The notes under the pieces are model-generated. The model saw only the letters and a list, made by a program, of their open reading frames with translations, was not told where the DNA came from and made no database searches. Shown here one piece after another: positions 1 to 58,074 of a stretch of 58,074 nt of DNA; the first letter of the stretch is position 1, and every line of letters starts with the position of its first letter. Both the position numbers and the translations under genes were made by a program. The stretch is from a virus (taxonomy: Duplodnaviria > Caudoviricetes). Location: positions 1-58,074 of IMG/VR virus record IMGVR_UViG_3300011337_000184. The stretch is one strand, 5' to 3'.

Positions 1-272
1 CCTGACATCGTCTTTGGTGAGCAAGTGGCAAGCAAAGACGGCCTCGGTTGGCTCGACCTTGTATGCACTGACTTGGAAGCAACGGGTTACGCCAGCGGGG
101 CGGTCGATCTCTGCGCGGCGGGCGTCGGCGCTCCGCACATCCGTCGGCGCCTCTGGTGGGTCGGAAGCCGACTTGACGCATTGGGCAACTCCACGAACAA
201 CGGACACCTCAGAGGAAACGTGGGAGACAAAACAGGACCGCAACAAACGCCATTTGGAAACGAGCCTGTCCA
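1..272. repeat. Terminal direct repeat, left copy (circular assembly overlap)
   Basis: 1-272 matches 57803-58074 except at 27 (G/T), 117 (G/T) and 146 (G/A); an ORF reads through the junction. Confidence 0.95.
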
Positions 273-753
273 GTTCTCGCACGAAGGGGGTGGGCGGGAT
301 GACGCTACCGATGATGGCGCATCAAACGGGCTGGCCGACAGCTTCAACGCGGGATCACAAGGGCGGCTACCTGGGTGGCAGGACGAGGGACGGGCAGATC
401 AGTACAGACACGCTGGACGTAACGGCGCAGCTATCGGCTTGGCCGACACCGCAAGTGGCGGACACATGGACCCCATCAACGGAAGCCAGCGAGGACAGGG
501 AGTGGAGCAAGCACAATCTGCGGGGGGCAGCGTCAGCGTTCAATCACAACGGCCCAGCCCGACTAACGGCTTCTGGCGAGATGCTGATTGGCTCTTCTGC
601 CGCGATGGAAAGTGGCGGCCAGTTGAACCCAGCACATCCCCGCTGGCTTATGGGTCTGCCGAAAGAGTGGGACGACTGCGCGGTTACGGCAATGCAATCG
701 TTGCCCAAGCGGCGCAAGCCTTCATCGAAAGCATGATGGAGACAATGAAATGA
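1..753 (+). CDS. DNA cytosine-C5 methyltransferase, C-terminal part
   Basis: In frame with the 57473 ORF across the overlap; ends with motif X-like [14 protein letters not shown]. Confidence 0.88.
14..736 (+). CDS. Overprinted alternative-frame ORF, putative MTase beta subunit (probable start ATG 57753 across the junction, ~261 aa)
   Basis: Long ORF nested in the MTase; WATP/WPTA/WPTP repeats and motif IX-like [17 protein letters not shown]; AAGGAG at 57735-57740 upstream of ATG 57753. Confidence 0.65.
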
Positions 754-1091
754 AAAATATCAGCCTGATCGCCAAGGTATGCCATGAGGCAAACCGCGCA
801 TGGTGCGCCGCAAACGATGATGACAGCCAATTAAGTTGGGATGATGCGCCAGAGTGGCAGATCGACAGCGCCATCAACGGCGTCGAATACGCGCTGCGCC
901 GCCCAAATGTCACGATAGCAGACATGCACAGCAACTGGATGGCTGAAAAGATTGAGGATGGCTGGATTTACGGCGAGGTCAAAGACCCTATCGCCAAGAC
1001 CCACCCCTGCATGGTCCCATATGACCAACTGCCAGAGTTTCAGCGCAAGAAGGACGCGCTGTTCCTCGCCATCGTGAGGGCATTGGCATGA
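750..1091 (+). CDS. RyR-domain protein
   Basis: HSNWMAEKIEDGWIYGEVKDPIAKTHPCMVPYDQLPEFQRKKD fits the RyR repeat pattern; ATGA coupling. Confidence 0.8.
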   Translation: MKNISLIAKVCHEANRAWCAANDDDSQLSWDDAPEWQIDSAINGVEYALRRPNVTIADMHSNWMAEKIEDGWIYGEVKDPIAKTHPCMVPYDQLPEFQRKKDALFLAIVRALA

Positions 1092-1408
1092 GCCAGTCAG
1101 ACATGAAACCATGCCCGTTCTGCGGGGGCGACAAGAACACAATCTGCAAGACAGACTACGATGGGCGGGATTCTTTTGCTGTGTCCTGCCGATACTCTGA
1201 CTGTCACGGGGCAATCTTTATGCTGGGCTATGGCTATTTTCCCACTGCGGATCAGGCTATCGCCGCATGGAACACCCGTGCTGTTGACCCCGCCACCATC
1301 CGTGAGGCTGCGCTGCGTGAGGCGGCGTCATGGCTGCTTCGCCTTGGATACGATGATGATGATGCGGACAACATTCTGGAACTGATAGGAAAAAGAAATG
1401 ACCGATGA
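1088..1408 (+). CDS. Lar-family (restriction alleviation-like) zinc-ribbon protein
   Basis: MKPCPFCGG...C..C...AIAAWNTR. Confidence 0.7.
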   Translation: MSQSDMKPCPFCGGDKNTICKTDYDGRDSFAVSCRYSDCHGAIFMLGYGYFPTADQAIAAWNTRAVDPATIREAALREAASWLLRLGYDDDDADNILELIGKRNDR

Positions 1409-1700
1409 AGAAATGACAGATAAGGAACTTGTTGATTGGCTACGCCGTGAACAGGAGTACATCCCAACTTTAAAGATCGCCGCCGACCGCATTGAGGAGT
1501 TGGTAAAAGACCAAGATTCTATTCGCAATGCTGCGCTGCGTGAGGCTGCGACAATGGCGGAGGCGTTGGCTTCTGAGTGGTGGGCTGAATACAGAAACAT
1601 TCACTCCCCGCACCGCGCTGATCCTCACTGGCGGGGGATGTCAGACGGCGCGGATGAAGTCGCCGCCGCAATACTTGAACTGATAGGGGAAAAAAAATGA
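1398..1700 (+). CDS. Hypothetical modular phage protein
   Basis: Coupled ORF; AADRIEEL and AALREAA modules. Confidence 0.7.
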   Translation: MTDEEMTDKELVDWLRREQEYIPTLKIAADRIEELVKDQDSIRNAALREAATMAEALASEWWAEYRNIHSPHRADPHWRGMSDGADEVAAAILELIGEKK

Positions 1701-1984
1701 CTGATGAAGAACTGATCAAAGAGTTGCGATATTTTGACAGCTATTCGGATGTGCCAGACGCCGCCGCCGACCGCATTGAGCAGTTGGTGAAAGAACTGGA
1801 TTTATCCAACGAACTCGGCAAAGCACTAGAAGAAGATGCAGGGCAGTTACGAGCCAAACTGGCTAAGGCTGTGGATGTCATCAAGGTGATCCTTTTCACG
1901 GCCCACGCAGACGACCATGAGAGTTGGTATGACGCACTGGATGACGCCAGCACCCTTCTTGCTGAACTGGAGAAAACAGAATGA
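1697..1984 (+). CDS. Hypothetical modular phage protein
   Basis: Coupled ORF; MTDEELIKELR...AADRIEQL. Confidence 0.7.
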   Translation: MTDEELIKELRYFDSYSDVPDAAADRIEQLVKELDLSNELGKALEEDAGQLRAKLAKAVDVIKVILFTAHADDHESWYDALDDASTLLAELEKTE

Positions 1985-2178
1985 TGATCCAACTAAACCC
2001 ACCGATACCAGTCAACACCCCAAGGGGGTCGGCGTTGGCCCATGTCATGGTAGACTATGGCATTGAACACAATATCAACTGGGTGTGCTTTCAAGACGAA
2101 ACTGGCGAATGCTGGACATGGTCAAACAGCGACATCAGAGCGCAGAAAAACATTACTTATGGAAGGATTTTTGAATGA
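1981..2178 (+). CDS. Hypothetical protein
   Basis: GGAG RBS, ATGA overlaps at both ends. Confidence 0.7.
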   Translation: MMIQLNPPIPVNTPRGSALAHVMVDYGIEHNINWVCFQDETGECWTWSNSDIRAQKNITYGRIFE

Positions 2179-2375
2179 TCACGATCTGGACAATCATGGT
2201 CATCACCTTTGGCGATGGCCCATTTCAAGGCTACGAGACGTTCTTGCCGTTTAGCAGCAGCAGCATCTGCGGCGAAAACATCATGCCAATGCGCGAAGAA
2301 CTTGAGGCCGACGGCCTTGAGATTGAGATGATCCGTTGCATCAAAACCACCATCGAATCAGGAGAAATCGAATGA
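2175..2375 (+). CDS. Hypothetical protein with hydrophobic N-terminus
   Basis: Coupled ORF, AAGGA RBS. Confidence 0.6.
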   Translation: MITIWTIMVITFGDGPFQGYETFLPFSSSSICGENIMPMREELEADGLEIEMIRCIKTTIESGEIE

Positions 2376-2611
2376 TCAAGATTGAAAAAGGAATACCCGT
2401 AGGACTGCCGCGCCACAAGCACGCTGTATTTTATGAAGTGTTCAAAAAAATGGTGGAGGGCGACAGCTTTGCGTTGCCAGCTAATACGCCAGAAGAGCGC
2501 CGCTACGCCCGAACGGTACACGCGACGTTCTGCAACTACGGGAAAAAGCACGGGTGGAAAGTCTCCTGCCGCACCGTTGCTGGCGTGATGCGGAACTGGC
2601 GGGTATCCTGA
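2372..2611 (+). CDS. Hypothetical small protein, possibly DNA-binding
   Basis: AGGAG RBS; MIKIEKGIP...F..M..GDSF...R.WRV pattern common in phages. Confidence 0.7.
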   Translation: MIKIEKGIPVGLPRHKHAVFYEVFKKMVEGDSFALPANTPEERRYARTVHATFCNYGKKHGWKVSCRTVAGVMRNWRVS

Positions 2612-3033
2612 TGCCACAGCACAAGCGGCCACCGCCAACGCCCGAAGAGTTGGCGGTACTCACCACGCACACCCTCAAGCAATCTGCGGCGATCTTGGGC
2701 CTGTCCTATGACAGGGTAAGGCGCATCTGCGTGGACAACAACGTGCCATATGTCAGGCTGCGGAGCGTGCCGTCACATGAGTGGGGGAACGCCTCAAAGC
2801 GCGCACGGCGCATGTGGTTGGACGGCAGCACCATTTATGAAATATCCAAGCAAACGCGAATGGACTTGGACAGGTGCTGCCAAATGGTCAGCATTCCCAC
2901 AATGCCAAAATCCATGTGGCACCTGAAGCGCGACGTGGTGGATTGGATATTGCTGCAGATGCCCAGCGGAGATATGGGCCTCGACGAGTTTATCGGAATT
3001 TTGCTGACCGAGATGTACGAGGAAGACAAATAA
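2611..3033 (+). CDS. Putative HTH DNA-binding protein
   Basis: TLKQSAAILGLSYDRVRRI plus a second HTH-like segment; TGATG coupling. Confidence 0.55.
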   Translation: MPQHKRPPPTPEELAVLTTHTLKQSAAILGLSYDRVRRICVDNNVPYVRLRSVPSHEWGNASKRARRMWLDGSTIYEISKQTRMDLDRCCQMVSIPTMPKSMWHLKRDVVDWILLQMPSGDMGLDEFIGILLTEMYEEDK

Positions 3034-3060
3034 AAAAGGGGGGCAGAAATGCCCCCCTCA
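3034..3060. terminator. Intrinsic terminator between convergent genes
   Basis: GGGGGGCA-GAAA-TGCCCCCC hairpin preceded by an A-run (U-tail on minus strand). Confidence 0.75.
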
Positions 3061-3061
3061 C

Positions 3062-3268
3062 TCATTTTGGCCAATCGTGTGGCCTGTACCCACGCATATA
3101 CGCATCCATCAGCCTGACCATCCGTGGCGCTGGATTTCGGTGCTGAGAACTGCCCTCGCTTAATTCCATCTTGCGGATGGTAGAGGCGTCTGTGTCCAGC
3201 ATTGTTGCAAACTCAGATACGGACAGAAGCAGCCTGTGGCGCGTCTCTTTGACATTACTGGGACTCAT
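3062..3268 (-). CDS. XRE-type HTH protein
   Basis: VKETRHRLLLSVSEFATMLDTDASTIRKME. Confidence 0.7.
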   Translation of the reverse strand: MSPSNVKETRHRLLLSVSEFATMLDTDASTIRKMELSEGSSQHRNPAPRMVRLMDAYMRGYRPHDWPK

Positions 3269-3410
3269 TGTCGGCGTCCGCCATCTGGTTGCCCACCTCA
3301 AGGGCGATGGCAATAGCGCGCTGCGCCAACTCTGTGGGTGACAGGGTTGTGTTTGACGCGGCCCCCTGAAGGGCCGCAGCGACGATTAGCATAAATCTGT
3401 CCATCATCAT
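3255..3410 (-). CDS. Hypothetical 51-aa protein (not in ORF track)
   Basis: AAGGAG RBS, TAATG coupling; MMMDRFMLIVAAALQGAASN... Confidence 0.6.
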   Translation of the reverse strand: MMMDRFMLIVAAALQGAASNTTLSPTELAQRAIAIALEVGNQMADADNESQ

Positions 3411-3802
3411 TACTCCTTGTATTCGATGATATTGGTGGAAAGCTTGCCCATCATTTCTGTGAGCGGGTTCAGGAACTCAACTTCGATGCCGATCTCGCGG
3501 CCCTTGTCGATGATGCGGCCAAGCGAGGCAATGAAGTCATTGCGCTTGGCCTCTTGGATGGACGGAAGGCCGTCAACGAAGGTATTTGCGCGTGCAAACA
3601 GCACCCCAAAGCCTTCATCCACGGTCCCGTGGTAAAACTGGTCCTTACTGGATTCACCAGCCGCCGTGCGGTATTCCAGATTGATGGTCAGTTCATATCC
3701 GATCCAACGGATGTAGGACGTGACCTTGGGCATGTAGTAGCCCTTGGCCGCAACTTTTTCTTCCAACGCAATTGCTGCAATCATAATTTCAGAAGGTGTC
3801 AT
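3410..3802 (-). CDS. Hypothetical early protein
   Basis: GGAGA RBS 6 nt before ATG 3802; follows promoter cassette. Confidence 0.7.
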   Translation of the reverse strand: MTPSEIMIAAIALEEKVAAKGYYMPKVTSYIRWIGYELTINLEYRTAAGESSKDQFYHGTVDEGFGVLFARANTFVDGLPSIQEAKRNDFIASLGRIIDKGREIGIEVEFLNPLTEMMGKLSTNIIEYKE

Positions 3803-3884
3803 CGTAATCTCCATGTTGGCGAGGCCCATTGCCTCTGAAAGCACTATTATCGTGTGGCAACTGCCCCGTCAACATCTATTTTCA
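3803..3884 (-). promoter_or_regulatory. Early promoter / stem-loop / RBS cassette, copy A
   Basis: TGAAAATAGATG-TTGACG...GATAATAG...GAGGCAATGGGCCTC-GCCAAC-ATGGAGATT. Confidence 0.6.
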
Positions 3885-6173
3885 CACCAAGATGTACCGC
3901 GTGATCGTTTTCTTTGTAAACTTGTGGATCGAGTCCTGCGTCTTGGCATGCCCACCATCAACCATCTTCTGCAGGCACGTCTCAATGTCTGCGCGCTTGA
4001 ATGGGCGGCACTTGTTTACAATCACGCCCAGCGTCTCACCCTCATCGCCAGAGATGGCGTTTGCGATCCGCGCCCGCAAGGCCTCACCTGGGGCGTCCTT
4101 CATGCGGTCATTGGACACCACCAGACGCATCTTCTCGATGATGTCACGCTTGATCAGGGCGTAGGCCCAACGCACATGCTGCTCTGTGCGCAGGCCTTCG
4201 GGGATGGACAGGATGAAGGACACCTTTGCCACCTGCTCGTAACCGCGCAGAAACAGCGCCTCAAGGCCCGCGCCAGACTTGTTTTGGTCGGCCAGCATGT
4301 CAAACACGTCGGCCACCTGATTGAGCATCTTGCGGGCGTCTGCCGATGTCGGGATGACGATCTTTGGCCCGTAGTATTCAATCCGCGAGTTTGCGAACTC
4401 AGACATGTCAAATATGCCACCCGTGGAAATCTGGCGCAGTGTGTTTTGCATCTTCTCTGGCATCTCTGTCTTCTGCCAATTCTTCTTGCGTGGCGGCGTT
4501 GTATCGCGCTCGGTGCAGAGGATGGCGCGGGCGATGAACCCGTTTGTTGCCGTCTCAAAGGTCACCATGTTGTCGAAATTGTGGTTTGTGGTGAAGCCAG
4601 ACATGGACAGGAATGGCTTTTCAATGCCCTGATCAATGTTGTTGATCTGGTGCTGCAGGCTGACCATACGGCGCTCAATGGATTGCTTGGGGCCATTTTC
4701 CTCTGTCGCCTTCTCAAGCTGCATCATCTCTTTGCGCATCGCGGAGCGGACCTCGTCGGCGGCGTCGCCACTCAGCAGGAAAAACTCGTCACCCTTGGAA
4801 TACACCGACATCAGCGTGCCAAAGATGCCCTCTAGATACTGCGCGCCACCCTTTTCCTGCGCGTTCTTCACCTTGTTTAAGAAGAACCCAATCTCGTCAA
4901 TGATGTAGAAGCTGGGCTGATTTCGGACAAGGTTTCGTACAATCTCCTGCTCGGACTTGATTGAGCCATGCGTGGCCGCAGACAGGTAGCAAATCTTGTG
5001 GATTTCTTTGATGGCACCCTGCACGGCCTCCTTGCCGCTGCCCGATCCCGCCACGTTGAACACAAACAGGTTTGAGGTGACGTTGTCCATGTCATCAACA
5101 TATTTGCTGTTGCAGATGTTACCCAGTGCAAAGATCGCGCCCATGACCGACAGGCGCTCACGCTTGCGCCGCGATCTGCTTTCGATCCATTCAGCGATCT
5201 GGCCAGCCAGGCCTGGGGGACGCAGCAGATCGATGCTGCTGGTGTCGATCTCGACGATGTCTGCCTCCTCAACTGGCGCATCCTCAAACTGAATGGTTGG
5301 CGTGAAGGTGACGGGCCTGACCCACCCGCCCTGCTCGGCGTAGTGAACCAGCGTGGCCAGCGTGACGGGGTTTGCAGATCGGCCAAACGAATGCCATTTC
5401 TTCTGCATCTCGTCAGAATCGTATTTCGGACTCTGCGCGCTCCACTTATCCCAGACGGCAAATGCGGACCCGCCAGAGGCGTGGTGTATCGACATGCCCA
5501 CCTTTACCCAGACCTCGTACTCGTCATACAGGGCAACGTGGGACGCCATGTCAGCAAGGTCTTGATGGGACACGTCGATGTCGATGCCATTCACCTCGGT
5601 GCGATGCTTCTCAGGCACGCGCAGCGCGTCCAGCAGACTGGTAGGGCATTTGTCGATGTCGTCGATTGATCCGTACAGAATCTCGTACCGATTACCACTG
5701 GCATGCATTGAGCCAGCGCCCACGACAAATGCCGCCCCGCTCTTGAAGTCGATGCCCTTATACTTGTTGAGTTTTGATACCAGAGACGTGCCGCTCGGCA
5801 CTGTGAAATACAGGTGCTTTGACCCGCCGCCCGAACCCGTGCCGACAATCAGCCCAGAGCCTGCGACTTCAGGGTGGTCAGCCAGCAGATCGGCGTAACC
5901 CTGCAGGCCGCCGTTTCGGGCGTCAACGTCAACAACGACAGTGTCCTTGTTTAAAACGAGGCCCCAGCCAGTTTTGAAGTGGCCCATGAGTTCCATTGTC
6001 TCAAACTGTTCCTCGGACCAGCATGGCGTGTGTTGCCAGTTGCTGACGCGGGGATGCTTGAACAGGCTCTTGTCTGGGCAGTGTGGGTTGCCACATTCGC
6101 ACTTGCCGTCGGGGCCACGGCCATGAAGGCCGAATACACTGTATCCTGCCTCCCAAAATTCACGATATTCCAT
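3882..6173 (-). CDS. Bifunctional primase-polymerase (Prim-Pol, PriCT-2) with C-terminal P-loop helicase-like domain
   Basis: C.CG...C....KHP, VVDVDARNGG, TGSGGGSKHLYF; PriCT-2 YEVWVKVGMSIH...WDKWS; Walker A AGSGSGKE and Walker B YIIDE. Confidence 0.85.
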   Translation of the reverse strand: MEYREFWEAGYSVFGLHGRGPDGKCECGNPHCPDKSLFKHPRVSNWQHTPCWSEEQFETMELMGHFKTGWGLVLNKDTVVVDVDARNGGLQGYADLLADHPEVAGSGLIVGTGSGGGSKHLYFTVPSGTSLVSKLNKYKGIDFKSGAAFVVGAGSMHASGNRYEILYGSIDDIDKCPTSLLDALRVPEKHRTEVNGIDIDVSHQDLADMASHVALYDEYEVWVKVGMSIHHASGGSAFAVWDKWSAQSPKYDSDEMQKKWHSFGRSANPVTLATLVHYAEQGGWVRPVTFTPTIQFEDAPVEEADIVEIDTSSIDLLRPPGLAGQIAEWIESRSRRKRERLSVMGAIFALGNICNSKYVDDMDNVTSNLFVFNVAGSGSGKEAVQGAIKEIHKICYLSAATHGSIKSEQEIVRNLVRNQPSFYIIDEIGFFLNKVKNAQEKGGAQYLEGIFGTLMSVYSKGDEFFLLSGDAADEVRSAMRKEMMQLEKATEENGPKQSIERRMVSLQHQINNIDQGIEKPFLSMSGFTTNHNFDNMVTFETATNGFIARAILCTERDTTPPRKKNWQKTEMPEKMQNTLRQISTGGIFDMSEFANSRIEYYGPKIVIPTSADARKMLNQVADVFDMLADQNKSGAGLEALFLRGYEQVAKVSFILSIPEGLRTEQHVRWAYALIKRDIIEKMRLVVSNDRMKDAPGEALRARIANAISGDEGETLGVIVNKCRPFKRADIETCLQKMVDGGHAKTQDSIHKFTKKTITRYILV

Positions 6174-6176
6174 AAT

Positions 6177-6353
6177 TCATCCAAATAGGTGCGCTGACAG
6201 CGTTTCAAGTGTATCGCGGTTCGGCTTGGTCTTACCGTGGGCAATTTTCCAAACCGTGTTGTAGTGCAGGCCAGTCTTTTCCGCCACGAAGGTTAAGTAT
6301 CTGCCAACTAAGGCTTTTTTCACCGCATCCAACAGTTCATCATCATCAAGCAT
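6177..6353 (-). CDS. Cro-like HTH regulator
   Basis: LTFVAEKTGLHYNTVWKIAHGKTKPNRDTL; GAGG RBS. Confidence 0.75.
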   Translation of the reverse strand: MLDDDELLDAVKKALVGRYLTFVAEKTGLHYNTVWKIAHGKTKPNRDTLETLSAHLFG

Positions 6354-6385
6354 GTTTTTTTCCTCAAAAGTGTGTGGTGTGTGTG

Positions 6386-6418
6386 TTGACATACCCACAT
6401 TAGGCCCGTATGGTCAAG
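6386..6418. promoter_or_regulatory. Overlapping divergent sigma70-type promoters with inverted repeat
   Basis: + strand TTGACA(6386)-17 nt-TATGGT(6409); - strand TTGACC-18 nt-TATGTC; dyad TTGACATAC...GTATGGTCAA. Confidence 0.75.
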
Positions 6419-6446
6419 CCCGTAGAGAAGAAGAAAAGGAGAGAAG

Positions 6447-7223
6447 ATGAGTATTCTTGCTACTGCGGGTAAACCGCAAAAACGCCCAGTTGCGATCACC
6501 ATTCTCGGTGACGCGGGCCTCGGTAAGACCAGTCTTGCCGCCACGTTTCCAAAACCAATCTTTATCCGATCAGAGGACGGGCTTCGGTCTGTTCCTGAAG
6601 ATATGATGCCTGATGCGTTACCGCTGATCAAGTCTGTTGATGACTTGTGGGCGCAGTTGACGGCTCTGATCCGCGAGGAACACGAGTATCAGACATTGGT
6701 CATCGACACGGTTACCACGCTGGACACGATCTTCACGGATCACGTCCTTGATACGGACCCTAAAAAGCCAAAGAGCCTCAATCAGGCCCACGGTGGGTAT
6801 GGCGCTGGCCGTGACATGATTGCCAGTCTGCACCGCCGTGTCCGTAACGCCTGCGGCATCCTGATGGACAAGGGCATGAACGTTGTGTTTGTTGCCCACG
6901 CCGAGACGGTTCGGATTGAGCCGCCAGACGCAAACGCATACACCAAATATGCCATGCGGATGAACGAGAAGTCCACCCTGCCGTATATCGACAACGTGGA
7001 CGCCATCGGCTTCATTCGGCTTGAAACCTACGTTGTTGGCGACGGCGACTTGAAAAAGGCCCACTCTGATGGCACGCGCCAGATGGTGTGCCACGCGATG
7101 GCCGCAAACGTCTCGAAAAACCGTTTTGGTATTAACGAGCCAATTACTTTGGAAATCGGGGTCAACCCGTTTGCCGAATACCTGCCGAAACCCATTAAAG
7201 TTAAGAAGGAAGACGTGAAATGA
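6447..7223 (+). CDS. AAA_24 / Sak4-like phage ATPase
   Basis: Walker A GDAGLGKT, TLVIDT, GGYGAG, FVAH, SKNR. Confidence 0.85.
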   Translation: MSILATAGKPQKRPVAITILGDAGLGKTSLAATFPKPIFIRSEDGLRSVPEDMMPDALPLIKSVDDLWAQLTALIREEHEYQTLVIDTVTTLDTIFTDHVLDTDPKKPKSLNQAHGGYGAGRDMIASLHRRVRNACGILMDKGMNVVFVAHAETVRIEPPDANAYTKYAMRMNEKSTLPYIDNVDAIGFIRLETYVVGDGDLKKAHSDGTRQMVCHAMAANVSKNRFGINEPITLEIGVNPFAEYLPKPIKVKKEDVK

Positions 7224-7858
7224 GCGATTTTTGGAAACTGTCAGACAACACTAACCTCAAGGACGAAGAAAACAACGGCGCGTTTGACGCTGGTGGTGGC
7301 AAGATCGAGGTCATCCCAGAGGGGACGCAGGTGCTGGCCGCAATCGACGAGGCCAAGTGGGACCGCAACAACGACGGCGACAAGTTTATCAGCATCCGCT
7401 GGACTGTCTTGCAGCCAGAAGAGTTGGCAAACCGCAAAATTTTTCAGAAGCTGTGGGTTGACGATTATGAGCCAGCGGCGCTGAAAAAGGGCGAAGACAA
7501 GGCCAAGGCAAAGCGCGACAAGGCAAAACGGATGCTGATGGCCATTGACGCCAACGCGGGCGGAAAGCTGGCCGCTAAGGGTGCTATGCCGACAGACATC
7601 GACCTTACGTCGTCTCTGACAATGAAGCCCATGGTCATCAAGACCATGGTGTGGTCGCAGAAGGACCGCGAGACGGGCGCTCTGATTGAGGGTAACTGGG
7701 TCGGTGCGGTTGCGCCAAAGAACTCTGAGCGGACAAGCCCAGAGGAACTGGCGAAGCTGCAGGCGTCACAGGCCAAGGCTGCGGCAGGGCGTGGGTCAAT
7801 GGGGCAGAAACATGCCTTAGATGACGACTCGATCCCATTCGCCCCTTGCATGATCTAA
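7220..7858 (+). CDS. Single-stranded DNA-binding protein (DUF669-like)
   Basis: IPEG...NRKIFQKLW; acidic DDDSIPF tail; follows AAA_24 gene. Confidence 0.7.
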   Translation: MSDFWKLSDNTNLKDEENNGAFDAGGGKIEVIPEGTQVLAAIDEAKWDRNNDGDKFISIRWTVLQPEELANRKIFQKLWVDDYEPAALKKGEDKAKAKRDKAKRMLMAIDANAGGKLAAKGAMPTDIDLTSSLTMKPMVIKTMVWSQKDRETGALIEGNWVGAVAPKNSERTSPEELAKLQASQAKAAAGRGSMGQKHALDDDSIPFAPCMI

Positions 7859-7910
7859 TCTGAAGTGATATTTCTCTAGAATAGATACCATATCAACTCT
7901 GGGGAAAATA

Positions 7911-8351
7911 ATGGAAGAAAAAGAAGAGTGGCGTCCAGTGCCTTCGTATTTGGGCGTCACAGCATCAAGTTTTGGCAGGATAAAGTTGCCAGATAGTACC
8001 GCAAAAATGCCCCATGGGGGCATGAGGGAATACAAGACAAAACCTATATTTGGCACGAAGACAAAAGCGTCAAAAACAGCAAGACATGAATATTTTGGGG
8101 TTATGTCTTCAAAATTTGGTAACCTAAAGGTGCATCGACTCGTATGCGAGGCATTCCATGGGGCGCCGCCTGAAGGAAAGCCTTATGTTCTTCATGCCGA
8201 CGAGAATGCGCTAAACAACAGACCAGATAATCTTAGTTGGGGTTCTCAAAAAGAAAACCTAAATGCTTCTGGGTTTATTGAATACTGCAAGTCTCGAACT
8301 GGTGAAAACAGCCCAACCGCAAAAGGTCGTGCTAAGAAAATTAAGGATTAA
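7911..8351 (+). CDS. NUMOD4-HNH homing endonuclease
   Basis: EEWRPVP..Y..S..GRI; VHRLVCEAFHG...VLHADENALNNRPDNLSWG.QKEN; AT-richer than flanks. Confidence 0.85.
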   Translation: MEEKEEWRPVPSYLGVTASSFGRIKLPDSTAKMPHGGMREYKTKPIFGTKTKASKTARHEYFGVMSSKFGNLKVHRLVCEAFHGAPPEGKPYVLHADENALNNRPDNLSWGSQKENLNASGFIEYCKSRTGENSPTAKGRAKKIKD

Positions 8352-8353
8352 AT

Positions 8354-9226
8354 ATGGAACAGAGATCACAAGAATGGTTTGACGCCCGCAAGGGGCGCAT
8401 CACAGGCTCAATGGTGGGGGCCATCCTTGGCGTTGACCCCAACTGCACCCGCGAAGAGGCGATGCGCCGCATGGTGCGTGCCTATCACGGCGCGCCGTCA
8501 GAGTTTAAGGGCAACATTGCCACCCAGTGGGGCATCACCCACGAGGACGAGGCCAAAGAAGTGTTTGAGGGCATTCATGGCTTCGAGGTAAATCCAGCGT
8601 CATTTTTGGTTCATCCTAATCACGACTGGCTTGGGGCAAGCCCTGATGGTTACGTTGGAAGAATGTTTTTAGTTGAAATAAAATGCCCATTTGGTTTGCG
8701 TGATAAAGAAAAGCCAGTGGCATTCAAAACCATAAAAGATCAGCCACACTATTACGCCCAGATGCAAATCCAAATGTCTTGCGCCAGTCGTTTGGCCTGT
8801 TACTTTTTTCAGTGGACTCCGAATGATTGCAAAATAGAACTCGTGGACATTGATTTTACATGGCTTAACAAAAACCTGCCCAAGCTGAAGGCGTTCTATC
8901 AGGAATTTTTGGCAGAGTGCGACGAGCCAGACGCTTACCTTGAGGACAAGCGCCCTACTGTAGATACCCCACGGGCGCTGCAGATGGTGGCAGAGTACAA
9001 CGACCTGCAGGATGCCATCGCACGGGCCGAGGAGCGCAAGAAGGAACTGCTGGAGAGCATCGTTGAGATGTGCGGCGGGGAGAATGCTGTATTCGGCGGC
9101 AAGAAGCTGACCAAGGTTGAAAAGGCTGGTGCGATCTCATACGCGAAGGCGATCAAGGAACTTGCGCCCAACGCAAACCTTGAACCGTGGCGAGGTAAGC
9201 CGTCCAAATATTGGACCCTAAAATGA
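8354..9226 (+). CDS. YqaJ / lambda-exonuclease family nuclease
   Basis: EQRSQEWFDARKGRITGS, LGASPDG, EIKCP, YYAQMQIQM. Confidence 0.9.
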   Translation: MEQRSQEWFDARKGRITGSMVGAILGVDPNCTREEAMRRMVRAYHGAPSEFKGNIATQWGITHEDEAKEVFEGIHGFEVNPASFLVHPNHDWLGASPDGYVGRMFLVEIKCPFGLRDKEKPVAFKTIKDQPHYYAQMQIQMSCASRLACYFFQWTPNDCKIELVDIDFTWLNKNLPKLKAFYQEFLAECDEPDAYLEDKRPTVDTPRALQMVAEYNDLQDAIARAEERKKELLESIVEMCGGENAVFGGKKLTKVEKAGAISYAKAIKELAPNANLEPWRGKPSKYWTLK

Positions 9227-11025
9227 CACTCCGACCATACCAACAGGAATCCCACGACGCCATAATGTCGTGGGTGAAGACAAGCCGTTCACCATGCTGC
9301 ATTGAGGCAGCGACAGGTGCGGGCAAATCCCACATCATCGCCGCCGTGGCTGAGTCGATCAACAGGATGTCTGGGGGTAAGCATATCCTGTGCTTGGCCC
9401 CATCCGCCGAGTTGGTGGTGCAAAACGCCGACAAGTACAAGCTGACGGGTGCAAAGGCGTCTATTTTTAGTGCGTCTGCTGGCCAAAAGAGTTTGAGGTA
9501 TCCCGTTGTATTTGGCACGCCAGTCACCGTCAGCAACGCAATATCGCGCTTTGGAAACCAATTTGCTGCGGTGATAATAGACGAGTGCCACGGACTGACG
9601 CCGACGGTAAAATCCATCATCGACGCCATGCGGGACGCCAATGAGAACCTGCGCGTAATAGGCCTGTCCGCTACGCCATATCGTATGAACACGGGATATG
9701 TGTTCAACAAGTGGCCAGACGGCACGCCTGTGGCCGAGTGGCAAACCAAGGCCCCATATTTCGCCGCCTGCGTTCACCGCATCAGGGCAACCGAACTCAT
9801 TGAGGCGGGGTATCTGACGCGGCCATATGTGTCTGAGACGGGCGGCGAAGCCTATGAGACGATGGCAATGGAGATCAACACCACGGGGAAATTCAACGCC
9901 TCTGATGTTGACAGGGCATACCACGGGCATGGCCGCAAGACATCCCTGATCGTGGCCGACATCGTCACCCGATCCGCAGACCGCAAGGGCGTGATGATTT
10001 TTGCGGCCACTGTGCAGCACGCCCAAGAGGTCATGGCCAGCCTTCCATCCAACATGTCGGCCTTGGTGACGGGAGAGACACCAAAGGTCACGCGAGACGC
10101 CATCCTGCGCTGTTTCAAGGCGCACCAAGTCAAGTACCTCGTCAACGTGTCTGTACTCACCACAGGGTTTGATGCGCCGCACGTTGACGTGGTGGCCCTC
10201 CTGCGTGCCACTGAAAGCGTCGGCCTGCTGCAGCAGATCATTGGCCGTGGCCTGCGATGGGACGCGGGAAAGAACGACTGCATGATCTTGGACTATGCGC
10301 AAAACATCGAGCGCCACTGCCCTGATGGTGACATCTTCAACCCAAAAATCAAGGTTTCGGTTTCGGGCGGTGAGATGTCAGAGTTGAAGGCAGTCTGCCC
10401 GCTGTGTGAGGCCGAAAATACGTTTGCGGCGCGGCCAAATTTTGACGGATACCAGATCGACATCCATGGGCATTTTCTCGACCTCGACGGAAACCCCATT
10501 GAGACGGAGTGGGGGCCAATGCCAGCGCACTTTGGCCGCCGCTGCCGAGCCACCGTCAACCTGGCGGGGGATGAGGTCCAATGTCACCACCGATGGACAT
10601 TTAAGAAATGCGGCGCGTGTGACGCTGAGAATGACATCGCGGCGCGGTATTGCATTGAGTGCAAGGCGGAGATTGTTGACCCCAACGAAAAGCTGGCCGT
10701 TGACTTCAAGAATATGAAAAAAGACCCAACACGCCGCCAGACTGACGAGGTTGTAGAGTGGAAGGAGCGGGATCACATCTCAAACTCTGGAAAGGCCACA
10801 CGCAGGGTTGACGTGATCACCCCTTATAGGTCATTCTCATTCTGGGTGTTGAAAGAGCCGACGTTCCACAAGGCCAGAATCCAGAAGGCCCTGTTTGACA
10901 ATCTCGGCGGGTCAGTACCCAAGACGATTACATATGCGAAAGACGCTGACAGCGGTTTCTACAGCGTCTTTGCTTACAATGAGAGTGCAGATGAAAGTCC
11001 CCAGCGACCTAAAAGTATACGGTGA
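9223..11025 (+). CDS. Superfamily 2 DExH helicase with C-terminal zinc fingers
   Basis: LRPYQ, ATGAGKS, DECH, SATP, LTTGFD, QIIGRGLR, CxxC pairs. Confidence 0.9.
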   Translation: MTLRPYQQESHDAIMSWVKTSRSPCCIEAATGAGKSHIIAAVAESINRMSGGKHILCLAPSAELVVQNADKYKLTGAKASIFSASAGQKSLRYPVVFGTPVTVSNAISRFGNQFAAVIIDECHGLTPTVKSIIDAMRDANENLRVIGLSATPYRMNTGYVFNKWPDGTPVAEWQTKAPYFAACVHRIRATELIEAGYLTRPYVSETGGEAYETMAMEINTTGKFNASDVDRAYHGHGRKTSLIVADIVTRSADRKGVMIFAATVQHAQEVMASLPSNMSALVTGETPKVTRDAILRCFKAHQVKYLVNVSVLTTGFDAPHVDVVALLRATESVGLLQQIIGRGLRWDAGKNDCMILDYAQNIERHCPDGDIFNPKIKVSVSGGEMSELKAVCPLCEAENTFAARPNFDGYQIDIHGHFLDLDGNPIETEWGPMPAHFGRRCRATVNLAGDEVQCHHRWTFKKCGACDAENDIAARYCIECKAEIVDPNEKLAVDFKNMKKDPTRRQTDEVVEWKERDHISNSGKATRRVDVITPYRSFSFWVLKEPTFHKARIQKALFDNLGGSVPKTITYAKDADSGFYSVFAYNESADESPQRPKSIR

Positions 11026-11398
11026 CATGGACTTCCGAGGGAAATGCCCCTCGGAGGCTCTGGAGCAGGTAACTTTTTTTGCAAGACTGCGGCGGCTTCA
11101 CCCTGAATATGGCGCAATCGCCATACACCCCCGAAATGAGGGAAAGCGCACGCACCTGCAGGCGGCGAAGGAAAAGAGTGAGGGGATGACCACGGGCGCA
11201 ACCGACATCATCATCCCATCAAATCCCAGCTTTGTGTGCGAATTAAAACGCAGAGATCACATGCTGTCTTCTCTTCATCAGGCGCAGATTGATTACATGC
11301 GCGCCGCTCAGGCCGCTGGATGCTTTGTCTGTGTCGCGCTGGGCGCTGACGCCGCTTGGCAGGCATTTGGGGAGTGGCTTGATGCTAAAGCCAAGTGA
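10991..11398 (+). CDS. VRR-NUC domain nuclease
   Basis: EALEQ...HPRNEGKR...GMTTGATDII...CELKR...Q. Confidence 0.8.
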   Translation: MKVPSDLKVYGDMDFRGKCPSEALEQVTFFARLRRLHPEYGAIAIHPRNEGKRTHLQAAKEKSEGMTTGATDIIIPSNPSFVCELKRRDHMLSSLHQAQIDYMRAAQAAGCFVCVALGADAAWQAFGEWLDAKAK

Positions 11399-11618
11399 GC
11401 GTATTAGGCGTGTGTTGACTGGCAAGGTGAGGCTTGAGGACGAGGACGCCTCAATCCAATCCGTGTGCAGCAAACATATCTATGATGGGGCAATATCCAT
11501 CTTATCCATGAATGGTAAGGCGGCGAGGCAAAACGCGCTGTCTAGACTGCCAGAATTAATCCGACCCCACGTTGAGAACGAGGTGTGGAGGATTTATAAA
11601 AAAAGGAATGCACGATGA
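11382..11618 (+). CDS. Hypothetical protein
   Basis: GGAG RBS; overlaps neighbouring genes. Confidence 0.6.
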   Translation: MLKPSERIRRVLTGKVRLEDEDASIQSVCSKHIYDGAISILSMNGKAARQNALSRLPELIRPHVENEVWRIYKKRNAR

Positions 11619-11845
11619 GATTTTACATTACCCTGAATATGCCGTCGCGGAGCGGAAATTCCATTCACCAAGTGATCGGTGAGCATGAAGCTGAATCTGT
11701 CCATGATTTTACTTACACGCTGAATGAGTGCGATTTTGTCGTCGTCGAGGAGTTTTACCGAAAGCAAGATGGCGGATTTTACAGTGTGGGCCAAGTTGCC
11801 TTGAACACGATGCACATCGGCAAGGTCAAGGTGTCAGATAAATGA
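11615..11845 (+). CDS. Hypothetical protein
   Basis: AAGGA RBS, ATGA coupling. Confidence 0.7.
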   Translation: MRFYITLNMPSRSGNSIHQVIGEHEAESVHDFTYTLNECDFVVVEEFYRKQDGGFYSVGQVALNTMHIGKVKVSDK

Positions 11846-12147
11846 GCCACAAAAAGAAAGTCGCCAGCATAACCCGCAGCTTTAAGCACCCACGGGTGGC
11901 ATATATCATCATACCAATCGGGATGGTTCCCGACATCCCATTTGTTGACGTTATGGTAAATCAGCACGGGGATATTGCGTTCAAGTTTCACGAGGATGGT
12001 GATTCCGTTGCCAACAAGACCAGCAGGCAAAGCGCGACCATTCGGATCACGTTCCCCGCATCAGTGGTTGAGAGCCTACCCATTGGCAGGTTCAACTGTG
12101 ACCTTGTACGTAGCGGCGGTGACCTGTTCAGGGTAGTGTGGGTTTAG
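11842..12147 (+). CDS. Hypothetical protein
   Basis: ATGA coupling; last gene of + strand block. Confidence 0.6.
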   Translation: MSHKKKVASITRSFKHPRVAYIIIPIGMVPDIPFVDVMVNQHGDIAFKFHEDGDSVANKTSRQSATIRITFPASVVESLPIGRFNCDLVRSGGDLFRVVWV

Positions 12148-12150
12148 TCT

Positions 12151-13209
12151 TTACCTAAACACTGCAAACGACATACCGCCGCCCGTATTGGCACCGTTTG
12201 CCATTGTAAAACCTGCAGTAGTTTTGCTTCTTATATGGGGATAGCGGGTGTTACTCTCGCCGCCAAATCCACCAAGGACAACAGAATAGTTTGCGTCTTG
12301 CATTGCCGTGGTGAAAGTCACAGTGGTCGGATTTAAGCCGCTAATTGATGCTACGTTTCCGCCTGAAACAAAATTTCCACTTGCATCGCACGTACCCCAC
12401 GCACGGCAAGCGAAGATCGGGGCGGTGCCAGAGGCGTTCAGTCCGTCACGAAGACGCAGCGGCGTCATAAGCGTTGTGTTGTCAGTTCCCGCAACCGCCT
12501 CAGTCTGTGTGGCCACGCCAGACACAGCGCCCTTGCCAGACAGGTTTATGGTGGAGCCTGTGATGGCCCCGTAGTACAGCGTGCCTGCAATGGTCTGGCT
12601 TGTTTGGGTGGTGGGAACCACGAAGGTCACGGACCCAGCCGATGACGCAGTTACGGTCCACACGCCATTGTATCCCGTGGGGGTGACACCCTTAACGCTG
12701 ATAACCTGCCCCACCGCAATCAGATACCCCCCAGCAAAGGTGATGGTGGCGTTGGTGCCAGCGCAGCTTGCGTTTGTGGTGGCAAATTCGTTTCCGATGG
12801 CAAGGTTTTGCAGCGCCGACGGTGATTGTGTGTCCACAAAAAACACAATATTACCGTCGGAATACACCGTGCGGGTCTGGCCATTTGGGATGGAGACACT
12901 GGTGGCGCTGGCGGCATTCTTGACAATCAGGTTATAGACGTTTGAGGCGCTTTGGTTGACTACCACCCACTGGCCAGAAACACCATTTGGAACGACAAAC
13001 GTAACGTCAGCCGTGAACGCCAAAGTGCCAGACTTCAGACACATGCTCTGAACTTGTGTGGTATTCAGGGACACGCTGCCAGATGTGCCAACCACATCGG
13101 CATAATTGCCCAGCGCCCTATCAAGAATATCGGCATTTCCATTTAATGGAGTACCCCATGTTGTGGAACCGATTGCTGGCTGACTTAGCCCTTTGTTTGT
13201 CGTTGCCAT
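12151..13209 (-). CDS. Tail fibre-like structural protein
   Basis: WGTPLNGNADILDRAL N-terminus; Thr/Gly/Val-rich; ATQTEAVAGTDNTTLMTPL; C-terminal RAWG...FTTAMQDANYSV. Confidence 0.65.
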   Translation of the reverse strand: MATTNKGLSQPAIGSTTWGTPLNGNADILDRALGNYADVVGTSGSVSLNTTQVQSMCLKSGTLAFTADVTFVVPNGVSGQWVVVNQSASNVYNLIVKNAASATSVSIPNGQTRTVYSDGNIVFFVDTQSPSALQNLAIGNEFATTNASCAGTNATITFAGGYLIAVGQVISVKGVTPTGYNGVWTVTASSAGSVTFVVPTTQTSQTIAGTLYYGAITGSTINLSGKGAVSGVATQTEAVAGTDNTTLMTPLRLRDGLNASGTAPIFACRAWGTCDASGNFVSGGNVASISGLNPTTVTFTTAMQDANYSVVLGGFGGESNTRYPHIRSKTTAGFTMANGANTGGGMSFAVFR

Positions 13210-15164
13210 CAGATGCTCCTATTCGCAATTTCCAAGGCGCTTGCCACTGCCTCATCAGGCGTGTTTAGCAGGCCCTCTGTGTGGGCGCTCAGTCCCCTCT
13301 TAGCACGTTCTGCGGCCCGAACCAACTGGTCTGCCTCTACATCATGCAACGACACGCGACCGCCCGATTTGCGGCCTTCGCGGTCATCCATAGACGAACC
13401 GATTTGCGACCCCACGTTCGTAATGATCGGAGGGGCAACGACATCGGCAGCTTTTCGGGCGGCAGAGTTTACAGCCCTTTCCGCACGGCCAAGACTGTAT
13501 TGAGTGGTGCCTGCAACCCGTGGCGATGCAAGGGCCAATCCAAGTGCGGACGCTGGGAGCATTGCGGGGTGCATGCCCATCGTCATTCCCATAGCCAATG
13601 GACCACCAAGGCCAGCAACGGTATTATGCATGCGGTCGCTACTCCAATTCTTCATGGCATTTCCAGCCAAGGAATAGCGCAAGTTCTGCCCGCTTGGGGT
13701 TCCCTCAAGAAGGTTAAAAATTTCATTTCCATCCTTTGATGAAAAAGCCTTTGAGAGCCTTCTGGTTCTTGCCACATCTGACATGGCCTTTGTGCCAAAC
13801 TCTTTTTTAACGTTGTTGAGTTGGCGCTTCCATTCCTTCCATCCAGACATCATTTTGCCGTACGCTGGATCGGTCTGTGCCATTGCGTCAACAAGTTCTC
13901 CAGCCATTGCCTGCACACGGCTTTTCAGGGCGGGGTGTTTGATTTGACCAGCCAACGTGTCTAGGCTTTTTTTCACCACATCAAGTTCCTGAATAGTGTT
14001 TGCCTTGGCAGAAGGATGCGTCAAAACGTTGTCAATTAAGTTTACTGCATCTCTAGCCGCGCTCAGATCGCCAGTCGCATATGCCACGGGTGATTGCAGA
14101 ACGCCTTGGGGCGTGATCATGCTTTCAACAACATCTCTGGCCGCTGAAGGGCTTGCCATATCAACAGGCTGCGATCTTCCGAAAGCAGTTCTTTTATCGG
14201 ACATGTAGGCGTCATTGGCCTTGTTCGCCATGTCGTCGATGGCGCTTTCCAAGGCATCAACTGATTCCCCTGAAAACTTCTGTTTGCCCTTAAGGGCTGA
14301 AACAAACGCCTCTACTTTTTGCGGGTCACCGCTTAAACCAACTTCCCTTGCAACTTTGAGTGTTTTGAACGGGATGCCGCTAGCGGCATTTTGTGCTGTC
14401 ATCAAGCCATAAGGAACAGCCTTACCTACTGTGGACACGCCTTTACCAGTAAGCGTCATTGCAGCCTGAACTGGATCAAGGTTTGCCGCCATGTTCCCGT
14501 ACTTTGCAAGATTTCCAGTTTTTGAAATTATCCCCAATTTTGATGCAGCGCCAGCGCCACCAGACATGACTGTGGCCGCATCAGCGAGATATGCGGCTGG
14601 GTCTTCGGCTAGATGTTTCCAGCCCTCACCGCCTTCGGTAAAATCAAAACGGCTCTTGTAATTCTGACCCAAAGCGTCCGCAACAGCCTCGCGCTCCCCT
14701 TTGGTGGCTGGATCAAGAACTGGGCCATATCCAACCGCATTGCCCGCAGCGTCGAGCGCCTTCGAACCCACGCCAACGCCAAGCTTGCCTATTGTTGTCG
14801 CTGTTTCGATGGGATGGACAATTGCATTGGCAAAGCCAGCGAGTTGATTCCCCACGCTTCTTGGCACATTACTCGCAACCCTCATGGCGTATTCGCCAGT
14901 TGGCATCTGAGCGTATTCAGCCGCAGACAAGTTGTCTGGCTGGGTATTTTGACCTTCGCTCAGTCTTTGAAGCATGTATGCATCAGAGCGATTTGGCGCA
15001 CCAGCGACCGCAGGGGCAGCAGTCCCGCTTTGGGCCATTCTTGCCTTAATGGCGGCAGCCCGTTCAGCAAAGCTTTGCCCCAGTGGCGCTTGACCCTGAC
15101 CCTGATCCACAGCGCCCGATGGCGATCCCCCAAAAGTCTTAAACTTGATCTCACCATCTGCCAT
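13209..15164 (-). CDS. Putative internal virion / DNA ejection protein
   Basis: Ala/Gly-rich helical 651 aa in podovirus ejection-gene position; C-terminal RKSGG. Confidence 0.55.
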   Translation of the reverse strand: MADGEIKFKTFGGSPSGAVDQGQGQAPLGQSFAERAAAIKARMAQSGTAAPAVAGAPNRSDAYMLQRLSEGQNTQPDNLSAAEYAQMPTGEYAMRVASNVPRSVGNQLAGFANAIVHPIETATTIGKLGVGVGSKALDAAGNAVGYGPVLDPATKGEREAVADALGQNYKSRFDFTEGGEGWKHLAEDPAAYLADAATVMSGGAGAASKLGIISKTGNLAKYGNMAANLDPVQAAMTLTGKGVSTVGKAVPYGLMTAQNAASGIPFKTLKVAREVGLSGDPQKVEAFVSALKGKQKFSGESVDALESAIDDMANKANDAYMSDKRTAFGRSQPVDMASPSAARDVVESMITPQGVLQSPVAYATGDLSAARDAVNLIDNVLTHPSAKANTIQELDVVKKSLDTLAGQIKHPALKSRVQAMAGELVDAMAQTDPAYGKMMSGWKEWKRQLNNVKKEFGTKAMSDVARTRRLSKAFSSKDGNEIFNLLEGTPSGQNLRYSLAGNAMKNWSSDRMHNTVAGLGGPLAMGMTMGMHPAMLPASALGLALASPRVAGTTQYSLGRAERAVNSAARKAADVVAPPIITNVGSQIGSSMDDREGRKSGGRVSLHDVEADQLVRAAERAKRGLSAHTEGLLNTPDEAVASALEIANRSI

Positions 15165-15166
15165 GA

Positions 15167-18100
15167 TTAGGAGTTCCCTTGTTGAACAAAGTATCGACCA
15201 AGAATCTTTGATACCCTGTGTTGATCTGGAGAATTGGCGTACATAGCGTCAAATATATCTTCAAGAGCGTCCTGTGCTTCCGCTTGATTTTCAAATGCAC
15301 CCCTATTGGCGCTGTCAAAGAAATCAACAATAAGCTGTTTAAGTTCAGCATCGCCTCCTGTATCGCCAGCATACTTTAACAGGTCTGCAATGTTTGTCTT
15401 TTCGACTTGGTACAAGTCTCCAGCTTTTTTGTTGAAGAGAGCTTCTACCCCCGTTAAGTCTTTGACCGTTCCATTTTGCGCCCGATATATGTCGTTGACA
15501 AATTGACCTTTTTCGTAAGAGGTCATGTTTTTTGTCATCATTTCAGCCGTAATATCAGCAGCAGCAATTGGGTTTGTGTCGATCCCTGGGAAGATACCTT
15601 TATTTTGCAAATATAATGTTGCGGCTGCCGTATCAGCCGTCATTTGGTCTGCGCTTAGTGACGAAAGCTTATTCAAAAGCGTCCGCGCCGTTGCTGCACT
15701 TCCATCGTATTGAACGCCAAATTGTCCAGCTACTTGTGTTGCAAGTGCCTCAAAGCTTGCCTTGTAATCACCGAGCGGTCCAAGATTGTTATCCTTAGCG
15801 GCCTTTGCAACCGTAACTGCAAGTTCATTCATGTTTCTGAATGACATGCCTGCGGATGCTGTACCGCTGTCAGCCGCCGCACGGGTTGCCGCTGCTTGTG
15901 CGGTAATGGCCTCACGCTCCTGTAGTGGTATGTTTGAATTTGACCGCGCTTCAGCCTGTTGAATGTATGCTTGATCATTTGCATCCAATGCAAATGTTCC
16001 AAAGCTTTCGTACGGCGCAACAACTTGAGGAACAGGCATGCCTGCTGCTGGGGTTTGCGGTGCAACAGTCTGATCTTGAGGGGGCGCAACTGGTGCTGCA
16101 CCACCGCCAAAGATTTGCTCTGGTGTTGCAGTTGCAAGGTCAACGCCTCTGCTTTGTGCGCCCCCAGCAATGCTACGCATAACCTGATCGGCAGCCACAC
16201 CAGCCATAGACGGTCCAGCGGGCTTGACCATAAAGTCTGCAAACGTCTGAACGCCACCACCCTGAAGCGGGACGAAAGTCTGGCCGAGAGCCTCGTTGTA
16301 GTAGATAGAGTTCTTGAACAGTTGAACGCCTTGGTTTGCGGTCTGGGCGTTGGTGAAGTCAATGTCAGCGTTTTGCTTAAGCAGACCCTTGTAGGTTTCT
16401 GCGCCGCCGCCCAATCCTTGAAGGATGGCAGTGAATGGTGAAACGCTGCGGGAAGATGCCATTGTTCCCAAGCCCGACAAAAGAGAAAGAACGGCGTTTT
16501 GGTTCAGGCCACCCTCTGGATTGTGGAAGAACTTTCCAACGGCGTTGCGATCTTCGTATGGCTTCACGCCGCCCGTTGGAGCGCCAGAGACATCTGTCCT
16601 AGTGCCGCCGAGGCCACCGTTGTAATTTGCACCAGTTGAGTAATAACGACCTTCTGGCGTTGAGACTGGGGCATTTACAAGGCTTTCTAGAGGTACCCCA
16701 GCAAACTCTGCCAAAGCCCTCATACGGTCACCGCGCCACTGGGCGATACCATAGGTTCCCATGCCACCACCAAGGGTGTTTCTGGCATTAGGGTCAATGT
16801 GAACATAGCTTTCCACCATATAGCGGCCAACAGTACCAGCGGCGTGAATTGGGCTTACGCCTTCGCTGATCAGTTGATTGTATATCTCGCTAACGTTGGG
16901 AGGGAACCTTGAGAAATCTCCGTTTTGTGCCGCCTCTGCAATACTTTCAGCGTACATTGCAGCTTCCTTGCGCCCTGCGCCTCCAGACCTCTCAACAAGC
17001 ACATCCATGCCTGTGGCTGCATCAGCGGCAGTTGCGTATGGTGTGCTTTTGTACTCTTGATATTCGGGTTCTTGAATCTGAAACGCAACTTGCGTCCTAA
17101 CTGGCACGATTGGCTTGTAACCACCCTGCGGTATTTCACCAGTATCGGTTTGCGGGCTTGCTTGAGGCGCGGCAACAGTTGGCGCAGCAACACTTGGGGC
17201 AACAACACCAGTTGGCGCTGTTGGTGCAACAACTCCCGTTGCCGCTGGGGTGTTGTTCAACACGGACATGGTATCAGCCGCAATATCCGCACCACCAGCC
17301 AAGCCAGCAGGACGAGGCAGTGGCCGTGGGGATTCTGTAGGCGCAAGACCGCTGCGCGGCGTCAGGCTGATGGGACGCTGCGGCATTGGCCGCGCAGGAG
17401 CGACACCACCTTGGGGTGGCATGTAATTGTTATTCAGCGGCTGCTTTCCGAGGGCAATCAAAAGATCGTTTGCCAGACCCTCTGTACGGTCACCTTTTGG
17501 CAAGTTCTCTGATCTGTCACCCCCTTGCAGGATGTTGTATCTCGCAAGCGCCTCTTCACGGCTGTTTGGTCCAACAACGCCATCAGTGGCATACCCGTGA
17601 CGGCCACCAGCAACACCGCCCGATGCGTATCGGGTCAGGTGCGCAAGTTCCTTACGGTCTTCAATTTCCTTAGGTGTTGCGGCCTTGCGGGGAAAAATGC
17701 CCTCATTTGAGTAACGAAGGGCTTTATCTGCGCTTTCCCGTGCCAAATCTTGGTAGGTCTTCTGGACCATATCGTCACCAAGAGTTCCAAATAAATCAGC
17801 AAGGCGACTGGATATGCCAGACCCAACTGAATTGTATCCGCTTGCAATTGGACCCAGAACATCTCTGTCAAGGGTTTGCTTCATATCCTCTACTTGCCCA
17901 TAAAACTCATTCATTTTTTCGCCGCCGTATGTTTCGCGGCGTATTGTTTCTCTATCAATAGGCTTTTCAGCCCGTGCGGCATGTCCGTCAGCACTGAGCA
18001 TGTTTAGAGATTCCAGAAGCGCTCTTGGAATTGCAGCGATTGTTTTTGCTTCCCGCGAGTCCAGAAAATTAACGGGTTCAAGTGGTTCTGGGATTAGCCG

Positions 18101-19048
18101 TCCCATTTTTTTTGGAAGTTCTGGACGGACGACACTGCCGCCGTCTTTTTTTCCGCCGCCAATCATTGCAAGAACTTTAGAAACAATATCCCCGCTGTTG
18201 TCTTGGCTTTGCTCTGGAGGCCTTGCAATCATCAGATCGCCAATAGGAAGGTTTGGCTCTGGCACATATCCGACACCGCCAATTGCCTCTTTGCTGTGAG
18301 ACACTGGCCCAGCAACGCCGCCGCCTTCGGCATAACCGTTGATGCGGCCACCGTTTGCTGCAAGGTTACTAAACAAACCAATTGGCTGGGTGGTAGTCGT
18401 GGTTGATCCAGACGCCACGCCAGTTCCAAGTGCAATATTCGCAAGGAACTGTGCCTGCTGGTATGGTAGACCCTGTTCCTGCATAAATCGGGTGATCATG
18501 GCATCTTTGCCAGCCTGTTCAGTCTGCTGACCCATAGTGCCAGCAGCCAACTGCATCTGACCAGCCTGCAGGCCACGGTTAAGGTCGGCCTGAGACGCAC
18601 CAAGAGCCTGAGTGTACCCTTGGTTCATAATGTCGGCCATCGTCTTGCCGTATGCCATCTGGTTCTGCTGCTGCAGGTTGGCTGCGGCAACGCCAGCGCG
18701 ATCCCCGCCAAACGCTCCAGACTGCACAGCCGTACCCAGAGCGCCAGACTGTGCCTGCTCCTGCTGTTGCTTTAGATATGCGCCAGTGGTGTCGGCCACG
18801 TTCTTAGTGTAGGACGTAATGTACGGATCAATTCCAGCGGATGCGGGGCCTGTGCTTGCGTTAATGGTGTTCGTTCCAGCGGCTTGCTGGGCATTCATTT
18901 GGGCGACATAATCTGCAGCATTGTCGCCAAATGCCTGAAACGGTTTACTGGCAGCAGTTTCCGCTCGTGCATTGATAGCGTTATACCGCGCCAACACCTC
19001 TGGAGGAATACTTACGTTACTTGTAGATGTTGATGTCTTGCCGCCCAT
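15167..19048 (-). CDS. Large internal virion / ejection protein with phage tail lysozyme-like domain
   Basis: MGGKTSTSTS..., Gln/Ala-rich; AAGTVGRYMVES...YGIAQWRGDR lysozyme motifs; several xxxGG motifs. Confidence 0.65.
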   Translation of the reverse strand: MGGKTSTSTSNVSIPPEVLARYNAINARAETAASKPFQAFGDNAADYVAQMNAQQAAGTNTINASTGPASAGIDPYITSYTKNVADTTGAYLKQQQEQAQSGALGTAVQSGAFGGDRAGVAAANLQQQNQMAYGKTMADIMNQGYTQALGASQADLNRGLQAGQMQLAAGTMGQQTEQAGKDAMITRFMQEQGLPYQQAQFLANIALGTGVASGSTTTTTQPIGLFSNLAANGGRINGYAEGGGVAGPVSHSKEAIGGVGYVPEPNLPIGDLMIARPPEQSQDNSGDIVSKVLAMIGGGKKDGGSVVRPELPKKMGRLIPEPLEPVNFLDSREAKTIAAIPRALLESLNMLSADGHAARAEKPIDRETIRRETYGGEKMNEFYGQVEDMKQTLDRDVLGPIASGYNSVGSGISSRLADLFGTLGDDMVQKTYQDLARESADKALRYSNEGIFPRKAATPKEIEDRKELAHLTRYASGGVAGGRHGYATDGVVGPNSREEALARYNILQGGDRSENLPKGDRTEGLANDLLIALGKQPLNNNYMPPQGGVAPARPMPQRPISLTPRSGLAPTESPRPLPRPAGLAGGADIAADTMSVLNNTPAATGVVAPTAPTGVVAPSVAAPTVAAPQASPQTDTGEIPQGGYKPIVPVRTQVAFQIQEPEYQEYKSTPYATAADAATGMDVLVERSGGAGRKEAAMYAESIAEAAQNGDFSRFPPNVSEIYNQLISEGVSPIHAAGTVGRYMVESYVHIDPNARNTLGGGMGTYGIAQWRGDRMRALAEFAGVPLESLVNAPVSTPEGRYYSTGANYNGGLGGTRTDVSGAPTGGVKPYEDRNAVGKFFHNPEGGLNQNAVLSLLSGLGTMASSRSVSPFTAILQGLGGGAETYKGLLKQNADIDFTNAQTANQGVQLFKNSIYYNEALGQTFVPLQGGGVQTFADFMVKPAGPSMAGVAADQVMRSIAGGAQSRGVDLATATPEQIFGGGAAPVAPPQDQTVAPQTPAAGMPVPQVVAPYESFGTFALDANDQAYIQQAEARSNSNIPLQEREAITAQAAATRAAADSGTASAGMSFRNMNELAVTVAKAAKDNNLGPLGDYKASFEALATQVAGQFGVQYDGSAATARTLLNKLSSLSADQMTADTAAATLYLQNKGIFPGIDTNPIAAADITAEMMTKNMTSYEKGQFVNDIYRAQNGTVKDLTGVEALFNKKAGDLYQVEKTNIADLLKYAGDTGGDAELKQLIVDFFDSANRGAFENQAEAQDALEDIFDAMYANSPDQHRVSKILGRYFVQQGNS

Positions 19049-19545
19049 CAGGTTTCCCCTTCGATTTCTGGAACTATACCAGTCTTTGCATTGTAAAGGA
19101 AGTATACACCTGCGGGCTTGCCAAATGTTCTCTCATAGAGCCGAATCTTGGCCTCGGTCCTGCTATTTGATAGTACACCAATCGCCAGCGGCAACTCAAG
19201 TTCTTCCGCCATGGTCTTAGCAAACTCTGCCAGCTTGCGCGCTCGACCACCCTTAGCTGCACGATACTCTGGGTCAACAAAGATTGCCTTCTCCTCAAGG
19301 ACAGGCTCAACGCTGTACCACACGGGGCCAATGTTTAGGAGTATCGCACCTTCAAGCTTTCCGCCAACGGTGTCACCGATCACGCCGACCAATCCGCCCT
19401 GCTGCGTGAGAGACTTCCAGACCTGATTGGCAAGCAGTGCGATGTCGGGGGCGATAAACGCATTCTCCTCAGTCGCCGCAATAGAGAGGCGCATCATCTC
19501 GTTAAAGTCTGCCGCCGTGCCAACGCGGACTGTGATCTCATCCAT
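19048..19545 (-). CDS. GNAT-fold protein upstream of ejection genes
   Basis: IFVDPEYRAAKGGRARKL acetyl-CoA-binding-like loop. Confidence 0.55.
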   Translation of the reverse strand: MDEITVRVGTAADFNEMMRLSIAATEENAFIAPDIALLANQVWKSLTQQGGLVGVIGDTVGGKLEGAILLNIGPVWYSVEPVLEEKAIFVDPEYRAAKGGRARKLAEFAKTMAEELELPLAIGVLSNSRTEAKIRLYERTFGKPAGVYFLYNAKTGIVPEIEGET

Positions 19546-19555
19546 AATTTAATCC

Positions 19556-20656
19556 TTAATCGCGCTTCGGGCCAGGGAGGTTCTGCAGGGTCTTGATTGT
19601 TTTTTGCCGCATCTTCTTTACAAAGGCGTCAAGGATTTTGTGTCCGTGATCCATGTCACCCTTGCCAATCTCGACCACGTCTTCAGGTGGTATCACATAC
19701 TCACCGCCAGCCGCAACAATCGGGACGCCATCTGTCGCGCCGCCATCGGCATAATTCTCGCCAAACCTCTGAAACCCAGTCTGTCCAGCGTTGTTGCGTT
19801 GAAATCCCTTGGCGAGAGTTCCAAGTGCTGGATTAAACAAAGACAAAAATGCTGGCCCATATCTGTTTATTCCAGATGTCTGGTCATAACCGCTTGGATC
19901 AATTGTGGTTGGGCTGACACCAGAGGCTGATGCGCCCATGCCGCCACCGTTGAACATGTCACCGATACCCGTATATCCACGACCTGGCCCGCCACCGTTT
20001 ACCATGTCCCACATGCCAGTATAGCCGCCGCTTGAGTCGCTTTTGCCAGATGATGATGCACCCATGCCGCCGCCATCAAACATGTCACCGATACCCGTAT
20101 ATCCACGACCTGGCCCGCCCCCATTCACCATGTCCCAGAGGCCAGTGTAGCGGTCGGTTTGCCCAGATGGCGTTGCAACAGCGGCCCTTGAACGTTCAGT
20201 TGCGTTGTTGCTGCTGGGTGCAACAGCACGGGTTACTGTTGGTGCGTTGGCAGTAAACGTTGGTCTGTTGGTGCTGATTACATCGGGGCGCACAGCAGTG
20301 GCAACGTTAGAGCGCGCTGCCGCTTGACCGCTATCAGCCGCACCTCCGCCCGCCTTTTGGGGTGCGGAAGCACCGTATGGCAGACCAGATTCACCGTATG
20401 GCGTGCCAGAGGTGATATTGCGATTGCTGCGGCTGAAAATGTTTTTTGCAACCTTAAAACCAGCCATTGAGTTACCTTCTCCCATGGCGGAAATAATGTC
20501 TGCGGGGATGACGTAAGACCCAGACGCCACATGCATCGGCAGATGATCTGTTCGGCCCGCCACGGCGCTGTGGATTGGCCCCTTGTGAACTTTTGCCTTG
20601 CCACCGCGTGCGCGTGCCATATTTACTGCAGCCTGTATAACGTGTTCATTGGCCAT
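19556..20656 (-). CDS. Virion-associated protein with two xAxGG...G(S/E)YVIP domains and internal repeat
   Basis: GRTDHLPMHVASGSYVIPADII and DGVPIVAAGGEYVIPPEDV. Confidence 0.6.
   Translation of the reverse strand: MANEHVIQAAVNMARARGGKAKVHKGPIHSAVAGRTDHLPMHVASGSYVIPADIISAMGEGNSMAGFKVAKNIFSRSNRNITSGTPYGESGLPYGASAPQKAGGGAADSGQAAARSNVATAVRPDVISTNRPTFTANAPTVTRAVAPSSNNATERSRAAVATPSGQTDRYTGLWDMVNGGGPGRGYTGIGDMFDGGGMGASSSGKSDSSGGYTGMWDMVNGGGPGRGYTGIGDMFNGGGMGASASGVSPTTIDPSGYDQTSGINRYGPAFLSLFNPALGTLAKGFQRNNAGQTGFQRFGENYADGGATDGVPIVAAGGEYVIPPEDVVEIGKGDMDHGHKILDAFVKKMRQKTIKTLQNLPGPKRD
19925..20151 (-). repeat. Intragenic tandem duplication (~100 bp x2)
   Basis: YTG(L/M)WDMVNGGGPGRGYTGIGDMF(D/N)GGGMGAS twice; DNA nearly identical. 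Confidence 0.9.
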
Positions 20657-20657
20657 T

Positions 20658-21008
20658 TTACGCTCCCTCGGAGTATGAGACAACCACAGTCATGCCCGTA
20701 CCTGGGACAACGACAAGGCCATTATTGTACGGCATGTTTATGACGGTCACGCCGATGACGTTTGTAACCGCAGCAAGCCCACTGGTAAGGCTTGCAATGG
20801 CGTTGCTGTCATATATCACACATGGCGTGCTTCCCGCCACCACAATGCTGACAGACGCCAGTCGGCCCTGAGTGCTTGAGACAAGTGTCGTGGTGGTAAG
20901 GGTAGCTGATCTGACTGCGCCATTGACCTTCAGGTATGTCTGGCCAAGCTGGTTCACGGAGGTGACCACGTTTTTGGCTGCTGAGAGGATATCTGACAAG
21001 GATGACAT
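20658..21008 (-). CDS. Small structural protein
   Basis: TGATG coupling to nozzle gene; beta-rich. Confidence 0.6.
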   Translation of the reverse strand: MSSLSDILSAAKNVVTSVNQLGQTYLKVNGAVRSATLTTTTLVSSTQGRLASVSIVVAGSTPCVIYDSNAIASLTSGLAAVTNVIGVTVINMPYNNGLVVVPGTGMTVVVSYSEGA

Positions 21009-23560
21009 CAGTATTTTCCATCTGGCTGGAGGCGGTATCGGATGTTGCCCATCCGCCAAAATGAGTCAAGTTGATTGCCTGAAATTTCAATTGATATCAG
21101 GCGCGCGCGAATCCGTGGAGAAATGTATTCCGTTGATTGATTTACGCTAAACGGCCCGTAAACCCTTGGCGTCTGGCCTGGGTAATCTGCAGCGTAAAAT
21201 GTAATGTTGACGGTCGCGCTGTTGGCGCCACCATAATATCCCCACTTCATGTCTGGCCAAACCTGATCCATAAACGTCATCTGGTCGCCCTCACTTAGGG
21301 CAAAATACCCTGTGCGGACGGACGAGTTCATTTGCGATCCTCCAGCGTTTGTGGATGTTTCGTGCTGGTAAATAATATTTTCACCTGACGCGCCAATGGG
21401 TGGCCCAAAAACGCCCTGATCAATCCACGCGGTGCGTGTCAGAGTACCAAAATCCCACTGCTGGAGCAGGGTGTTGTATTTGACGTATTTTGTGGGCGTG
21501 CCATTGGACCCTGTGGTGGGATAATACCACGTCACTTCGCCAAAGCGGCTGTTTGGCGCGCAACGGACATTTTCCAAATAGTTTTCGTCGATGTCTTGGA
21601 AAATCACGTCCCAGATTGGGCAGGGAATTGGCTGAACACCTCCGCCAGCCAGCATGTAAAACTGGCTTTGGCTCATCCAATACACAATGCCAGCCATCGA
21701 ACCCATAGCCTTGCGCCCCACAAGACCGCAGCCCGCGCCGATCTCATTAAATGAATACACTAGAGGCAGGTTGATGTACTGCATTGACCACAGGTGCGTG
21801 TCAGTCCACAGAAGGCCCTGCTGCGGCCCCTGCATTGCGCCAACAATCCTCGATCCCTTTGGGATGCGGAATGACCCAGCCTGATTGGTGACCGTGGCGA
21901 CCCAGTTTGTGAAGTTTCCAATGTCTGTAAAACGCACCAGCAGTGGGTCTTGAATGCCGTTAAATGTTGACCCATACGCCACAAGCTGACGCTCTGGCAT
22001 GGCAACAAAGAAGCCCTCGTTGACGCTGGGGGAATTGGGAATCAGGGTTGCGTGATTTGATCCACCAAGCGGGTCGTAATAAAAAATATTACCCTTGGCG
22101 GGGCTTGCGACAAGAAATCCGCCCCAGTTATCCAGCGACCAGTCTGTTACCGTAAATGGCGCGACAGACGTTCCCGCCTGATTGTAGGTTCCATAAGGAA
22201 ACCCCCAAGTGCTTATAGTTGCCGTGCCAGTAGTTTCCGTGGCAAATGCTGACCCAATTGGAAATGAGAATGTGCTTGTGGCCCCAGATGTGGCGGCTGT
22301 TACTGTTTTAAGTCCGTTATAGTTTGTTGTGCCGCTGATTGTAAGCTGTGTCCCTGGCGCGACATAAAGGGCCTGATTGATAGTAACGGTTGCCACAAGA
22401 GACGCTGTTGATACTGATGCAATGGCAAGCTGTCTTCCGCCGCTTGATGTAACGCCAGTGCCAAAACCGCCACTTCCAAAAAAACCGTCACCAAATCCAC
22501 TTGGAGGTGGAACGTTTTGTTGGCCGACGAAATATACAATGCGGGCATTTCCGCCATTCATAAATACGGTGGCAGTTGATGTTGCAGAATTTGGTGACGC
22601 AATTACAAAAGTGTTTGCTGTCACCAGTGGAGTTCCAAGGACAATGTAGTTACCATACAGAGTAATACCACCGACCGTGGTTGGGATTAAAACTGCAAAG
22701 GTTGATCCCTCTGTGTATCCATGATTTGGAAGCGTCACCGTAACGTTAATTTGCCCGTTAGCTGTTGTGAAGGATGGGACAACGCCGCTTGTTGCCGTGG
22801 ACGCAACAAAACTTCCAGCCACGGTCAGCGCCCCAAGATTGGTTGGGGTTTCAAATGTGAACGTTCCAGCCGAAGATGTCAGAACTGTCCATGTGGCGTT
22901 GTATCCCAATGGAGTTACGCCTGTAAACGTGACCGTAGAACCGACAGCTACAACCAGATTAGATGGAGAGCAAGTTGCGGTGGCAGTGTATGGCCCGCCT
23001 CCTGTGACAGTTATTGCCGTGACGGAAAAAATGTTTGTTGCGGGCGTCAGAAGGCCAATAATGTTTCGTGCTGTTATCTGATAAACATCGTCACTCAGCG
23101 CAATTGTCGGGTAATATCCAGATAGGACAATGCCGCCAACGCTGATTGGGGTTAAGATGTCAATGCCATCATACGACGAAATGTTTGAATTGTTATCTGT
23201 TATGTCAACTGTGGCCGAACCTAAAGTTGTCTTTGCAGATACGGGAAGGTCGTACTTGTAAAGAGTGGGTGAGATAGAGGTTGAGTCTTGATTTGGTTCA
23301 GAAATATCAAGGCTGTCTTCCCCACCAATGGCAAGGTATGAGGTGCCATTTACGTCGGCCCACGAATGCAGGGCGCGGACAATTGATGTCTGAGCGTTGT
23401 TTACAAACTGCGTCCACCCGCCAAGCTTTTGCGGAAGTCCCAGCCCCTGCCGATCAGGGACAAACCTGATCAGGTTGCTCTCAGAAATAGCCGCCTCATT
23501 TAGGGCGGGCGTCCTGTTTTGATCAACCCCTGGGATCAGTTTAAGGCTGGCGTGCGGCAT
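21008..23560 (-). CDS. Tail nozzle / stabilization protein (tail tubular B-like)
   Basis: LKLIPGVD, PQKLGGW, WSLDNWG, GCGLVG, EVTWYYP, RTAW, PRIRAR, PDG; Thr-rich insertion. Confidence 0.75.
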   Translation of the reverse strand: MPHASLKLIPGVDQNRTPALNEAAISESNLIRFVPDRQGLGLPQKLGGWTQFVNNAQTSIVRALHSWADVNGTSYLAIGGEDSLDISEPNQDSTSISPTLYKYDLPVSAKTTLGSATVDITDNNSNISSYDGIDILTPISVGGIVLSGYYPTIALSDDVYQITARNIIGLLTPATNIFSVTAITVTGGGPYTATATCSPSNLVVAVGSTVTFTGVTPLGYNATWTVLTSSAGTFTFETPTNLGALTVAGSFVASTATSGVVPSFTTANGQINVTVTLPNHGYTEGSTFAVLIPTTVGGITLYGNYIVLGTPLVTANTFVIASPNSATSTATVFMNGGNARIVYFVGQQNVPPPSGFGDGFFGSGGFGTGVTSSGGRQLAIASVSTASLVATVTINQALYVAPGTQLTISGTTNYNGLKTVTAATSGATSTFSFPIGSAFATETTGTATISTWGFPYGTYNQAGTSVAPFTVTDWSLDNWGGFLVASPAKGNIFYYDPLGGSNHATLIPNSPSVNEGFFVAMPERQLVAYGSTFNGIQDPLLVRFTDIGNFTNWVATVTNQAGSFRIPKGSRIVGAMQGPQQGLLWTDTHLWSMQYINLPLVYSFNEIGAGCGLVGRKAMGSMAGIVYWMSQSQFYMLAGGGVQPIPCPIWDVIFQDIDENYLENVRCAPNSRFGEVTWYYPTTGSNGTPTKYVKYNTLLQQWDFGTLTRTAWIDQGVFGPPIGASGENIIYQHETSTNAGGSQMNSSVRTGYFALSEGDQMTFMDQVWPDMKWGYYGGANSATVNITFYAADYPGQTPRVYGPFSVNQSTEYISPRIRARLISIEISGNQLDSFWRMGNIRYRLQPDGKY

Positions 23561-23563
23561 GTA

Positions 23564-24304
23564 TTACCCTCGCGTCGGTGAGGAGACTGAGGCAGGTGCT
23601 TGCGAAGACCATGCGGCACCCTCAAACTTCTTGCGCGCTTCCTCAACTGTGGCAGATTTTAGGAGCGTCTGATACTGGCTCTCATAACTTTGCGCCATCT
23701 GCGGATCGTCCGACTGACGGCCAAAGTTACGTTGGTAGGCAGAGATATAGATCATCGACGCCATAATCAAAAGGTCTGGAAGGTACTGGCTGATAAATGT
23801 CGAGGTCACAGTTGCAGACAGCGGGGCGGGTCGGATTGTACCCACAACCTCAACAAAGTATTCAGCGTCTGGGACTGGCCCAACCAAAAATAGTGTGTCG
23901 TTAAACGGCACAAAGTATTTTGGCTGGCCTCGATTTGCCGACAATGAAGACCCAAAAACAGCGTCAATAAATTCTTTTGTGGCAGGCAGCAAAGGTACGC
24001 GTGTTGCTGTATCTGGGTTTGTCTGACCCGCTGGAGTGATTAGGTTGATTTGTTCACTGACCACAAAATATGACCCATCCGCAAGGTTTTGGCTAAATGA
24101 CAAGTTTCTATTTCCAGCCGTAAGCTTATAGGCTGTGCCATACAGGGAGGCGGATGTGTCCATGAGGTCAAGGTCACGGTTGATCCGCAGCGTCGCATAG
24201 TCGATCACGGATGGCAGAATGGCCAAAAAGTTGACATCGTTTTCCGCGACAACGGCCATCTCCGCAATCTGTGTCTTGTATGTGGCGTATGTCAGTCCAA
24301 CCAT
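23564..24304 (-). CDS. Head-tail adaptor (tail tubular A-like)
   Basis: RINRDL, GQPKYF, GPVPDAEY, PDLLIMAS; directly upstream of nozzle. Confidence 0.7.
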   Translation of the reverse strand: MVGLTYATYKTQIAEMAVVAENDVNFLAILPSVIDYATLRINRDLDLMDTSASLYGTAYKLTAGNRNLSFSQNLADGSYFVVSEQINLITPAGQTNPDTATRVPLLPATKEFIDAVFGSSLSANRGQPKYFVPFNDTLFLVGPVPDAEYFVEVVGTIRPAPLSATVTSTFISQYLPDLLIMASMIYISAYQRNFGRQSDDPQMAQSYESQYQTLLKSATVEEARKKFEGAAWSSQAPASVSSPTRG

Positions 24305-24348
24305 GGTGTCACCCTACGTTTTCAGGCACTATAGACTAAATCCGTGCG

Positions 24349-24618
24349 TTATCCAATAGACGTTGCGAGTTCACCGCCGCAGGCAAAATACCCAGCGCCG
24401 TCCACCCAGTTGTCGTCATGGCTTGGATTTAACTTGATCCTTGCCACCTTTACGAGCGCCATCATCACAGACACGTCAATCGCCGTGACGGGAATATCAA
24501 GATGGATGGACCAATACTTTGCAATTATACTAAAATTTTTTTCCATCTCGCCGTGGGTGGCTGTGCGGTCCTTGGTGACATACGTTTTTGCTGTGTCAAG
24601 AATTTGCGATCTGTTCAT
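24349..24618 (-). CDS. DUF6378-like phage protein
   Basis: ILDTA...DR..THG....F..IA..W...MMALVKVAR...HDDNWVDGAGY. Confidence 0.8.
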   Translation of the reverse strand: MNRSQILDTAKTYVTKDRTATHGEMEKNFSIIAKYWSIHLDIPVTAIDVSVMMALVKVARIKLNPSHDDNWVDGAGYFACGGELATSIG

Positions 24619-25706
24619 AGGGATACCTTTATGCGGCTGATTTCGCCGCGCTGCTTGTGGAATGTGATGGCCTGCATCTGAGCCTGCGACCCATAGGCGT
24701 TGGACGCGGAATAGAAATCTCTGGGGGTGACAGGCCGCAACTGCTCAACTTGGACACCACCTATATCCTGCATCTTGGCGTGATGCAAATGACCTGTAAA
24801 GTAAAAGCGAAACCGCGTCCTTCCCCACATGTCTGGCCACTCAAGCGCGAGGTGCATCACCAAACGCTCTGCTTTGGCCTTGTCTCCGTGGTGAGCCGCC
24901 AAAAGGCACAGCCCAAATTCCATAACAAAAAAGTCGCCAAAGTTTTTCTGGACCTCAATGCGCGGGTTTTCCCTGTATCTCTGCATCATGGCAAACATCA
25001 CGGCCAGATAAGCGTCTCGGTCGTGGTTTCCTTGGATCACCGACACCAATACCTTTTCATGTTTTGTGGCTGCAATCTCAATGGCTGCGGCCAAGGCGTC
25101 TATGGCGACCTCAATGGTCTGTTCAATCCGAGTGTCAACGTCCAATACGTGGCCGCTCTGCGTTGTATTTGTGTTGTCATTGTGGTGGAGAAAATCACCG
25201 CCCACAAGAATAACTCCAAACTTTGAAGACGGTGCCGCAGATACGCATTTAGCCACGCCGTCTACCAGCCTACTTGCGGCTATGGCGGTGGTGTAATCCT
25301 CTCCAGAGTTTTCCTTTCGCGCCCTCATGCCGATGTGCGCATCAAACAGGGGATACACGGTCAAAAGGTCATCGCTGTGAATATCAACTTGCGTAATTTC
25401 AGGTATTGGGCCAATGTCATTCATGGCATCCCTGACGCGCTCAATCATACTCTGTGTCAGGTCATCCTTGGGCATTTTAAAGTATAGGGATGCCTTTTCA
25501 GTCTTTAGCCAGCCAGAGTGCAGAATTTCAATATCTTGCATTCCTGCATCAGACATTGCGTCAAGCACGGCGCGGTCAATACTTTTTTCTGCGCGCTGTA
25601 TAAGTTCTCTTGCCGTACTGTCATCTACGCCTAAACGTCTGGCAACCTCTTTTTTGCTGCCGCACTCCAGATAGATGTCATACGCCTCTTTTTGGCGGGG
25701 CGTCAT
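24615..25706 (-). CDS. Calcineurin-like metallophosphoesterase with N-terminal HTH
   Basis: DAH, GDFLH, GNHD, HGD, GHLH motifs; KEVARRLGVDDSTARE. Confidence 0.8.
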   Translation of the reverse strand: MTPRQKEAYDIYLECGSKKEVARRLGVDDSTARELIQRAEKSIDRAVLDAMSDAGMQDIEILHSGWLKTEKASLYFKMPKDDLTQSMIERVRDAMNDIGPIPEITQVDIHSDDLLTVYPLFDAHIGMRARKENSGEDYTTAIAASRLVDGVAKCVSAAPSSKFGVILVGGDFLHHNDNTNTTQSGHVLDVDTRIEQTIEVAIDALAAAIEIAATKHEKVLVSVIQGNHDRDAYLAVMFAMMQRYRENPRIEVQKNFGDFFVMEFGLCLLAAHHGDKAKAERLVMHLALEWPDMWGRTRFRFYFTGHLHHAKMQDIGGVQVEQLRPVTPRDFYSASNAYGSQAQMQAITFHKQRGEISRIKVSL

Positions 25707-25900
25707 TTACATGCCGCGTCAATCATCATAATCAGACGCGCCCCCGTAATTACGGATGCGTCTCCGCCATCCTTTGCCAGTGCGGCGGCGTGACTTGTTC
25801 TGGCGGATGATGTCCCATCGCACAGCGCGCTATTGTTTACCGCGCTCCCGCAGCCAGTCACGAAGCACAGCAGGGTCATCACTAATATTGCTCTCAACAT
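25703..25900 (-). CDS. Putative outer-membrane spanin (Rz1-like lipoprotein)
   Basis: MLRAILVMTLLCFVTGC lipobox; overlaps 3' end of preceding gene in another frame. Confidence 0.65.
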   Translation of the reverse strand: MLRAILVMTLLCFVTGCGSAVNNSALCDGTSSARTSHAAALAKDGGDASVITGARLIMMIDAACK

Positions 25901-26051
25901 TGTCAATTTCCTTTCGGGTTTTGGCATATGTTTCTGCCGTCTTAAGGGCGGTCTTCTGACGTTGGTCACGCTTTCCCGCCATCCACGCCGCAAAGATGAT
26001 TGCGGCAGCGCCTGCGGCCCAGATAGCCGCCCGTTTAATCCACCCAAACAT
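25830..26051 (-). CDS. Putative inner-membrane spanin (Rz-like)
   Basis: N-terminal TM helix then helical domain; follows endolysin. Confidence 0.65.
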   Translation of the reverse strand: MFGWIKRAAIWAAGAAAIIFAAWMAGKRDQRQKTALKTAETYAKTRKEIDNVESNISDDPAVLRDWLRERGKQ

Positions 26052-26743
26052 CAGCGGTCACCATCCGCCCACTTGCGCAGGCGCTCACGCATAATCCACA
26101 AGGCGGCAAGCGCCACAATGCCACAGAACACCAATGCCACGATCTGGGCCGTCCCACTGAGCGCAGACACGGCAGACACACCACCAGCGCCAGCAGACGC
26201 AATTTGAATAAAGCCAGCCTGCATGGTGGTCGATTCCATTGGGGTATCGCGGGGTGCGTCGGGCGTGGCGGTAGTTTCGTCGTCTTGAGGCGCAAATCCC
26301 ACGGGGGTTAGGAACAGCGCACGTTCAGCGGCGCGGCGGCGCGTCAGTCCAGCCAAGACCTTGCCGCCAGCCTTGTTCCACATCAGGATCGCGTCAGCGG
26401 CCTTTGCCTTGTCGCCAGCGTTGAAGTGGCGCAGTGCCGATGACTTTTTGAATGCGCCACTGCCGATGTTGTAGGCCAGAGACACAAACGCGCCAAACTC
26501 ATTTTCATTGATGGGCTGGGTAATGTTGGGCTTGATTGCCGCTGCAAACTTTTCAATTGCCAGCTTAAGGTATTTCTCAGCCCCACCCTGCGTTATGGTC
26601 GTGCCTTCCTTTGGGTCGATACCAACTTGGGCGGCTGCCGTTGTCCCGTAGCCAATGGTCCAGACACCCGCTGGGCATTTGTATGCCGTCAGCTTGCAGC
26701 CCTCAAACTGCTTAATAATCTCCAGAGATGCTTGGTTGATCAT
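26051..26743 (-). CDS. GH24 lysozyme endolysin with C-terminal membrane segments
   Basis: IKQFEGC.LTAYKCPAGVWTIGYG, FVSLAYNIG, GLTRRRAAE; hydrophobic C-terminus. Confidence 0.9.
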   Translation of the reverse strand: MINQASLEIIKQFEGCKLTAYKCPAGVWTIGYGTTAAAQVGIDPKEGTTITQGGAEKYLKLAIEKFAAAIKPNITQPINENEFGAFVSLAYNIGSGAFKKSSALRHFNAGDKAKAADAILMWNKAGGKVLAGLTRRRAAERALFLTPVGFAPQDDETTATPDAPRDTPMESTTMQAGFIQIASAGAGGVSAVSALSGTAQIVALVFCGIVALAALWIMRERLRKWADGDR

Positions 26744-26964
26744 TTGCGTAATGCCCTCTCAATGTCATCTAATTTCAGGAATACAGCCTTGAAGCTGTCT
26801 TGTATCTGCTTGAACTCGCGGTCGTGCGCCTCTTTATTGGCCGTTGCTGTGGCCTTTAACACAGCAATGTCTGTGGAATGTGACTGTTGCCGATTGTACA
26901 TGGCAAACATGATAGCAATTACAGGTGCAACCGCCCATTTCATTAGAAACTCAAGAACGTCCAT
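26740..26964 (-). CDS. Putative holin
   Basis: One N-terminal TM plus coiled coil, directly upstream of endolysin. Confidence 0.45.
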   Translation of the reverse strand: MDVLEFLMKWAVAPVIAIMFAMYNRQQSHSTDIAVLKATATANKEAHDREFKQIQDSFKAVFLKLDDIERALRK

Positions 26965-29126
26965 TATGCTGAAACCCCCTTGATGATGGTGAAGTTGACG
27001 ATTGGCGTGTCAGACGCAGTTCCAGCAACGGACGCCATTGTAATTTGAAACGAAGTGGCCGCAGTGATCGCGGTGACAGAGGCCACATAAGTGTTAGTTG
27101 CCCCACGAACGGACAGCACAACCGTATCGGTAACCGCGATGCCAGTGTTTGGCACTGTGAACGAGAAGTAAGTCCCCACAACTGGTGCGGCTGTAAACAG
27201 GGTGACAGCGCCGCTCTTGCTGGCCCCAGTGGTTGGCGTTGAGTTCGTACGGCTTGTCAACTGCGTGACGGCCACGCCCGCACCCGTGGAGTAGCCCACG
27301 CCGCCCGTGCCAGAAGACAGGACGCTGGTTGATGCGGTGACGGTGGTGAATGCACCTGTGGATGGCGTGGTGGCACCAACCGTACCGTTTAGTGCGCCTG
27401 CGGTGATTGTTGGCCCAGTGCCAAGGACAACAGCGCCAGTTCCTGTTAGGGATTGAAAATCGGTGAAGCCAGACTCCCAGTCTGCGGCGGTGGTCAGGGT
27501 GGTGCCAATACAGGTCACCATTGCAGTCACACCCGCAATGATGGATATTACTATGTTGCCGCCAGAAGAGTTGACGGTGAGGGTTCCCGTTGAGTTGTTG
27601 GCAATGTGGAAAGACCAGCCAGTTCCCAGAGTTGAGGTGACAGGCAACGTGATCGTTTGGTTAAGCGTCCCAGTGAACACCTGAAATTGGCTGCTTGCGT
27701 TGGTCAGGACGGTCGTGCCAGTGGCAGTGGCTGTTGTTGTAAAGCCCATCAAAACAGCCGCTGCGGCAGGCGCTGTGGTCACACCCAGTCCGCCACCAGA
27801 GAGGGGCAGTGTACCCCACGCAGGAGCGGCGGAAGGGCCGCCAGACACAATGGTTTGGCCCGATGTGCCGTAGTTTGCGCCGCCAAGTCCAATCTGTCCA
27901 GCAGAACCAATACGCATACGCTCGTTGGCATCAACACCAACACCTGCCGCAGAACGAGTGCCAAAAGTCAGTGCAGTGTCAGGACTAGCATCCTCCGAAA
28001 TAGCAGAAATATATGCACCGACACCAGCAGTGGGAGGTATGCTAATATCGGATACAAAGAACTCTATGGTTCCAGATGGTTGGTTAGCTAAAACGGTGGT
28101 GTCCGTGTCAGTAATTCTGACTGTAGCCGCTGCACCAGAACTAGTGTACATATTCTGCCCAACGTAAGGTACGGTCTGGGAGACGCTAACAGTGTAGGTT
28201 CCAATGCCCCCAGTTGTCCCAGAGTCCTGAGAAACAATTCTAGTAATTGGAGCAACCCCAACGCCGTAAAGACGGTCACCAACTGCAATGGTGTTAGCGT
28301 TAACCGACACAACGGTCAGCGTAATGCCAGTTATGGAGGCTTCAGTTATTGTGGCTATGGAAGTCGTGTTGCCAGATACATGGAGTTGTACTGCTGGAGT
28401 AGTTGTACCAATACCTACACAGTTATTAGTTGCGTTAACAAATAGTGTGTTTGTATCAACAGTAAGGTTACCAGAGAAAGTACCTGTAGTTCCTGCAATA
28501 GTAGATGCTGTAGTTGCACCAATTGGTGTCCCATTAATCGCTCCGCCCGTGATTGCCACGGCGTTTGCGTCTTGCGTAGACATCGTGCCAAGGCCAAGGT
28601 TGGTTCTGGCCCCAGCGGCATCAGACGCGCCTGTTCCGCCATCGGCAACCGCAAGATCGGTAATACCCGTGATTGACCCGCCTGTAATCGCCACGGCATT
28701 GGCGTTCTGGGTTGACATCGTACCAAGACCAAGGTTGGTTCTGGCGTTTGCTGCGTTAGACGCGCCCGTTCCGCCGTCTGCCACAGCAAGATCAGTAATA
28801 CCCGTGATGGAGCCGCCTGTAATCGCCACGGCATTGGCGTTTTGCGTGGAGATAGTGCCAAGGCCCGTGATGTCGGTGTTTGGGATTGTGGCTGATGCTG
28901 TAAATGGGGTGGTGCCGCTTCCCTTGACGTAACCAGTCAAAGTGGTGACCCCCGTACCGCCTTGGGAAACCAAAATTGGAATCGTGTAGGATGTGTTGAA
29001 CCTTATAGCTTCAGCAATTTGGTTTAGGCTGATTTTGACCGAAGTGCCAGCCTGCACCCCTTCAAAGAGTTCAGCGCCAGCCAGAGACGTTACGGCGGGG
29101 AGGTTTGGTATCTGTACGTTAGACAT
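26964..29126 (-). CDS. Tail fibre protein
   Basis: Thr/Gly-rich; GGTGAS..A.ARTNLGLG repeats; VGIGTTTP and ERMRI fibre motifs. Confidence 0.8.
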   Translation of the reverse strand: MSNVQIPNLPAVTSLAGAELFEGVQAGTSVKISLNQIAEAIRFNTSYTIPILVSQGGTGVTTLTGYVKGSGTTPFTASATIPNTDITGLGTISTQNANAVAITGGSITGITDLAVADGGTGASNAANARTNLGLGTMSTQNANAVAITGGSITGITDLAVADGGTGASDAAGARTNLGLGTMSTQDANAVAITGGAINGTPIGATTASTIAGTTGTFSGNLTVDTNTLFVNATNNCVGIGTTTPAVQLHVSGNTTSIATITEASITGITLTVVSVNANTIAVGDRLYGVGVAPITRIVSQDSGTTGGIGTYTVSVSQTVPYVGQNMYTSSGAAATVRITDTDTTVLANQPSGTIEFFVSDISIPPTAGVGAYISAISEDASPDTALTFGTRSAAGVGVDANERMRIGSAGQIGLGGANYGTSGQTIVSGGPSAAPAWGTLPLSGGGLGVTTAPAAAAVLMGFTTTATATGTTVLTNASSQFQVFTGTLNQTITLPVTSTLGTGWSFHIANNSTGTLTVNSSGGNIVISIIAGVTAMVTCIGTTLTTAADWESGFTDFQSLTGTGAVVLGTGPTITAGALNGTVGATTPSTGAFTTVTASTSVLSSGTGGVGYSTGAGVAVTQLTSRTNSTPTTGASKSGAVTLFTAAPVVGTYFSFTVPNTGIAVTDTVVLSVRGATNTYVASVTAITAATSFQITMASVAGTASDTPIVNFTIIKGVSA
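28535..28870 (-). repeat. 135-bp (45-aa) tandem repeat, ~2.5 copies
   Basis: Equivalent positions 28549, 28684, 28819; GLGT(I/M)STQ(N/D)ANAVAITGG. Confidence 0.9.
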
Positions 29127-29227
29127 CAGATCGGTCCTGTCTCTGGTAGCGTTGCGTCATCATACACCAAGATATTACCGTTGTCACATGGTGCATTTGG
29201 ATGAGTTCCATTACTTGCTCCTTGCAT
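29126..29227 (-). pseudogene. 33-codon relic/mini-ORF duplicating the C-terminus of the 31005..31571 gene
   Basis: MQGASNGTHPNAPCDNGNILVYDDATLPETGPI*; 26/29 nt identity between 29181-29209 and 31126-31154. Confidence 0.7.
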
Positions 29228-31002
29228 TAACGCGGGTCAACAGGATCGTCGCTGTAAAACTCAACAAGGTTTCTTGTCGTGAATATGAGGTTCGTTGTGT
29301 CAAATGTAATCGTGATCACGCCGCCAGCGCTAATCGTAACGCTGTCAATTGAAATGCCTTCAGTTGAGGCAACGGCATATGAAACGGCATTTGCTGATGT
29401 GGTGCTACTTGACATCACCATTGTTAACTGGGTGTGATCGGTATCAGCGTAGCCTCCAGATTGGTTTCTAAATCCGCCGATAAACACCCGCATATTGATG
29501 TAGTTACTATTGATAAAATCGCTCATGTTAATTGCAAGCGTGTGATTATTTAAATTATCTCCTGCTGGAGTGTACGTCAGCAGGCTGCTTGGTAGGATTG
29601 ACCAGCCCTTGTAGAACAAAGGCTCGTTCGCTGCATCCAAGTTATCCGTGCTAAATGAGTCAACACCACTGATTGTTGATTTGATTGCGCCAACATCACT
29701 ATTGTAGTAAGAAAATGAAACCCCAGACAGGTTTTGAGTTCCAACATATCTTCCACCAAAAATAAAGTTGAAGGCATCTGTGATTGCGACAGATTCGCCA
29801 CCAACAATGTCAACAAAATGCCCCCCAATATAGGTGTTCTGCCTGCCATTTGAGGCTACTAATGATTTACCACCATTACCTTCAATATTGATGTTAAGAA
29901 ATGTGTTGTAGTTGTTCTCAGCGCTGCCGCCTGGGCCAGTGAAGGGGCTGACGACCCAGCCATCGCCACCATTAGAAACGCTAGCTGGTGAAATCCAAGT
30001 AGTCGCATTCATAAATGAGCGGTCTGCTATAGCAGTTCCGTCCCAATAAAAACCTTTATTATTATTAAGTACCGACGATAGCTGATTGAAGGTTGCGCGA
30101 GTAACCTGATAGTTGTTACCGTATGGAACGGATCGGGAAGATATTGTTGTGCTTGCCCCAGAAGTTCCACCCGTTACAGTTTCTGCAACGGTAAAGAAAC
30201 CAGCGGTTCCGCCCATATTACACTTAATCATGCGAAGAACATTTCCAGCAATACTCTCCACAACACCATTTTTGCCAGAAGTTCCACCCGTCACAGTTTC
30301 ACCAACTTGGAAACCAGCAGAACTTGCAACTGTTAAATACTGTCTGGATGAAACACCAAGGTAAAACCCATAAGAACCGCAATTTTTAGCAACGAGGTAT
30401 TCGTGGTATGCCCCCTGACCGCGAACGAAAACAAAGCCAGCGTCAGGCGCGCCATCAACAGTCAGTCCTGAAATTCCAGCGCCACCCTGCGCTATGACTG
30501 TGTTATCAACAACAGCGCCATCGCCAACAGTGCGGCATGGCACATAGTTTCCGCCAAAAGGCACGGACCACGGTTCGCTCAAGTGATATGAAGCTGGCGG
30601 AATTAACAAAGAATGGACATCATTGTCATTGCAATAAGTGGATGCTGCCAGAAACGCGGCGTAGTCATCCGTCACGCCATCACCGACAGCGCCGAATGCC
30701 TGAACATTTGCGGTCAAAGAATAAAGCTTAACCCCTCCAGCAGTCGTAAGGTGTTGATTTGTGGCACCAGAGGCCGCGACTTGATAGCTGAAATTTTCTG
30801 ATCGTGTCTGAATAATGTTACCAGCGGCAACGGTGTTGTTTGAGCCTGCGGTGTAAGTCAATGACGTATTTGCCAGCAAGGAAGTTACGTCAGACACAGA
30901 TTTTGCGTTCTGGGATTGCAGGACATTGATGTCGCCAGCGTTTCCGTTGAGAACTGCGCGAACACTTGAAAGCTGTTGACCATTATTGAAAGTTTGAGCC
31001 AT
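29227..31002 (-). CDS. Tailspike with pectate-lyase-like beta-helix (putative depolymerase)
   Basis: HLTTAGGVKLY, NVQAFGAVGDGVTDDYAAF; Asn/Gly-rich; ETVTGGTSG twice; AT-richer than flanks. Confidence 0.8.
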   Translation of the reverse strand: MAQTFNNGQQLSSVRAVLNGNAGDINVLQSQNAKSVSDVTSLLANTSLTYTAGSNNTVAAGNIIQTRSENFSYQVAASGATNQHLTTAGGVKLYSLTANVQAFGAVGDGVTDDYAAFLAASTYCNDNDVHSLLIPPASYHLSEPWSVPFGGNYVPCRTVGDGAVVDNTVIAQGGAGISGLTVDGAPDAGFVFVRGQGAYHEYLVAKNCGSYGFYLGVSSRQYLTVASSAGFQVGETVTGGTSGKNGVVESIAGNVLRMIKCNMGGTAGFFTVAETVTGGTSGASTTISSRSVPYGNNYQVTRATFNQLSSVLNNNKGFYWDGTAIADRSFMNATTWISPASVSNGGDGWVVSPFTGPGGSAENNYNTFLNINIEGNGGKSLVASNGRQNTYIGGHFVDIVGGESVAITDAFNFIFGGRYVGTQNLSGVSFSYYNSDVGAIKSTISGVDSFSTDNLDAANEPLFYKGWSILPSSLLTYTPAGDNLNNHTLAINMSDFINSNYINMRVFIGGFRNQSGGYADTDHTQLTMVMSSSTTSANAVSYAVASTEGISIDSVTISAGGVITITFDTTNLIFTTRNLVEFYSDDPVDPR

Positions 31003-31004
31003 GT

Positions 31005-31571
31005 TTAATCACTCCATATGTAGCTATCATCCCACAAGGATGCGTCATCCCATGGGTTTCTAAGGCTGGTCCCTGGAAATCCAACCTCTGGAACTTCAGT
31101 GTTACCATATGGCAAACCTGGGTCATTGTCACCTGGTGCATTTGGATCAGTGCCAGGGAAGTTATTAAGGCTGCCATTTGCAAAACCCGTCTGCTGTGTG
31201 ACACGCGGGTCATTATTTTCGGTAATGCGGGTGTCACCATCTGGCACCATCAGGCCAGTTTTGAGGTTCATGGTCGCAGGCAGGCTTGTCAGACGGTAAT
31301 TTGTCTCAGCGCGCTCAAACTGCTCTGGGCGCGGGTTCAGGATCGGCACGGGGTCTGCGGGCAGCACAATTGCGCGAAGCTGTTGCTGCGGGTTATCCGT
31401 GCAGTGATTGCACACCAAAATGCGCTTGTTGATAATAGAAGCACCAGCCCAGTCATACTGCCACGACAGGCTTGAATGGTTGTATCGGCCACCGCAGCGA
31501 TCACAAATAGCGTGCGCCTGCGGGTTGGTCCGCGACGTTCTCGCCTTACCTGATCTCGATGCGTATCCCAT
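31005..31571 (-). CDS. Conserved tail-region protein with CxxC...CxxC
   Basis: AICDRCG...VCNHC.D.PQ...NPRPE. Confidence 0.7.
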   Translation of the reverse strand: MGYASRSGKARTSRTNPQAHAICDRCGGRYNHSSLSWQYDWAGASIINKRILVCNHCTDNPQQQLRAIVLPADPVPILNPRPEQFERAETNYRLTSLPATMNLKTGLMVPDGDTRITENNDPRVTQQTGFANGSLNNFPGTDPNAPGDNDPGLPYGNTEVPEVGFPGTSLRNPWDDASLWDDSYIWSD

Positions 31572-32251
31572 TACCTAAAATAACCCCCCACCATTGGTGA
31601 GATGAACATGCCGACGTTCTCGACGTTCTGGTTGGACGCGATGTTGTAGCTTTCATCAGCCTGACCCTTGAGTGGCACGGCCAGTTGCGGGTTCCAGATG
31701 CGCGCCAGTCGGTATGTCAGGCCGTCAGCAAATGCCTCCAGCCACAAATAGGGAATTTCTACATTTTCGCCATTCTGCAGGTTTGAGTCCTGAATTTGGC
31801 GGACGCGGTAATACTTCAGGATCGTGGCTGACGTGCCATCAGGGACGGGCCACAACGTGATTGTGGGCGAGATCAGGCGATCATACCAAAAGGACGTGGT
31901 GAAGCCCTGCTGATCCTTGTTGGGGTACGAGGCGTACTCCGTGCGGCTGATTGGCATAATAATGCGGTCAATGCCCTGATCAGTGGTGGTGTAGGCGTCA
32001 AGGATCATCACGGTGTTTGGCTGGACCGCATATGTGGATTGCCCCTCGACCAGCGCCGTGGTGATCAGATCGACCGCCCACAGGTTGACCCCCTGATTTG
32101 ACCAGCGGGACAGCATCATGTTCGTCGCCATGCGGGCGGTATCCATATGCTCCTGCAACAATGCCGTCGGGCGAATGCCCAAATTCATATATGCATAAAG
32201 CACGATCTCGCCCAGACCTGGGTTGAATGTATATGTGCCGCTGGTGGTCAT
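31571..32251 (-). CDS. Head-tail connector / adaptor-like protein
   Basis: MTTSGTYTF, W.N.G.NLW, ISRTEYASYPNK, LWPVPD. Confidence 0.7.
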   Translation of the reverse strand: MTTSGTYTFNPGLGEIVLYAYMNLGIRPTALLQEHMDTARMATNMMLSRWSNQGVNLWAVDLITTALVEGQSTYAVQPNTVMILDAYTTTDQGIDRIIMPISRTEYASYPNKDQQGFTTSFWYDRLISPTITLWPVPDGTSATILKYYRVRQIQDSNLQNGENVEIPYLWLEAFADGLTYRLARIWNPQLAVPLKGQADESYNIASNQNVENVGMFISPMVGGYFR

Positions 32252-32254
32252 TGC

Positions 32255-32506
32255 TTAACACTTCCATGCTTTGAGAGACAGCGCCTTGCGTGTTGGTTTG
32301 CCGTTGTCATCCTTCATCGGGCCTTCCATGCCAGACATTCTAGCACAGAAAGACTTCTTCCTTGAAGCGTCTTTTTCAGTCTTTGGGTTTGGCGCTGGCG
32401 GCTTCAGGTTCATGCCCTGGGCCTTGGCCGACGCACGCCCCTTTGCATTTAGTCCGCCCTTTGGGTCTTTCCCTTCAGCGCGTTGCCATGCGGGTGTCTT
32501 TGCCAT
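32255..32506 (-). CDS. DUF6321-like basic small protein
   Basis: PAWQRAEGK.PKGGLNAKGRAS...RKKSFCARM...LKAWKC. Confidence 0.75.
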   Translation of the reverse strand: MAKTPAWQRAEGKDPKGGLNAKGRASAKAQGMNLKPPAPNPKTEKDASRKKSFCARMSGMEGPMKDDNGKPTRKALSLKAWKC

Positions 32507-32814
32507 TACCGAATACCAGCTTGCACGATGTACGCCGTAACCGTGCCGCTGCCAGACGTGATGTTGATGGACAGCGCGTGGTGAGGCACGGTGATCGAGC
32601 CATTGGTGGATGCGGTCTTGGCCGAGAATCCAGCATCAACAGCCCACACAGATGGGGTCACCACTGACGGGTCATCCATCGAAATCTCAATGTTGAAGGT
32701 GGCCGTTCCAGTCACAACAGTGACGAGGCCGACGTTGAATGGATTTTGGAAACTGTCAGATGCGATGACCGCGCTCCGCCCAGTGCCAGTTTTTGAAATT
32801 GTGACGGGGGTCAT
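32506..32814 (-). CDS. Small beta-rich structural protein
   Basis: AGGAG RBS; coupled to next gene. Confidence 0.65.
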   Translation of the reverse strand: MTPVTISKTGTGRSAVIASDSFQNPFNVGLVTVVTGTATFNIEISMDDPSVVTPSVWAVDAGFSAKTASTNGSITVPHHALSINITSGSGTVTAYIVQAGIR

Positions 32815-32833
32815 CGTATTCTCCTATGGGATT

Positions 32834-32853
32834 GAGGGGCCGCAAGGCCCCTC
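32834..32853. terminator. GC hairpin (terminator or RNA-processing site)
   Basis: GAGGGGCC-GCAA-GGCCCCTC. Confidence 0.5.
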
Positions 32854-32855
32854 TG

Positions 32856-33044
32856 TTACTTTGCTTTTGCGGCTGCTGCCGACATCAATGGCATACCATA
32901 CACGCCTTGGCCACCCATGACGGTGCGGCTGCCAGTTGGATTATGCGGGGTGCAATCTTCGGTGACCGAAGGCTTGCCCGCATCGACCGATTTGTCGATG
33001 GTCATCGAGGGTTTTTTGTTCCCAACGCGGATGCCCTTTTCCAT
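32856..33044 (-). CDS. Hypothetical protein
   Basis: TAATG coupling. Confidence 0.55.
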   Translation of the reverse strand: MEKGIRVGNKKPSMTIDKSVDAGKPSVTEDCTPHNPTGSRTVMGGQGVYGMPLMSAAAAKAK

Positions 33045-33496
33045 TATGCGAGATCGTGCGCTTGGATGTAACGGACGGTCAGCGTGCCAACGCCAGCGCC
33101 AGTATTGGCCGACTTGACAAAGATGCGCTTGTCGGCGGTGCCAGTATCATCCCAGTTTGCGGTGCGCGTTGCGTCCGTGCCAGGGTTAAGACTAACAAGG
33201 CCAACAGGCATAGCGGTCAGGGCCACCAGTTCGGTCGCGGTTGCCGTGGTGCCAACGCTCAGGGTGTTCGTCGCATCCCATGCCACGGTGTTGAGCATCT
33301 GGATGTTCAAGATGTGGCTGTTGTCTGGCAGAACGATGGTTGTACCAAGTGCGGTGGCGGTCAAAGCTTGGGTGATTGGATAGGTCTGAACCATGACAAC
33401 CGAGCCAACGTTCTTCACGTTTTGGCCCAGCGTGGTTCCAGAGGTCTGGAGGATGTCGCCCGCACGAATCGGGCCAGTGAACGTAGTCTTACCCAT
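33044..33496 (-). CDS. Putative capsid decoration/minor head protein
   Basis: MGKTTFTGPIRAG N-terminus; beta-rich; directly downstream of MCP; AAAGGA RBS. Confidence 0.6.
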   Translation of the reverse strand: MGKTTFTGPIRAGDILQTSGTTLGQNVKNVGSVVMVQTYPITQALTATALGTTIVLPDNSHILNIQMLNTVAWDATNTLSVGTTATATELVALTAMPVGLVSLNPGTDATRTANWDDTGTADKRIFVKSANTGAGVGTLTVRYIQAHDLA

Positions 33497-33576
33497 GTCG
33501 GGTTCCTTTGCACAATGAGCCACTCTGTCTGTGCAAAGTCCGCTGGGCGCGGTCAGGGTGGCAATTAGACCCAGAA
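33497..33576 (-). ncRNA. Pseudoknotted structured RNA downstream of capsid gene (candidate Mu-gpT-DE-like element)
   Basis: Three interleaved pairings: CUGGG/CCCAG, GCCACCCUG/CAGAGUGGC, CUUUGCACA/UGUGCAAAG. Confidence 0.6.
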
Positions 33577-33603
33577 AGAGAAAAAGGGGGCCGAAGCCCC
33601 CTT
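33577..33603 (-). terminator. Intrinsic terminator after major capsid gene
   Basis: AAGGGGGC-TTCG-GCCCCCTT followed by TTTCTCTTT. Confidence 0.85.
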
Positions 33604-33613
33604 AAACTTTGGC

Positions 33614-34525
33614 TTAGGTTGGGAACGAGCCGAAGATCGAGCGCCAGTTGTAGTATCCAAAAGAATACCGCTCATAGCCTTTTACCAGCAAGTTATCTGT
33701 CACGAAATCCACTTGCATGTCGCTTTCAAACTTCACACGCTCCATGTACGACAGGCCGTCGATGTTGGTCAGCAAAAACCATGCGCCAGTCGAGGTCAGA
33801 TAGTCGTTGACCATATAACCCTCTGGCAGGCCACCAGCGGTGGACATGATTGCGTTGACATCGTTGTCTGCCGTGCCAGGGCGCAGTTCGGTCTTCAACA
33901 GACGAATTGCAACTGGTTCCAACTGTGGCGGAACAACCAGCTTGCGGCCACGGGCGAAGACCTTCAGGCCAGCCTGATCGCGGAAGTTGGTACGAATCGA
34001 GATCATGCCGTTCAGCAGGGTTGCCTCGTTTAGTTCCACATCGGTCGTGGGTTTGTTTGCGACCGTGCCACCGTCAATTGGGTGTGCGGTAGAAATTAGG
34101 GCCACGCCGTCACCGCCGATAGAACTGTTATAGGTCGTAGCGGTGTTTAGGATGTTTGCGCCGTAGATTTCCTTGGTCTGTTGGAACGATTCCACCAAGC
34201 CCAAGTTCGACGGAGCAAATTGTGTTTTGTACAGGTTGTCGTCAATGGCTTTGCGGGTGATCGCGTAGCCCAAGCCGATTTCCGTGTGTTCTTGGTTGTA
34301 GATGAAACGCTCACCCGCACCATTGTCGAAGGACGTTTGACCGCCTTCAGTCTTCAACTGTGCAAAACCCAAGAAACGCATTTCTGCGGTGCGCTCAAGC
34401 GCCATCTTGGAATTGTGCTTCGTAAAGATTTTGTCGTACTGAGATGGGATCATCTCGTACTTGCCTTCAATGCCACGCAAGCCTGGCAGAAGAAGGTCTT
34501 TGATTGCTGATAGATTTACAGCCAT
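33614..34525 (-). CDS. Major capsid protein (Mu gpT-like, HK97 fold)
   Basis: LLPGL, KTEG, LGYAIT.KAIDDNLY, DGVAL...AHP, LVVPPQL, YLT...AWFL, ERYSFG; strong terminator follows. Confidence 0.9.
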   Translation of the reverse strand: MAVNLSAIKDLLLPGLRGIEGKYEMIPSQYDKIFTKHNSKMALERTAEMRFLGFAQLKTEGGQTSFDNGAGERFIYNQEHTEIGLGYAITRKAIDDNLYKTQFAPSNLGLVESFQQTKEIYGANILNTATTYNSSIGGDGVALISTAHPIDGGTVANKPTTDVELNEATLLNGMISIRTNFRDQAGLKVFARGRKLVVPPQLEPVAIRLLKTELRPGTADNDVNAIMSTAGGLPEGYMVNDYLTSTGAWFLLTNIDGLSYMERVKFESDMQVDFVTDNLLVKGYERYSFGYYNWRSIFGSFPT

Positions 34526-34536
34526 TTCCTATCTCC

Positions 34537-35490
34537 TTACATGCCAGCGAAGTTGCGAGGCATCGCGTTGTTAAATCCGACTACGATCTTGTTGTAGCCA
34601 GCGGTTGCATCGTTGCCATTGATACCCGACAGTGGCGAAGATTGTCCTGGCAGGTAGTTTTGGATTGCGATGATGCGGAACGGCAGGAACGAGTTTGCAC
34701 CCGTCACGCCAGCCGAGGACAGCGTGAACTGGTCAGCAAACATGTCAGACAATCCCGTAGCGGTATTGCCGTTTGTCTCGCCAGTGGTGACGCTGTCATT
34801 CCACGCAAAGCCGATGTTCTCGCCAACGTTAGCTTGACCAACAGCGGTTGCGGTGGTGTTTGAGTTGCCAGTCTGCACCGAGAAACGAGCGTTTGGATCG
34901 GTGATGACGTAGGCTTCAACATCGTTTGCGGTGTCGGAGCCTGGCCAGTAGTTCGACCACACGGTGCGCTTTTGGGCGACCGACAGGTATTTGCAACCAG
35001 CAAACACGCCAGCAACTGGGGTATAGACTGTGACAACAGGAGTTGAGGTTGCCGAAGTTGCAGCGGTAGTGGTGGTGCTTTGGACAACAGCGGTCGTCGA
35101 GGTGGACGAGATGACCGTGAAGGCACCGTTTGGAACACCAGTTGCGTTCGTCACAACAATCGTCGAACCCACTGGGGGCGCGTAGTTTGTTGAGGCAAAG
35201 GTTGGGATGTTGGCGGTTGAACTTGCAATCGCGGTGTAGGTGATCGTCATCGCGCCAGTGGCGACGGTGGCAATACCAGTTGCAGACACGGTCAAGGTGA
35301 CGGGGCTGACGGCCTGCGCGATGTAGCCAGTACCCACGCCAGTGGCGTTGGTGGCCTGCATCACAGGGTCATTGAAGAAAATTGGTGTTGTATTGGTTGA
35401 CGCAATGGCAGCGCACGTCTGCTCATAGGTCGGAGCGGAACCAGTACCTGAGTACTGGGCAAAGCCGTTTGGCGCAAATGTATTCGCCAT
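34537..35490 (-). CDS. Capsid-associated protein (cement/decoration-like)
   Basis: MANTFAPNGF...IFFNDPV...GVFAGCKY...VITDPN; directly upstream of MCP. Confidence 0.6.
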   Translation of the reverse strand: MANTFAPNGFAQYSGTGSAPTYEQTCAAIASTNTTPIFFNDPVMQATNATGVGTGYIAQAVSPVTLTVSATGIATVATGAMTITYTAIASSTANIPTFASTNYAPPVGSTIVVTNATGVPNGAFTVISSTSTTAVVQSTTTTAATSATSTPVVTVYTPVAGVFAGCKYLSVAQKRTVWSNYWPGSDTANDVEAYVITDPNARFSVQTGNSNTTATAVGQANVGENIGFAWNDSVTTGETNGNTATGLSDMFADQFTLSSAGVTGANSFLPFRIIAIQNYLPGQSSPLSGINGNDATAGYNKIVVGFNNAMPRNFAGM

Positions 35491-35510
35491 GCGGAAATCT
35501 CCTTTACAGG

Positions 35511-35575
35511 AGGTCTATTTCGCGCACCGAGGCGATTTAGGACCAAAGGTTTATTGGGCCTCCCCGCCGAGGGGA
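35511..35575 (-). promoter_or_regulatory. Twin hairpins with shared CCTCGGYG loop in leader of capsid operon
   Basis: TCCCCTCGGCGGGGA and GGTCCTAAATCGCCTCGGTGCGCGAAATAGACC. Confidence 0.45.
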
Positions 35576-35612
35576 TGGATAAAAACACCATATAGCTATT
35601 TTTGAGATAAGT

Positions 35613-35638
35613 AAAGGGGGCGACCTGAGCCGCCCCAC
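35613..35638 (-). terminator. Intrinsic terminator
   Basis: GGGGCGGC-TCAG-GTCGCCCC then CTTTACTTAT. Confidence 0.65.
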
Positions 35639-35653
35639 CTTAGAAAACTATTA

Positions 35654-36184
35654 TCACTCTGGGATGGGCATGGCTTCATACCCCTTCTTGATCTTTGTCA
35701 TCTCGTTGCCCTTGTTGGAGCGTTCAAACTCACCTGGCTTGGCCGCAGACAGTTGCTCTTCCTTGGCGCGGACCTGCAGCCGTGCGCGGCGGTTCTCAAT
35801 GGCGCGTGCCTCTTCCGTGATAACCAGTGGCCGCTCCATCAGCACCATCCCCTTGCGGATGATCATGGTGCCAGTGTAGCCCAGCGGCATCATCTCAGGG
35901 TGACGTGACGCTGGCACAATCTCCCATCCCTTACGGGCCAGAGCAACTTGGTGTGCGGGGTCTTCAGCGCCAAGGACTGTCCACATTTTCCACTCGTATG
36001 ACCACTCATCTGGGATGATGCCACGCTCAACAAAAAACTCGTCGCTCCCGCTGTCTGTGTTGCTGTGGTTTTGGAGTTCAGCAGCACGCGCCGCCGCATC
36101 CCGTGGTTTTTCCTTGGTCACCATAGCGGGCCTCACACTTGGGCGTACAAGCTTTGCCGCCTTTTGAAATTCATCATCGCTCAT
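35654..36184 (-). CDS. Conserved head-module protein
   Basis: IPDEWSYEW...GWEIVPASRHPE...GMVLMERP; between scaffold and capsid genes. Confidence 0.65.
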   Translation of the reverse strand: MSDDEFQKAAKLVRPSVRPAMVTKEKPRDAAARAAELQNHSNTDSGSDEFFVERGIIPDEWSYEWKMWTVLGAEDPAHQVALARKGWEIVPASRHPEMMPLGYTGTMIIRKGMVLMERPLVITEEARAIENRRARLQVRAKEEQLSAAKPGEFERSNKGNEMTKIKKGYEAMPIPE

Positions 36185-36996
36185 CTGATTTTACCTTCCT
36201 TGATAAGTGCAATCTTGTGCTTGGCGTAGTCCTTTTCGTCCATGCCCATGTCAGACGCAGCCTCTCGCTCCGCCGCAGACAGCCTCACAGCATTCTTGTT
36301 GCCATTGCTGGTGCCACGGCTCACAGGTGCCGCCGCAGGTGCCGCATCGCGACGCTGCGTGACCTTGGCGGCATACTGGTCGCCCGTGTCGTTTGTCTGT
36401 TTTGCCACGCCCAGCTTTGCCTCAATGGCCGCAAAGTACGCGGGGGTGTCAACGGAGATACCATCGTCAACCGCGTCCTCATGTGCGCGGATCATTTTGC
36501 GATTTAGGCGCGGGTCAGTGACAAATTGTGGATTCCTGCGGACCCAGTTGGCAGATGTGGACGACAGACGTGACGCAAACGCCTCAACGGGGTCTGCGGG
36601 GACGTATTGAGGCTCTGGCGTCTTGGGCTTGGAGTTCATTGCCTCCAGACCGTTGCGAAGCTGCTGCAATTGAGCGGCTTTTTCGCCCATCAACTGCTGA
36701 ATCTCAGCTATGCCATCGTAATCCTGATTGTGCATGGCAATTTTTAGGTTGCTTTTCAAGATTTCATTGTCACGCATCACGCTGTCAATGGCACTGGACA
36801 CCAATTGGATTTCAGTGTCGTCTTTTTCGCTGTTTGCGGCATGCGCACGCCGTTCCGCAGCAACGCGGGCCTCGCGTTCGGCGGTAATTTGACGCTTCAG
36901 TTCAGAAATTGACTCCTGAAGGTCGGGAACTAGCGCTTCCTCGACCTCAGTTTCGGGCGCATCGTCAACAATGATCTCGATTTCTTCTTCATCCAT
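36181..36996 (-). CDS. Putative scaffolding protein
   Basis: Acidic coiled coil; W..RNP.F; C-terminal VRLSAAEREAASDMGMDEKDYAK. Confidence 0.7.
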   Translation of the reverse strand: MDEEEIEIIVDDAPETEVEEALVPDLQESISELKRQITAEREARVAAERRAHAANSEKDDTEIQLVSSAIDSVMRDNEILKSNLKIAMHNQDYDGIAEIQQLMGEKAAQLQQLRNGLEAMNSKPKTPEPQYVPADPVEAFASRLSSTSANWVRRNPQFVTDPRLNRKMIRAHEDAVDDGISVDTPAYFAAIEAKLGVAKQTNDTGDQYAAKVTQRRDAAPAAAPVSRGTSNGNKNAVRLSAAEREAASDMGMDEKDYAKHKIALIKEGKIR

Positions 36997-37008
36997 GTCT
37001 TTTCACCT

Positions 37009-37398
37009 TTAATAAACAGAATCTGGGTGGGGGGCGCGGCCTTTGATGCTGATGTCATCAAAAATACGGCACAAAACGCCATTTACGGTAATCGACCAGC
37101 CGTCGGACGGGCGGAAAATCAGCCATTCGTGGTCTTGGAACGTCATTCCCGTGAACCAGTTGCCATCCTGCTCAAATGCAAGAGGCCCGCGCTTGACCAA
37201 AAGGCCAACTTTGGACTGGTATTTGTCCTCGTCAAGGTGATCCGCCGTCAGGATCAGCCCTGATTTTGTTTTCTCTGGCCGAAGATACACGGCCAAAAGC
37301 ACTTGGTTGTGAAAAAGTTCAATTTCGGAGATGTCACCAAGTTGATCAAGCAGCTTTTGTGTGGGGTCTTCTTCATGGCTCATGGGCATATGTGGCAT
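37009..37398 (-). CDS. groES: Phage co-chaperonin GroES-like protein
   Basis: VLLAVYLRPEKTKSGLIL...VGLLVKRGPLAF...CRIFDD. Confidence 0.75.
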   Translation of the reverse strand: MPHMPMSHEEDPTQKLLDQLGDISEIELFHNQVLLAVYLRPEKTKSGLILTADHLDEDKYQSKVGLLVKRGPLAFEQDGNWFTGMTFQDHEWLIFRPSDGWSITVNGVLCRIFDDISIKGRAPHPDSVY

Positions 37399-37407
37399 GT
37401 CTAATCC

Positions 37408-37614
37408 TTACATAGTCTTGTTAATAGTAGTGGATACCTCTTCGCATAAAGAGATAACCTCATCGAGCGCGGAAATCTTTCCGACCGCCTCACGATATTC
37501 CTCAATGGTCTTTATAGCAAGGCCGCCAGCCATGTTGCCAACGATGTCCGCCCTGCGTTCCATGATAAGTTTGATGAGTTCGCGCTCAAACGCGGTGCTG
37601 ATGGTCGTGATCAT
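37408..37614 (-). CDS. Small conserved helical head-module protein
   Basis: EEYREAVGKISAL; between portal region and GroES. Confidence 0.65.
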   Translation of the reverse strand: MITTISTAFERELIKLIMERRADIVGNMAGGLAIKTIEEYREAVGKISALDEVISLCEEVSTTINKTM

Positions 37615-37637
37615 ATGTAATCCTAATCTATTTGGGT

Positions 37638-37662
37638 GGGGGCCAGTATTTAGCTGGCCCCC
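37638..37662. terminator. GC hairpin
   Basis: GGGGGCCAG-N7-CTGGCCCCC. Confidence 0.5.
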
Positions 37663-37683
37663 GTAAGCTGTGGGAGGTGCAGC

Positions 37684-39525
37684 TTATTTCTTGAGGTCTT
37701 TATTCATCTTTTCGCCGTAAGCTGCAACCTTCTCAAGGCGTGCCTTACCGCCTCCAGAGCCGCCAGTGATCGGATATACCACCTTGCCACCAGCCTTGCG
37801 GCCCATCATGGGTGGTGGCATTGGCGCGCCACCAGCGGGTGGCATAGGACCAGCGCCAGCAGCGCCAGACATGGCAGACATCAAACCTGGTGGCAGCGAC
37901 ATGTGCGCGGGTGGTGGCGCAGATGGCATTGGCGCAGGCATCGGTGGCATCGGCGGACGCATCATTGGAGGAGCGCTCATGGGTGGCATACCAGCGGGTG
38001 GCACGGGCATAGCGCCAGGCTTCTCGGCGTTGTGCGGGAAGATGTTAATGCTGATGTTGCTCTTGCCAACCTTGCCGCCAGTGGCGCGTGCCGTGCGGCC
38101 ACCGTCCATAATAGCGCCGCCACAAGCTTTGCACATGCAGTCCTTGTGGTGCATTGCCTTGCCGCCGTCTTTTTTCTCGGCAGTTTTGGCCGAATCTTTG
38201 AACGCATCAGCAGTTGGCGCACCCTTAGAACCGACTTTGCGCATCTTTTCCTTGGAGCCGTTTTCGATGCGCTCACGCTTGGCGTTGATGTTGGCATACA
38301 GACCGCCGCCATCTTTCTTGCCCATCGCAGCGCCACCGCAAGCTTTGCACATGCAATCCTTGTGGTGCATGGCTTTGCCGCCGCGATTGCGATCATTATC
38401 TTCATTTTTTTCTTGAGATGCTTTTGCAATATCGCGCAGATTGGCACCTTTACCTGAAACACCTAACCAATCCAAGTAATCAGGTGTTACTTCACGATTG
38501 TCCAATGCCTTTTGAAGCTGCTTTGGAGACATTGACTTGTATTTCTCGTAATTTCCAACAGGAGCCTTTGGTAGAATACCATCTTCATCATCCTTTTGAC
38601 GCTTGCTGCGCGCTGCCTTGTAAACTTCAGCACTAGTAAGACCCATGCTGCCGCCGCCCATCTTTGCGGTGCGACCGCCGTCCTTCATTTTGCCAACACC
38701 GTCAGCGGCAAAGAAAGGAACCTTCTTGCCGTCTTTTTCAACCATCTTCATCTTTCCGCCAGCAGCGTAACCCATGCTGCCGCCGCTCATCTTTTTGGAT
38801 GGCATGTCGTGCTTCTTGTCGGCGTCAGAGGCTTCCCATTCTTTCATGGTCATGCCGTGCTTCTTGGCCAGCTTCTTGTCTTCCATCATGTCCTTGGCGG
38901 AACCTTCAAACTTTTCAGCCTTGCCGCCGCGCTTGCGGCCCAAGGTTCTCAGGTCGTACTGATCTCTTTCCGCTGCTCGGTTTGCGCGTTCCAGGGCTTC
39001 CATAGCTTTAGCTTCATCCGCCGCTGCCATAATTTCTTTCATTCTTGCAGGAGATGGGCGAGGCATGGGCCGTGGGGACGATTTCATGCCACCTGCTGGC
39101 AGCATGCCCATCTCGTCCATCATTTCAGGAGTTGGACGGGGCATGGGACGTGGGGATGATGTCATTGGAGGCGTTCCGCCCTCTGCGTGGGCTGTGCGAC
39201 CGCCATTTTTCATACCGCCGATGTGCTTCTTGCCTTCGCGCTCTTCGTTGGCATCCTTGACGTTGCGGTTGACCAATGCATTTGCATACTCTGTCTTGCC
39301 GCCAGACTTGCGTGGCGTGCGGCCAGCGTGGGTCATGGCCTCAGCGCCAGCAACCTTGCCGCCGACCTTAAATGCGCGGCGCGAGATCGGGCGCATACCC
39401 GTCTTCACGTCTGCGTCCATAGGCTCGGCTTGTGTCCAAGTCGATGCGTCAACTTTTTCCGAAGTGGCTCCAGAGAGGCGCTTGGCCTTCTCCTTCATTG
39501 CCTCGCGTAGGCTTTTAGCGTCCAT
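37684..39525 (-). CDS. Low-complexity Met/Lys/Gly/Pro-rich protein with ~15 xxxGG motifs
   Basis: FKVGG, RKSGG, MKNGG, HAEGG, RKRGG, KMSGG, YAAGG, MKDGG, KMGGG, RNRGG, KKDGG x2, IMDGG, RATGG, RKAGG. Confidence 0.75.
   Translation of the reverse strand: MDAKSLREAMKEKAKRLSGATSEKVDASTWTQAEPMDADVKTGMRPISRRAFKVGGKVAGAEAMTHAGRTPRKSGGKTEYANALVNRNVKDANEEREGKKHIGGMKNGGRTAHAEGGTPPMTSSPRPMPRPTPEMMDEMGMLPAGGMKSSPRPMPRPSPARMKEIMAAADEAKAMEALERANRAAERDQYDLRTLGRKRGGKAEKFEGSAKDMMEDKKLAKKHGMTMKEWEASDADKKHDMPSKKMSGGSMGYAAGGKMKMVEKDGKKVPFFAADGVGKMKDGGRTAKMGGGSMGLTSAEVYKAARSKRQKDDEDGILPKAPVGNYEKYKSMSPKQLQKALDNREVTPDYLDWLGVSGKGANLRDIAKASQEKNEDNDRNRGGKAMHHKDCMCKACGGAAMGKKDGGGLYANINAKRERIENGSKEKMRKVGSKGAPTADAFKDSAKTAEKKDGGKAMHHKDCMCKACGGAIMDGGRTARATGGKVGKSNISINIFPHNAEKPGAMPVPPAGMPPMSAPPMMRPPMPPMPAPMPSAPPPAHMSLPPGLMSAMSGAAGAGPMPPAGGAPMPPPMMGRKAGGKVVYPITGGSGGGKARLEKVAAYGEKMNKDLKK
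38112..38382 (-). repeat. Duplicated GGKAMHHKDCMCKACGGA peptide (~55 bp x2)
   Basis: Near-identical DNA at ~38112-38166 and ~38328-38382. Confidence 0.9.
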
Positions 39526-39542
39526 TTTACAATCCTCTGAGG

Positions 39543-41156
39543 TTACACGGCGTCCCGTTTGTGCTTTGCATTGTATACCGAAGTCAGGGACAATGCACGA
39601 TCAATGTTGCCGCTTATTGATTGCGGCGAAATTGGGCTGGAAGTTCCATTTCCTGCTCGACCGTAAGATGCTCTGGAGGTTTCCCGTGAAACTCCAGGTC
39701 CAGAAATGCTTCTCTGGTTAATGGCACCCCCGTTCGCCGCATGAGGCTGACTAGCGCCTCCTGTAAACCACGTTGGGGGGCGGATGCCGCCTGCTTTTTT
39801 GACAACTTGATTTCTGGCTTCATCTTGACTGATCTCCCCTTTGCGGTATCTGGCCCAAACATCATCAATGTCCTTTGCGTTTTTTGCTGTTTTGAAAGTA
39901 TCAGGAAACAAACCTCTGATGGCTTCCCATGTGATAGACTGCATCTCACGAGGGTGAATGCCTCGTGCTTTTGCGGCACGCCTATAGGCTTCGGCGTATA
40001 TAGGATATGTACCCTGAACACCAGAAATAGAGGAGCCACCAACGCCAGGAATACCCTTTCCTGGCGATGAACCGAAATTGTGCGACACTTCCACAGAAGT
40101 ACCAGACAGGGGGCGCATAAGAGCGGCTGCCACGGCGTGGGTGTCAATGGTGACATCACCCTTGGAAGAGTTTGGGTGCAGGATGTTGTTGTAAAAATTG
40201 CGAACTTTGTGTTTGTCACCCATAAGTTCTGACAGTTTTTGCGGATCGTGCGAATTATCTAATGCCTGAACCGCCTTGGCAATCTCGGTCAGTGAACCCC
40301 AGCCTGCGCCTGCATTTTTCCCAGATTTTGTTTTTACAAAATCACCAAAAGTTCCTTCTGGATTGACAATTTTATGTTCTCTTGAATTATACGTTTCGTC
40401 GTGAAGCCTGACCCACATAGCCTTAGCAATGGCTCTTTCGTCATCTGGAATGTTTTCACGATCCAGATCACCTAAAGACTTGCCTCTGATCATGTTGTGG
40501 ATGCCAGCGTACTCAGGCTTATTAAGAGATTTTGTTCCCTGAAGCTTGCTTTCCATTTCAGGGCTAAACGTAAAGCCATGGTAGAAGTTATCCCCCATAC
40601 CTCTCATGGTATGAATGACGCGGTGCGCCAAAGATACGTTTTGATACCAGTCTTTCTGTGGCGACATGGCGGCAAGCACGCCAGCTACCGCATGGTCTGG
40701 AACGTTGTAATCTTTTGACCACTTGTCGGTGATTGCCCTTGCGCCATCGTACCATTTCTTGCCGCGACTGCGGATTTCTGGCGGGACAGCATCATGCAGG
40801 GCCAAGAGGTTTTGTGTGGCATGGTCAATGAAATGTTCAGCAAGATCATTATTGCTTGCATTCTTAGCAACATCAGCGCGAACATTTGGATATCCACGAA
40901 CAATGCCGATTTGCTTGTTAAACAAATCTGGTGTTGATTTAAGGGCGTTAAGATCAACAGTATTTGCCGTGGTGTTTGTGTCCAAAAGTTTCTTTGATGT
41001 GATCAGTCTTTGCGGAATAAGCGCAGGATGATCAGGACCAAAAGCTGGTGTACCTGATCGAAATGGACCAAGGTACGGCTCCAAGTTTTGAGAGATAACT
41101 GGGTTTGCCTGCGCTGGTGATGTCAGGCTTAACGCCTTATTTACAATATCCGCCAT
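39543..41156 (-). CDS. HhH-GPD/glycosylase-like protein (DUF7178-like)
   Basis: KWYD...AGVLAAMSPQKDW..N...KVRNFYNNI...VTIDTH...Y.EAYRRAA...PREMQSITW. Confidence 0.55.
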   Translation of the reverse strand: MADIVNKALSLTSPAQANPVISQNLEPYLGPFRSGTPAFGPDHPALIPQRLITSKKLLDTNTTANTVDLNALKSTPDLFNKQIGIVRGYPNVRADVAKNASNNDLAEHFIDHATQNLLALHDAVPPEIRSRGKKWYDGARAITDKWSKDYNVPDHAVAGVLAAMSPQKDWYQNVSLAHRVIHTMRGMGDNFYHGFTFSPEMESKLQGTKSLNKPEYAGIHNMIRGKSLGDLDRENIPDDERAIAKAMWVRLHDETYNSREHKIVNPEGTFGDFVKTKSGKNAGAGWGSLTEIAKAVQALDNSHDPQKLSELMGDKHKVRNFYNNILHPNSSKGDVTIDTHAVAAALMRPLSGTSVEVSHNFGSSPGKGIPGVGGSSISGVQGTYPIYAEAYRRAAKARGIHPREMQSITWEAIRGLFPDTFKTAKNAKDIDDVWARYRKGEISQDEARNQVVKKAGGIRPPTWFTGGASQPHAANGGAINQRSISGPGVSRETSRASYGRAGNGTSSPISPQSISGNIDRALSLTSVYNAKHKRDAV

Positions 41157-41157
41157 G

Positions 41158-44100
41158 TCATTTCCCCTTGGGCTTTAGGGCATCTATAGCAGACTTGCCG
41201 TCCTTGGTAAATCGGCGTGTAAGAGCAAGCGCCGCATCAACTGCGCCGCCCAGCTTTTTACCAAATCTGCTGCGGATTGATGCCATCAGGCTAATCTCTT
41301 CTGGCTTGATAAAGTCTTCGGCACCCTCATGGTGAGACAGGTGAGACAGGACGCCAATCTTTTGGGGGGCGAAGATGGTGTCTTCGGTGCGGGCTTTGCG
41401 GTTATGTTCACCATGGGGGCCATAATTCAGCCAGCTATTCTGACCGCGTGTCTCAGAGGTCATGGCCATGCGTGCAAGCGGCGAAAACATGGCCGCGTGT
41501 GCGCGCCATGCGTTTTCCTCGCCATCTGCACGAAATCCAAGGCCCTCTTTTGCGTGACCGTAATAATCGTGAATTGCGCGAAATACATCATTCACCGTAA
41601 CGGGAATGCCGTTCCACTTCTCGCCAGTAAGCTGCAGCAGTGGGTTCTTTTTTGCATCATCCTCGCTGATTGGTTCGCCGCTTCCATACCCAGAGTAGGT
41701 TGGAAATACCCACATGTGGTGGTTGTTGCGAATATCTTCAGTGGCAAGGCGGGGTGACGCTTTGTATGGGTCTTCCTGTTTTCTTGGGTTCCAAAACTCA
41801 ATATTTAGTCCCGATTTTTTTGCGGCGCGGTATTGATCCATCGTCTCCTTGATCATCGCATCATACGATGCCTTGGTCAGGGGATCATTGGGATTGTCTT
41901 CCATGGCTGTGTAATCCGACGCAATGCGCGCCGCCCGCTTGGGATCAACCTTAGCGTATTTTGTTGGGGGGCTGTACGGCAACCCAGACTGCGCCATGTA
42001 GTCACGCGCAACCTGCCGAATGCGTGGGTCTGCGCTTGCTCGAATAATCTGCCCCGTCAAAGGAATGACTATTTTTTGGGGTAGACCTTCAAGAGGTGCT
42101 TCGTTCTGTGTTTGAAGAACGCCAGCGCCTCCTCGTATTCCTCCTGCGTTGGGAAGTTCTCCCGCTTGGGGGCGTGTTGCGTTATCATTGGGGGCAATTT
42201 CTGTTCCGACATTTAGTTCTCCATTTTGATCAGGTGTTCCGCCAGTTCCAAATCCGATGCGTCCGCTCTCGTCGTCGGGTAGCGAGTGATATATTTTACT
42301 GGCATTGTCTATTGTCGGATCAACCCCAGCATTTTGAAAGATGGCTCTCGGCATAGAGGCTGCCAATTTACCATCAGGTCCGACACCTTTGTTGCCATAT
42401 TTTTGAAATTGATTGCGAATACCATTTTGGTCGGCAGCCTCACGAGAAAACTTCAGCATGTCGTCAATTTGTTTGAAATGTCCATCTTTACTGCCAATCA
42501 TTGAAAGATTGGGATTTGGTCCCGCCTTGGCCCGCATATAATCGCGCCAACGGTTCCAAAAGTCATCTTTGGTATTAATTCCAGCTTTACGCATTCTGAG
42601 CATGTGCATGCCGTTTGCAGGTTCTTCCATTTGAACTGCGTCTTCTTTTTGTTGGTCAATTTCGCCGCCGCCGCCCTTTACAATTCTGGGTCTGCCGCCG
42701 ACCTTGTCGTATTTGTGCAGGTTGTTTTCGAACCACTCCAGCGGGACAGTGGTGACTTTTCTGTCCGCGTCTTGTGTTTCAAATTCCAGTGCGGGGTAAT
42801 GATTGTTGAACAGTTTCGTCATGTTTGGGGATGAACTGACGTGTTTTACAGTAAATCCTACAATTTTTTCGGGATCGTAATTGGGCAAACCGTTGTATTT
42901 AAACATGTCGCCTATTTGAAAATTGTCAAACGCGCCACTGGCGTGCGCCATGTCAAATGCCTTTTGTGACTCTGCGTACTTATCGGCCAGATCGGCAAAC
43001 ATATTTTGAGCGCCGTAACTGTGGTCGCCCGACATAATGTCCCGCTTGGTGCGGACTGTTGACAGGTTTGTTACGTTGTTATCCACCTCGCCACCCTCGG
43101 CTTTGTTCATGTGCTTCTCCTTAGGGTCAAACTTGCCGTTGTTCCAGATCGACTTAATCTGCTGCGGCTCCTTCAGTGCCACCACAAGGTTGCCGTTCTG
43201 ACTGGCAGGAACCCACGAGTCATGGCCCTTGGCGCGAAGTGTGTCGAACCAGTCGGACTGCGCCGCCTTGTAATTGTCGCGCAAATACTCCTCTGGCAAC
43301 TCGCCCGTGTAGGGGTTTTCCGCCTTCACATAGGCTGGGATGACGCGGGACGCGGTGTTGGTGGGCGTCAGCTTCCATCCGTCCTGCTTGTATCCTTGGC
43401 TGTCGTTCTGTTCGGCGTACGATGACGCAGCTTCAGGATCGCGCACGAACCACGCGCCGTGACGGCCCACGTTGTGAGAGGTAAAGTCCTTGTCCTTGCT
43501 GGTGCCAGTGTACAGGACATGTGGCTCCCCATTGGTGTGGGTCACGCTGTTGCCAAACCAGTTGCGGAACTCGTCGGTGTCGGTGACGCGGCCACCCTCT
43601 GCCTTTGGCTGCGCTTGCGGCGACAACATATTGACTGAACTGTCCCTGTCGATGGCGGAGAAAACATCTTCTAAGCTGGCGTCTGACGCGCTGTACGGCC
43701 TGCGCCCCAGACGGTATGCGGTTGTTGCGGCAGCCTTAGATGATACCTGACCCATAAGGGCTGGGTGACGCTCCATGGCTTCGGCCTGCAGCATCTGCCC
43801 AATGCCCTTGCCACGGTGTTCCTCTGGGACTTCAAGCCCCAGAACTGAAGCTGGTCCATTGCGGCGCTCTAAGACTTCAATATGACTGCCTGTCTCTGGG
43901 TGAACGTACCGATGGATCATCGCCCCATCGCCAAAAATGCCTGAACCGTCTTTGCTTTGCACTGTAATTGCGCCACCCCCCGCCTTGGTGATGTCGGGGT
44001 CGGTTGGGTCGAAGTTGCCGTTGTTGCCGATGGCGCTCTTTACCTGTTCAGGCTTGAAGGCAACGTACTCTTTTGAACCGTCAGGGCGGTGGGCAATGAT

Positions 44101-46311
44101 GCCGTCAAAGCCAGAGTTGCGGATTGTCTGGTGTATCTTGTGTTGGCCAAACTGGTTGACCATTGTGCCATCTGGCGTATCGCGCAGAAAAAGGTCGCGC
44201 ACGGTCGCTGTACCGTCATCCAGCTTCTGAATAAGTTGTTCACTACTCTCTTTTGCGTTGTTTGAGTTGGTAGGATTCAACCACAAAGCTTTCTTGACCT
44301 CATTCTTAATGTAATCTTTCCATGCTGGATGGCGTAGAACACTGTCAGTAAATGGGTTTTTCATGCTGACGTGCAGCTTGAACACTTGACCGTGCGGCCT
44401 GGCTTCGGCACTTTCACCGCGAATACCTTGGGCAAAGTCGCTGGCAACCTTTGGGCTGTCAGACAGGTAGATGCCAGCGCCGTAGTTACCATATTCAGAC
44501 GGCTTGAATGCGCGGAAATCTTGCGATGCAATATTTCGGTCGGTTGCCTCTTGGTCAATCTCGTCAGTCCAACCCTTACGTTCAATTCTTGGAATACTAC
44601 CATGATACAAAACATCGGGAACCAGAGGGTGGTTTCCTTCTTGAAACGCCGCTTTACCCACAGGGCCACCATCGGCTTTGGTGATGTCTGGGGTGTCTGA
44701 TGCCATGCCAAAAACCCGATCTGGGTGCATGGGGCCATCAACATTTTCAGCGCCGTTCCAGTATCTGACCTCGGCCTTTACCTTTGGGATGCCAAGGGTG
44801 TGGGCCACAGCAACCCGCGTGTTGCCCTCAAGCAGGTATGGCTGGCCATAATGGTTCACGGCCACCACAACCTTATTGCCCTTCTGATCGTGGTCAAAAC
44901 CACCCTTTTGGGCGTCAGATAACAGGTTGTCGTACTTATGAACGCCCGCAGTCCGCGTTTCGTCGTTCATGCCAGCAATGCCCTTCAAAATATGGGTGGG
45001 CAAGAACATGCTTGACCTGCCGCCAATGACTCCAGTGATGGCACCAGCGACAAACTTCCTGTCTGGATATTGGGCAGCCCGTGCCTGCTTTCCTTCAAGC
45101 CATTCACCGCCTGGGTTGTCCTGTGTGAAGTCGCGCTTGCCTTCAACGTTGCCACCGCCTCCCTTCGTAATTGATTGTTGCTGAATGGCAGATGGGTCAG
45201 TAACAATGTAAGAGTGATCTGGAGTGACGAAACTGGTCATCCGACCCTCTTCCATGTCCTTCCATGTCGGACCAGCATCAAAATTGTTCATGTAGCGCAG
45301 GGCTTTAATGTTTGATTTTGACAAAGCTTTGGAAAAAAGAACGTTCTGGGCTTTCATCGTCTCGTCAGGGTGGCTGATCCTATTTTCAATGTCCTGAAGG
45401 CCGTCATAGGTCTTGTTGAATGTGTCAGAATCGATTCTGCCAGTCCCGTGCAGATGGTCTAGGATGTCGTAGAAGTCAAACCTGTTTGATGCCGCAGGGA
45501 TGTCAACAATCTGCTCTGGGCGCGCATTGATCTTGAACGCCTTTGGCGAGACTTTTTCTGCCATGTCTGGCCGACCCATCAGAGATTTTACTGCTGCGTT
45601 ATGCGCCAAGTCTGGGTTTGCAGCAAAGTGAATGCCAACATCGCGGGCGCTCGGACGAAACTGACCGACAATGTTTTCTGGGGATGCGTGATAGGCGGTG
45701 ATGCCATCGGCACCATTCTCGCGGCCACCATCAGCGTGGACGGCGCGAGGTACGTTGGGCATGTATTTGGACGGGGCGATCTGGCCACCAGCGCGGTTCT
45801 TTGCGGTAATGGCGCGGGCAAGTTCCATCGCGCCGCCCGTGGAGTAGCCTTTGACTTTTTCAGTTTCTGGATCATACCCAAACGGCATCATCCTATTAGC
45901 GGCGCTTTTACCCACGCCTGCCGCTCGACCTACGTTGACAGCCTCGCGAACAATATCAGCCCTTTGCCCCATGTCATCGTAATTATTTAGGCGCTTCTTC
46001 CACATTTTAGTGGCATCATCGGAAAGCCCAAGAGGGCTTGGCATCATTTTTCGCCCAATATCGCTTTCAGCTACATCATACAATTTTGACGCAATGCCCA
46101 TACGCCTGAAGTCTGGATGCACCTCAACCCTTGTGGCGTATGGAGCGCGGGAAGAAAGGTTCATCTCCCCAACCCTCTGGCCATTATGCTCGGCAATATA
46201 GGTATCGCCGTACTGTTTATAGATCGACAGAGGCCCATCTTGGTGCAAAAGTTTCTTGTCCATACCCTTGGCCGTCAGCTTTGCCGCACGGATCGCCTTG
46301 TCCTTGTCCAT
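41158..46311 (-). CDS. Large polyvalent protein: 2 GNAT, 3 ADP-ribosyltransferase-like, ParB-like and HDxxGH domains
   Basis: VEVHPDFRRMGIA; LEVPEEHRGKGIG; AYHAS..GIHF; LYHGS..GIYLS..GFDGII..EYVAF.PEQVKS; F..WFG.S..EP.VLYTGT; LLEGNTRV; AIHDYYGH. Confidence 0.75.
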   Translation of the reverse strand: MDKDKAIRAAKLTAKGMDKKLLHQDGPLSIYKQYGDTYIAEHNGQRVGEMNLSSRAPYATRVEVHPDFRRMGIASKLYDVAESDIGRKMMPSPLGLSDDATKMWKKRLNNYDDMGQRADIVREAVNVGRAAGVGKSAANRMMPFGYDPETEKVKGYSTGGAMELARAITAKNRAGGQIAPSKYMPNVPRAVHADGGRENGADGITAYHASPENIVGQFRPSARDVGIHFAANPDLAHNAAVKSLMGRPDMAEKVSPKAFKINARPEQIVDIPAASNRFDFYDILDHLHGTGRIDSDTFNKTYDGLQDIENRISHPDETMKAQNVLFSKALSKSNIKALRYMNNFDAGPTWKDMEEGRMTSFVTPDHSYIVTDPSAIQQQSITKGGGGNVEGKRDFTQDNPGGEWLEGKQARAAQYPDRKFVAGAITGVIGGRSSMFLPTHILKGIAGMNDETRTAGVHKYDNLLSDAQKGGFDHDQKGNKVVVAVNHYGQPYLLEGNTRVAVAHTLGIPKVKAEVRYWNGAENVDGPMHPDRVFGMASDTPDITKADGGPVGKAAFQEGNHPLVPDVLYHGSIPRIERKGWTDEIDQEATDRNIASQDFRAFKPSEYGNYGAGIYLSDSPKVASDFAQGIRGESAEARPHGQVFKLHVSMKNPFTDSVLRHPAWKDYIKNEVKKALWLNPTNSNNAKESSEQLIQKLDDGTATVRDLFLRDTPDGTMVNQFGQHKIHQTIRNSGFDGIIAHRPDGSKEYVAFKPEQVKSAIGNNGNFDPTDPDITKAGGGAITVQSKDGSGIFGDGAMIHRYVHPETGSHIEVLERRNGPASVLGLEVPEEHRGKGIGQMLQAEAMERHPALMGQVSSKAAATTAYRLGRRPYSASDASLEDVFSAIDRDSSVNMLSPQAQPKAEGGRVTDTDEFRNWFGNSVTHTNGEPHVLYTGTSKDKDFTSHNVGRHGAWFVRDPEAASSYAEQNDSQGYKQDGWKLTPTNTASRVIPAYVKAENPYTGELPEEYLRDNYKAAQSDWFDTLRAKGHDSWVPASQNGNLVVALKEPQQIKSIWNNGKFDPKEKHMNKAEGGEVDNNVTNLSTVRTKRDIMSGDHSYGAQNMFADLADKYAESQKAFDMAHASGAFDNFQIGDMFKYNGLPNYDPEKIVGFTVKHVSSSPNMTKLFNNHYPALEFETQDADRKVTTVPLEWFENNLHKYDKVGGRPRIVKGGGGEIDQQKEDAVQMEEPANGMHMLRMRKAGINTKDDFWNRWRDYMRAKAGPNPNLSMIGSKDGHFKQIDDMLKFSREAADQNGIRNQFQKYGNKGVGPDGKLAASMPRAIFQNAGVDPTIDNASKIYHSLPDDESGRIGFGTGGTPDQNGELNVGTEIAPNDNATRPQAGELPNAGGIRGGAGVLQTQNEAPLEGLPQKIVIPLTGQIIRASADPRIRQVARDYMAQSGLPYSPPTKYAKVDPKRAARIASDYTAMEDNPNDPLTKASYDAMIKETMDQYRAAKKSGLNIEFWNPRKQEDPYKASPRLATEDIRNNHHMWVFPTYSGYGSGEPISEDDAKKNPLLQLTGEKWNGIPVTVNDVFRAIHDYYGHAKEGLGFRADGEENAWRAHAAMFSPLARMAMTSETRGQNSWLNYGPHGEHNRKARTEDTIFAPQKIGVLSHLSHHEGAEDFIKPEEISLMASIRSRFGKKLGGAVDAALALTRRFTKDGKSAIDALKPKGK

Positions 46312-48609
46312 TTACTTCCCCTGTTTGCGGAGTTGCATTGCCAGCTTTACGGCGTCTGCGGCGTGGTCACGCTGCTGCATATCACGTTCGTGCTGCATCC
46401 GAACAGCATCATTCATCTGGTCGCGGTCCATGCGCATTTGTTCAACCCGCAAATCCTTTTCTCGGTCGAGGTCGCGGTTCTGGTCGTTCATCTGGTCACG
46501 CTGCATGGAGAACTCCATCTGGCGCGCCTTGTTTTGCTCGGCCATCATCTTGGATGGGTCCACGGGCTGCCCCTGCGGACCCTGCGGTGCGCCAGATTTT
46601 GACTGCGCGCCGATCATGGCTGCCTGCGCACGCATGGTGTCGGCGTCGGCCCTCTGGTGGGCGATCTTGATCTCCTCAACGCCCTTCAGGAACTCAGGCG
46701 GCGGCTGCTTGGCTTCGGCGGGCTTGAGGAATTGCTCAGGGTTCGACCAGCCGATGGCACGCAGCGCGGCCTTGTCGATGGCTTCCTCGTCATACATCTG
46801 CGGGTTTGCGGCCTGCAGTTGCTTCAACGCCATGATCTTCATCACGCGCTGGGCGTGGCTTGACGTGTTCGGGTCTGCCTGCGGCACCAGTTCCACGTCG
46901 TTCAGCGCCTGCATGAACAATTCCTCATTCCACTGGACGGTGGGCTTGCGGTTGCGCTGCCAGAAACTTTCGGGATGCTCACGGAAGCACTTCAGAAGCA
47001 GGGAAAATTCCTCAGCCTGCGCTGAGTGCATCCGCTTGTGGACGGCGTTCATAATCTTGGTGGCTTGGTCGATCATCGCCAGTGTGGTGCCGACGGGCGC
47101 ATCTGCACGGCCCTCACCCACCTGAGCCTCGGACGTGCCGCCGACACGCATACCAGTCTGAGACATGTTCTCCACCAGTGACATCAGCGCGCCCGATGGC
47201 TCCTTGTACGGCAGCGGCATCACGGCCTGATTGATTGGCATTCCGCCAGTCTTGATCTGCGCCGACCCGCCAGGCGGGATGCGGAATATGTTTGTGTTTT
47301 GGCGCGATCCAGTGTCGCTGACCAGAAACCCTGGGAAGTTGGCGTACATGCCAGCGTCCAGCAGTTCTCGCCACGCGGCGGTGATGGCGTTGGTGGTGTT
47401 GCCGAGGATGTGCAGCAGGCCGATGTCGTAAAAGCCAAGGCCTGGGACAAATGTATACTTCACAAAGTTGGTGCGCGCCTCTGGCAGGTCTGCGGTGTCC
47501 TGATCAAAGTTGCGGGTGATTGACAGGATTTTGCGCGACGACACGTCAATGGTGACGCGGTACGGGATTTCAAGGCCGCTGGCCTTGCCCTTGTACTTGT
47601 GTTCATATCCGCTGATGTCCAACTCGCAATAGACCTCGTAAATCTCGCGGTCGCGGTCTTCTGGGTTGGCCGACGTGGCGGTGATGCCCTGCTGCGAACT
47701 CTTAGCGTCCTGCGCGGCGTCGGGCGAAATCTCCTGCGGCGTGGACAGGTCGGTGTCATCATAGACGCCAATGATCTGCAGGCGCTTGACCGTACTGGGG
47801 CGCATGTACACGCGGTGCGTGACGCGCTTGGCGTTGGACAGGTCAGTGGCGGCGCTGTTGACGATCAGGTTGTCGGCGTCCACGCTCTCGCTGACGGGGC
47901 GGTTGCGCAGCGGGCAGAAGTAAACCTTCTTGAACGACGTGCCACCAAAACCCAGCATCAGCAACATGCGGTCTGTGTCTGGGTAATACTCCCGCGCCGT
48001 GCTGGTCAGATAGTGGTTCATGTCCTTCTCAAGCGCGTTGGCGATCTCGTCGCGCTGCAGCGTGCTGCCGTTGGCATCATCCCGAATCTTCACGGGGCCG
48101 TCGGTAGGCAGCAGTTCGGAGCGTGCGTTGGCCTGAAAGCGCAGGACGGCTTCCTGCAGCAGCGGGTGGCGAACCTTTGACATGCCTTCAATCGGCGCGC
48201 CGTCAGCCGCACCATTCAGCCCAGGGATTTCAATCTTGAGGCCCAGCAGCTTGATGCCTTGGGCGCGATCTTCGATCCACTCGCTGCGGCTCTCAAGGTC
48301 ATCCTCGACGCCACGGATCAGGTCGTCGGCAATGTTTTGCAGTTCTTCGTCGTCAATCTCGCTAACAAGGTTGTCAAACCAGCCCTCTGGGGGCGTCTTC
48401 TCGTTGTCGGCGTCCTTGAGTGGCTTACCATCCAGCGACAGCGTGATTGAGCCGTCGCCGTGTTCGATCTTGAGGATCGCACCGTCTTGGGAAATTTCTG
48501 GAATGTCTTCAGGCTCCGCGTCATCATGCTCAACGGTTACATCCATCGGGCCAATCGCGGCATCAGCTTCATCATCATGCATACGGATATTTGGGTTCAA
48601 GCCTGACAT
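46312..48609 (-). CDS. Portal protein
   Basis: SRSEW, HPLLQEAVLRFQA, GTSFKKVY, YTFVPGLGFY.IGL.H, LLDAG, APVGTTLA; downstream of terminase. Confidence 0.9.
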   Translation of the reverse strand: MSGLNPNIRMHDDEADAAIGPMDVTVEHDDAEPEDIPEISQDGAILKIEHGDGSITLSLDGKPLKDADNEKTPPEGWFDNLVSEIDDEELQNIADDLIRGVEDDLESRSEWIEDRAQGIKLLGLKIEIPGLNGAADGAPIEGMSKVRHPLLQEAVLRFQANARSELLPTDGPVKIRDDANGSTLQRDEIANALEKDMNHYLTSTAREYYPDTDRMLLMLGFGGTSFKKVYFCPLRNRPVSESVDADNLIVNSAATDLSNAKRVTHRVYMRPSTVKRLQIIGVYDDTDLSTPQEISPDAAQDAKSSQQGITATSANPEDRDREIYEVYCELDISGYEHKYKGKASGLEIPYRVTIDVSSRKILSITRNFDQDTADLPEARTNFVKYTFVPGLGFYDIGLLHILGNTTNAITAAWRELLDAGMYANFPGFLVSDTGSRQNTNIFRIPPGGSAQIKTGGMPINQAVMPLPYKEPSGALMSLVENMSQTGMRVGGTSEAQVGEGRADAPVGTTLAMIDQATKIMNAVHKRMHSAQAEEFSLLLKCFREHPESFWQRNRKPTVQWNEELFMQALNDVELVPQADPNTSSHAQRVMKIMALKQLQAANPQMYDEEAIDKAALRAIGWSNPEQFLKPAEAKQPPPEFLKGVEEIKIAHQRADADTMRAQAAMIGAQSKSGAPQGPQGQPVDPSKMMAEQNKARQMEFSMQRDQMNDQNRDLDREKDLRVEQMRMDRDQMNDAVRMQHERDMQQRDHAADAVKLAMQLRKQGK

Positions 48610-48664
48610 TGTATTCCCTCAAAGGTAATGGCTGCGCCCACATTAGCAGACGCAGCCACGAATA

Positions 48665-48904
48665 TCAACGCACCCCGTTTCTAGACAGGATTTTGATCAT
48701 CGTCCGCTTTACCATAAGCTGGTACTTTAGGCGGCTGACTTTTTTTGTGTCATGGTCCCACTGGGCGTCATGCTTTTCCGTCAGTATGGCGTCGATCTCG
48801 TCCCGAAGGCCGATGGCGATCCTGTCCCTGTCCATCTGATTGGCGGGGATGTCCCCAAGGCGCGAGAGTGCGGCCTTCTTGATTTGCTGGTGGCTTGAGG
48901 TCAC
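48665..48904 (-). CDS. Hypothetical protein
   Basis: GTGA overlap with upstream ORF. Confidence 0.5.
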   Translation of the reverse strand: MTSSHQQIKKAALSRLGDIPANQMDRDRIAIGLRDEIDAILTEKHDAQWDHDTKKVSRLKYQLMVKRTMIKILSRNGVR

Positions 48905-49566
48905 TCAAACACCGCCTCCACGGGGTTGTCAGCTAATTCTTCAAGCATTTTTGCAGCCTTCCTCATTACATCTGGGTTGTCCTTGAACGCTCCAAGTCCC
49001 CTGTTGCAGTGAGCGCACAAGATAAACCTGACGCGCCCACTTTTGTGGCAGTGATCAGTATTCCAGCCCGCCTTTGAACCAGCGTCCGTGGATTCACAAA
49101 TAGCGCACTTACACCCTTGGGCATTAAACATGGCCTGCCATTGTTCTGGCGTCATGCCGTAATTTGCCTTCAGTCTTGTGCGCCGTTTCTTGTCTGGGTC
49201 TGCATTTTTTCTTGCGTAATCACGAGCATATTCTCGGCTTTTTTCAAGGTTTTTGTAATAGTGCTTTTTTGCCCTTTCCCTGCCACTTTTTGCTTTATCC
49301 TCTTCACTCATGCGAGGCCTACATTTCCTTCCATCTGGCTTGCCTATTACCTCGCGCTTTGCTTTGCGGCGATTCACGGTGCGCTTTGAGTGGCAAGATA
49401 CACACCAAGGGATATGCCCGCGAATAAGTTTTGGGTTTTTGTAGAACCCGCACTCTGGTGAATTAACTCCGCAGTTGGCGCAGGTGTACTGTGCGTACAC
49501 CCGCTTTTCATTTTCACCCAAAGATGGCTGGGGTAGGATCGGTTGATTGCCCTTGATATTTTCCAC
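48901..49566 (-). CDS. Endonuclease VII-like homing endonuclease
   Basis: YGMTPEQW..M...QG.KCAIC...DHCHKSGRVRFILCAHCNRGLG.FKDNP; N-terminal CxxC pairs. Confidence 0.85.
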   Translation of the reverse strand: MENIKGNQPILPQPSLGENEKRVYAQYTCANCGVNSPECGFYKNPKLIRGHIPWCVSCHSKRTVNRRKAKREVIGKPDGRKCRPRMSEEDKAKSGRERAKKHYYKNLEKSREYARDYARKNADPDKKRRTRLKANYGMTPEQWQAMFNAQGCKCAICESTDAGSKAGWNTDHCHKSGRVRFILCAHCNRGLGAFKDNPDVMRKAAKMLEELADNPVEAVFE

Positions 49567-50008
49567 TGTAAGACGCCTTTGAACTTGTCTGATGAAAGAT
49601 CACTTGCGCAATACCCGCTCCTGCGGGAATGTGCAGACCTTCTCGTCCATGATATACAAGTTCAAGGGTAAGTCCACCGCAAAATCCACTTTCTATAACG
49701 GTGTTAAACACCGACAGCCCCTGACGCGCCCATGTGCTTTTGTCATGCACGATGCCAACCAAGTCGGACGGCATCTGGAACTCTTCGATGGCGCTGGCGA
49801 GGCAGAAGTCGCCTTGTGAAAATTTACCGTCTACAATCACCCCTGACAGGTAGTCTTTATCTGGCTTGTAGAACACAACATCCTGCTTGATGCGGATGTC
49901 GTACCCCGCCTCGGACAGGCCAAAAGACACGCCATGTTGGCGCATCTTGTCGTTGATCATGCCCTTGATGGGCGCTGCCTCAATCAATTGTCTGCCGTTG
50001 ATAATCAT
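49514..50008 (-). CDS. dcd: dCTP deaminase / trimeric dUTPase family
   Basis: SFGLSEAGYDIR, DKSTWARQG, TVIESGFCGGLTLEL, GIAQVIF, YSGKYQGQ. Confidence 0.85.
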   Translation of the reverse strand: MIINGRQLIEAAPIKGMINDKMRQHGVSFGLSEAGYDIRIKQDVVFYKPDKDYLSGVIVDGKFSQGDFCLASAIEEFQMPSDLVGIVHDKSTWARQGLSVFNTVIESGFCGGLTLELVYHGREGLHIPAGAGIAQVIFHQTSSKASYSGKYQGQSTDPTPAIFG

Positions 50009-50334
50009 TTCACATCCTCCAAATGCGCCGTTGATACCCCGTTGCAGGTGTCGATGCGTAGGACTGCGATGCGATCTTCGCTGGCAAACTCGTCTGCCCC
50101 ATCTCGTGTTAAATATGTGCCACGGGGGTATATGTTGATCCATCGTGATTCGACCACAGGCGCTGGCTTGCCACGGTAGACGACACCCATATCCCAAGAG
50201 GGGCAATCGGCAGGACACCACCCTTTGAAAAGATAATATTCCCACCCGTGGGGCCAGTGGATCAACGCAGTCTGTTCATCCTCACTCATCAAGGAAAACG
50301 GGACGCGGTTTGTTGTTGGATCAAAATCAGTCAT
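50005..50334 (-). CDS. Hypothetical protein
   Basis: ATGA coupling at both ends. Confidence 0.65.
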   Translation of the reverse strand: MTDFDPTTNRVPFSLMSEDEQTALIHWPHGWEYYLFKGWCPADCPSWDMGVVYRGKPAPVVESRWINIYPRGTYLTRDGADEFASEDRIAVLRIDTCNGVSTAHLEDVK

Positions 50335-50495
50335 TTCTGCACCCCCATCACACAGTCGCCGCTTCGCCACTCGTATCCCGCCTTGATGCAGGTTTGCATC
50401 GGGCTAGGGATGAGAAACCAGATTACTCCGCACAGGGCCAACGCCATACACACAACCATGGCCACAAAGTCTTTTGCCTCTTCACTCATAATCAT
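50331..50495 (-). CDS. Small membrane protein
   Basis: TM segment FVAMVVCMALALCGVIWFLI then C...G.EW...C. Confidence 0.55.
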   Translation of the reverse strand: MIMSEEAKDFVAMVVCMALALCGVIWFLIPSPMQTCIKAGYEWRSGDCVMGVQK

Positions 50496-50658
50496 TTTCC
50501 TCAAACTCTTCGACAAAGCGGCGGATGCCCTCCATCGCCATGGATGTCTCACACTCGCCCGTGATGACGTAGGTGCGGGTGACCCCGCTGTGATCCCCCG
50601 CGCCCACCACCGTCACCGTGTCTCCGTCAATTGTAGCGTTGCACAGAATCCGATTCAT
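50482..50658 (-). CDS. Hypothetical protein
   Basis: GAGGGG RBS. Confidence 0.6.
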   Translation of the reverse strand: MNRILCNATIDGDTVTVVGAGDHSGVTRTYVITGECETSMAMEGIRRFVEEFEENDYE

Positions 50659-50890
50659 CGGCTTCCCCCCTCTTTGCTTCAATCATATGAACACCCACCT
50701 CCTGAAACATCCCGATGACATCAAGGATTGTGTCCGCCTCATGGCCCTCAACAGAAAAACTAAGTGTGACTACGGCCAGCCCAACGGTTGCGGCCTCAAC
50801 GATGTCAGAAGGCTTAAAGTTTCCATTTAAGCCCTCGGCCATAATGAATTCCGCAATGTTAGAGGCAAGCAGTCTCATGGCGTCTGTCAT
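50627..50890 (-). CDS. Hypothetical helical protein
   Basis: GGAG RBS, ATGA coupling. Confidence 0.6.
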   Translation of the reverse strand: MTDAMRLLASNIAEFIMAEGLNGNFKPSDIVEAATVGLAVVTLSFSVEGHEADTILDVIGMFQEVGVHMIEAKRGEADESDSVQRYN

Positions 50891-51120
50891 TTTTGCGCTC
50901 CGATTGTCTCTTCAAACACTTCAGCCACCGCATCGACCAATGAGGCCTTAAGCTTGGCAAGGTCAGCGTCATCCTTCTTCAAGGCAAACGCCATGATGAC
51001 AAGGGAAACGACCATTGCGTTGATCATCTCATTAGCTGTCATGCCATTGTCCTGGCCATATTCAAGCGCCATAGTCCCAACGGCCTCGGCCATATCGGTA
51101 ATCTTATTAATGTCGTCCAT
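50887..51120 (-). CDS. Hypothetical helical protein
   Basis: GAGGT RBS after terL stop. Confidence 0.6.
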   Translation of the reverse strand: MDDINKITDMAEAVGTMALEYGQDNGMTANEMINAMVVSLVIMAFALKKDDADLAKLKASLVDAVAEVFEETIGAQK

Positions 51121-51130
51121 AATCCATACC

Positions 51131-52771
51131 TCACACGTTGTAGAGCGGCACATCCCCGTTCCCATGGAACTGCTTGCTGCCCTCGATTTCAGCCATCCGT
51201 TCTGCGGCTCGTGTAAGCATACCCACATCCCGCAAGTGTTTCAAGGCCATTGACACAGTATCCACAAGATCGTCGTGCTTTCCGCGTGGGAATGACGATG
51301 TCTGCCGAATCACCATCTCGGCCCAGTCTTTGTTTGGCGCGTACACCATGCCCTCGCTGAAGATGTGCTGCACGGAGTATAGGCGCGCCACCTTATCGAG
51401 GGTCTTTGGATCATACATCTGGACAGTGAAGTCCTCATTTCCAAACAGACGCCGCATCTCCTGCGCCACCGAATGACCCGCAGCCTTGTTTTCGATTAAA
51501 AGCACATCGACCTTCATACGTTTGCATATGTCCGCCACCTTCTCTGTCAGGTCATGCACCTCAAGCTTATCCTGCCACGCGTACATCAGCATGGCCTTTG
51601 GCACGGGGCCGAGCGCCGATGACTGGAAGCTGCGGGTGACATCCATCTGCCTGCCGTATCGGTCCACTGATCTGGTCGCCGCCGAATCGGAACTGCCGCC
51701 GAACACGCCCCAGATCGTCAAGGCGCTGGGGTCGTTCTCGGCCTTGATGGTGTATGCGGTGTCAAGAGATGCCACGATGTACTCGATGGGCGGATATTCC
51801 GCACGTTCCCACAGTTGCCACCAACTGTCCTTCACAATTCCGCCGCCCCGTGGCTCAGGTGACTGCGCATACTGGCCTGCAGTCGCATATGGCCCCATCG
51901 CCGCCTCGTCGCGGTCAACGACGTGTTCTGGGAAGCGGTCGGGGAACAACAACTCTCCGTCGTCTTCGCGGGGGTCTTCGTATCCCAGCATCGTCGGCGT
52001 CGACCGCAGCGGATCATACCGCATCGGCAGCATGATGTGATCATACCCCATGCCGCCAGCGTCGAGGATGACGCCAGACACGTCCAGTTCGTGCAGTCGT
52101 TGCATCACCACCACGATGGCTGATCGGTCAGGGTTGTTGAGGCGCGAGGTCACGGCTTCCTTGAATAGGTCAGTCGTGGTCTTCCGCTTGGCTTCCGAGT
52201 TTGCGTCATCCACCGAATGCGGATCGTCTATGATCACGCGGTCGCCACGGTAACCTGTGATCCCCGTAAAGGCGCACGCCTGCCGTGACCCTGTGGCGGT
52301 CGTCTCAAACTTGCCCTTGGCGTTCTGATCGCCCACCAGTTTGACGCGGTTGCCCCAGTGGCCCTGATACCATTCATCACTGACCAGTCGCCGCATTCGC
52401 AGGCTGTCACGCAGGGCAAGTTCAAGGCTGTGCGAGGCGCAGACATACCGCATCGACGGCATGTTCTTCGGACCCCATTCCCACGCGGGCCAGAACACGC
52501 CGACCAGCAGCGACTTCATGGTGCCTGGCGGTACGTTGGTCAGCAGGCGGTTGTAATACGTGCCGTCGTCCAAGATCACGCCGTCCGTGATGGCCTCAAG
52601 GTGCGCGCAGATGAAGTCGATGTGCCAGCCGTGGACGTAGGGCTGCTCAGGCTCGATGACATGCCACGCGGCCTTCACAAACGCGGCCAGAGATATCTCA
52701 CAGCGCCGCTTCTCGATCACCTTGCGCTGCGCCACCGCGTCGATGGCAAACGGAAGCTTAATTACTGACAT
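51131..52771 (-). CDS. terL: Terminase large subunit
   Basis: NVPPGTMKS, ITGYRGDRVIIDDPH, VVMQRLHE.D, SLDTA, LIENKAAG, DKVAR, FPRGKHDDLVD. Confidence 0.95.
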   Translation of the reverse strand: MSVIKLPFAIDAVAQRKVIEKRRCEISLAAFVKAAWHVIEPEQPYVHGWHIDFICAHLEAITDGVILDDGTYYNRLLTNVPPGTMKSLLVGVFWPAWEWGPKNMPSMRYVCASHSLELALRDSLRMRRLVSDEWYQGHWGNRVKLVGDQNAKGKFETTATGSRQACAFTGITGYRGDRVIIDDPHSVDDANSEAKRKTTTDLFKEAVTSRLNNPDRSAIVVVMQRLHELDVSGVILDAGGMGYDHIMLPMRYDPLRSTPTMLGYEDPREDDGELLFPDRFPEHVVDRDEAAMGPYATAGQYAQSPEPRGGGIVKDSWWQLWERAEYPPIEYIVASLDTAYTIKAENDPSALTIWGVFGGSSDSAATRSVDRYGRQMDVTRSFQSSALGPVPKAMLMYAWQDKLEVHDLTEKVADICKRMKVDVLLIENKAAGHSVAQEMRRLFGNEDFTVQMYDPKTLDKVARLYSVQHIFSEGMVYAPNKDWAEMVIRQTSSFPRGKHDDLVDTVSMALKHLRDVGMLTRAAERMAEIEGSKQFHGNGDVPLYNV

Positions 52772-53243
52772 CGAGAATTTTTTCCAGCGTCTCCAGTTCC
52801 TCAAGCGACAAGTTCGACACGTCGATGGTGTTCTGCACTTTGATGGGCGCGTCTTCAACGCCGCCAAGGAATGTCTTGTCGCCGTATTTCTTGGGGTTCA
52901 TGCGGCCCAGCGCCCACTTGCGCGAGTCAACGCGAAGGCGGCTGCGCTGCACATGCTCACCATTCAGCACCACCGATGTCGGGTCTTCCGAGTTGCGCAA
53001 CATGAAGTCATTGGTGCCATCGTCCGCGATGTCCATGATTTCCTCAAACATCGCATCGGCCCGCATTTGCATAGCGCGTGAGTATTGCGCCGAACGATCA
53101 GGGTCTGCGTTCAAAATTTTCATCAGCGTGCTAATAGCTGGCATGCGTCCGTCTTTGCAAATAGTGCGGACACTCTCGCCCGTCACCATCCGCTCACAGA
53201 TTTCGTCAAACAGTTCATCGGTCATATCGAATATAACAGGCAT
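52758..53243 (-). CDS. terS: Terminase small subunit
   Basis: ICERMVTGESVRTICKDGRMPAIST...Y.RA...IAD...RLRVDSRKW.L..M.PKKYGD. Confidence 0.9.
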   Translation of the reverse strand: MPVIFDMTDELFDEICERMVTGESVRTICKDGRMPAISTLMKILNADPDRSAQYSRAMQMRADAMFEEIMDIADDGTNDFMLRNSEDPTSVVLNGEHVQRSRLRVDSRKWALGRMNPKKYGDKTFLGGVEDAPIKVQNTIDVSNLSLEELETLEKILDVSN

Positions 53244-53402
53244 AGCCGCCACCTCATTTATGGGATGGCGGCAATGTAGCATGTTCAGGCTCGACAGTCC
53301 AGTTGAGGGTGCGCGGCCTCGGTGGGGAGTTTTTACACCTTGCCGCGCTGATGTGGATTGCGCCGTCAAACTGGCGCGGCTCTCACACCTGACCGCCAGC
53401 AT

Positions 53403-53951
53403 TTACCCGCTGGTCAGGGCAACCGAGCGGCGCAGCTTGGTCTTCATCTTCTGCGCCACATTGAACGGGACGGCCATGCGCCCCATTTCATAATTCATTA
53501 CCAAGTGGACGTGCATGCCAAGGGCAAACGATAGGTCGCTGCGCGTAAGCTGCATCTTCCTGCGCGTCTCCTTAAAATCTTCCTTGGTCATGTATGGCTC
53601 GATCACGCCGCTGCGCTGCAGGGACGCCCGTGCGATGTCCTCACCCAACTCGGTCAGGAAGTACACGCGCTGCATTGGATCGGCCTGCGGCCCGATTGGC
53701 TTGGCCACGCCCTTTCGACACATCAGGGCCAGTGATAGGGTTGCCTCCCGTGGCGCAAGGCCCAGACGGCGGCTTAACTCTCCCGCCGTCCACATCACAA
53801 ATTCCTTCCGTGACTTGTGCCAGAATGCGTTCATCATAAAACGCATATCGTGATCCAGTGACTGCGTCAGGTTTGCCGCTTTGATATCCTCGGCCCAACT
53901 TTCCCGCAGCGCATCCTCGTTCCAACTTTCAAACATATCGCTCATGCTCAT
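53403..53951 (-). CDS. Winged-helix plus XRE HTH DNA-binding protein
   Basis: TAGELSRRLGL...YFLTELGE; FKETRRKMQLTRSDLSFALG...NYEMG. Confidence 0.6.
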   Translation of the reverse strand: MSMSDMFESWNEDALRESWAEDIKAANLTQSLDHDMRFMMNAFWHKSRKEFVMWTAGELSRRLGLAPREATLSLALMCRKGVAKPIGPQADPMQRVYFLTELGEDIARASLQRSGVIEPYMTKEDFKETRRKMQLTRSDLSFALGMHVHLVMNYEMGRMAVPFNVAQKMKTKLRRSVALTSG

Positions 53952-54286
53952 CAATCCAATCTGCAGCCAGCGGCTGCGTTAAAGCCCGCCTCTTTTAACA
54001 CGTTTGCCGCCGCCACAGCGCCAACGTACTTTGCGTCCATGTTTTGCAACGATGAATTTGACGGGTTCCACATGGAAAACCTCTTTCCCGTGTAATCCAG
54101 TTTGAACCCCATCTCGGTCAGCGTGGCGCGCTCGGCCTTGCCATCCTTGGTGTTGCCCTTGTGCTTCGGCGTGACGTCAACCCACGCGAACCCGCAGGGG
54201 TAATCGTCTTCGCCGCCAAGATACAGTTGCAGGTATCCCTCAGTCGCAACATCTGCCGCAGCTTTTGCCATCTCAATAATCGTCAT
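53951..54286 (-). CDS. Conserved early phage protein
   Basis: YPCGFAWV...Q.MD.K..GA.AAA.VL...RLD; GGAGA RBS. Confidence 0.7.
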   Translation of the reverse strand: MTIIEMAKAAADVATEGYLQLYLGGEDDYPCGFAWVDVTPKHKGNTKDGKAERATLTEMGFKLDYTGKRFSMWNPSNSSLQNMDAKYVGAVAAANVLKEAGFNAAAGCRLD

Positions 54287-54370
54287 CTCAGTCTCTCCAG
54301 TTTGGTGAGGCACCATGCCCCGTGTGACCTCAGTAACATACCCCATCGAGGCCAGCAACAACTATTTTCA
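54287..54370 (-). promoter_or_regulatory. Early promoter / stem-loop / RBS cassette, copy B
   Basis: TGAAAATAGTTG-TTGCTG...ATGTTACTGAGGTCACA...GGGGCATGGTGCCTC-ACCAAACTGGAGAGA. Confidence 0.6.
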
Positions 54371-54862
54371 TGGATAAGGCAATCTTCCGTACTTGATCGC
54401 CCGCTCGGCCTTGGCCCTGAACCCACGCGACCCGATGATTTTAATGTATCGGTGTTTACGTGGCCGTGGTGCCAGATAGAAATCATCGCCGTATTTGTCC
54501 CGCATGACCTGCGCCTGATACACCACGCCACGGTGGCCCTGACTGATGTCGGCAAAGGAGATCACGATGTGGTCGCCGCCGATCATCCGCAGGCTGGCTG
54601 ACACCAGCATCGACGCGTCGTTCTTGATGTTGTGATCCAGCACCAATCTGTTCAATTCCAACACAGACCCCGCAAAATCGGCCCCCGCGATGCCATTGCG
54701 CAGAGGGCTGGATGCTGGGGTGCCATACGTCACACAGCCCACCAGCGCCCCATCCCTGAACAGCCCGAATGCGTGGCTGATCGAGGGCCAGCGGTGGGCG
54801 TAATGCACCCCCAACACCAGCCTCTCGCACTCCGCCCGCGTGATCTTAGAAATTATAATCAT
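54368..54862 (-). CDS. mom: Mom-like GNAT DNA adenine-modification protein (possibly internally deleted)
   Basis: HYAHR, FGLF..G.LVG.VTYG.P, LELNRL, ISFAD..QGH.G.VYQA, KHRY. Confidence 0.7.
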   Translation of the reverse strand: MIIISKITRAECERLVLGVHYAHRWPSISHAFGLFRDGALVGCVTYGTPASSPLRNGIAGADFAGSVLELNRLVLDHNIKNDASMLVSASLRMIGGDHIVISFADISQGHRGVVYQAQVMRDKYGDDFYLAPRPRKHRYIKIIGSRGFRAKAERAIKYGRLPYP

Positions 54863-55157
54863 AATACCGACGTGGCTCTTCGGACACCACGTAGCGGTCA
54901 CCGTTGCGGTCATACCACTTGCCATCCTTGCGCAGTCGGATGCGGATCACCGGGCCGTCGAGTTTCGGGGTGATTTCCCACCGCTGATCCTCACCATTGG
55001 CCACGTTGCCCAAAAACCCACCGCCGAAGAATTTCTTCTCCCACTCCAGTTCGACCGCCGCCATCTCGCGCACTTCAAGCAATTTGTCATTCACCACGCG
55101 GATAACCTCGAAGGGGTGGATGTCGGTCCAGCCAATCATGTTTGCGTATTTCGTCAT
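54846..55157 (-). CDS. Conserved early phage protein
   Basis: GGAGA RBS; ends RYYDYNF. Confidence 0.7.
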   Translation of the reverse strand: MTKYANMIGWTDIHPFEVIRVVNDKLLEVREMAAVELEWEKKFFGGGFLGNVANGEDQRWEITPKLDGPVIRIRLRKDGKWYDRNGDRYVVSEEPRRYYDYNF

Positions 55158-55225
55158 GTTTTCTCTCCAGTTTGTGTTTCGGATGTGACCTCAATAACAT
55201 CACCAATGGGCATTGCAAGCGAAAA
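55158..55225 (-). promoter_or_regulatory. Early promoter / RBS cassette, copy C
   Basis: TTGCAA-16 nt-TATTGAGGTCACA...CAAACTGGAGAGA, shared with copy B. Confidence 0.55.
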
Positions 55226-55531
55226 GTGGATAGTGACTTTATAGTGTAGTGGTCACTAAGAACTTTTTGATACCTAAGTCATTGATAAATATAAGAAATA
55301 TAGATAGTATATAGTGTATATAGTATATAGTATATATATATATATATCTCTTTGTCTCTTCCTTTTTATTTATATAGGGGGGGTACCCCCTATCTATGTA
55401 TCTGTGTATATGTGTGTATCTATCTACTATCCACACTAACTACTAATTACTTGCCACAATATTGTTTGCATTCAATAACTTAGGCATAAAAAAGTGCGTA
55501 GCAGACACCCACTACGCACTCCACTAACTAC
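55226..55531. other. AT-rich non-coding region, putative replication origin
   Basis: TA runs, TAGT(G)/(C)ACTA repeats in opposite orientation on each side, central palindrome, two inverted IHF-like sites. Confidence 0.6.
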
Positions 55532-56155
55532 TCACTCAAAACCCGTATTGCCACCCTCCCTCTCAGTTTCTAAAGTTGCCACATGGATGTAGTGATATTT
55601 TGGAAGGGCCTCGGCTGCCCTCTCGGCTCTCCCAATGTTTGTGTAAAACGAAACCTTGTACCCCTCGATGTCTTTGATTTCCTCTTCGTGATACTCAACG
55701 CACTTGGCTGGCCACTTTGCACAGAAATCATCAAAGTCATCATATGGGTCAAGCCAATCAGCGCCAAGTTTTATACGCAACAAATCATCACTTTCAAACA
55801 AATCCACGCGCCGCTGATATTCTTCCACTAATACTTTTTTGCTTGAGTAATGATCAACGAATTGTTTGATCACGCTGTCTCGGTTAAACTTTGACACCAC
55901 AGCGTATGCATAAACGTTTCTGTCGGAAATCCGCTGGTGACGCTTACCGTCTGGGTCGCGGATAAAAAACACTGCCCGTGGCGGCTTTGGCTTTTCGATC
56001 ATGCCGATGCGGGCCAAGGCGTTTATGGCGTCCCTGATGTGCTGCGCCATCCCGTCCAAGACGATCCTGTCGTCATAAACCTCGACGCCGTCGGTGTTTG
56101 CCGCATACTCCCGTGCGGCGTCGTTTGGTTTCACCTCAACAATAACTCTGGTCAT
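55532..56155 (-). CDS. Hypothetical protein
   Basis: GGAGG RBS; 207-aa ORF. Confidence 0.7.
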   Translation of the reverse strand: MTRVIVEVKPNDAAREYAANTDGVEVYDDRIVLDGMAQHIRDAINALARIGMIEKPKPPRAVFFIRDPDGKRHQRISDRNVYAYAVVSKFNRDSVIKQFVDHYSSKKVLVEEYQRRVDLFESDDLLRIKLGADWLDPYDDFDDFCAKWPAKCVEYHEEEIKDIEGYKVSFYTNIGRAERAAEALPKYHYIHVATLETEREGGNTGFE

Positions 56156-56156
56156 C

Positions 56157-56375
56157 TCACGCCTCCTTTGCGTCTGGGTAAAGTCTGGCCTTGTGCGCGG
56201 CAGCTAGGGCCTCGTCGTGTCCATCAAGGGACCAGAAGAACCGCGCCTCCTTGATGTCTTCGGCGGTCGGCTCCTTGTCACCCTGTTTGTCCCACCAGAT
56301 GTCGTCGGTGTCCCACCAGTCAGCGTAATATCCAAACTCGCCGTCGGTGAAGTGATGTGTCTTTGTAACTCGCAT
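56157..56375 (-). CDS. Hypothetical protein
   Basis: GGAGA RBS. Confidence 0.65.
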   Translation of the reverse strand: MRVTKTHHFTDGEFGYYADWWDTDDIWWDKQGDKEPTAEDIKEARFFWSLDGHDEALAAAHKARLYPDAKEA

Positions 56376-56396
56376 GATTTTCTCCATAAATGATGG

Positions 56397-56414
56397 TGGG
56401 GGCCGAAGCCCCCA
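56397..56414 (-). terminator. TTCG hairpin (weak terminator or RNA stabiliser)
   Basis: GGGGGC-TTCG-GCCCCC without a good U-tail. Confidence 0.45.
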
Positions 56415-56419
56415 GTTGA

Positions 56420-56692
56420 TTACTCTACCAAGCCTTTTGCCTTGACGCGGATCGTCTCGACCAGAACGGGCTTCTTGCACAGTTCGATCTCGGCGTCGGT
56501 CAGGAAGTTCTTGAGCAGCGAAGCGTCGAGGCGTTTCTGCTCGGACAGGCTCAGTGTGAGGTCACAGGTGACCCCGACGATGGTTTCCACGCCCATGGCC
56601 TTGATCTCGGCCTTCAGCGCGTCCAGCGCCTTGTTTGCCGTGTCTGCGGCGTTCTTGAGGGCGGCGTAACGGTCTGCAAGGGTAACGGTCAT
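56420..56692 (-). CDS. Hypothetical coiled-coil early protein
   Basis: GGAGA RBS; LADRYAALK...LKAEI. Confidence 0.7.
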   Translation of the reverse strand: MTVTLADRYAALKNAADTANKALDALKAEIKAMGVETIVGVTCDLTLSLSEQKRLDASLLKNFLTDAEIELCKKPVLVETIRVKAKGLVE

Positions 56693-56841
56693 TCTAATCT
56701 CCATCTGGTTGGCGAGGCTCACTGCCTCATGTAATTTATATAATTTATAATAATTGACATTGCAACAACTATTTTCACTGTTGACAAAACTATTTTCACA
56801 ACGTAGATATCCACCACGGACATTAACATTAGGAGTGAAAA
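56693..56841. promoter_or_regulatory. Divergent early promoter region (cassette copy D plus rightward promoter)
   Basis: - strand TGAAAATAGTTG-TTGCAA-17 nt-TATATA...GAGGCAGTGAGCCTC-GCCAACCAGATGGAGA; + strand TTGACA(56781)-17 nt-TAGATA; ACTATTTTCA twice. Confidence 0.7.
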
Positions 56842-57237
56842 ATGCCTAAACTGAACAACCTGACCGAACTCGCAGAGTTCTTGAAGGCGCTAAACGACAA
56901 CGACCCCGACCTCAAAGATGGGTTTGATATGCAGTGGTCGTATTGTAACAAAGACATGACTGATCACCCCTGCGGCTCCGCAATGTGCATCGGCGGGTGG
57001 GTCCAAAGTTTCAATGAGGACACCCGTAGAATGATTTTGCCAGACGCGGTGCTGACCATATGCCCAGAGGGAACGTTATGGGATGAGGTAGAAGAACTTT
57101 GTTACCCAGACAAGACAAACAACAGCGAAAAGAACGCTTGGAACGCCACCCCACAACAGGCAGCCCGCGCCGTTGAAATCCTGCGCGACACGGGCAAGTG
57201 CGACTGGGACCGCGCCTTGAGTGAGGTGCCAGCATGA
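56842..57237 (+). CDS. Hypothetical protein
   Basis: AGGAG RBS; FDM..W...CGSAMCIGGW. Confidence 0.75.
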   Translation: MPKLNNLTELAEFLKALNDNDPDLKDGFDMQWSYCNKDMTDHPCGSAMCIGGWVQSFNEDTRRMILPDAVLTICPEGTLWDEVEELCYPDKTNNSEKNAWNATPQQAARAVEILRDTGKCDWDRALSEVPA

Positions 57238-57476
57238 TCCACAAGGCACTGCTGGCCGATGGGTCGGCCCTGTCCCTCTTGGCGCTTGCTCACATTGAGC
57301 GCCACGACGACATCATCCGCGATCTGGAGAAGAAGATCGCCACGCTGTCGGCTGAGATTGATTTCTTGGCCGACCGAACCGCCACCAAGATTGTGGCCCC
57401 GAACATCAACTGCATCAAAGCCTTGGAAGAGGCTGGGATGCCCCAAGCCGCATCAGTCTTACGGAGAATGAAATGA
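57234..57476 (+). CDS. Hypothetical protein
   Basis: GAGGT RBS; ATGA overlaps at both ends. Confidence 0.65.
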   Translation: MIHKALLADGSALSLLALAHIERHDDIIRDLEKKIATLSAEIDFLADRTATKIVAPNINCIKALEEAGMPQAASVLRRMK

Positions 57477-58074
57477 CTGCGTATTACAACGAATACGACC
57501 CAAAGGCCGCTGCATGGCTGCGGGAATTGATCAAACAGGGCCACATTGCAGATGGCATAGTAGATGAACGGAGCATAGAAGATGTCACACCAAACGACCT
57601 CAACGGATTTACTCAGTGCCACTTCTTCGCAGGAATTGGCGTCTGGTCCTACGCATTACGCCAATCAAAATGGGCAGACGACCGCCCTGTCTGGACAGGA
57701 TCATGCCCATGCCAACCTTTCAGCGCGGCAGGCAAAGGAGCGGGGTTTGCTGATGAGCGGCACTTATGGCCTGCATTCCACCACCTCATCAGCCAGTGCC
57801 GCCCTGACATCGTCTTTGGTGAGCAAGTTGCAAGCAAAGACGGCCTCGGTTGGCTCGACCTTGTATGCACTGACTTGGAAGCAACGGGTTACGCCAGCGG
57901 GGCGGTCGATCTCTGCGCTGCGGGCGTCGGCGCTCCGCACATCCGTCAGCGCCTCTGGTGGGTCGGAAGCCGACTTGACGCATTGGGCAACTCCACGAAC
58001 AACGGACACCTCAGAGGAAACGTGGGAGACAAAACAGGACCGCAACAAACGCCATTTGGAAACGAGCCTGTCCA
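57473..58074 (+). CDS. DNA cytosine-C5 methyltransferase, N-terminal part (continues at window start to 753; ~360 aa joined)
   Basis: ATG 57473 overlaps the previous stop; MTAYYNEYDPKAAAWL..., motif I FFAGIG, motif IV GSCPCQPFS, motif VI GEQV, motif VIII PHIRQRLWWV. Confidence 0.9.
   Translation, partial: MTAYYNEYDPKAAAWLRELIKQGHIADGIVDERSIEDVTPNDLNGFTQCHFFAGIGVWSYALRQSKWADDRPVWTGSCPCQPFSAAGKGAGFADERHLWPAFHHLISQCRPDIVFGEQVASKDGLGWLDLVCTDLEATGYASGAVDLCAAGVGAPHIRQRLWWVGSRLDALGNSTNNGHLRGNVGDKTGPQQTPFGNEPV
57803..58074. repeat. Terminal direct repeat, right copy
   Basis: Same 272 bp as the window start. Confidence 0.95.

Follow-up and report, generated by a model that had tools for sequence, protein, structure and literature searches.

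A head-module gene of aquatic phages appears to encode a modular carrier of exchangeable peptides joined by basic Gly-Gly hinges

A basic, GG-punctuated protein encoded in the head module

The window analysed here, that is, the whole stretch of 58,074 nt from a freshwater phage, carries on its minus strand an ATG-started ORF encoding a protein of 613 aa (Table 1), after which lie genes for a GroES-like protein, a scaffold and the MCP. The initial annotation had located this gene in the head module, between the portal and GroES/scaffold genes. The head module and the neighbouring GroES and scaffold genes are confirmed, but the portal gene is not adjacent, as a 1717-aa polyvalent protein (two ART-PolyVal domains and a GNAT domain, encoded two genes upstream) and a DUF7178 protein intervene. 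This position between the polyvalent/DUF7178 genes and the GroES-scaffold-MCP genes is strictly conserved: in 25 of 31 loci the next genes are GroES-scaffold-p176-p317-MCP, in this order, the others being five that end too early and one that belongs to another phage. The family is carried by phage groups that are abundant in freshwater and marine habitats and related to pelagiphages of the HTVC023P type. We found no published description of it, and the retrieved parts of the HTVC023P paper (PMC9599517) do not mention such a gene. Main texts in the literature yielded no virion proteomics of any relative and nothing relevant on S-SBP1 with mass spectrometry, and none of the 20 sequencing runs listed contains RNA data.

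The protein is rich in Lys, Gly, Ala, Met and Pro, with a net charge of +43 (77 Lys, 36 Arg), and a Pfam profile search returned no family at E ≤ 0.01, the KGG repeat PF10685 included. All its segments are delimited by 22 GG or GGG runs (25 overlapping GG), which contain 47 of its 79 Gly residues; K or R follows 12 of the 22. The GG punctuation thus agrees with the initial annotation, although the count is higher than the roughly 15 xxxGG motifs reported there; the pattern [FRMHKYI]-x-x-GG itself matches 19 times. Nor does a Gly-rich composition explain this abundance: 10,000 composition-preserving shuffles gave 8.8 ± 2.3 runs and never more than 17, and the same trend holds across 120 family members (median 17 runs vs 8.3 expected; median z 4.0, minimum 1.7). 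Between cassettes, the junction takes the form [K/R]-K-x-G-G-[K/R]. Over 995 distinct contexts, the residue two positions before GG is K in 46% (3.8 times background), A in 16%, P in 8% and M in 6%, while K or R is found three positions before GG in 42% and directly after it in 44%.

Other features described at the outset were likewise recovered. All four peptides quoted in that description are present in the translation, and the His/Cys peptide is a true duplicate, visible in the DNA as a direct repeat of 62 nt (38106-38167 and 38322-38383) with 87% identity. The AT-richer segment does sit exactly between two motifs: GG junctions bound the cassette at aa 293-383, and GC falls to 0.39-0.42 at 38375-38599 compared to 0.53-0.65 over the remaining gene (0.436 for the whole cassette, 38377-38649, vs 0.559 for the gene). 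This cassette was found in none of the other 120 listed relatives.

Table 1. Coordinates of the 613-aa protein gene, its parts and related features in the window
Feature	Position	Strand	Remarks
Whole gene	37684..39525	-	>1500 homologues; dN/dS 0.07-0.35 in shared parts
Constant N-terminal region, aa 1-117	39175..39525	-	Segments N1, N2 and N3, with two short spacers
Variable cassette array, aa 118-476	38098..39174	-	Architectures, contig joints
Pro/Met-rich peptide and long-helix cassette, aa 118-201	38923..39174	-	Helix 159-194 predicted, pLDDT 87-95
'EGSAKD' helical cassette, aa 202-249	38779..38922	-	In 118/120 members and other carriers
'KMKMVEK' beta-hairpin cassette, aa 258-284	38674..38754	-	In 36/120 members
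AT-rich cassette, aa 293-383	38377..38649	-	Exactly between two GG junctions
His/Cys peptide copy 1, aa 384-398	38332..38376	-	H-x3-C-x-C-x2-C
'LYANI' basic cassette, aa 409-455	38161..38301	-	phrog_16028 member
His/Cys peptide copy 2, aa 456-470	38116..38160	-	Deleted in one related contig
Constant C-terminal region, aa 477-613 and stop	37684..38097	-	Lowest dN/dS vs two closest relatives
Scaffold gene	36181..36996
DUF6321 (PF19846) mini-protein, 83 aa	32255..32506	-	E 2.5e-26; just upstream of SU10-type adaptor gene
Second GG-punctuated protein, 375 aa	19556..20683	-	9 G-runs, internal repeats
Portal gene	46312..48609

Cassette turnover between constant ends

At E ≤ 1e-3, 1538 near-length homologues were identified among 8000 candidates scored, 2639 shorter proteins have cassettes in common with them, and one small carrier has matches in at least 588 IMG/VR stretches. 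In a collection of 50,697 records, the whole gene occurs in no cultured phage, and the sole carrier, the metagenomic genome MW202675.1, has a shorter version. A weak search for longer or fused forms of 1074-3065 aa returned none at E ≤ 1e-3. None of the 120 listed homologues contains a Pfam domain, so that nothing ties the cassettes to known effector activities.

Both ends, aa 1-117 and aa 477-613, are retained in the homologues, whose middle is built from cassettes of 5-100 aa. In 120 proteins, the segments of at least 12 aa fall into 72 clusters, and these 120 representatives display 96 different cassette orders, with outright conflicts such as the His/Cys peptide preceding LYANI in 41 cases and following it in 32. 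The modularity envisaged in the initial annotation is therefore borne out by homologues that are not collinear. We located the boundaries of exchange using the ends of blastn blocks and the joints in contigs. Within 3 aa of a G-run lie 37 of 61 distinct block ends, compared to 28% expected, and 27 of the 61 lie within 2 aa (binomial p 8.5e-5). These two lines of evidence took the place of a test on pairwise protein alignments (1057 insertions of at least 10 aa in 269 pairs), which gave no clear GG enrichment of gap ends: a G-run was within 3 aa of both ends in 9.0% vs 5.7% by chance, and of either end in 51.8% vs 42.5%. We attribute this weak signal, as an unproven explanation, to slippage among near-identical junctions.

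Closely related contigs illustrate the exchange directly. Two loci (L002 and L010) share with it an MCP that is 100% identical over the 281 aa compared, a GroES-like protein at 98-99% and a scaffold at 96% identity, and carry different cassettes. Contigs of three other studies, from lake and river, have whole cassettes deleted or replaced. Related contigs skip 38383-38682 (aa 282-381) or have the AT-rich cassette replaced; a lake contig has aa 104-196 replaced, with a joint from 38939 to 39215 bridged by 215 other letters; and in one related contig, a joint from 38097 to 38198 removes the second His/Cys copy. These comparisons show that cassettes are gained, lost, duplicated and moved at the hinges, even where the capsid proteins are identical over the compared part, and the gene is the fastest-changing one of an otherwise nearly identical head module.

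Cassettes as tiny genes and on other carriers

That several of these peptides resemble tiny stand-alone ORFs of other uncultured phages had been suggested in the initial annotation, and for three cassettes such free-standing homologues were indeed identified. LYANI belongs to phrog_16028 (E 6.9e-21, with residues 408-452 aligned to profile positions 5-49 of 50), and its relatives in marine T7-like phages are separate ORFs of ~50 aa that begin 4-7 residues ahead of LYANI and terminate close to where the cassette does. The core of the AT-rich cassette, aa 324-372, is homologous to stand-alone predicted proteins of 52-69 aa, none of them in viral contigs, and the c37 cassette matches ORFs of 59-60 aa. 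Two other candidates were set aside: the only metagenome locus retrieved, L036, taken for an AT-rich relative, has a chance 32-residue match in a 660-aa ORF resembling a tape-measure protein, and the small-ORF matches of cluster c0 are Pro-rich, low-complexity or antisense frames.

Cassettes also recur on other proteins, where single ones keep 45-92% identity across distant phages. GG precedes LYANI in 109 of 113 such occurrences. In other phages, the KMKMVEK, VPEYNEE-like and c28 cassettes are part of small carrier proteins of the virion modules, KMKMVEK of mini-carriers of 64-80 aa. DUF6321, of which we found no mention in the literature and which in the window is a mini-protein of its own, is joined to LYANI via GG in other phages, and split and fused forms are found at one genome position (L087 vs L095 and L102). 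The second GG-punctuated protein of the window, of 375 aa, has a homologue elsewhere (P0150) with a LYANI cassette at its N end; we take the 375-aa protein to be a member of the virion module solely on the basis of its position between the phrog_3287 'virion structural protein' and the 1293-aa tail-lysozyme protein. Aligning our family profile with the 375-aa protein in hhalign produced only an 11-column junction match (probability 0.35%).

GG carriers occur in many phage lineages with differing hosts. Among 40 loci of at least 11 kb encoding other carriers, 19 have the carrier between relatives of the MCP and adaptor genes, 5 before GroES and 2 after the adaptor, and 10 are without a structural marker. 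Gene position is nonetheless weak evidence for a virion role, because LYANI also lies beside hli and psbA in cyanophages, whose scaffold-MCP gap contains all three, and has small non-structural genes around it in CRP-4 and a lysozyme gene beside it in CRP-810.

Predicted structure and selection

In the AF2 model, pLDDT reaches 75-95 only in islands at aa 1-18, 131-140, 150-195, 210-240, 258-275 and 320-380, and 294 of the 613 residues fall below 50, a picture of small folded islands predicted to be strung on a disordered chain. The N-terminal region (aa 1-117) contains invariant alignment columns and, judging by pLDDT, would be disordered beyond a helix at 3-18, while the C-terminal region has a Pro/Met-rich tract and two conserved elements, a strand-like motif and a basic tail. 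Compared with 48,161 PDB representatives, the model gave a best Z of 4.6, with all matches confined to a single long helix at 150-207. A PDB sequence search with the 613-aa, 1717-aa and DUF7178 proteins returned 0 matches, and the ESM Atlas, queried with the 613-aa protein and p176, returned unnamed viral clusters only. A predicted complex of the MCP with aa 477-613 (score 0.00, mark 0.32) has no bearing either way.

Compared with four relatives, dN/dS is 0.07-0.35 across the shared parts, 0.11-0.20 in the middle region, and 0.07 and 0.11 in the C-terminal region in the two closest comparisons. By this measure, the shared parts, cassettes included, are under purifying selection.

A candidate role and its alternatives

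Together, the alignments, cassette orders and contig joints indicate that the gene encodes a modular carrier, in which constant ends flank exchangeable mini-domains and peptides tethered by a basic GG hinge. With moderate confidence, we propose that this carrier of exchangeable mini-peptides is packaged in the virion, as a small-peptide counterpart of the ART/GNAT polyvalent protein. The protein would be a late product that enters the head together with the DNA by means of its constant ends, the C-terminal tag being a better packaging candidate than the N end, since minimal carriers elsewhere keep only the C-terminal tag. Once packed, it might stay on the DNA as a polycationic partner or enter the cell with it, in which case it would deliver lineage-specific small peptides that bind DNA, metal or host components. 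DNA or metal binding is plausible given the net charge and the two H-x3-C-x-C-x2-C peptides; relatives carry Met-, His- and Cys-rich cassettes. The GG hinge would be above all a flexible joint at which recombination is tolerated. Cleavage at these hinges is possible, if doubtful, and would leave the rest of this proposal unchanged.

Such cleavage is central to the suggestion in the initial annotation of a precursor of small peptides, that is, a polyprotein in which a protease of the phage or its host cleaves behind every G-G, freeing the cassettes in the head or in the infected cell, with the 5-10-aa units between junctions acting as prohormone-like spacers. This would fit a junction that is a sequence motif beyond Gly itself, with its excess of K two positions before GG and K/R after it, as well as the many GG-to-GG units too short for folding, the coincidence of cassette limits with those of free-standing homologues (LYANI in T7-like phages) and the split and fused forms at one genome position. 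We nevertheless consider it somewhat unlikely. No peptidase family was detected in 38 ORFs scanned with Pfam, 18 ORFs scanned with PHROGs and three segments of the 1717-aa protein, a scan that left out small ORFs and some plus-strand ORFs, and matches of the scaffold gene are confined to positions 153-330 of 330 in Mu-like_Pro and 174-335 of 339 in phrog_328, which we take to be the scaffold halves of protease-scaffold families. Furthermore, the spread of GG carriers over many lineages with different hosts makes one dedicated protease hard to place, the K two positions before GG is not the hydrophobic residue of adenain-type sites, and T7-like phages are not known for head-protein processing.

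The protein could instead be purely structural, an uncleaved polycationic DNA organiser, disordered and resembling an RGG/KGG box, or an accessory scaffold, in which cassettes drift neutrally. Its charge, largely disordered model, position in the head module and constant ends, the most conserved parts of all, are in line with this, but we regard it as unlikely because the shared cassettes are constrained too and retain their identity across distant phages in a manner unexpected of neutral filler. As for scaffolding, the only long helix predicted is that at 159-194, and a separate scaffold-like gene is present. Finally, the protein might act inside the cell in host takeover or anti-defence and merely be placed in a late operon, as the LYANI ORFs among non-structural genes (CRP-4) and beside lysozyme (CRP-810), and the resemblance of the hyper-variable cassettes to accessory or counter-defence loci, would suggest. 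The strictly conserved place of the gene ahead of GroES-scaffold-MCP, the 19 of 40 loci in which other carriers lie between the MCP and adaptor genes and the fusion of LYANI to a homologue of the 375-aa protein, itself placed in the virion module by position, argue against it and make it, in our judgement, distinctly improbable.

The proposal of a virion-packaged carrier can also be extended into a general scheme, which we consider speculative and quite unlikely in its entirety: aquatic podophages would share a mini-protein 'alphabet', encoded either in tiny genes or on carriers in which the units are strung by K-x-G-G-K/R junctions; these carriers would be tagged at the C terminus, loaded into the capsid, cut at GG by an as yet unrecognised protease and injected as a mixture of peptides specific to the lineage, to act against host defences or in DNA handling. 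Such a scheme, if true, would give these viruses a counterpart both to polymorphic-toxin cassette systems and to the GG polyproteins of eukaryotic viruses.

Relation to known systems and implications

Polyvalent proteins are known from phages and conjugative elements, and phage effectors of this class have been described as packaged in heads and injected (Iyer et al. 2017, PMC5512222). As far as the main-text passages of that study go, the likeness lies in the many modules per polypeptide, the highly variable architectures and the location of the genes near portal and head genes; unlike those proteins, the modules here are 5-100-aa peptides without a Pfam domain rather than enzymatic or effector domains such as ART, MTase, helicase or peptidase, the hinge has a fixed K-x-G-G-K/R form, and no zincin-like peptidase or processing domain was found. 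The words glycine, linker and low-complexity do not occur in those main-text passages. The tiny proteins of phrog_16028 and DUF6321 are direct homologues of cassettes and, in T7-like marine phages, are separate ORFs of ~50-80 aa without GG junctions.

The internal proteins and prohead-core peptides of T4 are small, basic and fast-evolving, are stored in the head until they are injected along with the DNA, and in some cases counter host restriction; they bear an N-terminal targeting sequence and are cut by the gp21 protease at L/I-x-E sites. In the protein described here, by contrast, the peptides are concatenated, with no protease found and no L/I-x-E-type motif. Adenovirus core-protein precursors and ASFV polyproteins are cut between G-G and the following residue by proteases of clan CE, and here too G-G stands at the boundaries of basic peptides, which in those viruses are DNA-associated components of the virion core. 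The adenain-type consensus is hydrophobic at the second position before GG, whereas K, A and M occupy that position here in 46%, 16% and 6%, a profile unlike that of adenain or of the ASFV pS273R type, and the ORFs scanned yielded no C5/C48/C63-like protease. The KGG-repeat hydrophilins (PF10685, group 1 LEA-like) are hydrophilic, disordered and punctuated by K-G-G, a likeness in punctuation and character only, as our protein has heterologous cassettes and not one repeated unit. It differs in architecture also from the substrates of peptidase C39, which bear one N-terminal leader ending in a double glycine and are served by a C39 peptidase-ABC exporter: it has 22 internal GG runs and no single leader, and no C39 peptidase was matched among the phage ORFs scanned.

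Rapid change within a near-identical head module is generally a mark of conflict between host and virus. Should the cassettes prove to be delivered peptides, the family would represent a natural library of dozens of small phage peptides with natural swap variants, would suggest a simple rule for loading cargo into capsids (constant ends and GG hinges), and would provide a context for orphan families such as phrog_16028 and DUF6321.

At the DNA level, the motif GGYGGYAAR occurs 24 times in the window, compared to 5.05 ± 2.32 expected, and 8 of these occurrences lie within the gene. The codon GGC accounts for 34 of the 47 Gly codons in runs and for 50 of the 79 Gly codons of the whole gene. We propose no dedicated recombination signal on these grounds, as the microhomology, although real, is largely expected from the protein motif and codon usage.

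A GG-punctuated protein in the head module

The 613-aa protein, here called the target, is rich in A (12.9%), G (12.9%), K (12.6%), M (8.6%) and P (8.5%) and carries a net charge of +43. It contains 22 GG or GGG runs, compared with a mean of 8.8 (sd 2.3, maximum 17) when its sequence was shuffled 10,000 times, so that composition alone does not explain their frequency. The initial annotation had counted about 15 xxxGG motifs separating short peptides; the pattern [FRMHKYI]xxGG in fact matches 19 times, K or R directly follows 12 of the 22 runs, and all the peptides quoted at that time are present. The His/Cys peptide, correctly described as duplicated, corresponds to a 62-nt direct repeat (87% identical), and the AT-richer segment that had been placed between two motifs coincides exactly with a single GG-to-GG unit (aa 293-383); its GC content is 0.436, whereas the gene has 0.559 and the window 0.533.

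The head module is transcribed from high to low coordinates, in the order small and large terminase, portal, 1717-aa protein, DUF7178 protein, target, GroES-like protein, scaffold-like protein, p176, p317 and HK97-type major capsid protein (MCP), with an SU10-type adaptor and tail genes farther along. The MCP shares 93% identity with its counterpart in a 61-kb Manatee Spring phage genome, and 38-42% with the MCPs of HTVC023P-type pelagiphages and CRP-901/902. In the 1717-aa protein, the ART-PolyVal domains are located at approximately aa 597-767 and 927-1059, and the GNAT domains at aa 35-85 and, as a weaker match, at about aa 806-847, leaving more than 800 aa without any family match. p317, a possible decoration or head-fibre protein, is 82-98% conserved in close relatives, and only about 40% over roughly half its length in others.

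Features of the window, in order of coordinates
Feature	Position	Strand	Remarks
Prim-Pol/PriCT-2/DUF3987 primase	3882-6173	minus	
SF2 helicase	9211-11025	plus	
Weak-GNAT ORF, 165 aa	19048-19545	minus	after 375-aa protein
375-aa GG-punctuated protein	19556-20683	minus	internal tandem repeat, two Y-V-I-P motifs
SU10-type adaptor	31571-32251		
Free-standing DUF6321 mini-protein, 83 aa	32255-32506	minus	E 2.5e-26; MCP-adaptor position
p317, 317 aa	34537-35490	minus	Thr/Ala/Ser-rich; between p176 and MCP
Scaffold-like gene	36181-36996	minus	
GroES-like co-chaperonin	37009-37398	minus	weak Cpn10 and phrog_3188 matches
Target ORF, 613 aa	37684-39525	minus	ATG start
AT-rich stretch of target	38377-38649		
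1717-aa polyvalent protein	41158-46311	minus	two ART-PolyVal domains plus GNAT domains
SU10-type portal	46312-48609		
Endonuclease VII	48901-49566	minus	~130-aa N-terminal extension; like the primase and helicase, a replication or repair gene
Mom-family protein	54368-54925	minus	E 5e-26

Cassette repertoire and order across the family

A word-seeded HMMER search, in which 8000 candidates were scored, yielded 1538 proteins with E<=1e-3 and lengths from 337 to 1073 aa. The best 120 of these matches, query included, were cut at G-runs into 2255 segments, and those of at least 12 aa formed 72 clusters, one of which held two merged cassettes and was divided by motif. Common to these 120 proteins are the N1/N3 segments at the N end and a short basic tail at the C end; the Pro/Met-rich C region occurs in all 120, the EGSAKD cassette in 118 and the LYANI cassette in 116. 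The cassettes located between these shared parts are optional: the His/Cys peptide (97 members, often in two copies), the long-helix cassette (87), KMKMVEK (36), LADLKK (33), AAERD (11), VPEYNEE (10) and DDEPKKGPY (9). Rare cassettes number in the dozens, with many singletons among the clusters listed, and units of 5-10 aa, such as R-T-A-K-x-x-G-G, reappear as spacers.

The modularity initially proposed is evident from the arrangement of these units, given that the homologues are not collinear: the long cassettes occur in 96 different orders among the 120 proteins, with true order conflicts. The His/Cys peptide precedes LYANI in 41 cases and follows it in 32, DDEPKKGPY and KMKMVEK conflict 4 to 2, and LADLKK is located on either side of EGSAKD or LYANI. 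The junctions themselves follow a consensus: among 995 distinct contexts, K occurs two residues ahead of GG in 46% (3.8 times background), K/R three residues ahead in 42%, and K/R immediately after in 44%. The median number of G-runs per protein is 17, compared to 8.3 expected.

Cassette exchange between near-identical phages

Among 31 comparison loci (30 from IMG/VR, with L001 added), GroES-scaffold-p176-p317-MCP lies downstream of the target relative in 25; of the exceptions, five end early and one is another phage. In the IMG/VR loci the order holds wherever the locus extends far enough. Two loci, L002 and L010, match the window at 100% over the 281 MCP residues compared, 98-99% in GroES and 96% in the scaffold, and their target versions differ from that of the window by whole cassettes. 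When the window gene was compared to the loci with blastn, 37 of 61 distinct internal block ends were no more than 3 aa away from a G-run, where 28% was expected; with the limit set at 2 aa there were 27, where 22% was expected (binomial p 8.5e-5). Pairwise protein alignments, a cruder test, showed no clear clustering of gap boundaries at junctions, probably owing to slippage among look-alike junctions.

Contigs from three other freshwater studies, placed on the window at >=88% identity, showed the turnover most clearly. Those of runs X13 and X14 skip 38383-38682 (aa 282-381, covering the AT-rich cassette and a spacer), with three other bases in the gap, and X16 carries 70 other bases in place of 38383-38641. 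X13 also has 215 bases in place of aa 104-196, and 66 bases in place of 38099-38269, a stretch overlapping the part missing from X14, which is the second His/Cys copy (aa 443-476). Two versions of the N-terminal ~36 residues occur among these contigs. Cassettes have thus been exchanged recently, and at the hinges, between near-identical phages. Against L002, L010, L017 and L004, dN/dS ranged from 0.15 to 0.35 at the N end, from 0.11 to 0.20 in the middle and from 0.07 to 0.14 at the C end; the shared parts are under purifying selection. Together, the cassette differences and these low ratios show that the target diversifies via cassette exchange rather than through relaxed constraint.

Cassettes and GG-strung proteins outside the family

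Stand-alone tiny ORFs in other phages, to which the initial annotation had likened several of the peptides, were recovered for LYANI, the AT-rich core and the cassette c37. LYANI (aa 409-455) matches phrog_16028 (E 6.9e-21) and 45 phage records, and constitutes a 49-52-aa ORF in four Autographiviridae (Eistla, HTVC168P, KBS-P-1A and S-SBP1), between the scaffold and MCP genes and adjoining a DUF6321 ORF; its context in CRP-4, CRP-810 and P-GSP1 is non-structural or ambiguous. When 1.84 billion representatives were searched exhaustively with HMMER, the AT-rich cassette had 12 matches. Eight of them are small proteins of 52-106 aa that share 45-61% identity across the core (aa 324-372); six of the eight, 52-69 aa long, are essentially the core alone, and an alignment of seven sequences has twelve invariant columns. 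c37 has 8 matches, in 59-60-aa ORFs (50% identity, E 3e-13), KMKMVEK occurs in 64-80-aa mini-carriers (14 matches, identity up to 92%), and VPEYNEE-like and c28 cassettes each occur once in other small ORFs. Cassettes thus also exist as autonomous genes, or as parts of other carriers (GG-strung proteins bearing cassettes) in virion modules.

A set of 120 short proteins was assembled with the middle region of the target as query. LYANI is present in 113, directly preceded by GG in 109 and closed by a G-run within 60 aa in all 113. Fragments of the target family account for only 22 of the 120; in the remainder, the GG-joined partners of LYANI are other mini-peptides, DUF6321 or a homologue (P0150) of the 375-aa protein. 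At the C end, these carriers bear one of a small set of short conserved tags, one terminating in S-C-W and another reading R-G-x-G-A-A-x-K/R-G-x-x-F/Y. The latter type, known from small metagenomic carriers, also closes HTVC023P gp32 (L035 8873-9610; there R-G-x-G-A-A-x-R-G-x-K-F), a low-complexity protein of 246 aa encoded directly after the portal. Since a minimal carrier has just one or two cassettes besides the C-terminal tag, we favour the C end of the target as an address.

In 40 loci of at least 11 kb, the carrier lies between relatives of the MCP (33-41% identity) and of the adaptor in 19, ahead of GroES-scaffold-MCP in 5 (the window's own lineage) and immediately after the adaptor in 2. 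A single marker only is present in 4 loci; the other 10 have no relative of the MCP or of the adaptor, and two of the 10 have one of the 375-aa protein. In the window, the DUF6321 gene is directly upstream of the adaptor gene, a slot occupied in other phages by LYANI-DUF6321 fusions, and DUF6321-like sequence forms the C end of several longer phage-family PHROGs profiles (141-928 positions). GG-strung proteins are a wider habit of this phage supergroup, as three loci with MCPs 33-36% identical to that of the window (L087 4239-5534, L095 4328-5413, L102 3670-5040) encode a further K-x-G-G-punctuated protein of 361-456 aa, in some cases His-rich, after the MCP and a Thr-rich protein. The repeat units of the 375-aa protein, which has no match in Pfam or PHROG, end in ...DMVNGGG and ...DMF[DN]GGG.

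Predicted structure and possible function

AlphaFold2, run with 103 family sequences, gave a mean pLDDT of 58.9, with high confidence only in islands that coincide with cassettes: helix 3-18, residues 131-140, a long helix at 159-194 (pLDDT 87-95), a three-helix unit at 210-239, a beta-hairpin at 261-270 and a helical unit at 327-381. The model is thus that of a beads-on-a-string protein. For 294 residues pLDDT is below 50; the conserved ends, LYANI and the His/Cys peptides are among them. Parts of the protein that are conserved yet disordered probably fold upon binding a partner, for example DNA, metal or capsid.

The target is a real, constrained, very basic and largely disordered protein of the head module, with a fixed hinge motif. 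It would be packed into the head via a constant end and might associate with DNA or enter the cell, and individual cassettes could have activities of their own. It resembles a small-peptide counterpart of the neighbouring ART/GNAT class of polyvalent proteins, described as packaged and injected (PMC5512222), but lacks recognizable effector domains, so it looks like a protein that works in the manner of a polyvalent protein rather than being one. Cleavage at GG would neatly explain why the motif and spacers exist and why fused and free cassette forms are equivalent, but we consider it unlikely, because the hinge differs from the GG-protease consensus and no protease was detectable in the window ORFs scanned. 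Neither Pfam (38 ORFs) nor PHROGs (18 ORFs) gave a match to a peptidase family, three extra segments of the 1717-aa protein gave none either, and no prohead protease was recognized among the 38. The scaffold gene aligns solely with the last parts of protease-scaffold families, matching only positions 153-330 of 330 in Mu-like_Pro and 174-335 of 339 in phrog_328.

We found no published description of the target in the searchable literature. The target belongs with modular, fast-evolving and presumably virion-borne phage proteins; the family is widespread and gives context to several orphan mini-protein families. Elsewhere in the window, the sequence of the Mom-family gene suggests DNA modification by the phage.

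Follow-up and report, generated by a model that had tools for sequence, protein, structure and literature searches.

The window, i.e., the whole 58,074-nucleotide stretch of DNA analyzed, is a near-complete podophage-like genome with a completeness of 97%. Its ORF at 41158-46311 on the minus strand, lying directly after the portal gene, encodes a 1717-aa polyvalent protein (P0001), in which successive modules are separated by a recurrent Gly-Gly peptide, referred to below as the joint. In comparisons of protein and DNA sequences, relatives were shown to gain, lose, and permute their modules at the joints. The explanation preferred here, and only tentatively, is a shuffling cargo protein whose modules are linked by a conserved joint, probably left uncleaved and comparable to the demarcation motifs VENN and DPxGL. 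No near-identical DNA to the window was found in the phage collection searched. The genes concerned are as follows (all on the minus strand):

46312-48609 (-): portal protein of the SU10 type (phrog_1216; PF23899), abutting the cargo gene
41158-46311 (-): P0001, post-portal polyvalent cargo protein, 1717 aa
39543-41156 (-): P0003, second cargo protein (DUF7178), with ALSLT at both termini
37684-39525 (-): P0002, basic Pro/Met-rich head-module protein, indel-rich
33614-37398 (-): rest of the head module, five genes, namely the next five lines
37009-37398 (-): GroES-like protein
36181-36996 (-): coiled-coil scaffold-like protein, 271 aa
35654-36184 (-): head-module protein, 176 aa
34537-35490 (-): head-module protein, 317 aa
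33614-34525 (-): major capsid protein
15167-19048 (-): P0004, internal-virion-protein-D-like, with a tail lysozyme domain

The first-pass annotation had placed the gene immediately after the portal, and the portal gene at 46312-48609 indeed abuts the ORF; the portal stop codon occupies 46312-46314 and the cargo ATG is at 46311, so that the portal gene stops one base ahead of the cargo ATG. In distant relatives, P0003 is fused into the first cargo protein. The joint motif was absent from all five head-module proteins encoded in 33614-37398, none of which is protease-like, and no small immunity-like ORFs were found between the cargo genes. The division of P0001 into anchors, modules, and joints is given below.

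45844-46311 (-): M0, aa 1-156, GNAT acetyltransferase (Pfam Acetyltransf_7/1 at 35-85)
45721-45843 (-): N-anchor, aa 157-197, with GG sites YSTGG, NRAGG, and HADGG and the core PSKYMPNVPRAVHADGG
45163-45720 (-): M1, aa 198-383, family unnamed
45151-45162 (-): joint TKGGGG-NV, aa 384-387
44671-45150 (-): M2, aa 388-547, family unnamed
44665-44670 (-): joint ITKADGG-PV, GG at aa 548-549
43981-44664 (-): M3, aa 550-777, ART-PolyVal ADP-ribosyltransferase (PF18760)
43972-43980 (-): joint ITKAGGG-AI, aa 778-780
43597-43971 (-): M4, aa 781-905, probable second GNAT, sub-threshold (Acetyltransf_CG)
43591-43596 (-): joint PKAEGG-RV, aa 906-907
43096-43590 (-): M5, aa 908-1072, second ART-PolyVal-like module
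43090-43095 (-): joint NKAEGG-EV, aa 1073-1074
42676-43089 (-): M6, aa 1075-1212, family unnamed
42664-42675 (-): joint VKGGGG-EI, aa 1213-1216
42244-42663 (-): M7, aa 1217-1356, family unnamed, with one homologue (L044)
42238-42243 (-): degenerate joint FGTGG-TP, aa 1357-1358, followed by a Gly-rich linker
41251-42237 (-): M8, aa 1359-1687, uncharacterized 'HDYYGH' domain (phrog_3170)
41161-41250 (-): C-anchor, aa 1688-1717, KKLGG-AVDAALALTRRFTKDGKSAIDALKPKGK, a joint plus the terminal ALxLT helix

All eleven GG sites of the first-pass annotation are where it had placed them. The bare dipeptide was mildly enriched in P0001 (22 dipeptides, in 17 runs, versus 15.5 expected from composition), including six GG runs beyond the earlier list (aa 401, 430, 470, 1205, 1390, and 1394), which are intramodular or lie in a linker. 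The extended joint had the consensus [K/R/Y/F]-[A]-[D/E]-G-G-x-[V/I], with a variable residue following GG. The pattern [KRYHF]xxGGx[VIAM] occurred eight times in P0001 against 0.80 in shuffled sequences, and 0 of 5000 shuffles reached eight. Its conservation in homologues had been set as a test of the idea, and the enrichment was about 9-fold both in 119 homologues (701 matches versus 77 expected) and in 124 proteins retrieved solely by the N-anchor (432 versus 47.6). The consensus is kept across lineages whose portals are just 63-67% identical. The GG observation is therefore confirmed, and it is stronger than initially described. Caulobacter phage RW and Pelagibacter phage HTVC027P, two cultured phages that are distantly related, had no motif-dense proteins in the stretches examined. 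Literature searches for the motif strings returned no phage paper, and those on Gly-Gly with prohead protease and on ART-PolyVal gave nothing relevant. Mimicry of the GroES mobile loop (K-x-A-G-G-I-V-L) was rejected, as the joint is polar at +1 and +3 and the loop of the phage GroES-like protein has no GG.

The lineage includes hundreds of mosaic metagenomic members. In total, 372 homologues of P0001 were found, and they are mosaic; for the 119 listed, a single alignment spans 39% of the query at most. Ends of protein HSPs were concentrated at the joints: 61% of 123 internal ends, and 298 of 522 (57%) in a larger set, fell within 6 aa of the 11 sites, whereas random placement would give about 9% (18.7% and 13.4% at most). 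This comparison against shuffled or random positions (57-61% versus ~9%) had been proposed as a check. At the DNA level, 29 of 32 HSP ends were located within 16 nt of the GG codons. When boundaries were defined independently of the motif, 663 of 866 had a GG within 10 aa, versus 22% of positions, leaving about 23% of boundaries without one. Cutting the proteins at the motif gave 15003 end-to-end matches among 27072 segment matches (55%), while random cuts gave 481-621 of ~48000 (~1%). The sequence data thus strongly support joint-cut segments as whole exchangeable units. Each joint has variable modules to either side, and a protein can carry up to 11 joints. The claim that the motif sits between domains was borne out by protein and DNA breakpoints and, for two modules, by AlphaFold2, and its reading as a cassette-exchange point is strongly supported, as the homology of relatives begins and ends at joints.

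The individual units illustrate this mobility. M0 is inserted behind an N-terminal 'DKAIRAAKLT' helix, and aa 1-196 are common to the relatives L038/L048 at 83%. The N-anchor corresponds to aa 13-53 of the post-portal protein in most relatives, and its profile retrieved 271 protein clusters at E ≤ 0.001 among 1.84 billion. The joint-bounded M1 unit is 91% identical in L017/L047; M4-like units (63-66% identical) sit N-terminally in the L009-L012 proteins, and M6 directly precedes the C-anchor in several relatives. M2 has three conserved internal GG. Homologues of M8 include a cyanophage 'large polyvalent protein' and Rhodococcus phage E3 gp205, the latter annotated as 'structural protein'. The modules differ in base composition, as had been noted by eye, with GC3 ranging from 0.40 to 0.79.

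The earlier domain names were retained in part. Pfam, PHROGs, and NCBIfam name only GNAT, ART-PolyVal, and phrog_3170 in P0001. The GNAT at 35-85 and the ART-PolyVal at 597-767 (108.9 bits against PF18760, cut-off 31.2) stood, and M5 was recognized as an ART paralogue of M3 (BLASTP, E 1e-7); the second GNAT remained weak (Acetyltransf_CG, E 5.7e-5 at 806-847, under the Pfam cut-off). By contrast, M1, previously named 'ART-like 1', had no significant similarity to the ART module (E 1.1), and the 'ParB-like' label of M2 found no support from the Pfam scan or the PDB profile search. PDB sequence searches with P0001 and with the M2 and M8 profiles gave no matches. The fold of the HDYYGH domain was not recovered by ESM Atlas, Foldseek, or PDB profile search; in ESM Atlas, the matches of M8 were limited to unnamed viral clusters, and the 176-aa head protein had none. 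AlphaFold2 was run on two halves of P0001 whose fragment alignments were shallow (46 and 39 rows), giving mean pLDDT values of 54.9 and 53.7. Confident cores were obtained at 551-776 (M3) and 908-1067 (M5), and the joints lay in stretches with pLDDT < 50; since the models of the other seven of nine modules are poor, the mapping of domain borders, also proposed earlier, places joints outside folded cores for M3 and M5 only. Foldseek with the second half-model found weak PARP-fold matches, none at E ≤ 0.001, those of M5 having E ≥ 0.14. Helices were modeled at 1690-1701 and 1705-1715 in the C-anchor.

The joint motif is shared with other head or internal proteins. P0002 contains 22 GG runs, 11 of which match the strict motif, and the invariant columns of its orthologues are mostly GG sites amid disordered, indel-rich sequence. 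P0004 has three joint-like motifs, all conserved in the relative MW202675.1, with marginal enrichment (135 of 5000 shuffles reach three). The strict motif had 6 matches in ~15200 aa of other ORFs versus 8, 11, and 3 in P0001, P0002, and P0004, respectively. The motif was absent from P0003, likewise a cargo candidate. The ALxLT peptide is confined mainly to the termini of cargo proteins: it was found at 93 of 119 C-termini of the homologues with 3 interior matches, and at 34 of 60 C-termini of a second set with none in the interior of 71109 aa. From this distribution, ALxLT is a better candidate than the joint for a packaging signal carried once per polypeptide.

In the proposed mechanism, P0001 would be the main polyvalent cargo of a podophage-like virus, most likely packaged in the head and then ejected; we infer both steps from the gene position and annotations. 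A complex prediction for the portal and the N-anchor had a score of 0.00, i.e., no answer for or against binding. The protein is built as an N-anchor, a variable string of self-contained modules of ~180 aa (GNAT, ART-PolyVal, and unnamed), and a C-anchor, with a lineage-specific joint peptide at each module border. The joint may serve as an exposed, extended, and presumably uncleaved spacer that lets any neighboring modules fold and unfold independently, while the terminal anchors (PSKYLPxVPR...GG and ALxLT) would hold the chain in the head, from which it would be threaded through the tail. A crossover within or beside a shared joint would yield an in-frame functional chimera, and the locus could shuffle rapidly because all modules share the joint and crossovers there stay in frame.

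A passive spacer needs no specific consensus across lineages; that the specific K/Y-A-D/E...V consensus is kept therefore speaks for recognition of the peptide by some partner, whether a protease or a docking site. If the joints were proteolytic sites, cut at or after G-G once packaged or ejected, the modules would be freed and P0002 would be chopped into small peptides, in the manner of T4 or phiKZ internal proteins, of adenovirus or ASFV polyproteins, and of CdiA. This we consider unlikely, although a short specific consensus with small P1/P2 residues stands at every border and the motif is common to several internal proteins, which would fit one trans-acting enzyme. Natural C-termini of relatives lie 2-4 aa past GG (GGAV-stop, GGVV-stop, and GGVAK-stop), and AVDAALALT, the stretch behind the last GG, is similar to ADIVNKALSLT, with which the next protein naturally begins. 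Modules with unrelated activities would also gain from release, an argument made for the need of polyvalent proteins for processing (PMC5512222), and VENN, the closest analogue, doubles as a demarcation motif and a cleavage site (PMC9424206), which would count against an uncleaved joint. However, no suitable enzyme was detected. The prohead protease families S78, ClpP, S49, and S77 were not found (PF04586, PF00574, PF01343, and PF03420; the 97%-complete genome had 0 matches at E ≤ 1). Scanning the head module and 45 other ORFs with Pfam (25 of 29 families listed for the latter) revealed no peptidase, and Gly-Gly peptidases (C39, Ulp/adenain-like, JAB) did not appear among the families listed for P0001, nine head proteins, and the 45 other ORFs; this absence was read from sequence profiles, and several head-module proteins lack an assigned fold. 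When the 176-, 271-, and 317-aa head proteins were searched as profiles against PDB, nothing matched; the 271-aa protein had only a hit below threshold, to the scaffold half of Mu-like_Pro (E 0.031). No MPTase was present; among 46 relatives, the peptidases were cell-wall M15/VanY only, plus one DUF6782, with a putative metallopeptidase domain in 1 of 46. A separate scaffold-like gene without a protease, as seen here, is the pattern of podophages that are not known to process their head proteins. In the SU10 paper, the words cleavage, protease, and scaffold have 0 occurrences. Autoproteolysis by N-O shift was rejected as unlikely, since the residue behind GG is variable and offers no nucleophile; nor is there a constant 'pretoxin' domain to catalyze cleavage, because the module upstream of each joint varies.

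Quite unlikely, in our estimate, is a docking motif read by the capsid inner face, scaffold, or portal that tethers the modules and P0002 inside the procapsid, which would make it a phage analogue of the cargo-loading peptides of encapsulins or the capsid-targeting sequence of T4. The peptide is conserved as islands in disordered, indel-rich sequence, the invariant columns in P0002 orthologues being largely GG sites, and it is confined to head/internal proteins apart from the six strict matches elsewhere in ~15200 aa; some C-termini retain GG-x-V, so the hydrophobic residue at +2 may be part of what is read. Yet no partner was found, separately encoded modules can lack an N-terminal joint, every separate protein has the terminal ALxLT helix as the better signal, and P0003 is without the motif. 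The broader proposal that the joint is an 'address code' read in the head by a cryptic packaged protease, the capsid inner face, or scaffold is doubtful. If true, it would let the phage load, and perhaps release, arbitrary and fast-reshuffled anti-host enzymes, i.e., a phage version of encapsulin loading or of Gly-Gly polyprotein maturation in a lineage thought to be without head proteolysis. A role of the motif mainly as a DNA recombination signal (microhomology or Chi-like GGTGG), with the peptide as a by-product, is very improbable. Breakpoints do fall within 16 nt of the GG codons, GGT-GGC occurs at 29% of motif sites, where single-codon use predicts ~12%, GATGGTGG occupies 34% of D-G-G sites, where ~10% was expected, and the first Gly codon is GGT in 49% versus 22% in the background. 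The skew, however, is limited to the first Gly codon and is equally explained by avoidance of GGAGG/GGGGG runs, the wobble position of the flanking K (0.46 versus 0.44 in the background), and largely also of D and V, is free, and the preferences at -3 (K/R/Y/F) and +2 (V/I) involve dissimilar codons. The Chi-like signal was discarded as weak, with a single exact copy of the octamer in the gene and a codon skew explicable otherwise. Since the synonymous positions of the motif are mostly free, the shared DNA amounts to at most ~6-9 degenerate bases; exchange at joints, as the first-pass 'microhomology point' implied, was upheld, but in the sequences compared the peptide, not the DNA, is the conserved level of the joints.

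Polyvalent proteins are thought to be a first-strike toolkit against host defenses, while their build, packaging, and diversification are largely a matter of inference. The simple grammar of this lineage (an anchor, modules separated by one joint peptide, and an anchor) provides a rule to cut uncharacterized giant phage proteins into functional units of ~180 aa and, from these, a catalogue of candidate anti-defense modules. Joint and anchor mutants would give an experimental handle on processing versus intact threading, and the same grammar may be a natural design to load chosen cargo into phage heads.

Several known systems resemble this organization in part. T4 IPs and Alt are cut at L/I-x-E, and cleavage in phiKZ/SPN3US is at S/A/G-x-E; adenain and ASFV pS273R cut viral polyproteins or core proteins after Gly-Gly. 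The adenain/ASFV sites have in common with the joints a G-G and, two positions before it, a small or hydrophobic residue, as well as basic DNA-associated carriers; the viruses concerned infect eukaryotes, belong to a different capsid lineage, and carry a clan CE cysteine protease in the virion, whereas no such enzyme was seen here. Head-internal proteins processed by prohead proteases share with the present proteins one short motif in several ejected proteins (PMC10052503); T4 and phiKZ/SPN3US encode an essential prohead protease, while none was found in the window. MuF proteins, such as SPP1 gp7, likewise have a gene immediately behind the portal, and their toxin or enzyme domains, ADP-ribosyltransferases among them, are variable; the post-portal MuF protein binds the portal, SPP1 gp7 being located in the head (PMC5576092). 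The MuF position is occupied here by a conserved peptide of ~40 aa, with many modules in place of one C-terminal toxin. The MuF domain (PF04233/PF06152) was absent in a Pfam scan to E ≤ 1 with a library lacking MuF3/4, which leaves room for distant kinship.

Like polyvalent proteins (PMC5512222), P0001 combines several unrelated effector domains in one polypeptide, with GNAT and the family-defining ART-PolyVal above Pfam cut-offs and at least five further exchangeable modules, and shares a late virion gene context with presumed delivery together with DNA; PF18760 occurs in 28 of 46 relatives and InPase in 1 of 46. It differs in the uniform joint peptide at module borders, the short conserved N- and C-anchors, and the lack of an MPTase or other processing peptidase, which is frequent but not obligatory in polyvalent proteins. 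The words 'linker' and 'glycine' have 0 occurrences in the main text of PMC5512222, although its supplementary alignments might show linkers, and none of the 20 GG contexts in the polyvalent protein of Planktothrix phage Pag-Yong1 reads as such a joint. The VENN motif of CdiA and PxxxxDPxGL of Rhs are similarly short conserved peptides; homologues diverge abruptly there, and modules fused at the motif are exchangeable. VENN demarcates CdiA-CT modules and permits their exchange (PMC3150448, PMC9424206), and homology blocks stretch from motif to motif, as in the joint-cut segments. VENN is cleaved; the joints, under the preferred reading, are probably not. In CdiA and Rhs, a single motif follows a constant pretoxin domain, and a single variable toxin, accompanied by an immunity gene, makes up the C-terminus, whereas the proteins described here carry as many as 11 joints with variable modules to either side, and no immunity genes were seen. 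The joint may thus be a multi-copy functional counterpart of VENN and PxxxxDPxGL, which would extend the demarcation-motif principle of polymorphic toxins from a single junction to an entire chain.

The IMG/VR record (58,074 bases) is estimated to be 97% complete. Its first 272 bases recur at its end with 98.9% identity (1-272 against 57803-58074), and where the ORFs at 25-753 and 57473-58072 overlap they share 96% identity. The duplication reflects either a terminal repeat or wrap-around during assembly of a circularly permuted genome. The head module is encoded on the minus strand, with the terminase first and the major capsid protein last. Its genes and that of P0004 are as follows.

51131-52867, minus strand: large terminase, head module
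46312-48609, minus strand: portal, matching the SU10 family
41158-46311, minus strand: P0001, cargo protein, next after the portal
39543-41156, minus strand: P0003, DUF7178 protein of 537 aa, after P0001
37684-39525, minus strand: P0002, basic protein of 613 aa, after P0003
37009-37398, minus strand: GroES-like protein (Cpn10 at E 0.0026, below the cut-off; phrog_3188 at E 8e-5)
Minus strand, after the GroES-like gene: coiled-coil protein of 271 aa, head module
Minus strand, between the 271-aa protein and the major capsid protein: proteins of 176 and 317 aa
33614-34525, minus strand: major capsid protein, head module
15167-19048: P0004, 1293 aa, with a tail-lysozyme domain, matching 'internal virion protein D' of MW202675.1

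The adaptor as well as the portal matched SU10 families. Because of this SU10-type pair and the match of P0004 to 'internal virion protein D', the virus is predicted to be podophage-like with ejection proteins; in SU10, five ejection proteins are described as exiting the head (PMC9509320). The GroES-like protein has a mobile-loop-like stretch (EKTKSGLILT), and its gene is retained in the distant cultured relatives Caulobacter phage RW and Pelagibacter phage HTVC027P. The ORFs outside the head module include DNA-modification and nucleotide genes (Mom-family protein, C-5 cytosine methylase, dCTP deaminase-like, dUTPase-like, and thymidine kinase-like) as well as a primase-polymerase, a YqaJ exonuclease, and endonuclease VII.

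The cargo locus beside the portal consists of modules parted by one joint peptide, reshuffled at the joints, with conserved terminal anchors. The first-pass annotation had described P0001 as a 1717-aa ORF with eleven GG sites between domains of differing base composition. The length was correct, all eleven sites were found in place, and the GC3 of the modules ranged from 0.40 to 0.79. The bare GG was hardly enriched in P0001 (its 22 dipeptides, grouped into 17 runs, compare with 15.5 predicted from composition). The border motif itself was confirmed and sharpened to a specific pattern: in P0001 and its relatives, the G-G of a joint is preceded by a basic or aromatic residue (-3), Ala (-2), and often Asp or Glu (-1), and is followed by any residue at +1 and Val or Ile at +2. 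When 673 distinct GG contexts were pooled into a profile, K (2.8-fold), Y (2.8-fold), and F (2.6-fold) were favoured at -3, A (3.1-fold) at -2, and V (4.7-fold) at +2. The strict motif [KRYHF]xxGGx[VIAM] was counted against 5000 shuffles. It occurred 8 times in P0001 (0.80 in shuffles) and 11 times in P0002 (0.60), counts reached by none of the shuffles, while the 3 occurrences in P0004 (0.65) were reached by 135 of 5000 and are marginal; joint-like sites of P0004 are retained in MW202675.1. P0003 contained none, and the remaining ORFs of the window (~15,200 aa combined) had 6 matches. At the nucleotide level, GATGGTGG accounts for 34% of D-G-G sites, and the joint at aa 175 of P0001 contains an exact E. 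coli-type Chi octamer.

A portal-based search gave 399 related stretches, and 80 loci were kept, in which complete copies of the post-portal gene encode 534 to 1837 aa. BLASTP HSPs between P0001 and these post-portal proteins start and stop at joints: 61% of 123 internal HSP ends lay within 6 aa of the eleven sites (random 9.3%, maximum 18.7% in 2000 draws). Among 119 independent homologues from a collection of 5.8 billion proteins, 298 of 522 HSP ends (57%) fell at the sites, against 9.4% (maximum 13.4%). Boundaries were also defined independently of the motif: comparing 120 proteins all against all gave 866 positions at which at least 8 HSP ends clustered. A GG was present within 10 aa of 663 of them (22% of positions) and the strict motif at 555 (9% of positions); about a quarter had no GG within 10 aa. 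Cutting the 120 proteins after every strict motif yielded 829 segments (median 180 aa), and 27,072 segment pairs matched between different proteins. In 15,003 of these pairs the match covered at least 85% of both partners, compared with 481-621 of about 48,000 pairs for an equal number of random cuts. For DNA, blastn gave 18 distinct HSPs of at least 150 nt and 80% identity, with 32 ends other than gene ends. Of these, 29 were within 16 nt of a GG codon block; the exceptions were one contig end and two ends 58 nt past the degenerate joint at aa 1357. All five tests agreed. Homology breaks thus fall on joints in both protein and DNA, as the first-pass annotation had suggested checking for modules gained or lost, and its proposed role in cassette exchange is supported by homology blocks and whole-segment matches bounded by joints. 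Its placement of the motif between domains holds for the joints, where HSP and DNA ends fall; 6 of the 17 GG runs, outside its list of eleven sites, lie inside modules or in a linker. AlphaFold2 models of P0001 as two halves were poor overall (mean pLDDT 54.9 and 53.7). Only modules 551-776 and 908-1067 were well modelled, and the joints were within the low-confidence stretches flanking both (491-549, 777-800, 861-907, and 1068-1097).

Pfam placed the N-terminal GNAT at 35-85 and ART-PolyVal at 597-767, in agreement with the initial domain assignment. The second GNAT matched at 806-847, but below the cut-off, and the third ART-like module (908-1072) proved to be paralogous to the ART module (E 1e-7) and gave weak PARP-fold matches (best E 0.14). 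The supposed first ART-like module (198-383) was not significantly similar to the ART module, and no family was assigned to the supposed ParB-like module (388-547) in Pfam or profile/PDB-type comparisons. The searches made assigned no family or fold to the HDYYGH domain, which is present in 220 phage records, including a cyanophage 'large polyvalent protein' and Rhodococcus phage E3 gp205 (annotated structural protein). The module repertoire of 46 relatives included ART-PolyVal (28), M15-type cell-wall peptidases (10), GNAT (5), DUF7178 (4), L5 gp82-like (4), DUF3990 (3), and one case each of InPase, PARP, GP88, DUF6782, and GapR. In the closest GenBank relative, the cargo region (MW202675.1, 40315-48977) is divided into four genes, every one with the joint motif, deposited as 'peptidase M15', 'hypothetical', 'type I restriction enzyme', and 'yenB'; these names look spurious. 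The product of 'yenB', the P0002 orthologue, is 383 aa long and has 13 GG sites.

The N-anchor, aa 157-197 of P0001, corresponds to aa 13-53 in the post-portal proteins of most relatives; P0001 has gained a GNAT module in front of it, inserted where the ancestral N-terminus had its first GG. Its core P-[ST]-[KH]-Y-[LM]-P-x-V-[PG]-R...G-G is invariant even where the portals are 63-67% identical. The N-anchor profile retrieved 271 protein clusters at E ≤ 0.001 and 119 at 1e-10 among 1.84 billion. The joint motif was 9-fold enriched in the retrieved proteins (432 against 47.6). Of the 80 retrieved proteins with at least 500 aa, 74 had three or more joint motifs. The second anchor element, ALxLT (A-[LIMF]-x-[LIV]-T), occurs almost solely at the termini of post-portal proteins and is mostly preceded by [IV]-x-[KR], e.g., IVNKALSLT and VDAALALT. 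Of 60 complete relatives, 34 had it within the final 45 aa; 9 of 82 had it within the first 30 aa, and no interior match was found in 71,109 aa. In the independent set, 93 of 119 proteins had it at the C-terminus, and 3 matches were interior. In the window, it occurs at both termini of P0003 (39543-41156) and the C-terminus of P0001 (41161-41250), and chance-like matches were seen in three unrelated ORFs. ALxLT is a candidate signal for packaging each protein or for pairing proteins end to end. P0003, separate here, is fused inside the post-portal protein in distant relatives (L065, L070, L082, and L058), so the post-portal genes appear to form one cargo set with fluid boundaries, cut into one to four ORFs. 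The invariant columns of P0002 orthologues are mostly GG sites amid indel-rich sequence. P0002 (37684-39525, minus strand) is lysine-rich and Pro/Met-rich, with a duplicated Cys motif KAMHHKDCMCKACGGA, and its 45-aa segment (aa 409-452, phrog_16028) is 60-77% identical in T7-like cyanophages, pelagiphages, and roseophages.

For 264 distinct joints, codon use was compared with background. The first Gly codon was GGT in 49% of cases (22% in background), with GGA and GGG nearly absent, as a DNA-level signal would predict; however, this skew is equally expected from avoidance of Shine-Dalgarno-like (GGAGG) and G-run sequences, which is probably its cause. GCC and GCT were preferred for Ala at -2, and Asp tended slightly toward GAT (0.57 against 0.45, p 0.06), while the lysine wobble was unbiased (AAA 0.46 against 0.44). 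DNA microhomology at joints was short (6-9 degenerate bases). Since the wobble is mostly free and the residues favoured at -3 and +2 use codons unlike one another, the conserved object is the peptide, and a DNA signal as the main role of the motif is highly improbable.

Our tentative reading, plausible though far from secure, is that the joint is an exposed, uncleaved spacer between modules of a chain held in the head and then threaded through the tail. Any pair of modules could then fold and unfold independently, and crossovers at the joint would give viable chimeras because all modules share this spacer. Cleavage at the joints would fit their specific consensus, the natural termini 2-4 aa past GG, and the precedent of the VENN demarcation motif, reported as also being a cleavage site (PMC9424206), but we consider it unlikely, as no protease was found. 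The S78, ClpP, S49, and S77 families had no match at E ≤ 1 in the window; no peptidase was detected in the Pfam scan of nine head-module proteins or among 25 of the 29 Pfam families listed for 45 other ORFs; the profiles of the 176-, 271-, and 317-aa head proteins had no PDB match; and no MPTase was found in P0001 or 46 relatives. Peptide-level conservation within disordered sequence would also suit a docking motif read by the capsid, scaffold, or portal. This role is rather improbable, being without a known partner, and ALxLT is the better per-protein signal.

P0001 counts as a polyvalent protein by the defining features given by Iyer et al. 2017 (PMC5512222). MPTase-mediated self-processing is proposed in that work, and the words 'linker' and 'glycine' are absent from its main text. 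P0001 resembles MuF proteins in position (PMC5576092) but differs in that no MuF domain was detected. The joints function in the manner of the VENN and PxxxxDPxGL demarcation motifs described in PMC3150448, but are repeated along the chain, with each unit variable. Because no description of such joints was found in the literature searched (on motif strings, Gly-Gly with prohead protease, and ART-PolyVal), they are rated as a known principle, the demarcation motif, in a new form.
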